DNA of 41,915 nt. It comes from a virus (lineage: Duplodnaviria; Caudoviricetes). Under the pieces are notes generated by a model. The model saw nothing but the letters and a program-made list of their open reading frames with translations. It did no database searches and was not told where the DNA came from. Positions 1-41,915 of this stretch are shown in pieces. The DNA is taken from positions 1 through 41,915 of the IMG/VR virus record IMGVR_UViG_3300020460_000024; one strand, given 5' to 3'. The position numbers and the translations under genes are program-made. Position 1 is the stretch's first letter, and every line of letters starts with the position of its first letter.

Positions 1-1
1 A

Positions 2-1078
2 TGGCGGGCAGATAATCCTACCGGTGAACAAGCCGGTAAGTACAAACCCGTGCTCCTTATTGGCCCTCCCGGTGTCAGTAAGAGCAAGCAGGTAGAGCAG
101 TTTGCACACGACAATGGGATGATCTTCATCCCTGTGTACCTGTCCTACAACACCTTCAACGACATCAAGGGCTTTGGTGTTCCTGATCGTGACCCCAATT
201 CAGATACCTATGAACGGATGATCTGGTATCGGGATGCGGTGTTCCCTGATTCCGATTGCGACAAGAAGTATCTCATCTTCTGGGATGAGCTGTTCAATGC
301 CAACGCTTCGGTTATCAAGGTAGCCCAGCAGGCTGTGCTGGAGCGCATGATCGGGGAGTACAAGTTCCCCCGCAACACCATGATGGTGGCCGCTGCCAAT
401 GGGCAGAAGCATCACTGTCAGGCTAGCCGTGCGCCTGCTTCAGTCATGGACAGGTTCACCGTCTATCAGTTGGAACCCTCGATCAAGGGTACCCTCGATT
501 GGTTGATGGATAACGCGCAGACTGAGTATGTCTTCGGGTTCCTTCAGGCTCATAACGAGTCCCTCTACTGTGACAACATGGACAAGTGGGATGGGGAGCA
601 GGCTCAGTCTACTTCCCGTTCGTACACCAAGCTGGATCAGTACCTCACTACGTACTCCGACCCCTCCGAGATGGTATCTCCCGACAACACCCGCCAGTTC
701 AAGGCAGATGTTTGTGGGTGTATAGGTGCCAAGGCTGGGCAGGAGTTCGTCACCTTTGTGCAGCTCTATGCTACCTGTGGTGATGTCGGTGAGTTGCTGG
801 CCGATGCCCGTAACTGTGACTTGGGGCGGATCGTAGCGCGCCCCGACCTCAAGTACATCGTTGCCAGTAAGCTGGTGACCCTTGCGGAGAAGGACAACGT
901 ATCCGATGTGCTTCTCTTGAGTCACAGGTTGACTGACCCCGACCTCAATAGTCCAGATGGTCTGGAGTCTATGGAGTCTATGGTTGGCAATCGCCTCCGT
1001 CGCAAGAGAAAAGACTTGAGTACAGTACCGGCCATGATTCAATGGCAGCTCAAGCACAAGAATGAGCTTCTCAAGTAG
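2..1078 (+). CDS. MoxR-type AAA+ ATPase (5'-truncated by window edge)
   Basis: Frame is open from position 2 (WRADNPTGEQAGKYKPVLLI...). Walker A GPPGVSKS, Walker B LIFWDE, sensor-1 AAAN, Arg-finger SVMDRF; next-but-one gene is a vWA protein. Confidence 0.85.
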   Translation, partial: WRADNPTGEQAGKYKPVLLIGPPGVSKSKQVEQFAHDNGMIFIPVYLSYNTFNDIKGFGVPDRDPNSDTYERMIWYRDAVFPDSDCDKKYLIFWDELFNANASVIKVAQQAVLERMIGEYKFPRNTMMVAAANGQKHHCQASRAPASVMDRFTVYQLEPSIKGTLDWLMDNAQTEYVFGFLQAHNESLYCDNMDKWDGEQAQSTSRSYTKLDQYLTTYSDPSEMVSPDNTRQFKADVCGCIGAKAGQEFVTFVQLYATCGDVGELLADARNCDLGRIVARPDLKYIVASKLVTLAEKDNVSDVLLLSHRLTDPDLNSPDGLESMESMVGNRLRRKRKDLSTVPAMIQWQLKHKNELLK

Positions 1079-1355
1079 TGATCTGGTAGACCACATCCTT
1101 CACAACCATCCCGCTTCCGTTGACCACGAACTACGTGGCGCGGAGTGGGATGGGCTTGTGATGTTCTGGTTCAGGAAGTGGCTGAAAGCCCACGGAGCAG
1201 AGCAGCACATAGTAATCATGTCACCAAGCATGAGGGTGTATGGGTCACCCCACGTTTACGAACTGTGGGTAAAACACAGAGATGACTTCGAGGCTATAGC
1301 ATTATTGCATAAAGAAATTATATCTTATGAGTGCAGACAACACAGCTCTAGATGA
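1062..1355 (+). CDS. hypothetical protein (97 aa) between MoxR and vWA genes
   Basis: ATG ORF fills the gap and overlaps both neighbours; no recognisable motif. Confidence 0.6.
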   Translation: MSFSSSDLVDHILHNHPASVDHELRGAEWDGLVMFWFRKWLKAHGAEQHIVIMSPSMRVYGSPHVYELWVKHRDDFEAIALLHKEIISYECRQHSSR

Positions 1356-2700
1356 GCTGCAACAAACGCGGTTAAAGTCCGCGACCAATACGGTGATGAA
1401 GGACCACCCGTTCTTCGCACCAGCACTAGCGGGTATGCCGCTAGTAATGGACCGTACAATCCCTACGGCTTGTACGGATGGTCGTGTTATCAGGTTCAAC
1501 CCTGATTTCACAGCAACTCTGAACGACTATGAACTGGTCGGCCTCCTCATTCATGAGGTGTGCCACCCCTTGTTTGGGCACCTTGTTCGTTTCGCTTCAG
1601 TAGTTGCGATAGGTAACGGGCGACTCGCCAACATCGCTACCGATTACGAGATCAACAACCTGCTGACTGAGTATAATAATTCATCCAGCAGACCAATCGT
1701 CCTGCCCAAGGATGGGTGTGTTGATCTTGAGCGGTTCAAGACGAAGGCCGCGGAGGCTATCTATAAGGCCCTCCAAGAGGAAGAGTTGCCACCGCCACCA
1801 CCGCCACCGCCACCACCTAAGCCTCCCGAGGGAGACGAAGAAGGGGGAGGCGAGAGCGAGGGTGATGGTGATGGTAAAGGTGGTGAGGAAGGTGAGGGCA
1901 CCAAGCCAGATGACTCCAAGGATGGTGAATCCAAGGGCGATTCCGGCACGCAGCCAGCCAAGCCGGAAGGTGGATCTGGTGGCCAACCCTTACCCGAGCC
2001 TGTATCGCCCGGTGAGTTTGAGATCCCCAAGGGTACGCCTGAGGAGATTGCCGAGCTGGAGGACAAGTGGCGGGAGATTCTATCTACCTCCATCCATGCC
2101 TCCAAGCTGCGCGGTGATGCTCCGGGTGAGTTCTTGGAGAAACTTCAGCAGTTGCAGAAGTCTCCTTTGAACATGAAGGATATTCTGCAGAAGTATGCAG
2201 ATGAGTTCTGCATGGATGAAGGCTCAACCAAGCCCGACAAGCGGTTCCTTGCCAACCACGACATATGTGTGGCGGGTATGGAGGACGAGCGTATTGGCTC
2301 CTTGGTGTTCGTCAATGACACCAGTGGGTCTATGCCCACCCGTGTTCACGAAGTGACCTGTTCCGTTATTCAGGAATCGGTTCACACCCTCAACGCCGAC
2401 AGGTTAATCCACATGGACGTTGATAGTCGGGTCTGTAAGGTACGGGAGTATGCCCCATACCAGTCAGTTGACCAGTCGATTCATGGCCGTGGGGGTACGG
2501 ACTTCCGTCCTGCCTTCAAGTGGATCGAGGAAAACCAAGTGGACCCGCGGGTGATCGTGTACGTGACCGATGGTTGGGGGGTTTTCCCCGACTCCCCTCC
2601 CAACGTGCCAGTCCTCTGGCTCACTTGGGGTAAGGGGGCTGACGAGTATCCGTTCGGGGACGTCATCGACCTCTACCAGATCGACCAAGCTACCACCTGA
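1327..2700 (+). CDS. HExxH metallopeptidase-like + vWA domain protein (DUF2201-like), MoxR partner
   Basis: N-terminal TACTDG...HEVCH...NIATDYEIN; poly-Pro/acidic Gly-rich linker; C-terminal MIDAS DTSGS, GRGGTDF, VYVTDG. Confidence 0.88.
   Translation: MSADNTALDELQQTRLKSATNTVMKDHPFFAPALAGMPLVMDRTIPTACTDGRVIRFNPDFTATLNDYELVGLLIHEVCHPLFGHLVRFASVVAIGNGRLANIATDYEINNLLTEYNNSSSRPIVLPKDGCVDLERFKTKAAEAIYKALQEEELPPPPPPPPPPKPPEGDEEGGGESEGDGDGKGGEEGEGTKPDDSKDGESKGDSGTQPAKPEGGSGGQPLPEPVSPGEFEIPKGTPEEIAELEDKWREILSTSIHASKLRGDAPGEFLEKLQQLQKSPLNMKDILQKYADEFCMDEGSTKPDKRFLANHDICVAGMEDERIGSLVFVNDTSGSMPTRVHEVTCSVIQESVHTLNADRLIHMDVDSRVCKVREYAPYQSVDQSIHGRGGTDFRPAFKWIEENQVDPRVIVYVTDGWGVFPDSPPNVPVLWLTWGKGADEYPFGDVIDLYQIDQATT
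1789..1818 (+). repeat. poly-proline (P10) coding tract, CCA/CCG repeats
   Basis: ccaccgccaccaccgccaccgccaccacct in the interdomain linker. Confidence 0.9.
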
Positions 2701-3011
2701 TGAACATACATTTGGTAGCTTTCCGCCAGCACAAAGGCGGGGACGTTACTGAGGTATGGTTCGCTGATAAAGGTACCGCGCAGACATTTCACGATGATCT
2801 GCGCGGTGCCGTCACGAACCTGAAACTTAGTACGATCTCTGTCCCTGTGGACAATCGTGTAGCCTTAGCCACATGGCTTAACAACCGCTACACCTTTTCA
2901 ACTATTCCAGTTCAACTGGATGACAAAGTATTAGAAGCGCACATAAATGCAAAGACGGTTCATCTGTTGTCCGTCAATCCAAACAACACAAACCAAGATA
3001 AGTTAATATGA
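2700..3011 (+). CDS. hypothetical protein (103 aa), probable paralogue of 4537..4770
   Basis: TGATG overlap with the upstream gene; WFxxKxxAQ and RxxxxxWLN motifs. Confidence 0.75.
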   Translation: MNIHLVAFRQHKGGDVTEVWFADKGTAQTFHDDLRGAVTNLKLSTISVPVDNRVALATWLNNRYTFSTIPVQLDDKVLEAHINAKTVHLLSVNPNNTNQDKLI

Positions 3012-4345
3012 AAACCGAAGAAGTAATCGACTGGTTCCATAGAGAACCGTTCAAATGCAACGCACAAACCACGCTCGTCCGCGCCCGTAATGGTGTGCTG
3101 ATGGCCAAGCAGGGCGTCAGTGGTGCCGACATCTACCACGATGACGGGGAGGAAGATCGTGACTACGCCGTGACGGGCAGGGAAGCAAAGGATATGAGTC
3201 TAAGGGAAGACCCAAACCACCATCTAGGACGGGCCTACCAAAACCCCAACGACTTCTTTGCCGACGATGACCTGACACGCAAGGACTGGGTACCACTTGT
3301 GGTAGCAATCCCCGACTCCGTAACCAAGAGAGTAGACGATGGGACCGAGGGTAACCAACGATGGTTGTTCATCGGCTCAGAGAGCCCCGGTAGTTGGTCG
3401 TCCTTGTTCAACAGCCATAACTTGTTTGCTCGCCGTGATGCCAATTGGGCCTACGACAAACTGTATAAGTCTTGTGTTATACAGCTCCCGACCGCACCCA
3501 TGCACGGAGTGCGTATCCCCGCAAGGGCACGAACTGTAGACCCTATGGATATACTTCTCAGGATATTCCATAAAGTGTTTGTAGATGTGTGCGGCACGGA
3601 CATGGCGGAACGCAACTGGCAACTGGGCTGGGCGCATTACCTCACCAACAACTGCGCGGTGCGGGTCAACGCCCGTAATTTATTCGGGGCAGCTGCGACC
3701 CAGTATCTTAACTCACCAGAGTTGAAGAAACTTGAGACCACGCTTGAGGCAATCAAGAAAGCGGTGCAGACCGAGGAGCCTCTTGAGTATGTGGATAGGT
3801 GGGCCGACTTTTCCACATCCTTGGGTGCGGCGTACAATGCCGAACAAGTGAGTACAGATACCGTGGGGCACGGAGCTAATCATGTATTGTCCCACATTGT
3901 AGAAGATGTGTTCCCCTTTACTATCCGCAATGGCTACTACAACGACAGGGATTTGTATAAGGTAGTAGATAAAAACTGGAAGACACGTTGTGCCCATTTC
4001 AGCGAAACCTACCGTAACGATTACGAGAGTGCTTGTAGGGAGACACAAAGATTCTGGGATGGGAAGCTTGCTGAGGACTCCGTTTACCAACCCAACGAAT
4101 GTTACATGGGTATGCGGATACCTAGCTTTACCAAGCTGCGAGCCAACTGGTCTATGTTTGTAGACTTGTTTGAGCGGCTGGGCTTCACCGAGCCTAAGCC
4201 CTTTGGGTTTAGCTTATGTGATGAAAACGAGGAATCCCTCGCAGTCCTTCGTAGTGCGGCAGTTTCTGAGATGTCCGACCCTGCCGCGACTATCGAAGAT
4301 GCAGCAGAAGCTGAAGCTGAATCAACCATGACTCTCCTTGGATAA
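3008..4345 (+). CDS. hypothetical protein (445 aa)
   Basis: Long ORF with ATGA overlap and A/C-rich leader; no motif recognised. Confidence 0.85.
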   Translation: MKTEEVIDWFHREPFKCNAQTTLVRARNGVLMAKQGVSGADIYHDDGEEDRDYAVTGREAKDMSLREDPNHHLGRAYQNPNDFFADDDLTRKDWVPLVVAIPDSVTKRVDDGTEGNQRWLFIGSESPGSWSSLFNSHNLFARRDANWAYDKLYKSCVIQLPTAPMHGVRIPARARTVDPMDILLRIFHKVFVDVCGTDMAERNWQLGWAHYLTNNCAVRVNARNLFGAAATQYLNSPELKKLETTLEAIKKAVQTEEPLEYVDRWADFSTSLGAAYNAEQVSTDTVGHGANHVLSHIVEDVFPFTIRNGYYNDRDLYKVVDKNWKTRCAHFSETYRNDYESACRETQRFWDGKLAEDSVYQPNECYMGMRIPSFTKLRANWSMFVDLFERLGFTEPKPFGFSLCDENEESLAVLRSAAVSEMSDPAATIEDAAEAEAESTMTLLG

Positions 4346-4360
4346 ACCAAACTAGATACC

Positions 4361-4540
4361 ATGCCTGAATCAATAAACATCGCCCCGAATTGGGAAAAGT
4401 CATCCCGCTATCTCCTCCATATTATCAAGAACAGCACCAACCTTAAGGACAAGGAATGGGCTGAGAGTGAAGTGGTCCGCATGGGCCGCATCATTGACAC
4501 ACTCCAAGCCCAGCAGACCGAACTACTTGAAGCACTATGA
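4361..4540 (+). CDS. hypothetical protein (59 aa, MPESINIAPNWEKSSRYLL...ELLEAL); not in ORF track
   Basis: ATG 4361 to TGA 4540; fills the gap and has an ATGA overlap with the next gene. Confidence 0.75.
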   Translation: MPESINIAPNWEKSSRYLLHIIKNSTNLKDKEWAESEVVRMGRIIDTLQAQQTELLEAL

Positions 4541-4770
4541 AGATATACGAAGTAACAAATGATAAGAACCGCCAATGGTTCGACAAGAAAGCGGAGGCGC
4601 AAGCCGCGTCCAAGAAAGAAAAGTCCCCTATGGTTACCTACGAGGTGGGCAGCACCCGCGCTGGATATGTTGAGTTCCTCAATGAAGTAGCCAACACACC
4701 CCCCACTGTATCCCGTACCGTGGTTCGTGTAACCGCAAGCAAACCCCCTGTCCCTGACCCAGACGCATGA
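4537..4770 (+). CDS. hypothetical protein (77 aa), probable paralogue of 2700..3011
   Basis: ATGA overlaps on both sides; WFDKKAEAQ and RAGYVEFLN. Confidence 0.75.
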   Translation: MKIYEVTNDKNRQWFDKKAEAQAASKKEKSPMVTYEVGSTRAGYVEFLNEVANTPPTVSRTVVRVTASKPPVPDPDA

Positions 4771-5240
4771 ATATATTTGTCGTAGATAAAGATCCGACCA
4801 CCGCCGCACAGCAACTGTGCGACAAGCATGTGGTCAAGATGATCCTTGAGTCGGCGCAGATGTTGTGTGCGGCTTACCCCAAGGGTGAGGCCCCATACAA
4901 GCGAGCCTTCTACAATCACCCATGCACCATCTGGGCTAGGGAATCGAAGGACAACTATGATTGGCTACTCACCCACGCCGATGAGATGTGCCGTGAGTAC
5001 ACCTACCGTTATGGCAAGACGCACAAGTCAACTGATGTCATCCACTGGTGTGCAGCTAACTACTCAAAGCTAGGCTTGAGCAAGCAGGGTCTCACCCCAT
5101 TCGCTCAGGCCATGCCGGAAGAATACAAACGAGTATTCGCAGTGACTGCTTACCGTGCCTACTACAACGGTGAGAAGAGTTACTTCGCCAAGTGGTCGGG
5201 GCGTGATACCCCTGACTGGTTCCTGAATCCTGATTCCTGA
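4767..5240 (+). CDS. denV: pyrimidine-dimer DNA glycosylase / T4 endonuclease V-like protein
   Basis: MNIF...CDKHVVKMILESAQML...NHPCTIWARES..NYDWL...EYTYRYGKTH...QAMPEEY...AYRAYY pattern of the DenV-like family. Confidence 0.85.
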   Translation: MNIFVVDKDPTTAAQQLCDKHVVKMILESAQMLCAAYPKGEAPYKRAFYNHPCTIWARESKDNYDWLLTHADEMCREYTYRYGKTHKSTDVIHWCAANYSKLGLSKQGLTPFAQAMPEEYKRVFAVTAYRAYYNGEKSYFAKWSGRDTPDWFLNPDS

Positions 5241-5243
5241 ATC
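5223..5243 (+). repeat. 21-bp direct repeat copy 1 (CTGAATCCTGATTCCTGAATC)
   Basis: Identical to 5510..5530; built from TCCTGA[A/T] heptamers; contains the denV-like stop codon. Confidence 0.9.
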
Positions 5244-5277
5244 GACACATGAACCTGACAATAGAAAAGACAATACA

Positions 5278-5520
5278 ATGAGCCAACAAATACAACCAAG
5301 ATGGGCCACACTCAAAGATGCGGCAAAGTATAGCGGACTTTCGGAACGCTACCTCCAAGATTTCATAAGGGACGGGCTTATCCAGTCGTCTCTTGTGAAA
5401 AGAACGAATGCTAAGCGGGGACGACGTCTCATCGACCTTTGGTCCCTCGACGAGTGTATTCAGCAAGGGCTTAACAAAGTCGGACCCCCCGTCTGCCGAG
5501 TTAAGGATGCTGAATCCTGA
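5278..5520 (+). CDS. excisionase/MerR-like winged-HTH DNA-binding protein
   Basis: WATLKDAAKYSGLSERYLQDFIRDGLI...GRRLIDLWSLD matches the Xis-like HTH pattern. Confidence 0.75.
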   Translation: MSQQIQPRWATLKDAAKYSGLSERYLQDFIRDGLIQSSLVKRTNAKRGRRLIDLWSLDECIQQGLNKVGPPVCRVKDAES

Positions 5521-5530
5521 TTCCTGAATC
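5510..5530 (+). repeat. 21-bp direct repeat copy 2 (CTGAATCCTGATTCCTGAATC)
   Basis: Identical to 5223..5243; contains the HTH gene stop codon and abuts the next ATG (5531). Confidence 0.9.
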
Positions 5531-5695
5531 ATGAGTCACCCATACATACCCTACGTCACGTTAGATGGAGAGGATATCCGTCTGGATAATGTCGAGTTCC
5601 TTAACATAGAGGAAGACTTTTACGGACGAGATCTCGTTACGTTTAACTACGAAGGCGAAAGACACCAATCATATATTATACACAAACCACACTAA
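5531..5695 (+). CDS. hypothetical protein (54 aa, MSHPYIPYVTLDGEDIRLDNVEFLNIEEDFYGRDLVTF...); not in ORF track
   Basis: ATG 5531 to TAA 5695; fills the gap and ends 2 nt before the next ATG. Confidence 0.7.
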   Translation: MSHPYIPYVTLDGEDIRLDNVEFLNIEEDFYGRDLVTFNYEGERHQSYIIHKPH

Positions 5696-5697
5696 CT

Positions 5698-5967
5698 ATG
5701 AAGATAAGAGAGATAAAAGAAGAAGTAGAAAGCTGGGACTGGAACCTCAACATCTTTGAGATATACGATAAGATGAAGGAGGAGTTCACCGACGATGGTG
5801 ACCGACACCTGCTACTCAACTATGCGTTTGAATACTACAACCATGACCGAATGCTAAAGGAGTTAATGGATGCCCTTAACGTAGAAGTCGAGACGCAAGA
5901 AGCAGTACGGGGGTACTTCGGTATGCACCCGAACCGACCCGCAAAGCTGAAGCACATGCCCGTGTAA
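5698..5967 (+). CDS. hypothetical protein (89 aa)
   Basis: Tightly packed ATG ORF. Confidence 0.7.
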   Translation: MKIREIKEEVESWDWNLNIFEIYDKMKEEFTDDGDRHLLLNYAFEYYNHDRMLKELMDALNVEVETQEAVRGYFGMHPNRPAKLKHMPV

Positions 5968-5971
5968 TCCT

Positions 5972-6274
5972 ATGAAAGGTGTAATTGATGTTAGGAAATG
6001 GATGCCAGCTATTCGTCGTATTTCACAGCAGCACCTACCGCTTGCTGAGTTACGGGAAGAGCTACGCAAAGAACGAGAAGCAACCGCTGATCTCCTTGAT
6101 GAGATCAAGGACATCAGTACAAGCCTCACTATCAACGCCGTGTCCACTGGACCGTGGTTGACAGACCTCGCCGCCCGTATGGAAAGGGCATTAACCAAGT
6201 ACAAAGAACAAACAAATGAGAATGAGCAACCCCTTCAAGGGGAAGACTGCGACGAAGGTACTCGACCTGTCTGA
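5972..6274 (+). CDS. hypothetical coiled-coil protein (100 aa)
   Basis: ATG ORF with helical/coiled-coil composition; the C-terminus overlaps the next gene. Confidence 0.65.
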   Translation: MKGVIDVRKWMPAIRRISQQHLPLAELREELRKEREATADLLDEIKDISTSLTINAVSTGPWLTDLAARMERALTKYKEQTNENEQPLQGEDCDEGTRPV

Positions 6275-6527
6275 CAAGATGGGTCTGAAGACCGCCGTTC
6301 GCTACCACGATACGAACGTAGTGGAGTTCACACCGGACACCGTTACGTTGAACTCTGGTGGCTGGCTAACCGCCACCACTAAAAGACGGATGAATGAAAC
6401 CGCCAGTGCCTACGGATTAGACTTCTGGGTAAGTCAGGAAGACTTCAAGTGGTGGGTATGTGTTGGGCGTGGGCCTAATCGTTACCACACCCCCTTCTCG
6501 GATGGAATGACCTTCAAGAGACCATGA
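6216..6527 (+). CDS. conserved phage hypothetical protein (start may be 6222)
   Basis: YHDTNVV...LNSGGWLTATTKRRMN resembles a recurrent small phage early-gene family of unknown function. Confidence 0.75.
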   Translation: MRMSNPFKGKTATKVLDLSDKMGLKTAVRYHDTNVVEFTPDTVTLNSGGWLTATTKRRMNETASAYGLDFWVSQEDFKWWVCVGRGPNRYHTPFSDGMTFKRP

Positions 6528-6826
6528 AATTACCACCCAAAGTTAATACACACGTAGTGGATGTTAACGGAGTTACCGTAAAGTTGCAATCCAAGCCCGA
6601 CAACGAAGCTGTCAATGGCTGGGCTGTTATTTGCTACGCCCCCGATATGTCCATCCGATCCAAGTGTCTCCACAATGTAAGCAAACGTGAGAAGTTTATT
6701 CTCAGTATAGGTTTAGCTGCAGGCTATGAACTGCATGAGTTGGGGGGAGAAGTGGCGGAAGAGGATATAGCTAGTCTGGAAAAGGCTGTGCATATATTAA
6801 CTCCAACCATCACTCCCCCGTCATGA
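6524..6826 (+). CDS. hypothetical protein (100 aa)
   Basis: ATGA overlaps on both sides. Confidence 0.7.
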   Translation: MKLPPKVNTHVVDVNGVTVKLQSKPDNEAVNGWAVICYAPDMSIRSKCLHNVSKREKFILSIGLAAGYELHELGGEVAEEDIASLEKAVHILTPTITPPS

Positions 6827-7038
6827 TCCACATGGTTCGTGAGTTCATGCCGAATGGCCTCCCCATCATGATCGACGGTATCGTGGTGGGTGAGGCCGTG
6901 GAACCTGAGTCTATTCGTATCTTCCCAATCATGAACAACCGACTGGGTTACCCCTTCTATGGTTACATGGACCCAGATGATCTCGGCAAGAAGATAGCTA
7001 GTCGCCTGACCACAGTCAGTCAGACTCAATCCGACTGA
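6823..7038 (+). CDS. hypothetical protein (71 aa)
   Basis: ATGA overlap; ends 3 nt from the convergent giant gene. Confidence 0.65.
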   Translation: MIHMVREFMPNGLPIMIDGIVVGEAVEPESIRIFPIMNNRLGYPFYGYMDPDDLGKKIASRLTTVSQTQSD

Positions 7039-7041
7039 CGT

Positions 7042-10000
7042 TTATTTGCCTTTTTCGATAACAATCCTTTCACCCGTATCCACATTGGTAAAGCGTGCCT
7101 TGGGACCGAATTTAATAAGGGCTTTTTCAAATCGCTCAAAGCGGTCTTTCTTGAAACCTTCTACATTGAACTCCCTACGCATATCCACCGAAGGTAGATA
7201 CCGTTCTGTTGCGCGGTAATCAACAATACCACGCCGTCTAGCGGGTCCGATTCCGGCATACTTGAGTCTTTCCAAAGCCTCTTGGCGGGTTATCGCCCCC
7301 GCTTCCATGTTCATGGCATCTTGTACCATGCCTACCAGCTCGGCGTCTATCCGCTTACGTTGTTCAATGACTCTCTTTGCCAGTTCTTCGATCTCACGAT
7401 CACCTTTCGGGCCATCCATATCCCGGCTACCGTCTCGTAGTGTGCGGTAAACCACATCTGTAAGATTCTTACGCTCAATCTGTCGGGAACGGGCCGCTTT
7501 ATAAATCGCAAGATCCAGCCGAACTTTCCTTGGCGATGCCGGTAGCATGATCTGAGTGATGGTCTCTTCAAGAGACCTCTTCAGCGTTTCATCGTCAGCT
7601 CCCTGACTGCTTTCCCACTCGCGTAGCCTCCTGAGGTTACCCGGCTCAACCGCTCGGTTTGCAAAATGGCCAAGCCCTTTCAGCATCTTCGTCTTAAGAG
7701 GGTCACCTTCATTAAAAACAGTGCCGTCTTTGTTTTCATAAGTCTCTTTCAGGGTTGATCTAATGAACCCCGGATTGATAAACCTTTGAGTGTACCCCTG
7801 CCAAAGATTCAGTGCTGCTGTCTGATAGTCGCCTCGGAGAAGCTCCAGAATAGCAGCAGTTGACCCATCAAAAACAGGGGACGCGGCATTGATGTATGTG
7901 AGGTCAAGAGAGTACAATGCGTCTTCCTCAAATTCCTGACCCGTGAAACCCAACACCTTCTTTAACAGGTGCCCCGGCAGGTAGATGTACTGGTTGAGTT
8001 TACCCCACGGTGGGGCGGCTTCCTTAAGAAGTTCTTCCTCCTCGTCTGTGGGGTTTATCCCCAGAACAACAGCCGATGCAATGGGAAGAGCAATGGACAT
8101 ACCTCCATGTACTGTGACTGCGGCAGCAAGTCTTTGGGCTCCGCGCGCCTGCATGACCGGATTGCTGCTTTCCATCTCTTCTTTGGGGATGGCGCGCATC
8201 TGGTTATGGACAATCCTGAACTGATCCAACCAGAACGAGAGGAAAGGATCAGCATGGAACGCGTTGTATCTACGTAACGATTTCGCAAAATTAGGCGCTT
8301 CGGAATATACAGGACTCATGGCTCTGGCTTTACGCGCGGCCTCAAACTCCAACTGCTCCTCGGTCATGTTCAGGAACCCAGTGTCTACGTTATTTTCCTT
8401 ATCATAATCGCGGGCGTTTCTAAGCGCCTCAAGCTCAGATTTGTACAACGCCTTTTTCCCTGCGTAATCAATCCCTTGAGCAAAATCGACCAACCTCCGA
8501 AAAGCTCCCCCCAGAACGTAGTCACCTCCCTTGGTCACTACCAGTAGTCCTTTCTTAACAAGGTTCTCCTCGGTCATATCCTTAGGGCTGAGTGCCATAA
8601 GTTCCTTGGTACCATCGAAGAAAATACCATAGGGGTTTTTACTGTTCTGAGTAGCGACCTGCTCCAAGTAGTTTAGGTCCATCTGACTCTGGTCGATTCC
8701 AAGTCTCTGATCTATTATTGACCGCGTAGTTTTTAATCGAGGGTCTCTTCCTATAATAAGTGCCTTCGCCTTACTCTCACCCCGTGCTGCTTTTCTGGTC
8801 CTACCAAAAGCCATTACGAACTCAGATACGACGCTAAAAGGGTTAACCAAAGCCGCCATGCCATACGATGTGACTGCGGTAATAGCATTTCTAAAATGAT
8901 ACGCAGGTACATTCGCAACGGTTTTAGAGAACATGAACAACGAGTTCAGCTTAAGGAACACATTCGTCAGGTGCGCCGCCCCCTTGACAAGAGTCGAACC
9001 ACTCCGGTCCGCTATGTCATACAGAGTGGTGGCTGCATTACCTCGACTCACATTTCGGTAAGCCTGCAGGGATGTATAAAGATCCTCAGGAACATACATA
9101 TCCAGAGAAGGATCGAACATAGATACAAACCCCTTGCCCTCTACCTTACTACTAAGAGGTCTAAGCGGAAGCCCAGTCCTGAAATTAACGTATGGGCGGG
9201 CACCCGCTTCCATCAAACCTGCGGCCTCTGCTTCTTCGTAGGTAAATACAAACGCGTCTTTTACGTTACCGTCTTTAACTCCTCCCACTTCCTTGAGATC
9301 ATTAAGGAAGGTCATGGACTCAGCCATCCGAGTCTGCATGGTAACTGTGGCGTAGAGACTAGCTAAGCCGTGTTCCTCGAAAGAACCGTCTTCGGTACGC
9401 TCAAGACCAAACTGCCCCAGCAGGTAGCGCACTCCCTCGTCAACATCTCCTTTGGATCTGAGGTTATCAACCTGCACCCGTGTGAGGCTAGCTACAGCTT
9501 CTCCTTGGGATTTTTCAATGTCTTTATGGTCTACCCGCTTACCTTCAGCCGTATCCAATAAAGTCGCTAAGAATTCATTCAAGGCTGCAACACCCTTATT
9601 ATCTCTAGTGACTAAATCTTCAGCGCGTTTTGTTACAAGCTGGTTCAACTCTTTTTTGGAAAGCTTCTTGAGTATTTTTGCCTCAGCTTCTTGGGCAGGA
9701 TCAGTAAATGTGACGCCCGCATCCAGACTTTCAATCAACGCCAGCAGTTCCTTTTTTATCTTTTTCTTTTCTACTTTGACCTGCTCGCCCTCAAAGAACG
9801 GTAAAGCCGCGTCCCTTCGGTCTTGGAATTTGCCGTCTGGGTTCATCACTTCCCGCAAATAAGCGATGTCGTTGTGTGCGCGGTATCCCCTTGTCAGGTA
9901 GATGCCCCCCATGCGGTCAAAGATAACCCCTATCTTACCGCCCCTTACATCAGTAAGCTTGTACTGTTTACTGATAAGCTTACTCAAGCTATCAATAGTG

Positions 10001-13000
10001 GCGCGGACAGCTAGGATAGCACTGACGACATCTCTTCCTAGCTGTGGGTTTTGGGGAGTACTCTCCTCCAAGAAAGCCCTTGCCTGTTTCTGGGTCTCCT
10101 TGAATTCTTCAACCAAGTTAAGTCTCAGCTGTTCTTCTACCCTATGTACCAGCATAGTCTTCATGTCCTGAAGTGCTTCAGGAGATATATGCTCAGCGGG
10201 GCGCTTGTTCTCGCGTACTTCTTTTCTGACCCGTGCAACTGCGGCTTTATAGCGGGCGTGGACCCGCGCCTTGGTTTCGGGGTCAATGTCCAGACTGTCG
10301 GTTGTACCCGCAGCAGCGTTCAGTGCTTTCAATATTTCGGGGGACGGAGTCTTACCGAATGCCTCATTCAGGAGTTTCTCCATGTGAAGCATATCTGTTT
10401 TTAAGAGAGCGTTAACTGCCTCAGACCACCGCTCATAATCTTTTAACATCCGCATTACCCGTGGGTCTTGCTTCCCGCGAGCTAACCAAGTAGCAAATTG
10501 CTTGGCGTATTTAGTGCCCCACTTGCCTTCGATATCAGAAAGGTGTTGAAATTCCCCGTTCTGGAAAAGGTGCCCGATCTCAATAGAATTGATGAGTTGT
10601 TCCCGAAGCATCGCCTCCACATCTCGTTCGTGTTCTTCTTCCTCTTGAGGACTTAGTTTTTTGCCGTCCTTCAACCTCGCTGAAATACGGTCTGCCCGAT
10701 CAAAGGTATTAAAAGCAGCTCGGATACCCGCAGATGGATTCTCGGGGTCAAACTTTATAGATCCTAGCGGCTCACCAAACTGACCCTCGACGTCCCTGAA
10801 ACCCAGCTCCTCAAGCTCCCCGTCTTGGAGCATCTTAAGGCTAAGATGGGCTCGCTGCACCATTTCAAGGAACCTAGGGTTGGGCACCGCATCCCCCAGA
10901 TCAGCTCTTAAATCCGTCATACGGGAAAGCAGCTTATTGAATACCCCAATAAGTTGCCGCTTAACCAAGCGCATGAATATAGGTCTAGTCGGATCGTACG
11001 AGATGTATTCCCCGTCGACGAGCCGACTATAGCTATGCAAAAGGGATGAACGCTCTGTAGAGATTCCTGATTTAATTCGCTTCTGTACTTCTCTTCGCAA
11101 CCCCTCAGAAAGCATGTTGTATAATCGCCCGACTTTAGAGCCTTTATCAGGGTATTGCGTAACCGCACCAGCCAGTTCACCCGGCGCGGGAGGAGTACGC
11201 TGCTTAAACTGCTTAAAGCCTTCTCTTATATCCTCTAGTACTTCTTCAAGTTCAGGGTCATCCCCCTTTTTATAAACCCCCCTATGCTTGCTGAAACGGG
11301 GCGATTGACGATGATATTCATATGCCATTTCAATGATGCCTTCTTCCCCCAATTCTTCTATGACCTCATCCCTCAGTTCTTGGGGGATAACGAGATACTC
11401 TACCCCGTGAATAAATTCTTCGGAGACGACAGCCTCTATGGAATCTTTAAGCAGATACGCACTTAAGATAGAAATTCTCTTACGCTCACGGGCGGTCAGT
11501 TGGCGCGTTCGCCGCGTGCGTCCACCGATCAACCCATAACTCTCCTCAAACGCCGCAAAGTCTAAATCTTTACCCTCCATCTCACCAAACCGATAATAGT
11601 CTAACCTAGCGTCGGGGGACGGAACGTCAGCCGTGGGGCCAAATGGCCCAACCCCCGAAGGGCGGATGCTTTTGGGCATAAAGAACCCCTCGGTCCCTAG
11701 AATATTTGTTAAGTAACCAGCCGCACCCTCAACGTCCTGAACGCCACGCTTCCCAAGCCGGGGGGCTCCGACTATCATGTCAAAAAGTAGATCCATTACA
11801 AACACCACAGCAGAAGCGTAACTCGTCTCGTCAAGGCCACTTTCATCCGGTTCGGCATCAAACTTCGTTTCTAAGATCGTCTGGTAAGCGGGAGCAATAT
11901 CCCCAGCCGGTTGTGTACTACCCGGAGCCCTCTCATGACTTTCGAGATACAAAACCCTAACCCCGTCAGGTGCTTGCCGAGCAACCTCATCCTTAAATAG
12001 CCTATCAAAAATCACACGAAACCGATTCTTCCTCAACTTTATTGCTTGTTCACTCCACGCCGACTTCTGGTCGTCATCCAGATTGTCCCACTCATCACGA
12101 CCTTTTTGGCTGTGCGCCCTTTCTAACCTGACGTATTCATCATAAAGAGCCCGCTCAACCTCAGCTTCTGGGGAGACCCCCGTGAACCATGACTTACGGA
12201 GAACTCCGTTGGGTGTTTTGTGCCGTTCAAATTGCAACGGATCTTGTGCAATACTCACAGCGGTCGCATCTAAACCAAGGATGTCCCGCAAATGGTTATG
12301 CGCTCTGCGACCTCGGTTGTGGTTTTCGATCAGCTCATTAACCTGCTGATTCACAAACACCTGTTCTTCATTTAGAGTAACAGATAGGTGAGAAGTATTT
12401 TCTGGGGCGTTCTTGAAGTTAGCAAAATTATACACATACTCCAAAGCTTCGGCAGCTTCACGCTCTACCTTGGTTTCCTTGTTAACAAGCTTCACAACAA
12501 GATCCATCATACGGCGGAACACACTCCTGTTCTCCACTGCTATCTTGCGGGTTGCCGCTTGGAAAGCCGCTGAACTAATAAACGTCGTAAAGAACTCTTC
12601 GTACCCTATTGTACGGGGTAAGATTATATCTGACGGCTCACCAATCACTCCAGCCAAATCCAAGTCCTCGTCTGACGTACCCTCCTTTGTAACTTCTCCC
12701 GACGCAGCGACCCCAAAAGGCTCGTATTGCTCGGGGTCTTGGAGGCCCGTGCGAGGGTCTATCAGGCCACCTTCATACGTAGCGCGGATCACCCTACGCC
12801 CTGTCCCGAACACGTAGTCCATCAGCGGGTCAGCCTTGCCGCGAGCTTTTGCTTTGAGCCATGCCTCATATGTTCTGTCGTAAAGAACTTCCATCTGCTT
12901 ACGCGCAGCTCTTTGCGCGGTCGTAAGCTCGGAGTCGGGGGTGTCCATTATACGAGCAAATACCGCGTGAGCGACTTCGTGTAATATGACGGAGCTAACG

Positions 13001-16000
13001 CCCTCCCCGTAACGGGCATTCAGGTTCAAGTAAATGGTGCCCGCGAAAGAATCCGATGGTACAAAACTACCTGCAAAGTGTGTTCCTCCCCGAACAATAC
13101 GAAAATCAAGTTCACTAATCTCTTTGCGGAAAGCCGAGAGCAGTCGCGCGGAGAGCTGAAGGTTGGGGTCCAGAGATGCTTTTCCAGCTTCCGCAAGTGC
13201 GCCTTTTCGCATAATCCGACTCCTCGTCGGTATTCCTAGCGCGCTGTCACCATAAGCTAGATCCTCAATAGCTTTTAGAACGCTATCAATGTCTCCGTCA
13301 ACAAGCTCCAGTTCCGCGACTTCCTTGCGGTTAAGGCTAAATGCCGCCCGCTGGTGTATGCTATCTTGGAATGCGGGGGCTCTCGACCCCCTAACTGCTC
13401 GCTCAAGATTAACCACTTCCGCGATCTGGTCGAGAGACGCGCCCGCGACAGAATCAACAGCTTGAGTGAAATGAGTTTCCTGCAGACCCTTTAAGGTATT
13501 TTTTACATCCTTGATTTGTATAACATTAGTGGAGAAAAGCTCTGCCAAAGCCAACAGACCAAGTTTTGAATCTTTAACAGCAGTTGCGAAGTTTTTCAAA
13601 AATTCTCCGCGGATCAAACGTAACTCCGAACCTGCTTCTCCGACAACAGAAGGGTCTAACAATGCATTCTGAAGACTTACCGCAATTTCTATATATTTTT
13701 GTTGGGCCGTCTGAGCCCCACGCATCTCAACTACTTCATCGAGTTCTTCATAAAACTCATTCAACGCCGCATTGGCTTCAGGACTTTCATCTAGAATAGT
13801 TGCTAACGCGGAAGCCAATCCAACTTTAATCGGCTCGTAGTCAGGAATCGCTTCCATACGTTCCTGTAATTCAAGGGCCTCTTTCGTTTTCTCACGCGAC
13901 TCTGTTTCTTCAACAACTTCGCCCTCACCCACATCGAGGCCGCGTGCTTGGCCAGCCCCCACATCCCCCAGCCCGACGCCCACATCCGCAGGGCGTCCAA
14001 CACCCTCGGGGGCTTCGGCACCAACCCCTTTGTCTGCTTCTTCATCGCCCCTGCCAGAAAGTTCCGCTCCTAAACTGTCAAAGGTATCTTCCCGATCTAA
14101 ACTTTGTGCCCTGTTTGACATCCCACGCACACTATTGTCAGCATAGAGCTGCATCGCGCGGTCTACTTGTAGTTTGATGATGTCTCTAGCAGGGTTGTAA
14201 AGATTTGGTACCGGCCTAATTGCCCCCTCTGCCGACGGATTAGCGGCCCCCTTGTTACGGGGGGTATCGCCCCGTGTAGTAGACGCCTTTAATGCTTCAG
14301 CAACTTTGCCTAGAATAAAGTCTAGAACATCTATATCGGGGTCTTTTTTAAGTGCTTTTTCAAGAGCTGTAGAAGTTGCAATCCGTGAGCCCATCAAAAA
14401 CTCAGATAAGGCGAAAGCTGCGGCACCTCTCCCAGACTCAACAGAAACACCTTCCCCCGCCATCGACTTGAAAATCTTCAAGGCCGCGGCATACATGGGG
14501 TCACTTGCCATATCCTCAGGGATAGTGACATTATCATGTATTGCAGCTACAAGCGCATCAGCATCACTCTGGTCTTCGCGCTTGTTTTCCATTGCTTGTA
14601 TAAGGGCTACCTCAACCGCGGCGCGTTCCGCACGTGCGGTCAGCCCACTTAGATACAAGCTTCTTATGTCTCCACCCACGCGGATCATAACGCCCTCCGC
14701 ATTCCTATAGCTACTGTCTTTTGCCCGCGCCCCCCGTTCGGGATCATTAACCTTTTCAATAAGATCCAGCTTATCCTTTGAAGTAGGGATCTGAATACTG
14801 GTATAGTTATTGTTGACCCAATCAGCTAGTATCCTGACATACGTTCCGATAGTTACCTTGTTTGGGGCCGTAGCGGCTGTCTTTGCGTCAAGATTGTTCT
14901 CGTCTACTCTGATCTCCAGAGCAGTGTCCTCGTCAACAAAGTGCATCAAGAACTGAACCTTCCGCCTAATTTTGCCCGTAGTAACGTCTGGGTTAGCAAC
15001 CCTGCTCCGCTCTTTGTTTCCAAGAATACTGGTTTCTTTAGAAAGGTCGGAACCAACGGGATAGAAAATGTCGTAAACTTCTTTCGTATCTTGGGATAAG
15101 GTTTCTCCTGCGCGGTCTCCTCTAAAAGTCTTGTTTACTTTATCACCGCTAAAACCCACTGGGATCGGAATATAATAGTGCCCCAGTTCATCCATAGCCT
15201 TCGCCATTGCGCGAGGGTCGTTGTTAAAAAGAATAACGGGTTCGTCGGGTCTACCCCCCTCCCCATCATCAAAGATACCTCCGTCAACATCCCTAATCAA
15301 CCATACCGTAGAACCACCGAACTTGACCCCAGAAGAAGTCACACCCCTACCCCCCAGCCATTGGTGGTCGGGGATAAATACTCCGTGTTCTTCTAAATGT
15401 TGTTTTACCTCTAACTTTTTGCGGGGTCTTGAACCTTCACCTGACTCATCTGCAATTTTGTCACCTAGAATAGGGTGGTCCGCTATAATCCCCAGATTAA
15501 TTGTGCGGGCGGTTTTCGATTTTTCGATTGTATTTAGCTTAAGCGACTTCGGTATTCCCATCGCAGCCACGGGCCAGTCGCCCTCAGATCGGGACTTTAA
15601 TGCCCCTGCGGCGATCATGTTCTGCTCAAATGTTTCACGTAGAGGTTCGGGAGCAGGGGGTTCTGACCCTGACTCTGGCTCTTGAGGGGCAGATTCGACG
15701 GTTAAAATTGAAGGGTCGAAAATTGAATACTCAACCGAACCTCCCGGTAGTTCCTGCTTAACCCCCTTAATGCCGTGTTTGACTAGAAGCTCCCTAGCTT
15801 TTTCTCTACCAAGAAGTTTAACAAAAGCCCCAATAGGATTCACCCCATCACGAAGGTGATTTACACCGCGGACCCTTTGAGGGCCTTCAGACATTTCCCC
15901 TATATTATTGAAGCCTATTTCTTTGGCAGCTGAGTTCAGCATATTGATGGCCTCTTGGAAGCCTGCGTCGTCCAACCCAAAATGTAGCTTGGCCGCTTGT

Positions 16001-19000
16001 AATATAACGTGGGCGGATTCATCCACTTCCGCAGACATAAGTTTCCCGCGCTTCTTGTATACGTTCTCAACCGCAGATTCATCGTTCAGGAAATATATTC
16101 CCGGCCCAAGCGCCGCGTACCCTTCCATAGGGGCGACCCCACCCCGCTCGCTTTGCCCCACACGGCTAAAATCATAGTCCGTAAAACTGGGCAGATCTTC
16201 TGATTGCCCCGTATATAATATAGTTGGGCCTGCGGGCTCTGGCTCTGGCTCTGGCGGCTGCTTCCCTTTTTTCTTCTTCGCAGCTTTCTTCTTCGCAGCT
16301 TTCTTCTTCGCAGCTTTCTTCTTCGCAGCTTTCTTCTTCGCAGCTTCTTCCGCTTTTGCTTTTCTTAAAGCGGCAACGCGCTCGCGCTCTTGCTCCCGTT
16401 CAAACTGATCTTCCAACTGTTGTTGGCGTCTGCTTGCACCTTCAATCTCAGCGCGACGGTCGTTAATTGTTTTTAACCCCGTCAAAACATCCCTCAGAGA
16501 TCTAAGAAGAGTCAGTTCCTGTTGGCGCGCGGGGCGCTCCTTTGTCTCGGAGTCATCAAAAGCTTTTTCTTTGTCAGCAATAAGATTGCTGACATCCCCG
16601 ATGACCGCATTATTTGGCTGTTCGGTTAAGAATTTTGCGCCTAGTGGTCGGCCTTGGTGCCCGCCACCAGCTTTGTAAGCCCGCGTTCCTTCGCTTAGGC
16701 TTCGCGCTTTATGCAGGCTTTCAAACTCTTCCCGCAATCCGGCAAGTCTGTCCAAAAGCTCTTCTTCTATATTATCAATCGCGCGAAGGTCTTCTTGTTC
16801 CCTAAGGTCCCTCCGCAGGGGCTGCATAGCTTTCTCTACAAACTCAATAGCTGTGCGCTCAAGCTCCTCATCAGTTCTTCTATACTCTAGATCTCTTTGA
16901 CTTTCAGTGGCCCTGAGTCTTTCGAGCACACCTTGGACGAGCTGCTCTTTATCAGAAACAGAAACAATGGACTCTCCCGTACCCGACGAAGTGTTACCCC
17001 CACCAGCTCCTTCATGAAGTGTTTCTTCGATAGCGTTTTTTACATCCTCTTCGTTAGCGTTATCTAGGTTTTGGCCTGCCTCTTCCTCGGTGACACCTTT
17101 TAGCAACTGTTCTTCAAGGTAACCCTTGGACTCTCTAAGAGCAGCCCTGTCACTATTGTCCTTGGTAGTGTTGAGCTTTTCTTTAAGAGCTTTATCTACT
17201 ACTGCTAAAGCAGCTTTGCGGTCCGCTTCATCTGCTTGAGCTGGAGCAGCAATAACATTGAAAAAATTAGCTAGATCTACTTCTGCTGCTCTAAAAGCTT
17301 CTGGGTTAGTTGGGTCCTGTATAATAAGACCAAGAGCTTCAAGGGCGGCGCGGGTATTATTTTCCTGTAACTGAGCTTGTTCTGATTCTGAATCGGCTTC
17401 AGAACTTTCGGCGTCTTCTTTTTTACTCTGCTCCGCTTCAGGATCGCCTGTTGAGGTTTCAGCTGACTTTGCCCTGAGTATTGAAAGCTCAGTTATAAGG
17501 GTGGCCACTTCGCCCTCTAATCTCTTTTGCTCCTCTTCGCTGGTTGCAGCATCTAGTTTAACTTGAAGATCAACAATTTCTTGCTCAATCTTATCCGCTG
17601 TATTTATATCATGGTCACTCGATGACTCATCCTTGCTCTGCTCCCGCTGTTTTTCCCGGTCCTTAAGCCGTGCCGCAATAGCTTCTTCTGGGAGAGAACG
17701 CGCAGCAACTTGGAGCCCACCAAGTATTTCTTCTACTGTAGCGGCGGATTGAGGGCTACCGCTCTCTTCAAGTTTAGCTACTAGTTGCTTGTGAATTTTT
17801 CTAGCAATTTTAGGTAGCGTTTCCCGCTCTACTTGCGCTTGTTCGCTTAGTTTTGTTAATTCACTCTTAAAAAGACCCTTCAAACCACGCCCGCCCTTTG
17901 CAAGTGCGGGTGCTCCAGCCCCTAATACGACTCCGTATATAGCCCCCATTCCCCCTTCCTTCAGCCTGTCCATGAAAGGGCGGTCCATGTCAGAAGCCGA
18001 AGTCCCAGCCATAGCCGCAGACCGTGCAAAAGTGTTAAGAAAAGCATCGAAACCTTCTTGCAGCCCTTCAAATGCCGCACCCCTAGCTATAGGGCCGCGT
18101 AACCACGCAAACTTTATGCCGTCCCCCACTACCTTATTCGCAACATCTGTAACAAAGTTATTAAAGTTCGCATATTTTTTGCCGCGTAGCTTTTCAAAAA
18201 CACGTTTGACCTGTCCCGTAGTCGCCCCGCCAGTAACCCAGTCTTCCAAACCACCCATGCCCAGACGCTGGAGACCCACCACTGTAGCCACAGTGAACAT
18301 CCCACCCATTACAGCCCCACCAAATGCACGGTCGTGAATCTCTTCAGCAGATAACGGTTTTCCGTCCGATCCCGTAGCGCCTTGGAGCGCCATGTGTATA
18401 TCCCCATACGTGTGTGCGGATGATCGCAAAAACGCTGGGGCTGAAATAGCGGGGTACTGCCCCGCCCTAATCCCCCGGCCAATCGCCGTAAGCGCATCGA
18501 CTGCCGCTTCTGACCGCATAGACATAGGCAGTGCAGCAGAAACTCTTTTGGCTGACTTAGAGTTTTTAATTACGTTTTCAACGAACCGCTTGGGCAAAAC
18601 TCCCTGCGGAAGGTTACCCAAAGTCATTTTGCTAAGCCCGCCATCAGTAGCTCGCAAAAATGAGCTTTTCAAAGCAACTTGGCCTTTGGCCCCACTCACT
18701 GTCCCCGACCACCCCGGCAGCAAATTGTCTGCTTCCTTGGCATATTTTTTTACTGAAGGAAGCGTCTTGATGTACCCGCGCGCATACGCTTTTTCTAGTG
18801 ACAGACGCATTGTATCTTCGGCACCGTCTTTAAGAATGTTCCTAAGACCAAACCCGAAGGCCCCTGTGATATAAGATTTTGCTGTCGCTGTAAGGCCGTA
18901 CTTAGATAGAGCAGCAGAAGCATAAGCGGTTGACCCCACACCAGCTGTGGGGGTTGCTAAAGCAAAAGACGCACCAATGTCTATAGCTAGAGGCACAGCC

Positions 19001-20931
19001 ATCGTGAAAGCCGTGTCCGCAAACGTGTGCTTGCGCCCAAACATAGATGCAATAGCTCGGTCAGCCTGCCGCTCGCGCGCGCTAGTCGCTAAAACCGACG
19101 CCATGTTTTTTTCCATCTGCGTGTTAGGCCCGTCGTCTAAGTACCCAACTCCCCCCGTCCAGAAATCTACGGTGTCCCCTACAATACCAGCACCAAACAT
19201 CCCGAGAGCGCCCACAAGATCCCCTGCGCCTTGAGAAGCTGCCCTAACTGTCCGGTTCCAAAAATTTCTCCCTGACTCAGAGTCTAGCCAACTAGCCAAT
19301 ACTTCTGCCCCGCCCTCATCACTGACCCATTGCCCCGGAGACACTTCGCGGAGGCTTGCTTGAACGCTGTCACTTGTCTTCCCAACGTGAGCAATCCAAG
19401 AGTTTCGGATATCTGCTGTTGAGTTGTATATGTTAGTTAAAAAATAATCATACTTACTTCCTAGGTAAGCGAGACGCCTAGCTTCAAGCTGGTCTTTTGT
19501 TAACCCAAGTTCTTCGGCGTTTTCCTTAAGGTTTTCAAAATCAAGCTTTGATACCAACAGCCCCGGATGAATAATTTTTTCTCCAAACTCTGTTGTGTAA
19601 ATGTTGTTTGCTACACGCTTAGCAGAGTCTTTTTCAAGGGTCTTTTTGTCCTGCCTAACAGCCCGCATTTTAGCCTCATGGTACGGCAACATTCCGTTAG
19701 CCGCAGCCATCTGATAAGCCATAGATTGAAAAGCTTTACCAATAACTTCATCACTCAGATGCTCGGAAGACCCCCTGAACATCTGCCTGAAATCTTCAAC
19801 AGCTCCCGTATAATTCTGGTTAACAAGAGAATCCGGTTTATCCTCTACCAGTTCGGTTTGTGCTAAAAAATTACCCTCGGGGGTTTTAACAAATGCCGGT
19901 ATGTAACCCCCAGACTTGGGGTGTGTCAGCACAACTTGTTGTATTAAATTTTCTAGCTGGAACATCATGGTCCCAGTATGAGGACCTCCTTTTTTGAGGG
20001 CGCTAGAAATCATCCTCTTGGCTTCTAGGTAATTTTGAGTTTTTACCGGACGCCGCTCGTCAGAATTTTCCAACTGTAACCCATTAGCAAGTGTGTCGAG
20101 AGCATAGCCTCTAGCTCTATAATCTATAAACCCTTCTCGGATCGACCTATCAACAGACTCTTCTCTTTCATCTTCAGGGACATTGTCCGCAAAGATGAAC
20201 TTAGACCCTACTTCTTGTGTTTCAGGGTCTGTAAACGGTACCTCTATGACACTCGCCCCCCGCTGGCGGTGTACCAACTGTTTATAGTCAGGCCATACTT
20301 TTTCAGCGTACTGTTTAACAAGATCGGAAAACTGATCTACGTATGCCTGCTCTTCTTCCGTTACTGTCCACAACTCGGGCTGTTCATCAGCCTCGCTCGT
20401 AAATACGGCTTTACCATCAATGTAGTTCATTTCGACGGATGGCTTCCGCTTATTAGGTCCACTGATCTTATCAATCTTATCGGCAATCCTGAAAAACTTA
20501 TTAGAGTCAAAATTCTGCGCGTCTAGCTGGGCTCTCAATTCGTTCCCATTTACAGCCTCGCTTAAGAGAATATACGGCGTTGCAGTCCCCCCGACTCCCC
20601 CGTCAACCTGCTCGCGAAAAATGCGGTCCGATTTTTCCTCAACAGGAATTGAGTAGAACTGGTCATAGGCGCTTTGAACTTCTTCCTTTGACCTTACCTC
20701 TTGTGCGTCCGCAATAAAATTGGCGAGCTTGCTGCCCACCATCTCCAGCTCATCTGGGCGTGGCTTTTCAAATCCTTGCGGCACGTTCTGGGCCTGCTGC
20801 ATAACGTAATGTGCATAGCCCGCGCGGAGTTGTACTTCGTCCTGTCCAAGAGGAATGCCTCTGGCATCAACAGGGTTGTTCTCCTTCCATTCTTCATAGG
20901 AAGGCAGCTTATCAAGATGGGTCAACGCCAT
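7042..20931 (-). CDS. giant (4629 aa) internal virion/ejection protein, polyvalent type (ART-like + zincin domains)
   Basis: Uninterrupted 13.9-kb ORF. Gly/Ala-rich hydrophobic segments in the N-terminal quarter; ART-like block LYTG...GPGIYF...GIKGV...EYSIFDP; HEVAH zincin motif; C-terminal KTVANVPAYHFRN and PVYS...PFLSF motifs like those of large phage ejection proteins; lies downstream of terL. Confidence 0.8.
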   Translation of the reverse strand: MALTHLDKLPSYEEWKENNPVDARGIPLGQDEVQLRAGYAHYVMQQAQNVPQGFEKPRPDELEMVGSKLANFIADAQEVRSKEEVQSAYDQFYSIPVEEKSDRIFREQVDGGVGGTATPYILLSEAVNGNELRAQLDAQNFDSNKFFRIADKIDKISGPNKRKPSVEMNYIDGKAVFTSEADEQPELWTVTEEEQAYVDQFSDLVKQYAEKVWPDYKQLVHRQRGASVIEVPFTDPETQEVGSKFIFADNVPEDEREESVDRSIREGFIDYRARGYALDTLANGLQLENSDERRPVKTQNYLEAKRMISSALKKGGPHTGTMMFQLENLIQQVVLTHPKSGGYIPAFVKTPEGNFLAQTELVEDKPDSLVNQNYTGAVEDFRQMFRGSSEHLSDEVIGKAFQSMAYQMAAANGMLPYHEAKMRAVRQDKKTLEKDSAKRVANNIYTTEFGEKIIHPGLLVSKLDFENLKENAEELGLTKDQLEARRLAYLGSKYDYFLTNIYNSTADIRNSWIAHVGKTSDSVQASLREVSPGQWVSDEGGAEVLASWLDSESGRNFWNRTVRAASQGAGDLVGALGMFGAGIVGDTVDFWTGGVGYLDDGPNTQMEKNMASVLATSARERQADRAIASMFGRKHTFADTAFTMAVPLAIDIGASFALATPTAGVGSTAYASAALSKYGLTATAKSYITGAFGFGLRNILKDGAEDTMRLSLEKAYARGYIKTLPSVKKYAKEADNLLPGWSGTVSGAKGQVALKSSFLRATDGGLSKMTLGNLPQGVLPKRFVENVIKNSKSAKRVSAALPMSMRSEAAVDALTAIGRGIRAGQYPAISAPAFLRSSAHTYGDIHMALQGATGSDGKPLSAEEIHDRAFGGAVMGGMFTVATVVGLQRLGMGGLEDWVTGGATTGQVKRVFEKLRGKKYANFNNFVTDVANKVVGDGIKFAWLRGPIARGAAFEGLQEGFDAFLNTFARSAAMAGTSASDMDRPFMDRLKEGGMGAIYGVVLGAGAPALAKGGRGLKGLFKSELTKLSEQAQVERETLPKIARKIHKQLVAKLEESGSPQSAATVEEILGGLQVAARSLPEEAIAARLKDREKQREQSKDESSSDHDINTADKIEQEIVDLQVKLDAATSEEEQKRLEGEVATLITELSILRAKSAETSTGDPEAEQSKKEDAESSEADSESEQAQLQENNTRAALEALGLIIQDPTNPEAFRAAEVDLANFFNVIAAPAQADEADRKAALAVVDKALKEKLNTTKDNSDRAALRESKGYLEEQLLKGVTEEEAGQNLDNANEEDVKNAIEETLHEGAGGGNTSSGTGESIVSVSDKEQLVQGVLERLRATESQRDLEYRRTDEELERTAIEFVEKAMQPLRRDLREQEDLRAIDNIEEELLDRLAGLREEFESLHKARSLSEGTRAYKAGGGHQGRPLGAKFLTEQPNNAVIGDVSNLIADKEKAFDDSETKERPARQQELTLLRSLRDVLTGLKTINDRRAEIEGASRRQQQLEDQFEREQERERVAALRKAKAEEAAKKKAAKKKAAKKKAAKKKAAKKKKGKQPPEPEPEPAGPTILYTGQSEDLPSFTDYDFSRVGQSERGGVAPMEGYAALGPGIYFLNDESAVENVYKKRGKLMSAEVDESAHVILQAAKLHFGLDDAGFQEAINMLNSAAKEIGFNNIGEMSEGPQRVRGVNHLRDGVNPIGAFVKLLGREKARELLVKHGIKGVKQELPGGSVEYSIFDPSILTVESAPQEPESGSEPPAPEPLRETFEQNMIAAGALKSRSEGDWPVAAMGIPKSLKLNTIEKSKTARTINLGIIADHPILGDKIADESGEGSRPRKKLEVKQHLEEHGVFIPDHQWLGGRGVTSSGVKFGGSTVWLIRDVDGGIFDDGEGGRPDEPVILFNNDPRAMAKAMDELGHYYIPIPVGFSGDKVNKTFRGDRAGETLSQDTKEVYDIFYPVGSDLSKETSILGNKERSRVANPDVTTGKIRRKVQFLMHFVDEDTALEIRVDENNLDAKTAATAPNKVTIGTYVRILADWVNNNYTSIQIPTSKDKLDLIEKVNDPERGARAKDSSYRNAEGVMIRVGGDIRSLYLSGLTARAERAAVEVALIQAMENKREDQSDADALVAAIHDNVTIPEDMASDPMYAAALKIFKSMAGEGVSVESGRGAAAFALSEFLMGSRIATSTALEKALKKDPDIDVLDFILGKVAEALKASTTRGDTPRNKGAANPSAEGAIRPVPNLYNPARDIIKLQVDRAMQLYADNSVRGMSNRAQSLDREDTFDSLGAELSGRGDEEADKGVGAEAPEGVGRPADVGVGLGDVGAGQARGLDVGEGEVVEETESREKTKEALELQERMEAIPDYEPIKVGLASALATILDESPEANAALNEFYEELDEVVEMRGAQTAQQKYIEIAVSLQNALLDPSVVGEAGSELRLIRGEFLKNFATAVKDSKLGLLALAELFSTNVIQIKDVKNTLKGLQETHFTQAVDSVAGASLDQIAEVVNLERAVRGSRAPAFQDSIHQRAAFSLNRKEVAELELVDGDIDSVLKAIEDLAYGDSALGIPTRSRIMRKGALAEAGKASLDPNLQLSARLLSAFRKEISELDFRIVRGGTHFAGSFVPSDSFAGTIYLNLNARYGEGVSSVILHEVAHAVFARIMDTPDSELTTAQRAARKQMEVLYDRTYEAWLKAKARGKADPLMDYVFGTGRRVIRATYEGGLIDPRTGLQDPEQYEPFGVAASGEVTKEGTSDEDLDLAGVIGEPSDIILPRTIGYEEFFTTFISSAAFQAATRKIAVENRSVFRRMMDLVVKLVNKETKVEREAAEALEYVYNFANFKNAPENTSHLSVTLNEEQVFVNQQVNELIENHNRGRRAHNHLRDILGLDATAVSIAQDPLQFERHKTPNGVLRKSWFTGVSPEAEVERALYDEYVRLERAHSQKGRDEWDNLDDDQKSAWSEQAIKLRKNRFRVIFDRLFKDEVARQAPDGVRVLYLESHERAPGSTQPAGDIAPAYQTILETKFDAEPDESGLDETSYASAVVFVMDLLFDMIVGAPRLGKRGVQDVEGAAGYLTNILGTEGFFMPKSIRPSGVGPFGPTADVPSPDARLDYYRFGEMEGKDLDFAAFEESYGLIGGRTRRTRQLTARERKRISILSAYLLKDSIEAVVSEEFIHGVEYLVIPQELRDEVIEELGEEGIIEMAYEYHRQSPRFSKHRGVYKKGDDPELEEVLEDIREGFKQFKQRTPPAPGELAGAVTQYPDKGSKVGRLYNMLSEGLRREVQKRIKSGISTERSSLLHSYSRLVDGEYISYDPTRPIFMRLVKRQLIGVFNKLLSRMTDLRADLGDAVPNPRFLEMVQRAHLSLKMLQDGELEELGFRDVEGQFGEPLGSIKFDPENPSAGIRAAFNTFDRADRISARLKDGKKLSPQEEEEHERDVEAMLREQLINSIEIGHLFQNGEFQHLSDIEGKWGTKYAKQFATWLARGKQDPRVMRMLKDYERWSEAVNALLKTDMLHMEKLLNEAFGKTPSPEILKALNAAAGTTDSLDIDPETKARVHARYKAAVARVRKEVRENKRPAEHISPEALQDMKTMLVHRVEEQLRLNLVEEFKETQKQARAFLEESTPQNPQLGRDVVSAILAVRATIDSLSKLISKQYKLTDVRGGKIGVIFDRMGGIYLTRGYRAHNDIAYLREVMNPDGKFQDRRDAALPFFEGEQVKVEKKKIKKELLALIESLDAGVTFTDPAQEAEAKILKKLSKKELNQLVTKRAEDLVTRDNKGVAALNEFLATLLDTAEGKRVDHKDIEKSQGEAVASLTRVQVDNLRSKGDVDEGVRYLLGQFGLERTEDGSFEEHGLASLYATVTMQTRMAESMTFLNDLKEVGGVKDGNVKDAFVFTYEEAEAAGLMEAGARPYVNFRTGLPLRPLSSKVEGKGFVSMFDPSLDMYVPEDLYTSLQAYRNVSRGNAATTLYDIADRSGSTLVKGAAHLTNVFLKLNSLFMFSKTVANVPAYHFRNAITAVTSYGMAALVNPFSVVSEFVMAFGRTRKAARGESKAKALIIGRDPRLKTTRSIIDQRLGIDQSQMDLNYLEQVATQNSKNPYGIFFDGTKELMALSPKDMTEENLVKKGLLVVTKGGDYVLGGAFRRLVDFAQGIDYAGKKALYKSELEALRNARDYDKENNVDTGFLNMTEEQLEFEAARKARAMSPVYSEAPNFAKSLRRYNAFHADPFLSFWLDQFRIVHNQMRAIPKEEMESSNPVMQARGAQRLAAAVTVHGGMSIALPIASAVVLGINPTDEEEELLKEAAPPWGKLNQYIYLPGHLLKKVLGFTGQEFEEDALYSLDLTYINAASPVFDGSTAAILELLRGDYQTAALNLWQGYTQRFINPGFIRSTLKETYENKDGTVFNEGDPLKTKMLKGLGHFANRAVEPGNLRRLREWESSQGADDETLKRSLEETITQIMLPASPRKVRLDLAIYKAARSRQIERKNLTDVVYRTLRDGSRDMDGPKGDREIEELAKRVIEQRKRIDAELVGMVQDAMNMEAGAITRQEALERLKYAGIGPARRRGIVDYRATERYLPSVDMRREFNVEGFKKDRFERFEKALIKFGPKARFTNVDTGERIVIEKGK
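16271..16345 (-). repeat. 5 x 15-bp perfect tandem repeat encoding (AAKKK)5
   Basis: ttcttcttcgcagct x5 on the + strand. Confidence 0.95.
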
Positions 20932-20952
20932 GCTTAATTATGTGGTTATCGG

Positions 20953-22191
20953 TTATTTAGACTTGGGTAATAGATCGTCTACGATTTTTTCATCCGTAGA
21001 AGACACTTGTGTGTCTGCTCCACGGGCCGCTGATACTCCAATAGCTCTTGCGTCTTCGTCGAGCGTATTTTTTTCATCAGATAAATAATCAATTATACGT
21101 TTATACAGGTCTTCAGAAAACTCATCAAAAGAAGATGGCTCTTCCAGAGTCTCGTCACCGTGCCCTTTTTCTAGCACCCCTGCTGAGCCTTCCACAGCCT
21201 CTCTATCTCTTCCGACATATTCTCGATAACCAGCGGGGGAGCGTGTAAGATCCCCCAGCAAAGAAAGATACTCTTTGTAGACGCTCCTAACAAATATAGG
21301 GTCATTCGGTACTCGGCGTATAACTTGGTCCTGTAGCACTTCACCTTCCCTCTGAACCTCGGTCGTAGCTACGAACTTGCGTTTATTAGCTACCCTATCT
21401 TGCAGGGCTTTAACTCGGTCAATTCGTGATTTCAGTCGGTCCCGTTCTTGGTCGAGGTTTTTCTTACCTACCCTGAGGACCGTTTTGAAGTCATTCACAT
21501 TACGATCAACCTGAAATTTTTTGTATGCTTCTCGATACTTATCAGAAGTCCTCCCAATAACCTCTCCTTCTTTTTCAATTTCAAAGTCATCATAAGTAAG
21601 CAGGTCTTCGTAATCTGACATTAAAGACGCATTTTGGTCTCGTTGGGTGGTTGCGTTAGCAATCGCTTTCTCTCCCTGAGCGAGTTTGTCAGAAAACAGT
21701 TTCTCATACCCCGTCTTGTCTGCGCTATTGATGATCAAAGACCTTAAGCCAAAATCATTATATATTTTTTTAGCTTGGCCTAATTGAGTTTGCATCTGAG
21801 ATATAGAAGCAGGCACCATACTACGAGGCTCTGCGCCTCCTAAATCATCAGGGTCAGGAACAAACCCTATGTTATCAATAATCTCGCTCATCTCCCCAAA
21901 GCGTCTTTGAATAGCAAGAAAGCCGTCCTGCCCTTGATCACCCGTTTCTTTTGCCTCCTTCAGCTTAGCGATACTAGCTTCCAGCTCCTGTCGTTTAAGT
22001 TTATGAATCTCGGCATCCTGTCTCCGCTTGGCCATACGGTCATAAGTGTCCGTAATGCTTTTTAAGCGCGGGGCGATGTCGCGCTCATAACGAATTCTTG
22101 CGGCGTCCTGTTCCTCACGGGTAACCGGAGCCTCTAGCTTAAATCTGTTTTTAAGGGCTCTTACGCCCCTTTTAAGGTCTGGTTCAGCCAC
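20953..22191 (-). CDS. probable internal virion protein (412 aa, GTG start)
   Basis: Charged helical protein directly upstream of the giant gene; position analogous to podovirus core proteins. Confidence 0.6.
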   Translation of the reverse strand: MAEPDLKRGVRALKNRFKLEAPVTREEQDAARIRYERDIAPRLKSITDTYDRMAKRRQDAEIHKLKRQELEASIAKLKEAKETGDQGQDGFLAIQRRFGEMSEIIDNIGFVPDPDDLGGAEPRSMVPASISQMQTQLGQAKKIYNDFGLRSLIINSADKTGYEKLFSDKLAQGEKAIANATTQRDQNASLMSDYEDLLTYDDFEIEKEGEVIGRTSDKYREAYKKFQVDRNVNDFKTVLRVGKKNLDQERDRLKSRIDRVKALQDRVANKRKFVATTEVQREGEVLQDQVIRRVPNDPIFVRSVYKEYLSLLGDLTRSPAGYREYVGRDREAVEGSAGVLEKGHGDETLEEPSSFDEFSEDLYKRIIDYLSDEKNTLDEDARAIGVSAARGADTQVSSTDEKIVDDLLPKSK

Positions 22192-22197
22192 GGTTAT

Positions 22198-23007
22198 TTA
22201 GTTTCTATCTTCGTTTTCTTTCCGCCTATCCTCTCTGGCTCTTTTTCTAGCCTCTTTAGCTCTCTTTCTAGCATCTCTTGCGTCTTGTCGGTCAGCACGT
22301 TCTTTCTGGCGCTGGGCGTTTTGGGCTCTCTGGGCGTCTCGCTTTTCGCGTCGTCTTTCTTCCTGCGTCCTGATATTGGGTTCTCCTGCGCGTCCTTCAA
22401 ATTGTCTTCTACGGGCGTCTGCCGCCGCCGCTTGATTTCCGGCTCTTTCGTGGGCTCGCGCTTCAGCTCCATGTACTGCCGACCTAGGAGTTATCGTCCG
22501 TCTAGACTGTTGCCCAACCCCCTTGGCAACCGAACCAGCCAAAGCGGTGTTGCCCCCAAACCCCGCTTTTTGCATCGCGGCGTGTCTATCCAAACCGGGA
22601 GTGTCTGGGCCGTCTCCCATCTTGCCCCCAAAGTTCTTAAGACTTTTCTTGCGGAGTTCATCCCGCTTAGAGATAAATTTATCTTGCCGCTTCTGTCGTT
22701 CTTGCCGTTGGGCTTGGGCAAAATCTCTCTTCTCTTGTCGCCGCATGGCAAGTTTGTCAGCCAGCGTATCTTTTCTCCCCGCATACAGCTCGCCAATGTA
22801 ACCCCCCACAAGTTCCCCGGCGGGCTTAGACATATCAAAACCAACCTTAGACTGGATCATAGACGCCCGTTCGGGATTCTCAGTTTTCTTAAATAGATCT
22901 CCCAAAGAGGTGGTTCTCATCGTCTCCTCAGTCATACCACCTCGTCTCATCCTTTTTAGGGCCTCAGCCATACGTTGCCGCGCAACATTCTGTGAGAGTT
23001 TAGCCAT
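22198..23007 (-). CDS. basic, Arg/Gln-rich probable internal virion protein (start probably ATG 23007, MAKLSQ...)
   Basis: Low-complexity charged helical sequence between terL and the 412-aa gene; the track's TTG start overlaps a promoter-like -35 box. Confidence 0.6.
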   Translation of the reverse strand: MAKLSQNVARQRMAEALKRMRRGGMTEETMRTTSLGDLFKKTENPERASMIQSKVGFDMSKPAGELVGGYIGELYAGRKDTLADKLAMRRQEKRDFAQAQRQERQKRQDKFISKRDELRKKSLKNFGGKMGDGPDTPGLDRHAAMQKAGFGGNTALAGSVAKGVGQQSRRTITPRSAVHGAEARAHERAGNQAAAADARRRQFEGRAGEPNIRTQEERRREKRDAQRAQNAQRQKERADRQDARDARKRAKEARKRAREDRRKENEDRN

Positions 23008-23012
23008 GCCAT

Positions 23013-23040
23013 ATACTATATTTAGGGGTTTATAAGTCAA
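23013..23040 (-). promoter_or_regulatory. sigma70-like promoter TTGACT-N16-TAGTAT, 5 nt before ATG 23007
   Basis: Consensus-like boxes at the terL stop; spacing fits a leaderless transcript. Confidence 0.5.
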
Positions 23041-24821
23041 TCCAGCAATACTGCTTCAGGGTTCTGTAACGCCCCATTCAACTGCTTGATGGTCACAGGT
23101 GGGCGAACAGGCCCAGATCCCGACTGGGGTGGGTCAATCGCTACGAGGCCCAGCCGCTGGCGAGCACAATCAAGAGCTAGAAATGCCGCGTCTGCCAAGT
23201 CGGGGCTCCTGCCGAAACGTCCCTTGAACTCGGGCTTAGGCTCGATCTTCACCTTGAGCGATCCGCTTTTTACTAATTCATAGTTCCTAGCCGTTATCTC
23301 CTGTGCCAAATCGGGGGCCACCCCGAACACCTGTTTAGTCCTCATCAATTCTTTTCCCACGAACCACATCTCAGATACGCGGTTCGTGTACATCTCGGCC
23401 CCCGTTAGTTTGCTACTCAGACTAACGCGCTTGTCACTAGGCTTACCCCCAAAGCTTACCCTCAAAAATGTACCCGCCCACTCTCCCGCCAGCACATCAC
23501 AGAAAGGAGCCCCTGCCCCTGTGGCATCAACTGCCACATTTTCAGGATCAATGTTTCGTTTTTCACAATGTTCCTTGATCTGTCGAACAATTTGATAAGT
23601 CCGTGGAACAGCCTTGTTAGTCGCGTCGTCATTCAAATGAATTGCTTCACCGAACTCTATTACGTATTGACCGGATTTATCATATCCAACTGCAGCAGTG
23701 TACAGAATAGTCCGGTCTCCTCCATTGGTGAACGCTGGGTCACACCCGGCTATGTACACAGGTTTACTGGCCCACTCAACTTTGTTCATGGCCCCGCAGG
23801 TAGATAACTCAGACTCACTGTAGATTCCGGTGGTTTCGTCTGAATCAAAGAAAACGGCCCGTACCATCCGCATATACCCCCGCGACTCTACCCCCAACAG
23901 AGCCTTATCCTCATCGAGTTTTTCCTGTGTCGGTAACCACGGGTACAATGTCTCCCCCGCCACGATGTTGGGGGATCGCTCCCCATCCAACCGCAGATAA
24001 TGCCCACCCCACTTGGTCTCCCAATTATCATACGTATTTGTATCTACTGAATCCCACCCCTCTTTTGGCTGAGACCAGATACCAAAAGCGTCGAACCTGC
24101 TGTTGGGGTTCGACATCCCGATGAGTTGGAACTCAGGGTTTTTGGAAAGGTTGGTAAGGCCCGCCTGTAAGATCGCTTCAGACAATTCGGATAGCTCATC
24201 CCCGATCAAAATTACACGCTTCTGCTTGATCCCGATAAATTTGCCCACGGCCTCGCGTGTCTTAGATTTCTCTGCAGAAATAAGGCTTAGGCCCGCTCGC
24301 TCAATTAAAGTCTGATTCTCATCTACATAAGCAGCGTTGCCAATGGAGTCCCTTATCTTTATCGGAGCCCCTTCAATTACTGTAAGCAAAGACATGACCG
24401 ACCCCCATATGCGTTTACGCGCTTCTCGCAATGTAGTGGACGTCATCAATACCAGTGTGTCTTTAGGTTGAGACAACCAGTTAACAATGCCCCATGCCGC
24501 CATCGTGTGAGACTTACCCGATGAAGCGGACCCACCAATCGCCAAGTACTTATGCTCAATGGCACACCGAATCATTTCTTCCGCCCACGGGTGGCGCACC
24601 ATAAGCTTTTCGGGCAAGTCTGGGTGATTCCACAACTCATCACACACCCTCCAAAAGTAATACTCTTTTGCCTTGTCATGTGTGTGGTGTGCGAAACCAT
24701 AGAGTAAAGCAGTTATTAAACTCGTAGGAGGTATGAGTAACCCACCCACATCCATCCGCTTGGTCTGTGGGTCAATAGTGGGTTCTAGTATCTGCTTGTA
24801 GGTCTTCTTCTTTGAAGCCAT
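23037..24821 (-). CDS. terL: terminase large subunit
   Basis: Walker A GGSASSGKS, Walker B ILIGDE, coupling motif GMSNP, RNase H-like nuclease GCDPA...VDATG...SPDLADA. Confidence 0.9.
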   Translation of the reverse strand: MASKKKTYKQILEPTIDPQTKRMDVGGLLIPPTSLITALLYGFAHHTHDKAKEYYFWRVCDELWNHPDLPEKLMVRHPWAEEMIRCAIEHKYLAIGGSASSGKSHTMAAWGIVNWLSQPKDTLVLMTSTTLREARKRIWGSVMSLLTVIEGAPIKIRDSIGNAAYVDENQTLIERAGLSLISAEKSKTREAVGKFIGIKQKRVILIGDELSELSEAILQAGLTNLSKNPEFQLIGMSNPNSRFDAFGIWSQPKEGWDSVDTNTYDNWETKWGGHYLRLDGERSPNIVAGETLYPWLPTQEKLDEDKALLGVESRGYMRMVRAVFFDSDETTGIYSESELSTCGAMNKVEWASKPVYIAGCDPAFTNGGDRTILYTAAVGYDKSGQYVIEFGEAIHLNDDATNKAVPRTYQIVRQIKEHCEKRNIDPENVAVDATGAGAPFCDVLAGEWAGTFLRVSFGGKPSDKRVSLSSKLTGAEMYTNRVSEMWFVGKELMRTKQVFGVAPDLAQEITARNYELVKSGSLKVKIEPKPEFKGRFGRSPDLADAAFLALDCARQRLGLVAIDPPQSGSGPVRPPVTIKQLNGALQNPEAVLLD

Positions 24822-24824
24822 AAT
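24796..24824 (+). promoter_or_regulatory. putative promoter TTGTAG-N17-CATAAT for the replication block
   Basis: Boxes at 24796-24801 and 24819-24824 with 17-nt spacing, overlapping the terL start. Confidence 0.4.
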
Positions 24825-24832
24825 TAAACCAC

Positions 24833-24861
24833 AAAGTAAGGACCGTTCTTGTGAGTGACAA
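24833..24861 (-). promoter_or_regulatory. putative promoter TTGTCA-N17-TACTTT for terL
   Basis: -35 at 24861-24856, -10 at 24838-24833, 11 nt before the terL ATG. Confidence 0.45.
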
Positions 24862-25444
24862 CCCCAAAGACGATCTAAAGCAAAGGGCTTTAGAGATGCA
24901 CAATAAGAACTACAAGATGAACGTAATTGCGCGTGAGCTTGGAGTTCACTCAGGAACCGTGCGACGGTGGTTCAAAGCAATGGGGCTCCCCCCACGGAAG
25001 GGGGGTAACGTACCGCACAAACCTGTGGTAAGTGACGACCCCCCAGACGACCAACTCGCGGCAGACATTGATGACGAACTTAACAATATGACTAACGATG
25101 CGATTCTCTGTGCACAGCACGACGCTAGAAAAGAAGAGGATCAAACCATGATGGAAATCGCGGAACGTCAGTCCACCCCTGCTGATAAGTATCAGCACTA
25201 CATTGCTGCCGCAGGAATAAAGCTTCTACGGGACAGTGTGAAAAACCTTCGCGGTCCTAAAACCGTCAGGGAACTGTCAGAACTAGATCAACTTATACGA
25301 AGGAACCTAGGTCTTAACGCCAAAGGCGGGGGTGCCAGCTCCATGCAGATTGACATATCAATTCTGAACAACACGAAAGCAGATCGTGGGGGCGGGGCCA
25401 TAAGCCCCAAAAAAGTAATAGATATAGACCCCGACAATGATTAA
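24851..25444 (+). CDS. N-terminal HTH protein; candidate terminase small subunit or regulator
   Basis: MNVIARELGVHSGTVRRW HTH; helical middle; C-terminal IDISIL...KVIDID tail; adjacent and divergent to terL. Confidence 0.55.
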   Translation: MSDNPKDDLKQRALEMHNKNYKMNVIARELGVHSGTVRRWFKAMGLPPRKGGNVPHKPVVSDDPPDDQLAADIDDELNNMTNDAILCAQHDARKEEDQTMMEIAERQSTPADKYQHYIAAAGIKLLRDSVKNLRGPKTVRELSELDQLIRRNLGLNAKGGGASSMQIDISILNNTKADRGGGAISPKKVIDIDPDND

Positions 25445-25772
25445 CAACTTTGATGACTTCGATTCTGGGCGAATGGACGATCTGTCGTTTGACAGAAACG
25501 CGCACATGAACGAGCCCGCAAAGAAAGACCGATCTGATGATAAGCCTTTTATCCTCCTATCAGAATTGCGGGACGCACTCATAGGAGTAATCGAGGGTGC
25601 GGACACCCACCCGCGCGCTTGCTATAGCATAAATATGGTAAAAACCATACTGCAGGAAAAACACGATCTACCAGAAGACGTTCTCCAAGAAGCTGTAAAC
25701 ACATTGATGCGGACTTATTTAGGTCCATCAACTCCTTGTTTTTTAGATACAAGCATACTCTCAGATGAATGA
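25437..25772 (+). CDS. conserved phage hypothetical protein
   Basis: DALIGV...RACYS...YLGPSTPCFL resembles a small family common in aquatic phages. Confidence 0.7.
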   Translation: MINNFDDFDSGRMDDLSFDRNAHMNEPAKKDRSDDKPFILLSELRDALIGVIEGADTHPRACYSINMVKTILQEKHDLPEDVLQEAVNTLMRTYLGPSTPCFLDTSILSDE

Positions 25773-26013
25773 CCTGTTTCAAACAAAGGTCAGGGAGGAA
25801 AAACCAGTAGCAATGGTGCGGGTGCAGCTTCCTGATATTAACGATTTCAAATTCAAAAGGGTGGAACTCGTTGGTAGTTTCTACCGAGTAATTCCTAAAA
25901 CAGGTAAAGAAGTGGGTTTTCTGCGTTGTCTGCAAAAGAATATGGATCTTTTCGTTCCCGAATCAGGGAATGGTCTGTTAGTCTCAGCGAAGCTAATAGA
26001 CCAACTTGCATGA
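25765..26013 (+). CDS. hypothetical protein (82 aa)
   Basis: Overlaps both neighbours (ATGA at the 3' end). Confidence 0.65.
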   Translation: MNDLFQTKVREEKPVAMVRVQLPDINDFKFKRVELVGSFYRVIPKTGKEVGFLRCLQKNMDLFVPESGNGLLVSAKLIDQLA

Positions 26014-26513
26014 TCGTAGGTGTAGATAACGGCTTAGACGGTGGGTTGTGTGCCATCTCAAAACACGACGGTTCGATTATAGACAAGATATCCATGCCGT
26101 GCCTCCAGCGATCTAAGAAAAGAGAAATAGACATACACAAGATCAACAACTGGTTAGTAGATCTCTGCACACCTTTTGAATTAGCTATCGAAGAGCCTCT
26201 CGCGCACGCAAGAAGCTCACAAGCTGTGAGGTCTATGGCCATAAGTTTCGGCAAGTTGCTAGGGATGGCCGAGTCACATGACTACACAGTCAAAAGAGTG
26301 AGTGTTCATAAATGGCAAAAGCATATGCTCGGCAACACAGTCAAAGGCAAAACTAAAGAAGCGGCTCTAGCTGTCGCAGAAGAGCGTGCGCCCCAAGAAA
26401 ACTGGCTCAAGAATAAGAGATGCCGCACCCCCCACGACGGAATGATAGACGCCTACCTTATTGCGCTCTACATCCGTGGAAAAGAAATTAAAGAATTTTC
26501 TGGCGGTGGTTGA
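26010..26513 (+). CDS. RuvC-like Holliday junction resolvase
   Basis: Start at ATG 26010 (ATGA overlap); IVGVDNGLDGG, AIEEP, HKWQK, DGMIDAYLIA acidic RNase H-fold motifs. Confidence 0.8.
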   Translation: MIVGVDNGLDGGLCAISKHDGSIIDKISMPCLQRSKKREIDIHKINNWLVDLCTPFELAIEEPLAHARSSQAVRSMAISFGKLLGMAESHDYTVKRVSVHKWQKHMLGNTVKGKTKEAALAVAEERAPQENWLKNKRCRTPHDGMIDAYLIALYIRGKEIKEFSGGG

Positions 26514-26534
26514 AAGATCTGGTAAATAGCCCGA

Positions 26535-27830
26535 GTGAAAACACTCTACGCACCGCAACAAAGAGCCGCAGACTTCTTTATCAATCAGCTAGTCAAACGT
26601 ATAAACACCTTAGATGGCTCTAGTACAGGGTGTGGTAAGACCGTAGTCGCCTGTTACGTCGCTAAGATGCTGGGGTTCCCAGTTGCGGTAATCTGCCCCA
26701 AGGCAGTCATTACCAGCTGGGAACGTGAGCTTAAGGAGTTCGGTATTGAACCCGTATTTGTCCTCAACTATGAAAAAATACGTACCGGCAACACAAAATT
26801 CATGAGCCGGAAGGGGAAGAAAATTTTCAAATGGCACTTACCGCGGAACACTTTCGTACTGATGGATGAAATCCACAAAGCTAAAGGCCCTTTCACCCTT
26901 AACGCCCAGCTATTGATTTCCCTAGTCCTACAGAAATTCCGAGTCCACGGGATGTCGGCTACCGCCAGTGAGACTCCTGTAGAAATGAGGGCGCTGGGCT
27001 TCTGCCTTGGGCTCCATTCTCTCAACAAAGATGTGTTTCCCCTCCACAACTGGTTTAAGTGGATGCGTAAAAAAGGGTGTCTCAAAGACCAGTGGAACAA
27101 CTGGAAGCTATCGAGACGAAGTGCCCTCAAAGAATTACACGCAGAGATGTATGGACAATGTGCGCGCAGACTAACTGTTAAGGACTTCCCCGACTCATTC
27201 CGCGACAACATGGTTTTCGTGGAACCCATTGACTTCAAGGACTCAAGCAAGATCTTCGATGCTTACGAAGCATTAGGGGTTACACCCGACATCATCACAG
27301 AATTTATAGAGAATGGGACCGTCGCCAGTAGCGAACACCTTATTGTGAACCTAGGAAAAGCTCGTAGGTTGGCGGAATCTTTTAAGGTTCCTGAAATGGC
27401 CGATATGGCACAAGACCTTATTAACGAAGGTAATAGTGTCGTGCTCTTCGTTAACTACAAAGACACTGTGGACGCGCTATGTGGCTTACTAAAATGCGGG
27501 AGAATCGAGGGGGGCCAAACAGCCGAAGAGCGGCAAAAAGTTATCGACGATTTCCAAGCAGATAAAACGCATTGTGTTGTAGCCAATATTGCAGCGGGGG
27601 GTACGGGGATCTCCCTCCACGACACCCACGGCCATAGACCGAGAATTTCACTTATAAGCCCAACATTCGACGCCAAGAGTTACTTACAGACATTAGGGCG
27701 GATTCACAGAAACGGGGGCAAAAGTGATGCCATCCAAAAAATCCTAGTCGCCGCCGGGACAGTCGAAGAATCAGTCATGGCCTCGGTACAACAGAAAGCA
27801 CTCAACATTAAAGAACTACACGGAGAATGA
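26535..27830 (+). CDS. SF2 (SNF2/DExH-like) DNA helicase
   Basis: GSSTGCGKT, MDEIH, SAT, AGGTGISL, QTLGRIHRNG. Confidence 0.9.
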   Translation: MKTLYAPQQRAADFFINQLVKRINTLDGSSTGCGKTVVACYVAKMLGFPVAVICPKAVITSWERELKEFGIEPVFVLNYEKIRTGNTKFMSRKGKKIFKWHLPRNTFVLMDEIHKAKGPFTLNAQLLISLVLQKFRVHGMSATASETPVEMRALGFCLGLHSLNKDVFPLHNWFKWMRKKGCLKDQWNNWKLSRRSALKELHAEMYGQCARRLTVKDFPDSFRDNMVFVEPIDFKDSSKIFDAYEALGVTPDIITEFIENGTVASSEHLIVNLGKARRLAESFKVPEMADMAQDLINEGNSVVLFVNYKDTVDALCGLLKCGRIEGGQTAEERQKVIDDFQADKTHCVVANIAAGGTGISLHDTHGHRPRISLISPTFDAKSYLQTLGRIHRNGGKSDAIQKILVAAGTVEESVMASVQQKALNIKELHGE

Positions 27831-28939
27831 ACACACCAGACCACTCATCCAGAGGACACGCGGAATTTTCGCCCTCGTCATTAAAATACGTAGCAGGCTG
27901 TGCAGGCTACCACGGGAGAGACGGCACTAACGCCGCCGCCGAAATGGGCACCCGCATTCACGAAGCCTTGGAAGTCCACGACCCCTCGGCCCTTCACAAC
28001 GAGCAAGAGCTACAGATCTACGATCAGATCGTGGAGATGGAAGAAGCGTTCATGGGTAACTTCTCGGGGATACAAGAGGAACACAATGAGATACAGGTAG
28101 ACGTAGAACTGGACGGGACAGGCACATGGGGGACCTGTGACCGCTTCCTTATTCTAGAGTCTGGTTCTGAGGCCGTAATGGCCGATTACAAAACCGGTAT
28201 CAGCATCATCGACCCACCAGAGAAGAACTGGCAAGCAAAGGCTTACACGGTTGGGGCGTTCCAGAAGTTCCCTGATATAGAGAAGATTGTCTTCGTATTC
28301 TATGTCCCGCAACACAATGCGAGCCTTCACCACACTTTTGTGCGTTCTGATGTAGACGGGATAGTCTCGGAGCTGAGTGATATAATTAAACAAGCAGAGA
28401 AGATCCGACCTAAATGGAATGAAGGGACTCCTAGTCTGGATGACCTAACCCCCAACGTGAACTGTCGCTTCTGTAGATACGAAGACTCCTGCCCCGCCCT
28501 CGGTGGATTAGTTGTCGAGGTCGCCAAGAAGATCAACCCCCAGCTACCAGACGTAGACATCGAGAACACGGAAGATCCTGAGCTTGTAGAGCAACTATGG
28601 GCCATCGCTAAAATCGTTTCCAACTGGGCAGACCGTTTCAAAAAGAAAGCAGTAGCCCTAGCAAAAGACGGGACTGAATTTCCCTCACTGAAACTACGAA
28701 GTATGGGCTCGTCTCGCCGTATCATGGACAACAAAAGTCTGCTAGAAGTAGCCGCAGAATTTGGTGTCAGCGCCGAAGATGTGTTGGAACACGCGAATAT
28801 CCCATTGGCGAAACTTGCTAAGGCTGTAGGTGATACAGCCGAAAAAGGAGGAAAGAGAAAATTATCTGACAATTTCGTTGACGCCTGTCAAGATGCGGGC
28901 ATTATCGAAACATCAGACCCGCGATACACATTATCGTAG
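27827..28939 (+). CDS. Cas4-like PD-(D/E)xK exonuclease (DUF2800-like)
   Basis: HAEFSPSS...C, GTRIH, GTCD...ADYKTG, QAKAY, CRFCRYEDSC; four Cys consistent with an Fe-S cluster. Confidence 0.85.
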   Translation: MNTPDHSSRGHAEFSPSSLKYVAGCAGYHGRDGTNAAAEMGTRIHEALEVHDPSALHNEQELQIYDQIVEMEEAFMGNFSGIQEEHNEIQVDVELDGTGTWGTCDRFLILESGSEAVMADYKTGISIIDPPEKNWQAKAYTVGAFQKFPDIEKIVFVFYVPQHNASLHHTFVRSDVDGIVSELSDIIKQAEKIRPKWNEGTPSLDDLTPNVNCRFCRYEDSCPALGGLVVEVAKKINPQLPDVDIENTEDPELVEQLWAIAKIVSNWADRFKKKAVALAKDGTEFPSLKLRSMGSSRRIMDNKSLLEVAAEFGVSAEDVLEHANIPLAKLAKAVGDTAEKGGKRKLSDNFVDACQDAGIIETSDPRYTLS

Positions 28940-28968
28940 GTCGTAACCGGAAACAAGAAACACGAACC

Positions 28969-29619
28969 ATGAGTGATGACACTACGGCTCTCGCAGCCGC
29001 ACCTAAAGGAGGGATTATCCCTAACGAAGCTGGCTTCATTATTGACGCCTCGGATATTGATATCCCCCGACTGAACATCGTCCAAAAGACGAGCGACATT
29101 GACGCTCCCTTTGGAAGTGTTGTTCTGGACAAGAAGCACATTATGCTCGCCCCGGAAGCGGCAACCGAAGTCTCGGTTCTAGCTGCAACCAAGGGGTGGC
29201 GCGAAGATGTGCCCTTCGAGGACGACGTAATGCCGCAGATCGCCTACACAGAGGCTGATCGGGCGCGTATTGCCGAGTCTTCGGAATACAACCTGTTGGA
29301 GTTCGCAGAAATTACTCTGCTTTTCCAACAGCCTGAGGACAGTGAAAATGACAGTGCTTACCCATTTACCATTGGTAAGCTCAGTTATGCCCTCGGCAAA
29401 ATCAACGTCGCGAAGGACGCCTACAGGCAAACCTTCAAGCGGTTAGCGACGTACGCAGCCTTCAACCGAGACAAGAATCTCGGGGAAGTTCTGTGGAACT
29501 TTGAGTCCTGCCCCATTACTCGAGGCAAGTATAGTTGGTTTGCACCAATGCTCACCGTTTCTCAGAACACACCTGATAAGGCTGTGACCGCATGGATCAG
29601 GGATTTCAACGGAAACTAA
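28969..29619 (+). CDS. putative single-stranded DNA-binding/annealing protein
   Basis: DIDIPRLNIVQ N-terminal motif and position between exonuclease and polymerase. Confidence 0.5.
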   Translation: MSDDTTALAAAPKGGIIPNEAGFIIDASDIDIPRLNIVQKTSDIDAPFGSVVLDKKHIMLAPEAATEVSVLAATKGWREDVPFEDDVMPQIAYTEADRARIAESSEYNLLEFAEITLLFQQPEDSENDSAYPFTIGKLSYALGKINVAKDAYRQTFKRLATYAAFNRDKNLGEVLWNFESCPITRGKYSWFAPMLTVSQNTPDKAVTAWIRDFNGN

Positions 29620-29621
29620 TT

Positions 29622-29852
29622 ATGTCTGGGGAACCCGTAGATACCACAGTGCCCATCCTCACTAGCGAGGCTAAAATGCTCCAGCAGATGATTTCCAAGC
29701 TGGACGAGCAGCTTCAGGAGTTGGAGTTCAACAAGCTCAAGTTATGTACGGTGCGTGACGCGCTGTTAAAAAACCTTGGGCTGACCGTTGAGCAACTGGA
29801 GCTTCCGCTCGCTTTAGCCGAGGATGAGGGTGAGGAACAAAGTTCCGACTAG
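29622..29852 (+). CDS. small coiled-coil protein with acidic tail
   Basis: ATG 29622, 2 nt after the upstream stop; heptad pattern. Confidence 0.65.
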   Translation: MSGEPVDTTVPILTSEAKMLQQMISKLDEQLQELEFNKLKLCTVRDALLKNLGLTVEQLELPLALAEDEGEEQSSD

Positions 29853-29864
29853 GTAAGATCAAGG

Positions 29865-29952
29865 GGGTTTAGGAAATGCGGCGGGGTGTTGCAGCTCTGG
29901 TTAGTGATGTATCCTGTCCAGTAACCGCATAAAACTGGACTCCCCTAAACCT
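29865..29952 (+). ncRNA. candidate structured cis-regulatory RNA with pseudoknot in the polA leader
   Basis: GGTTTAGG 29866-73 / CCTAAACC 29944-51; GTCCAGT 29916-22 / ACTGGAC 29934-40; loop CCGCAT 29925-30 complementary to ATGCGG 29876-81. Confidence 0.5.
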
Positions 29953-29997
29953 ACGGCCCTCACTGGTTCGTTCATTCCAGTGGGGGCCGTTTTACTT
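29953..29997 (+). terminator. intrinsic terminator/attenuator-like hairpin immediately upstream of polA
   Basis: 14-bp stem 29953-66 / 29977-90 with one G-U pair, 10-nt loop, followed by TTTACTT. Confidence 0.7.
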
Positions 29998-30003
29998 AAA
30001 TCT

Positions 30004-31776
30004 ATGGTTACTTACGCACTTGATTTTGAAACTTACTACGACAAGACCTGCAGTATCAGGACCCTCGGGCCTCTGGGTTACTTCTCTCACCCCGAGTTTG
30101 ACGCCTATATGGTGTCGGTGGTTGGCACCGATGGGACGTCTTTTGTTGGGCACCCGAAAGACTTTCAATGGGATATCCTGAATGATAATGTGGTTCTCAG
30201 CCACAATGCTTCTTTCGATGAAACCCTATATCTATATGGAGTTACCCAGTCGTGGTGGCCCGAAGTCAAACCAGCCGAGTGGCATTGTACCGCAGACATG
30301 GCCGCGTATGTGCGGATTCCTCGCGCGCTCAAGGGGGCTGCTGAAGAAGCTTTTGGGCTCACGGTAGACAAGAGCACCCGCGACAACATGAGCGGGAAGC
30401 GGTGGGAAAAAATGACGGACGAGTTCCGAGAAGAGGTGAGCAACTATGCGCTCGCAGACTCACAGATATGTCTGGACTTGTGGAATACCTACCAGAAGTT
30501 CTGGCCAGAGAGCGAGAAAACCATAAGCACCCTCAACAGAAGGATCGTCCAGCGGGGGCTACCCATCGACACGGATCTCCTGAAGTCCCAGCTAGAGGTA
30601 ATAAACAGTAAATTATTTGAGGCCGAGGAGTCTATTCCGTGGTTGGGGAATGCACCGCTACTAAGTCGGAAAGCTTTCGATGACCAATGTCGGGCCGTAG
30701 GTATTGAACCTCCGGGTAGCCTCGCCGCAACAGACGAGGAGGCACAGAAATGGATAGATTACCACAGCAAGAAACACGCATGGATCGACGCGGTTCGTAG
30801 CTGGCGAAGAATCAACGCGCTCAAGAAAAAGATAGAGAGCTTCGACTTCGCCACTATGCCTGACGGGCGTTACTACGGCGGGATCATGTACTTCGGGGCG
30901 CACACAGGGCGTTTCAGCGGGGGTGGGGGTAACCTGAACCTGCAGAATCTGCCGCGCGATGAGATGTTTGGTGTGAATTTAAGAAACCTGATTGCTACTA
31001 AGCCTGACAAAAAACTGATCGTTGCGGACCTCAGTCAGATTGAGGTACGTACTCTCTGCTGGCTGGCAGAAGACGAGACGATGTTAAAGGAAATCAAAGA
31101 ATCCGAAGACATATACGAGGCATTCGCTATTCGGTTTGGGCAATGGGACAAAGAGAAAGGCCCCCTTAAACAAGACCCCAAGCTGCGCCACAAAATTAAG
31201 GCGATGGTTCTCGGCTGCGGTTACGGGGCGGGTAAAGCTCGGTTCGCTCAGATGTCGGGAATGGAACAGGAAGCCGCCGACGCGGCAGTCGATTTGTACC
31301 GAGAATCAATGCGGTCGGTAACAAAACTGTGGAAGTCGTACAACACAGACATCGCTACTTCTTACGATCTTAGCGTAACAGGTTACCTCACTCCATTTGT
31401 TGTCCCCCTCCCAAGTGGGCGGGTTCTCGACTACGGTGTTATTCGCACGGATGGGAAAGGGAGAGAACGACATTTCGTCTCCAAGTTAATGCGGCACGGT
31501 AAGAAAATAGCCGTAAAGCTTTGGGGTGGGTTCGTAGCAGAGAATGCCTCCCAAGCTCTCGCCCGCGACATTTTCAGCGATATGCTTGTAAGGATACATG
31601 AAGCGGGCTACAAGATCGTGCTCCATGTGCATGACGAGGTGGTTATTGAAGCCGCCGCTGATGAAGCAGAGGATTCCTTGCAACACATCCTGAAAATAAT
31701 GTCTGAACCGCCCAAGTGGATATCTGATATTCCACTCGCCGCTGAAGGCTCAATCTTATCACGTTACACAAAATGA
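30004..31776 (+). CDS. polA: DNA polymerase family A with 3'-5' exonuclease (Leu762 type)
   Basis: ExoI LDFET, ExoII HNASFD, ExoIII YALAD; TGRFS...NLQN; motif A DLSQIEVR; motif B RHKIKAMVLGCGYG; motif C HVHDE. ATG 30004 preferred over GTG 29980, which lies inside the hairpin. Confidence 0.95.
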   Translation: MVTYALDFETYYDKTCSIRTLGPLGYFSHPEFDAYMVSVVGTDGTSFVGHPKDFQWDILNDNVVLSHNASFDETLYLYGVTQSWWPEVKPAEWHCTADMAAYVRIPRALKGAAEEAFGLTVDKSTRDNMSGKRWEKMTDEFREEVSNYALADSQICLDLWNTYQKFWPESEKTISTLNRRIVQRGLPIDTDLLKSQLEVINSKLFEAEESIPWLGNAPLLSRKAFDDQCRAVGIEPPGSLAATDEEAQKWIDYHSKKHAWIDAVRSWRRINALKKKIESFDFATMPDGRYYGGIMYFGAHTGRFSGGGGNLNLQNLPRDEMFGVNLRNLIATKPDKKLIVADLSQIEVRTLCWLAEDETMLKEIKESEDIYEAFAIRFGQWDKEKGPLKQDPKLRHKIKAMVLGCGYGAGKARFAQMSGMEQEAADAAVDLYRESMRSVTKLWKSYNTDIATSYDLSVTGYLTPFVVPLPSGRVLDYGVIRTDGKGRERHFVSKLMRHGKKIAVKLWGGFVAENASQALARDIFSDMLVRIHEAGYKIVLHVHDEVVIEAAADEAEDSLQHILKIMSEPPKWISDIPLAAEGSILSRYTK

Positions 31777-33923
31777 ATTACAGATACATAAAGAACCTAC
31801 GAGACACGAAATGCCACAAGACTTCTGACCCCTCTACTCTTAAGAATAAAAAACCCAAGTTCCAGACTAAGGCTGACTTTAGAGCATGGTGTGCGGACGC
31901 CAAAACCGACCATGTGTTCTATAGCCTTGTTGAGGGTAGCGCACCATCAAAACGAATATCGACAGACAACCCACCCAACATTATCCACGGGATCGTGGCA
32001 GACTACGACGCTCCTGTTAACTGGCCTGAGGTTGATGCGATCATCGGAGCTAAGTGCGCTGCCCACCCACCTACTTGGCGGTCAGAAACTCAATCAGGCT
32101 ATATACGCTTGGTTTGGGAGTTTGAGAAAGCTCTCCCCATCTCTCCAGAGATGTTTGACACGTTTATCAAGTGCCTCAAAAACATAATTAAATTGGACCG
32201 CGTCTTCGCGGGGTTCGATTCTTCATCATTACGGGCATCTCAATATTTTGAGTTGGGGGATAACTGGGTAAACTTGGGGGGTGTCGTGTCTAGTGCAACG
32301 ATACAAACAGCCCTCACTAAGGCGGCGAGTGTAAAACCACCTACAACAAATGACACCGCGATACCTATCGACGTTGTCGCGGAGCAGATAGACCAACAGT
32401 TCCCCAATCGCTGGATAGGCGATTTCGAGGTGGGGGCTCGGGGACCTCTATTCTGGATAGACGACGGGGTCCACAGAGAGGGGTGCCAAGTAGCCGAGGA
32501 CGGTATGATTTGCTACTCAGACCGGGCGGGTAAAGGGTTTGTAAGTTGGCGCGAAATATTCGGGGCTAAGTTTGTTTCTGACTACGAGGAAGCGAAGATG
32601 GGTAACCTCTTAGACGAGTACTGGTTCAACGGAAGAAACTTCTTCAAGTTGCTATACAACTCAGCAGTAACAATCCCCAAAGAACAGCTTGTATTGGAGT
32701 TGCGGCAGACGGGTTTTTCTATGAAGCCTAAGAAGGGGCAGGCTCTTACAGAAGTGGAGGCCGCGATACTAACAATTAGTAACCACAATCGTATTGACGA
32801 GATCGCCCCCGTCATTTTCTCTAAAAATCGCGTGGTTTCATATAACAGCCAGAGAATACTCAACAACGCAAACATATCCCCCGTAGAACCCGATGCCGAC
32901 GGTGACCCTGTTCACTGGCCGTTTATTCATGATTGGCTGGGCCAGCTATTCAAGAACTCCACCCCTATTGTAACAGTAAACTATTTCTACGCTTGGCTTA
33001 AGAGATTTTACGAGGCCGTCATAGACCGAAAAATGTCACAAGGTCAGGCACTGATATTAGTAGGGGCAACCAGCAAGGGGAAGAGCCTGTTGTCAAACAG
33101 AGTTATATCGGGTCTGGTTGGGGGTTATGCAGACGCTAGTGATTATTTATCGGGGCAAACCAAATTCAACAAAGACCTCGGGCGGGTGGCCGCATGGGTC
33201 ATTGACGACACAACATCAGCTGCAAGTTTCCAAGATCAGCGCAAAGCTACCGAGCTAATCAAACGCGCCGTAGCCAACCCAAGGGTCGAATACCAAGCCA
33301 AATACGCCGACGCCCTCTCGGTCCCGTGGGCTGGTAGGGTCGTGCTGTCCCTCAATATGGATGCAAATAGCTTATCTGTTATCCCGGCCCTCGATAGTAG
33401 TAACCGTGACAAACTAATGGCCCTCCGTGTAAGGGACGACGCCCGTAGCAAATTCCCTGCAAACAGCGTGGTGGAGTCCACCATCCAACAAGAACTCCCC
33501 CACTTAGGAAGGTGGTTACTAGACTGGGACCCCCCGGAAGAAGTCATGGTCGGGGGGCGGTTTGGTGTAGCTAGTTTTATTGATGAGTCCGTAGCCTCTG
33601 CCGCTTATGATAACTCCAGCAGATCTTCTATTGCCGAACTGGTTGAGTTCTTCTGCAAGCGGTGCCGGGAACAGAACGACACTATTCCTGAGTGGAAAGG
33701 TACACTTACAGAGTTCCAAGTACTTCTACACGAATTCAACAACGGTAGAAGTGTGGGCATGAGCCACAATCTAGAATTTGTACGTAGGGGGATGGCTTCG
33801 TTGGAAGAGGCGGGCAAAAATAACTCCCATGTGCGCCCCGTGTTCTCCAAGGGTAAGGGAGGGGGAAAGATGTGGACAATCGACCTAGCGAAAAGTTTTG
33901 ACATATCTGAAGCCTCTGCCTAA
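31773..33923 (+). CDS. primase-like N-terminal domain fused to SF3/D5-like P-loop ATPase (DUF5906-like)
   Basis: ADYD and TQSGYIRLVW prim-pol-like motifs; GATSKGKS, WVIDD; follows polA with an ATGA overlap. Confidence 0.75.
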   Translation: MNYRYIKNLRDTKCHKTSDPSTLKNKKPKFQTKADFRAWCADAKTDHVFYSLVEGSAPSKRISTDNPPNIIHGIVADYDAPVNWPEVDAIIGAKCAAHPPTWRSETQSGYIRLVWEFEKALPISPEMFDTFIKCLKNIIKLDRVFAGFDSSSLRASQYFELGDNWVNLGGVVSSATIQTALTKAASVKPPTTNDTAIPIDVVAEQIDQQFPNRWIGDFEVGARGPLFWIDDGVHREGCQVAEDGMICYSDRAGKGFVSWREIFGAKFVSDYEEAKMGNLLDEYWFNGRNFFKLLYNSAVTIPKEQLVLELRQTGFSMKPKKGQALTEVEAAILTISNHNRIDEIAPVIFSKNRVVSYNSQRILNNANISPVEPDADGDPVHWPFIHDWLGQLFKNSTPIVTVNYFYAWLKRFYEAVIDRKMSQGQALILVGATSKGKSLLSNRVISGLVGGYADASDYLSGQTKFNKDLGRVAAWVIDDTTSAASFQDQRKATELIKRAVANPRVEYQAKYADALSVPWAGRVVLSLNMDANSLSVIPALDSSNRDKLMALRVRDDARSKFPANSVVESTIQQELPHLGRWLLDWDPPEEVMVGGRFGVASFIDESVASAAYDNSSRSSIAELVEFFCKRCREQNDTIPEWKGTLTEFQVLLHEFNNGRSVGMSHNLEFVRRGMASLEEAGKNNSHVRPVFSKGKGGGKMWTIDLAKSFDISEASA

Positions 33924-33932
33924 GGAAGATGT

Positions 33933-34145
33933 ATGGCAGGCCCTGATGATATCAACTACCTTGATGAGTTCGCGGATCTTGAACGGGTGGAGACGCGCAT
34001 TCAGCTTATACGAGAAGATTACCGCACTCTAACCAACAGAATCGACCACTACTCTTCGGAGCGCAGTCGGCTGGAAGCTGAGCTTCGATCTCTTAAAGGA
34101 CTGGCTTCTAGGATCAAAGTGATGCGGGAGGACGAAGACATTTGA
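33933..34145 (+). CDS. small coiled-coil protein (70 aa)
   Basis: Heptad pattern; last gene of the + block. Confidence 0.65.
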   Translation: MAGPDDINYLDEFADLERVETRIQLIREDYRTLTNRIDHYSSERSRLEAELRSLKGLASRIKVMREDEDI

Positions 34146-34650
34146 TAGGTAAATGGTACCCGCTTACTTTGTAGGTAAATCCCTCGCTATCTTTCTCTCC
34201 TCGTCTCTTATACTCCCCTTGCTTTAACAGGCTCTTCGTGGGCACCCACCCCAGCAGCCACGCGCGGCTAAGGTCTTTGCGGACACGCACAAAATAATAA
34301 TAATCGGCTGAAGGGTCCCGGCTTTGGGGGCAATTAACCGACGCTGTGAAGTGGGGTTTCGGGCGACTACTACAGCTTTTAGACTTTATATCTATTTTCT
34401 TACCGCCTAGAGAATAGTCGTGGGTAAAACTTCGCCCCCCGACATACCTAGCCTCAGGATATAGAAGGCCAAAAGCGACCTCCCCGAGGAACCCGGTCAT
34501 CCGGCCCACGCCCCGCGTAAACGAACCGGGGGTGACCCCTAGTTTCTGACTGCGCTCAAAAGCTTGCTTAACATTCTCTGATGAGGGGGTGAACACGATG
34601 TACCGGCTCCCCCGTTTCTTAGAGAACTGACGGGGGAGTTTTCGGCTCAT
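34114..34650 (-). CDS. PD-(D/E)xK-like nuclease-fold protein
   Basis: GFLGEVAF...HDY...IDIKSK...DYYYFVRV...WLLGW. Confidence 0.55.
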   Translation of the reverse strand: MSRKLPRQFSKKRGSRYIVFTPSSENVKQAFERSQKLGVTPGSFTRGVGRMTGFLGEVAFGLLYPEARYVGGRSFTHDYSLGGKKIDIKSKSCSSRPKPHFTASVNCPQSRDPSADYYYFVRVRKDLSRAWLLGWVPTKSLLKQGEYKRRGEKDSEGFTYKVSGYHLPIKCLRPPASL

Positions 34651-34943
34651 TACCAGAGATGCTTACATGCCCAATGTCTAGCCGTGGTCTTGTCTGTAGC
34701 AGTGGCGCAGTTGTGGCGCTTACGGAAGTTAGCTCTTCTTTTGGGGTCTTTGTGTTTAGTGAAATCACTATAGTCCCTGTGGCCGTAAGATACTTTCTTC
34801 ACCTTGTTTCCTTGTTTGGCTAAGACCACGAACTTCTTCTTAGATCCTTTGGGGGCTCGTTTAGGTTTATTGATACCCGGAAACGTCTCACCCATGTAAG
34901 ATATTCTACCAGATGGTAAGCGTTTGAATCGTTGTCGGGTCAT
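34650..34943 (-). CDS. small basic conserved viral protein (DUF5754-like)
   Basis: KVSYGHRDYSDFTKHKDPKRRANFRKRH...TARHWACKHLW. Confidence 0.65.
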   Translation of the reverse strand: MTRQRFKRLPSGRISYMGETFPGINKPKRAPKGSKKKFVVLAKQGNKVKKVSYGHRDYSDFTKHKDPKRRANFRKRHNCATATDKTTARHWACKHLW

Positions 34944-35218
34944 GCCATTCTTTTCTTTTGTTTGTTCTTCCTCTTTTTATCCACAAATCTGTGGGCGCGC
35001 CTTTCAGCGTCGGTGTACTTGGCGGTTTGTTTGCCCCTAGCTGTGGCTGCTCGTTTGGCCGCGTTTGCTGCCGCTTTTTCGGAAGACGTTAATTTATTCC
35101 TAACAGCCTTGGGGCCGTACCTCCCCCGCTCGGAACGGGGTTTCTTTTCATCTTCCTTGTTATAGTAACCCCAGTCAGCCTCGGCCCACTTTTTAATGGA
35201 TAATTGTGGAGCTTTCAT
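34940..35218 (-). CDS. small basic protein (resembles C-terminal half of DUF5872-like family)
   Basis: QLSIKKWAEADW...GRYGPKA...LTSSEKAAANAAKR...GKQ. Confidence 0.6.
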   Translation of the reverse strand: MKAPQLSIKKWAEADWGYYNKEDEKKPRSERGRYGPKAVRNKLTSSEKAAANAAKRAATARGKQTAKYTDAERRAHRFVDKKRKNKQKKRMA

Positions 35219-35221
35219 ACT

Positions 35222-35407
35222 CTAAGAGGTGTAACCTCCCCCCTTTTTCTTATACTCCGAAGCTAAGAACTGAGCTTTACGCGCCGACCACTGTCCGGGT
35301 TTACCGCCCTTGGACCCAGCCATGATCTTTTTGAAAAGGGTCTCCCGCATTCCCGGCTTGGTGTAGTTAGCCGCTTTGTTGACTGTAGATTTTTTCTTAG
35401 TAGCCAC
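35222..35407 (-). CDS. small basic protein (resembles N-terminal half of DUF5872-like family; GTG start 35407)
   Basis: YTKPGMRE...AGSKGGKPGQWSARKAQFLASEYKKKGGGY. Confidence 0.65.
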   Translation of the reverse strand: MATKKKSTVNKAANYTKPGMRETLFKKIMAGSKGGKPGQWSARKAQFLASEYKKKGGGYTS

Positions 35408-35648
35408 TGGATTTGGCAGGGTTACTATTATGATTTTTGAGTCTCCTTTCGACAGCATCCGCGTAGGATTCTTTTTTGGCTGCTTTCTTGGCTGCTTTCT
35501 TGGCTGCTTTCTTGGCTGCTTTCTTTTTTGCCGAATGTCCGTAGCCTTTTTTCTTTAGAGACAAGTGCTGCTCATACGTTTTGGCAGACACGGCTTCACC
35601 CGTTTTAGGGTGGTACATTTTGTGGGGTTTGAAGTCTTTTTTATTCAT
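35397..35648 (-). CDS. small basic protein with histone-H1-like (KKAA)n tract
   Basis: FKPHKMYHPKTG...HLSLKKKGYGH followed by AKKKAAKKAAKKAAKKAAKK and SYADAVERRL. Confidence 0.75.
   Translation of the reverse strand: MNKKDFKPHKMYHPKTGEAVSAKTYEQHLSLKKKGYGHSAKKKAAKKAAKKAAKKAAKKESYADAVERRLKNHNSNPAKSSGY
35476..35523 (-). repeat. 4 x 12-bp perfect tandem repeat encoding (KAAK)4
   Basis: ttggctgctttc x4 on the + strand. Confidence 0.95.
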
Positions 35649-35654
35649 GGCAAG

Positions 35655-36218
35655 TTATTGTAACATACGTTGTTCTACTGCTTCTTCAAAAGAAGGGGTC
35701 TTTTTATTGGCCTCTGATAAAAGAGCCTTAGAGAGGTTTTCCATTCGGGGAGCTACTCCACTTCCAGATTTAACTGCGGCCCGGTACTCATCGTTGTCTA
35801 AAAACTCTTTTGACGCTTTTTCAAACTCACCCTTGCGGATATGTTCAAGCGTCTTGGGAGAACCTGTTATACCGCCCCTGTAAAACGAAGATATAAGCTG
35901 ACGTTGGGTGTTGGGCTGCATATCAAAGAACCCTTTACCAATCAAAGATACTACCTTGGGTAGGCGGTCAGATAACTCCGACTTAGCTAGTTTTATGGCC
36001 GCGTCTCTACTTAAAGTCTTATTATAAAAAGGAGACTTCTTGTAAGCTGCATCAGAACCATCCCCAATAAGATGCCCCACACCAATCGTCCATTTGCCTT
36101 TGGTGTCTTTGTACGCTTCAGGTCGGAACCCTTCGTATGCCAACAAAACATCAAAAGCTTTGTCGATGTTTACTGGAGGTTTATTCGGGCTCGTTAAAGC
36201 CGTTTTCATCTCGGACAT
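35655..36218 (-). CDS. GH24 (T4-type) lysozyme
   Basis: YEGFRPEAYKDTKGKWTIGVGH gives the E-x8-D-x5-T catalytic triad. Confidence 0.85.
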   Translation of the reverse strand: MSEMKTALTSPNKPPVNIDKAFDVLLAYEGFRPEAYKDTKGKWTIGVGHLIGDGSDAAYKKSPFYNKTLSRDAAIKLAKSELSDRLPKVVSLIGKGFFDMQPNTQRQLISSFYRGGITGSPKTLEHIRKGEFEKASKEFLDNDEYRAAVKSGSGVAPRMENLSKALLSEANKKTPSFEEAVEQRMLQ

Positions 36219-36227
36219 AGTATCAGG

Positions 36228-36527
36228 TTATTGTGGGTTAAATCGTTTTAAGAGGCGTTCCCACGCGGGAAAAAATATTTCATCCATGCATCGTACGATG
36301 GCCTCTTCTTCATAGGCTTCACAATACGCGAGACCTGATATTCCTAGGGCCGCATGGATCATCTCATGTCGAATAGTCTCTAGTAGTTCTTTACCTTTGA
36401 GGGTCTTGTCTATTATGATTAGTTTTCGCCTATGGGAGTATATACCGTAACAGTCATCATCGCCCAGATCTCGGAATTTTATCCGAACGCGGATGCCTGC
36501 CATAGTTATGCTCTTGGGGATGTTCAT
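36228..36527 (-). CDS. small HExxH zincin-like metalloprotein
   Basis: YGIYS...IIID...TIRHEMIHA...EEAIV. Confidence 0.7.
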   Translation of the reverse strand: MNIPKSITMAGIRVRIKFRDLGDDDCYGIYSHRRKLIIIDKTLKGKELLETIRHEMIHAALGISGLAYCEAYEEEAIVRCMDEIFFPAWERLLKRFNPQ

Positions 36528-37072
36528 CCATCAACAAACTTTGTTATGGCGCGGGCATAAACACCGGCCAGTTTACCTCGGTTATTATTTATCATCCGCC
36601 ACTCCTCGACGTTTGTTCCAAAAAAGGGTTCTCCAATAACCGCATAACAATGTGTCTCACGTAAAAACGCGGACCCTCTCTGGCGAGACTGCCGTGGTTT
36701 TACTCCACGCGATGCCAAATCAGGATATGCTTCATCCATCTCATCCTTCAGGACCGTGGCGAGTTTCAACCCACCTTTACTAGAGTGCCAATAAAGCCAC
36801 TCATGGCCAGTCGCTGCGGGGCTGGCGGCATTGAAATGAAGCTCAATAGCTGCTTTTACCCCATCGCACTTCATCTTACGCGCCACATTGCGGATAGCAG
36901 AAGAGTAGGTGCTGAATTCATAGTTATCGTAAATCTTGTAATCCACATCGAGAACATGACCAATCCTGCGGGCTAGGTCTCGGTTGAAGTCCCACTCACT
37001 CACTACATATTCACCAGAGCTGTAAGCTCCTTCATCACCTTTGCGGCTATGGCCTACACAAATACCAATCAT
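36524..37072 (-). CDS. N-acetylmuramoyl-L-alanine amidase (Amidase_3-type endolysin)
   Basis: VGHS (His), SEW (Glu), ELHFNA (His), IGEPFF (catalytic Glu). Confidence 0.88.
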   Translation of the reverse strand: MIGICVGHSRKGDEGAYSSGEYVVSEWDFNRDLARRIGHVLDVDYKIYDNYEFSTYSSAIRNVARKMKCDGVKAAIELHFNAASPAATGHEWLYWHSSKGGLKLATVLKDEMDEAYPDLASRGVKPRQSRQRGSAFLRETHCYAVIGEPFFGTNVEEWRMINNNRGKLAGVYARAITKFVDG

Positions 37073-37236
37073 TTTTTAACCAATCTGTATAAGGATGCGA
37101 TTCCAACGGTAATGCCCACAATAAGGGAACCTACTCGGAGCCAATACTCAAACTGTTCCTGCATACTGGTAATCAGCCCCAACATCGGGGCGGTCATTCC
37201 GACTAAAGAATCAACAACCTTGGAATAGTTAATCAT
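37069..37236 (-). CDS. small membrane protein, holin-like (55 aa); not in ORF track
   Basis: MINYSKVVDSLVGMTAPMLGLITSMQEQFEYWLRVGSLIVGITVGIASLYRLVKK; hydrophobic segments, basic tail, ATGA overlap with the amidase. Confidence 0.65.
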   Translation of the reverse strand: MINYSKVVDSLVGMTAPMLGLITSMQEQFEYWLRVGSLIVGITVGIASLYRLVKK

Positions 37237-37534
37237 TGTTCAGGTTTCTCAGGGGGTCACGGTTGTATAGCTTGGCCATGATCTGGTCTACTTGTTGCTC
37301 CAGCTCTCCGATTTTAAGATTCTGCCTCACATCGTCTGGCAAAGACCCACTTCCCCATTTTCCGGCAGGCCAATCACGAACGAAAATTGCATGTTTCTCG
37401 ACGTCCTTCGCCAACATCTGGATCTGGAAGTCGTTATGGGCAACCTTACTTTGCAGGTCACTTGCCCACCAGACAATGCCCGCCGCTTGAACAGCAAGGC
37501 CGACGCCGAGAGAAACTAGAAACTTCGTGTCCAT
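37229..37534 (-). CDS. N-terminally membrane-anchored coiled-coil protein
   Basis: FLVSLGVGLAVQAAGIVWWA transmembrane segment, then helical region. Confidence 0.7.
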   Translation of the reverse strand: MDTKFLVSLGVGLAVQAAGIVWWASDLQSKVAHNDFQIQMLAKDVEKHAIFVRDWPAGKWGSGSLPDDVRQNLKIGELEQQVDQIMAKLYNRDPLRNLNND

Positions 37535-37537
37535 TTA

Positions 37538-38035
37538 TTATTCTGGTTTAAGTGGGCCACTATAGGGTGGGCGGGAAGGGGCCGACCTATATTCCCCTCT
37601 TTCTTTATTCCACTCCAATTTGTAGCCCGCTTTACGTCCGTGTTTAGCTTCTTTCCAGAACGTGGGGTGATCTGGGCTTTTAAGAATAACCCCTGCGCTT
37701 TTCTTCAACAAAGGAGACGCATCAGGATGGTTTTTTACATATTCGGGAACCCGACTCGACCCATGTTTTCTCCAAGTCCCTTTGTTTTTATTCGTCGGGG
37801 GATACCAGACCCACGCTTCAAAGGCTTCCCTGCCCGTCTTAGGATCTTTATAAACAACGATATCCCCTGCGTCCCCATCGTATTTGGGTCGAGATTCTTC
37901 AGGGAGGGGGTCTAGCTTGGCAAGCTCCGAAGACAACCGACGATCATAAAGACCTTTAGGAGCGTATCCTTTCTTGATGCCTTGTCGGGCTTCTTCTAGC
38001 TCCCGTTCGACCGCGTCTGTAAAAGAATCAGGCAT
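37538..38035 (-). CDS. hypothetical protein (165 aa)
   Basis: ATG ORF; GVILKSPDHPTFWK motif; N-terminal SFTDAVEREL. Confidence 0.75.
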   Translation of the reverse strand: MPDSFTDAVERELEEARQGIKKGYAPKGLYDRRLSSELAKLDPLPEESRPKYDGDAGDIVVYKDPKTGREAFEAWVWYPPTNKNKGTWRKHGSSRVPEYVKNHPDASPLLKKSAGVILKSPDHPTFWKEAKHGRKAGYKLEWNKERGEYRSAPSRPPYSGPLKPE

Positions 38036-38316
38036 TACTTCTCCCCGATGATCACAGCACGACGATAACTGTAGTCGCTGTGAAACTTGTGGTCTTTGCG
38101 CCCAACTAGGACGCCTTCCTTGAACTGGTAAGACCGCCCTTCAATCAGCGTCACTGTGGGCGGATCGTATAATGCGCTGGCGTTCGCGCTTGATGCGCTT
38201 TGCGACCCGTTCCATGAGCAACTTACTATGAGGGTCACCAACGGCAGCAAGGCCATCAAGCCTATCTTCGAGAGCGTCGAGATGTCGGTCTCTTTGCAGT
38301 CGCACGTATTCAACAT
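38035..38316 (-). CDS. lipoprotein, o-spanin (Rz1)-like; start uncertain (TTG 38316 or ATG 38256)
   Basis: KIGLMALLPLVTLIVS-C lipobox-like signal; overlaps 38141..38359 in another frame. Confidence 0.55.
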   Translation of the reverse strand: MLNTCDCKETDISTLSKIGLMALLPLVTLIVSCSWNGSQSASSANASALYDPPTVTLIEGRSYQFKEGVLVGRKDHKFHSDYSYRRAVIIGEK

Positions 38317-38359
38317 AGGCTTGAAGGGCAGCAGTTAGCAGTTGGAAGAATGTCTTCAC
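38141..38359 (-). CDS. i-spanin (Rz)-like helical protein
   Basis: Moderately hydrophobic N-terminus then charged helix; GTGA overlap with the holin-like gene; overlaps the lipoprotein ORF. Confidence 0.5.
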   Translation of the reverse strand: MKTFFQLLTAALQAYVEYVRLQRDRHLDALEDRLDGLAAVGDPHSKLLMERVAKRIKRERQRIIRSAHSDAD

Positions 38360-38535
38360 TTAGACTTAGCCTTACCCACGTTGAGGGCGAGCCAGCTAAT
38401 GACGCCTGAGATTCTTTGCACCCATTTGTTATCCGATTCATTCGGAGTCATGGTTGCGACGAGTGAGGCCACCGCGATGACACTGGCTGCGATTTGCAGA
38501 AGTTGCTCTGCGTTTTCAGTAATGTATTCGATCAT
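38356..38535 (-). CDS. holin-like small membrane protein (59 aa); not in ORF track
   Basis: MIEYITENAEQLLQIAASVIAVASLVATMTPNESDNKWVQRISGVISWLALNVGKAKSK; TM-TPxxxD-amphipathic helix with basic tail. Confidence 0.7.
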   Translation of the reverse strand: MIEYITENAEQLLQIAASVIAVASLVATMTPNESDNKWVQRISGVISWLALNVGKAKSK

Positions 38536-38549
38536 TGAATTAGGGGGTG

Positions 38550-39581
38550 TTACATAATGTTAACCGTTCGGTTTCCATCGGCATTGAAAAAGATGGTTGG
38601 CTTAGCCGCGCCGCGATGAGCATCGAGTTGCTCTTCAAGGATCTGTTGGCAAACGGCCCAGTGAAAATTAGACCTTTCGAGATCCGCATTGGTCTCTGCG
38701 GTGGACCCGAGTAGCGCGTGTTTGATTGCGTTAAGACTGGAGATATAGACGGTATCTGTAGAAGACAGGAGCGTTTTGAACTTACGTTTCAGGAGAAGCC
38801 TAAGTTGGACAGTCTTGTCATTGTCATTTGAAATACGGTAACGACGATAGCGAGTGACTTGGTTGGCCTCTTGGAGCCTGCTGGCGGCTACAAGAGTCAC
38901 TTCAGGAGACGAGCCTGTCTCAACCCACAACAACTGGAGAGGCTGGGATAGGCCTAGAGGCCCCACCCTTATTTCGCTGATGCTTGTGATGTCGTTGGCC
39001 GTTGTTGTAAGAAATTCATCACTTGAATCTTCGTTATTACAAGTGAACTTGCCGCCGTTGTTGCCTCCGTTGTCTTCGTCAACATCGGGGTCGGAGGTGT
39101 TCGTGCCATCAGAATAAGTTACATGGACCGTCTCAGTATTCCCATTAGGTAAATTGGTGTCGGGGTTAATTGTTCTTAACCGTAAGCTGTAGGTCTTACC
39201 CGCCACAGGCTCCTCGACGGTGGCTGAGTAGCCGTCGTCTACGATCCCATAAATAGCCAGCGTGTCGTTGTCATCATCCCTTCCAGAAAGTCGGTAATCA
39301 TGGAACTGAGACCTAACAACCTGTGGTGTAGAAAAATCAGTAGAACTTGAATCAAAATCAACGACTGCGTTGATGATGGATTCTGCAGAATCGGGGATTG
39401 TAAAGGAGCTTCCCGTTGTGGTTACAACGTGCTCATAGAGAAGGTCGCGCCACATCCCCATATTATAGAGACGGGGCAAAGCCAGATTCAGTTCTTTTCT
39501 GAATTGGGCGCTAGTGGCACCCCTAGACCCACACACATCAATGAGGGCATCTTCCACACCTTGGACGGTCAGTGTAGCCAT
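38550..39581 (-). CDS. probable virion structural protein (head-tail adaptor / tail tubular-like)
   Basis: Helical N- and C-termini (ELNLALPRL...W; ILEEQLDAHRG) around a beta-rich core, in the late block. Confidence 0.5.
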   Translation of the reverse strand: MATLTVQGVEDALIDVCGSRGATSAQFRKELNLALPRLYNMGMWRDLLYEHVVTTTGSSFTIPDSAESIINAVVDFDSSSTDFSTPQVVRSQFHDYRLSGRDDDNDTLAIYGIVDDGYSATVEEPVAGKTYSLRLRTINPDTNLPNGNTETVHVTYSDGTNTSDPDVDEDNGGNNGGKFTCNNEDSSDEFLTTTANDITSISEIRVGPLGLSQPLQLLWVETGSSPEVTLVAASRLQEANQVTRYRRYRISNDNDKTVQLRLLLKRKFKTLLSSTDTVYISSLNAIKHALLGSTAETNADLERSNFHWAVCQQILEEQLDAHRGAAKPTIFFNADGNRTVNIM

Positions 39582-39586
39582 ATATA

Positions 39587-39615
39587 AACCTAGCAGACAA
39601 GGGGTTGAGGGTCAA
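39587..39615 (-). promoter_or_regulatory. sigma70-like promoter TTGACC-N17-(TGc)TAGGTT, 5 nt before ATG 39581
   Basis: -35 at 39615-39610, extended -10 at 39592-39587; leaderless geometry. Confidence 0.6.
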
Positions 39616-39646
39616 GGTCTGGCCCGTAAGTAGCTACTTCAAGGTA

Positions 39647-40294
39647 TTACGTCCGTGTAGCCAAAACAGTAGACCAATACACATCACTAGATATTTTCTG
39701 CACAACGCGCTGACTATCGTTAACACTGCCAATCTCCAATCTATACCTCCCGTCTGTTTCCTCTGACATTACGGACGTATTGGTCAGACGGTTGTGTGGA
39801 GTGGAATGAGAAACCATAGAGTCCGTATCGTGAAGAGAACCCGCATCCCCTACCTGAACCCACGCGTTTTTAACTTGGGCTGTTGTGTTGTCCCACTCAA
39901 CGTCCCAATACAAATAAACCGTCCCAAAAGAATCTAATTCATGGTAAACAGCGGGGATAGAGTCCCCCGCGACCCCATCTACGTCAGACGACATAGGATT
40001 CCCAGTAGCACTTCCTACGTGGGGGACAATAACTTCATACCCTTTAATGTCCCTATTTTGTCCTACTGCCGTCACTAAAGCACCGCTAGTAAACGTAAAA
40101 TCCAAGCGGTCAAACCTCCACATAAATTGCCCATACGCAATCTTGGCCCCACCATCTCCGTGCATGAGGGCAAATGCGTGGGGGCGGTGCAGGAGCGGGG
40201 GCTCCTCTACATGGTTCTGGGCACTAACGTGGCCCTCACCATAATTAGGGTTGGGCAAAAGTGGGTCGCCCGCGGTGTCTAATACAATAGGCAC
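39647..40294 (-). CDS. probable tail-associated structural protein (215 aa, GTG start)
   Basis: Beta-rich acidic protein co-oriented with late genes. Confidence 0.55.
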   Translation of the reverse strand: MPIVLDTAGDPLLPNPNYGEGHVSAQNHVEEPPLLHRPHAFALMHGDGGAKIAYGQFMWRFDRLDFTFTSGALVTAVGQNRDIKGYEVIVPHVGSATGNPMSSDVDGVAGDSIPAVYHELDSFGTVYLYWDVEWDNTTAQVKNAWVQVGDAGSLHDTDSMVSHSTPHNRLTNTSVMSEETDGRYRLEIGSVNDSQRVVQKISSDVYWSTVLATRT

Positions 40295-40298
40295 AAGA

Positions 40299-41885
40299 TC
40301 AAGGAATCACTCCGGTTACAGTCTCGACAAGATAACCCCCTCTAAATGGGCGCGACGAAGCAGATACATTTACTATATCACCCGAGGCGGGTTGCGCTGT
40401 TGGGGTGCTGCCCTGTTCAAAAAAGTTGTTCGCGTAAGCCCCCATTAAAAAAGTGGGGTGCCCCGTCCCAACCGTATCAATTAAAGTAAAGGGTTTGGTA
40501 AGGACGTTGCTGTAACTCAGGCTGAACAAAGCCCCTGAATAACTGCCACTGCGGGGCTTGAAAGTCGTTATATCACCGAAAGCAGTTAAAGCTGCATCAG
40601 AACCTGTCACCCCCTCGGCGGTCGCGTACCACTGCCGATTAACGGTCATAAGGATTGGTCCTGAAAACGCGTCTTTTTCCAGCGCAGTAACAGAATTATT
40701 CGTAGTCCCGTCGCGGCGGCTTATTAACGTAAATCTAAACCCAATTAACTCTGCGGGGTAAGAATAGTTCTGGTTTGTCGTGTAGGATATCCCATCAAAA
40801 AGATTTTCTCCAACGATCTGCTGCTCAGTTATTTTCCACCAGTCGTTCGATAACCTTTGTACTTCGTAATTATAAGCTCCATCACTGTTATTCTGTTCGG
40901 AATCATTCGTCGTCCCGACAACTTTAATGCCCCAGTTGGTTCGATTAACTGCTTCCGCAGTAGACCAAGTAACATCGCCCGACTTAGTGGGGACCGATGT
41001 CTTCCCAACATAAGCTAGGATCTCTGTCGTTTTTAACTCGTCGTTGAACTCTGCATCAGTGGTAAACGAAACCTTGTCTTCATACTTAAAGTACACCCGC
41101 TGCTCAACCACAAACAATCCATCCAGTTCAGTATCCCCGATGCGCTTCTGCTGTCGCGTCATAAGGATGTAGGTATCTCCAAATTGGGATGAAGGAACAT
41201 CGGGCATTGGGTCGCCCGCTTGGTATTCCGTGTCCGTGTCAAGAAAGTCGGACCGTAGGTTCACATAAGTGCGGATAACTGTGTCGTATTCATTACCGCC
41301 GAGGTCGGCTTGGCTAAACTCAAAGTTATAGTCATCTTGGAACTCTCTCGCCGCCGCGTAATAATATTCAAAGAATAGTCCTTCGGCATCAGCTTGCTTA
41401 ACGTGGCACAGCTTATGGCGCGGAAAGTTTTCCGTGTCTGGGTGGGCCGTGCCGTAGCTAGGATGGGCGAGATAAACCCGTGCGTTGTTGCTTACGTCTA
41501 ACGGAGAAGAAGCGTCAGGTTGTTCACGCACATAAAACGTGAACGTGTCGGCATCAACCTTTGTTATCTTGTGAGTTCCACTCGGGCGAAAATAACCGGA
41601 ATCATTTTCACGGGAACCGAGGCCGTCTATGGTAACAACGTCGCCCGTTATAAATTGATGGGCGGAGGAAGTATTTACAGTGACCGTGAACCCCGCTTTG
41701 TGGGTTCCTGCTGGGACGCTGACGGAAGCAGCCGCCCATGTTGCAGAAGATATGGATACACCAGTTCCTGCCCCAACCGTCTTTGCATCAACCGTCTCAA
41801 AGAACAGCAGGTCCGCTACATTCGGTGAAACGAACGAGAGGACGCTCTGGCGTTCTGGTGCTGGCTGACCGCGTTGGATGGGCAT
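40299..41885 (-). CDS. probable tail/virion protein (528 aa)
   Basis: Thr/Ser/aromatic-rich; VTVNTSSAHQFITGDVVTIDG...THKITKVDADTFTF beta-barrel insert of a kind common in phage tail proteins. Confidence 0.6.
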   Translation of the reverse strand: MPIQRGQPAPERQSVLSFVSPNVADLLFFETVDAKTVGAGTGVSISSATWAAASVSVPAGTHKAGFTVTVNTSSAHQFITGDVVTIDGLGSRENDSGYFRPSGTHKITKVDADTFTFYVREQPDASSPLDVSNNARVYLAHPSYGTAHPDTENFPRHKLCHVKQADAEGLFFEYYYAAAREFQDDYNFEFSQADLGGNEYDTVIRTYVNLRSDFLDTDTEYQAGDPMPDVPSSQFGDTYILMTRQQKRIGDTELDGLFVVEQRVYFKYEDKVSFTTDAEFNDELKTTEILAYVGKTSVPTKSGDVTWSTAEAVNRTNWGIKVVGTTNDSEQNNSDGAYNYEVQRLSNDWWKITEQQIVGENLFDGISYTTNQNYSYPAELIGFRFTLISRRDGTTNNSVTALEKDAFSGPILMTVNRQWYATAEGVTGSDAALTAFGDITTFKPRSGSYSGALFSLSYSNVLTKPFTLIDTVGTGHPTFLMGAYANNFFEQGSTPTAQPASGDIVNVSASSRPFRGGYLVETVTGVIP

Positions 41886-41891
41886 GGTTCA

Positions 41892-41915
41892 CTATTCGGG
41901 GGCAAGGAATTGTTC
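41892..41915 (-). CDS. 3' end of an upstream gene (…EQFLAPE*), truncated by window edge
   Basis: Open frame ends at TAG 41894-41892, 6 nt before the next ATG. Confidence 0.4.
   Translation of the reverse strand, partial: EQFLAPE

Follow-up and report, generated by a model that had tools for sequence, protein, structure and literature searches.

We found that about 70 bases of a phage genome fold into a pseudoknotted RNA belonging to a real and strongly covarying class of phages and archaea, for which Rfam 15 holds no curated family. The DNA analyzed, hereafter the window, is the 41,915-nt (41.9-kb) Caudoviricetes record IMGVR_UViG_3300020460_000024 (positions 1-41,915), and its single copy of the motif (29870-29940) lies in the gap between an 86-aa ORF and the gene for a family A DNA polymerase (polA). 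An earlier note, based on the letters of the window, had described this gap as a pseudoknotted leader with an attenuator hairpin gating polA, that is, as an undescribed cis-regulatory switch or small RNA. The undescribed structured RNA is upheld by our analysis, whereas the polA-gating switch found no support and the polA-attenuator reading is unlikely. We propose, with a probability of roughly 0.4, that the motif is a stand-alone small RNA and not a polA switch. It would serve as a decoy, its invariant core being likely to bind a conserved partner, either a protein or a nucleotide ligand.

Table 1. Positions of the motif, its parts and its neighbors in the window
Feature	Position	Strand	Remarks
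SSB-like gene, 216 aa	28969..29619	+	OB-type fold, weak match; upstream context only
ORF, 86 aa	29592..29852	+	no family (no Pfam/PHROG match); its stop codon lies ahead of the motif
P0 5' strand, optional closing helix	29862..29867	+	pairs with 29941-29946
P1 5' strand	29870..29874	+	pairs with 29912-29916
A-W linker and pseudoknot 5' strand	29875..29881	+	pseudoknot strand 29877-29881; covariation
P2 hairpin	29882..29899	+	pairs C-G, G-U (invariant) and G-C (covarying), followed by a variable stem and loop (6-49 nt)
P2 pairing	29882-86/29895-99	+	
J2/1 junction	29900..29911	+	starts with conserved G-U-N-A
P1 3' strand directly into P3 5' strand	29912..29921	+	predicted coaxial stack
L3 loop	29922..29934	+	U-A-A, pseudoknot 3' strand (29925-29929), U-A-A-A-A
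P3 3' strand and P0 3' strand	29935..29946	+	29935-40 and 29941-46
Intrinsic-terminator-like hairpin	29953..29997	+	14 bp (29953-29990), -27.9 kcal/mol, short U tract; separate element
Family A DNA polymerase gene, 590 aa	30004..31776	+	PF00476 E 8e-34, phrog_17 E 2e-84; downstream context only

Fold and covariation of the motif

The motif consists of three helices and a 5-bp pseudoknot, and is thus a four-helix pseudoknot. Copies were collected with patterns that demanded sequence, not pairing, which yielded about 280 viral stretches (strict pattern, an estimate), 44 stretches with a long P2, about 1200 metagenome stretches (also an estimate) and 21 GTDB contigs. Pooling gave 263 distinct copies and 190 representatives less than 90% identical to one another. 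The complete pseudoknot of five pairs is found in 96% of these representatives, as compared with 59% in partner-swap controls, and the corresponding values are 86% versus 29% for P2, 87% versus 15% for P3 and 92% versus 61% for P1. We also analyzed an alignment of 45 sequences, hand-picked for equal segment lengths and therefore leaning toward the model, in which 96.7% of cells pair and 13 of the 20 pairs change on both sides; no shuffle matched its score, and slid controls reached 35-44%. In this alignment the pseudoknot is 100% paired, P1 is 97.2% paired with two-sided changes in three of its four pairs, and P3 is 92.2% paired with two-sided changes in five of six.

Freeing parts of the search pattern removed the circularity of such counts. 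When the pseudoknot letters were freed, new compensatory pseudoknots appeared: six of 75 distinct matches had a five-pair pseudoknot, the others being mostly chance, and eight matches in seven of 100 loci from this search were strong to the covariance model. With the middle of P2 unconstrained, the G-U pair was kept in all 87 matches, and the third pair was swapped to A-U in six and to C-G in two. With the L3 flanks freed, GUAA occurred in 70 and UAAAA in 71 of the 74 matches that passed the structure (out of 103). Three of the 21 GTDB pattern matches (L228, L233 and L234) were not matched by the covariance model and were dropped; these and four representatives with a junction longer than 20 nt are the seven of 190 left out of the spacing counts. 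In 184 of the 190 representatives, the start of J2/1 and the P3 loop are 15-19 nt apart, and the geometry is rigid, in that the P1 3' strand abuts P3 and the pseudoknot strand abuts P2. This geometry suggests that P1 stacks coaxially on P3 and the pseudoknot on P2, and that the A-rich loop clamps the two stacks together. Pairing of J2/1 bases with the 5' bases of L3 was considered and dropped, since their one-sided U/C changes are uncompensated, and the minimum-free-energy fold of the region was rejected by covariation.

All 200 shuffles of the region fold less well than the region itself, whichever strand is taken (z -4.06 for the + strand and -4.78 for the - strand), and fold stability alone does not give the strand. 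The conserved G-U pairs, to which the earlier note had also pointed, favor an RNA transcribed from the + strand. All the complementary stretches that it named are present in the window at the positions it gave, and a conserved pseudoknotted + strand RNA indeed emerged from the covariation check that it had suggested across the polA-upstream regions of relatives. Its fold, however, was altered by the comparison. The hairpin proposed at 29916-22/29934-40 is borne out as 29916-21/29935-40, and five pairs of the ATGCGG/CCGCAT pseudoknot (29877-81/29925-29) covary, whereas the sixth is mostly U.U in relatives. The wobble-rich helix 29882-89/29909-16 did not hold, with 55.8% of cells paired in the 45 sequences and 77 of 500 shuffles scoring as high. 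Nor did the closing helix 29866-73/29944-51, which has a perfect analogue in two of 44 polA loci and excludes the conserved P1. P1 (29870-74/29912-16), P2 (29882-86/29895-99) and the optional P0 (29862-67/29941-46) had been missed. P0 is present in 24 of 33 copies with a spacer of at least 13 nt, and in the register given here a G-to-A change in L003 converts one of its G-U pairs into A-U.

None of the 4227 families of Rfam 15 matched the window at gathering score; three chance matches of 13-15 bits appeared at E up to 10. A scan of 60 further loci gave no match on the motif, so that the novelty claimed earlier stands against this database. On the features compared here and below, the motif lies outside Rfam 15 and outside the ZTP, STAXI, HDV/theta and type III antitoxin classes. 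Pseudoknot 1 of tmRNA resembles the motif, and we treat this as convergence. RNA motifs named DUF2800 and DUF2815 are known from Rfam. No Rfam match connected either of them to our motif, and they do not appear in the main text of PMC5737381. A search of full-text literature, largely outside subscription papers, found no description of the motif. The motif or a subfamily of it may sit unnamed among 8495 automated IMG/VR candidates (DNAVirus_n; PMC10690425; Fremin et al. 2023), and the accompanying tables include several entries of 70-85 nt with Verrucomicrobia hosts.

Occurrence and placement in phages, bacteria and archaea

The 21 GTDB matches comprise seven contigs labelled Verrucomicrobiota, six Bathyarchaeota (four genomes), two Acidobacteria, three from other bins and the three chance matches. 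In a verrucomicrobial contig of 1.1 Mb, one copy lies in an apparent prophage, read by eye, with ORFs for small membrane proteins on one side and, on the other, an integrase-like ORF that is next to a tRNA. Among 151 Verrucomicrobiota genomes, the covariance model found the motif in two, one being the seed and the other a weak match; it also found the motif in six of 151 Bathyarchaeia genomes and in 10 of the 41 genomes in the family of the Bathyarchaeia genome G006 (one weak). G006 itself carries eight strong copies amid metabolic genes (aminotransferase, ABC transporter, GMP synthase and ProC). Among cultured phages, blastn found none with the motif, and their polA relatives are at most 26% identical to that of the window.

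The motif lies about 6 nt behind whatever precedes it. A same-strand ORF ends within 124 nt upstream in 128 of 169 evaluable copies, and the distance from its stop codon to P1 has a mode of 6 nt, a value that has no background distribution of phage intergenic distances and to which genome compaction may contribute. When the upstream ORFs within 40 nt were grouped into 45 peptide families, the median distance was 6 nt in 12 and 5-7 nt in 17 of them, and below 5 nt in none; the stop codon falls inside P1 in single members of two families. Of the 24 copies in which P0 was found, 20 have it starting 1-9 nt behind the stop. A scan of 110 of the 164 upstream ORFs showed HNH, SSB, exonuclease VIII, RusA, DnaB, primase, dCMP deaminase and capsid among the upstream families. 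The downstream side is just as varied; of its 155 ORFs, 108 were scanned, and a family was found for 29 of these. By a crude ORF call for 128 copies, the nearest large downstream ORF is on the same strand in 89 (within 30 nt in 22) and on the opposite strand in 29, and there is none in 10. A stimulator of stop-codon read-through or frameshifting was also considered and rejected, since none of 44 loci has a polA frame that stays open as far back as the upstream stop codon, and the offsets are spread over the three frames (13/22/9).

What precedes the motif may also be an RNA. A tRNA lies directly before it in L314 and L330 and directly after it in L139 and L243 (four of 40 loci scanned), and the upstream tRNA 3' ends (two of 40 loci) are 7-10 nt away; in the window, ARAGORN found no tRNA and no tmRNA. 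Head-to-tail pairs of the motif occur in L314, L467, L468 and L409. In L300 and L315, the motif comes 5 nt after the end of a manA RNA that scores above gathering, and the motif is in turn followed by a U-tailed hairpin and a promoter-like sequence, the latter read by eye. The manA RNA (RF01745) is likewise an orphan structured RNA of marine phages, but it is a different family of 192 positions, and is a neighbor of the motif, not a homologue. A variant in which the loop no longer pairs with the 5' strand, and which therefore has no pseudoknot, was seen in three loci (L300:1495-1573, L315:1495-1573 and L369:292-370), directly 3' of a manA RNA and 5' of a U-tailed hairpin.

The Bathyarchaeia copies have a setting of their own. 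Each is closed by a P0 of 9-11 bp and has a TATA-like 14-mer ahead of it at a fixed distance, with 13 more bases between the 14-mer and a G-G-U-G start. The same 14-mer stands at the same distance before protein genes and before a second RNA, and one of the copies abuts a convergent gene. With the spacing that is canonical for archaeal promoters, transcription would begin right at the terminal helix of either RNA (P0 in the motif). The 14-mer recurs about nine times in 15 kb (L527, which is G006:C4; also L529, L460, L416 and L496). This repeat could be a shared promoter or regulon, or the attachment site of a cassette. In one metagenomic locus of the Bathyarchaeia subfamily, a tRNA carries a 48-nt insertion in its anticodon loop, which we take to be like the archaeal tRNA introns.

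The motif also leads to a second RNA in the same archaeal arrays. This RNA-like element of about 150 nt is conserved in L393:1577-1730, L411:1085-1240, L431:712-868, L520:322-470 and about 14 further sediment or Bathyarchaeia loci, where it either follows the motif immediately or has a TATA-like repeat of its own ahead of it. A 6-bp terminal helix closes it, and several pseudoknots are possible within it. It had no Rfam match, a pattern search of the viral contigs gave no matches, and eight close sequences show little covariation. In our view it faintly recalls the c-di-AMP aptamer.

The polA lineage and the terminator-like hairpin

In the window, the motif is embedded in a replication module on the + strand, which runs from a RuvC-like resolvase through an SF2 helicase, a DUF2800 exonuclease, a 216-aa protein and the 86-aa ORF to the gap, polA and a primase-helicase. 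The gene directly upstream of the gap is the 86-aa ORF, not the SSB-like gene, which lies one further up. The 216-aa product of the SSB-like gene had no Pfam or PHROG match and no Foldseek match at E 0.001. Its AlphaFold model is confident (pLDDT 87.6), its best VIA-align matches were the phiC31 RDF (Z 7.5), the BRCA2 OB domain (Z 6.0) and gp32 (Z 4.7), all below Z 8, and PF23977 occurs in 12-32% of the members of the Atlas clusters that match it. The modeled structure therefore shows a weak OB-fold likeness, compatible with an SSB. Homologues of the 86-aa ORF precede the motif across the whole polA lineage (upstream peptide family 3); the ORF and these homologues have at their ends an acidic tail with a Q-L-E-L-P-like motif, which we take to be reminiscent of a sliding-clamp-binding peptide.

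We also examined loci fetched via the polymerase (61-100% identity). Of the 64 distinct regions, 44 have the motif ahead of polA, and there is one further truncated copy; the motif also precedes polA in a second polA lineage (L284 and L085). In a quick tree of the first lineage, in whose scoring L183 was mislabelled by a regular expression, the motif occupies the same site in 41 of 57 rows and is absent from two groups. A complete motif-less genome contains no good copy elsewhere, with only a 14-bit match. Given these two clades and this genome, the motif is dispensable. The near-complete relatives of the window phage are 58-67 kb in size, and all five carry exactly one copy each, as does the window.

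The 14-bp terminator-like stem described previously, 13 nt before the polA start codon, is confirmed (stem 29953-29990, ATG at 30004), although its 10-nt loop exceeds the range of a simple terminator scan. This hairpin is independent of the motif. A strong hairpin stands before polA whether or not a locus bears the motif (all 15 of the motif-less loci have it), and it never overlaps P3; conversely, L169 has the motif and no hairpin. The U tract of the hairpin is weak in one subclade. Across 43 loci, the motif pairs with the arms of its own hairpin no better than with those of others (-10.1 versus -10.8 and -11.3 versus -11.9 kcal/mol), and the 5-mer on which the earlier note had based an alternative pairing between the two elements occurs in three of 43 loci. 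Together with the occurrence of the same motif in contexts without polA, without a terminator or without a same-strand downstream gene, these observations argue against a gating of polA by the motif. Likewise, autoregulation setting the ratio of SSB to polymerase and primase, as had been suggested, cannot explain the copies beside tRNAs, manA RNA or archaeal metabolic genes. In one motif-less clade (L195, L201, L202 and L204), a different simple hairpin occupies the place of the motif before the terminator-like stem.

Possible functions of the motif

We prefer the reading of a free-standing structured RNA because it fits every context without special pleading. In the window, the replication operon of the phage would likely be transcribed with the motif as its 3' tail, and this transcript would likely be ended by the separate terminator-like hairpin, presumably an ordinary leaky terminator that would also set read-through into polA independently of the motif. 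The small RNA might then be freed by trimming in the short AU-rich leader. In general, the motif RNA would either ride on a transcript or be started as one of its own, and it may act in trans, with the invariant core engaging a partner that bacteria and archaea have in common. This reading is supported by the independence of neighbors, the 45 unrelated upstream families, the clusters with tRNA and manA RNA, the tandem pairs, and the Bathyarchaeia copies with a long P0 behind the TATA-like 14-mer. On the other hand, a cis role would also explain the retention of the motif site in 41 of 57 tree rows of the polA lineage; the 89 of 128 copies with a same-strand downstream gene, 22 of them within 30 nt, count against a decoy as well, the 6-nt spacing also fits a role inside an mRNA, and the TATA-like repeat might instead serve recombination or protein binding. 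Public RNA contigs of the window phage (eight runs listed, two with a small share) cover 29156-29602 only and stop short of the motif, and none was placed on the relative L205 either, so that they are evidence neither for nor against its transcription. Precedents for an RNA decoy are the type III antitoxins (ToxI and CptI) and the phage pseudo-ToxI, which, as described in passages of PMC5086642, combine an H-type pseudoknot and an A-rich loop with a terminator and an ORF, an arrangement that the motif shares. However, by the same passages, those antitoxins form arrays of 34-45 nt repeats, have an endoribonuclease toxin gene downstream and covary with their own toxin, whereas our motif is single, is followed by polA or varied genes, and is conserved in sequence across domains.

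Alternatively, the motif may be a small self-cleaving ribozyme of a new class. A cut close to its 5' side, such as in the linker of two bases that follows P1, would separate upstream mRNA, tRNA or manA RNA from the downstream part. We regard this as possible yet doubtful. Its size, pseudoknot, invariant junction bases and invariant G-U pair are those expected of a ribozyme. It is present in both phages and archaea, can be multicopy, neighbors tRNAs and flanks single genes, and a P1 of only 4 bp would let the 5' product leave easily. Theta and other HDV-like or small ribozymes are also small and pseudoknotted and occur in phages, sometimes beside tRNAs, and theta ribozymes provide a precedent for phage ribozymes at tRNA 3' ends in the portion of PMC10879173 that treats them. 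Yet no Rfam ribozyme family matched, and the HDV-like fold described there has a nested double pseudoknot with a catalytic C in J4/2, whereas the motif has a single pseudoknot and another helix order. A theta-like placement would put the 5' edge within 5 nt of a tRNA 3' end, but the motif is 7-10 nt away rather than flush, and is also found upstream of tRNAs. Moreover, tandem pairs without cargo and copies with their own promoter would gain little from cutting. A wider proposal, which we hold tentatively, is that a new class of self-cleaving ribozymes (or small-molecule aptamers), of which the motif would be the first member, is common to phages of Verrucomicrobiota and other bacteria and to Bathyarchaeia chromosomes, and that the motif was expanded in Bathyarchaeia into promoter-bearing arrays with the second undescribed 150-nt knotted RNA.

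The ZTP (pfl) riboswitch has the topology P1, pseudoknot strand, P2, junction, P1 3' strand and then P3 with a pseudoknot-closing loop. The motif has the same element order and a size similar to that of RF01750, it precedes polA in 44 of 64 loci of one lineage and in a second, and tandem aptamers and promoter-proximal copies are typical of riboswitches; all this would suit a cis riboswitch, or a protein-responsive attenuator of read-through into the downstream gene (polA in the window). We nevertheless consider this unlikely. There was no match to RF01750 even at E 10, and the conserved bases differ. In the pfl section of PMC2864571, the terminator overlaps the 3' region of the aptamer and the downstream genes share one pathway (purine or one-carbon metabolism), whereas our hairpin is separate, persists in the motif-less loci, is missing in L169 and shows no motif-specific antiterminator pairing in the 43 polA loci. 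The motif has no purine or formyl-THF context, and its convergent and gene-less downstream contexts show no coherent regulon. The T4 gene 32 operator, to which PMC10690425 refers in part of its text, is also a pseudoknot in a phage replication operon, but it lies upstream of the SSB gene, whereas the motif lies downstream of an SSB-like gene and in unrelated contexts as well. Less favored still is a cis block to exonucleases just outside the footprint of the terminating ribosome, giving 3' protection to the upstream mRNA or xrRNA-like 5' protection to the downstream part. The modal 6-nt distance of the folded edge from the stop, the family medians of 5-7 nt (none below 5) and the starts of P0 within 1-9 nt agree with it. 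Tandem duplication is known in xrRNAs, which also counts in its favor. Against this, the 5-nt spacing after manA RNA is not ribosome-specific, 3' protection would already come from the strong hairpin that follows 10 nt further on, and some 20 near-invariant bases exceed the needs of a steric block. Very improbable, finally, is a single-stranded DNA structure, or a passenger of a small mobile cassette, without RNA function. The motif often lies amid DNA-handling genes and the 14-mer recurs around the Bathyarchaeia copies, and in its entry in PMC2864571 the STAXI motif (RF01728), with a pseudoknot and tandem copies, is likewise near SSB and other DNA-handling genes. STAXI is, however, a 2-3-fold repeat with UUCG loops in Enterobacteriales by the same entry, whereas copies of our motif are mostly solitary, and the motif has four helices, extends over phages and archaea and lacks an Rfam match. 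The invariant G-U pair and the G-U substitutions in the pseudoknot and P1 make sense on one strand only, placement after stop codons is on the same strand, there is a single copy in each of five near-complete relatives out of five, the tree of the polA lineage shows vertical inheritance, and, by eye, the 14-mer was not seen around the phage copies.

According to a criterion in one part of PMC5737381, pseudoknotted small RNAs with many near-invariant bases in more than one phylum usually perform demanding biochemistry. The motif is an RNA spanning two domains without a curated family, and at 70 nt with about 190 natural variants it lends itself to design and controls. As a ribozyme, an aptamer or a protein decoy, it would add an RNA function to phages and a rare conserved structured RNA to Bathyarchaeia.

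Several other features of the window and its relatives were observed. The polA match in L196, L211 and L213 spans about 2630 bases, as against 1770, which suggests an insertion such as an intein or intron, and a polA homologue of 872 aa (P0115) was also found. One third of the window (7042-20931, - strand) is taken up by an ORF of 4629 aa with no Pfam or PHROG match. A MoxR-like AAA ATPase gene followed by a DUF2201 metallopeptidase/vWA gene occupies 50-2700 (+ strand), and two lysins, a phage lysozyme and an Amidase_3, are clustered at 35655-37072 (- strand).
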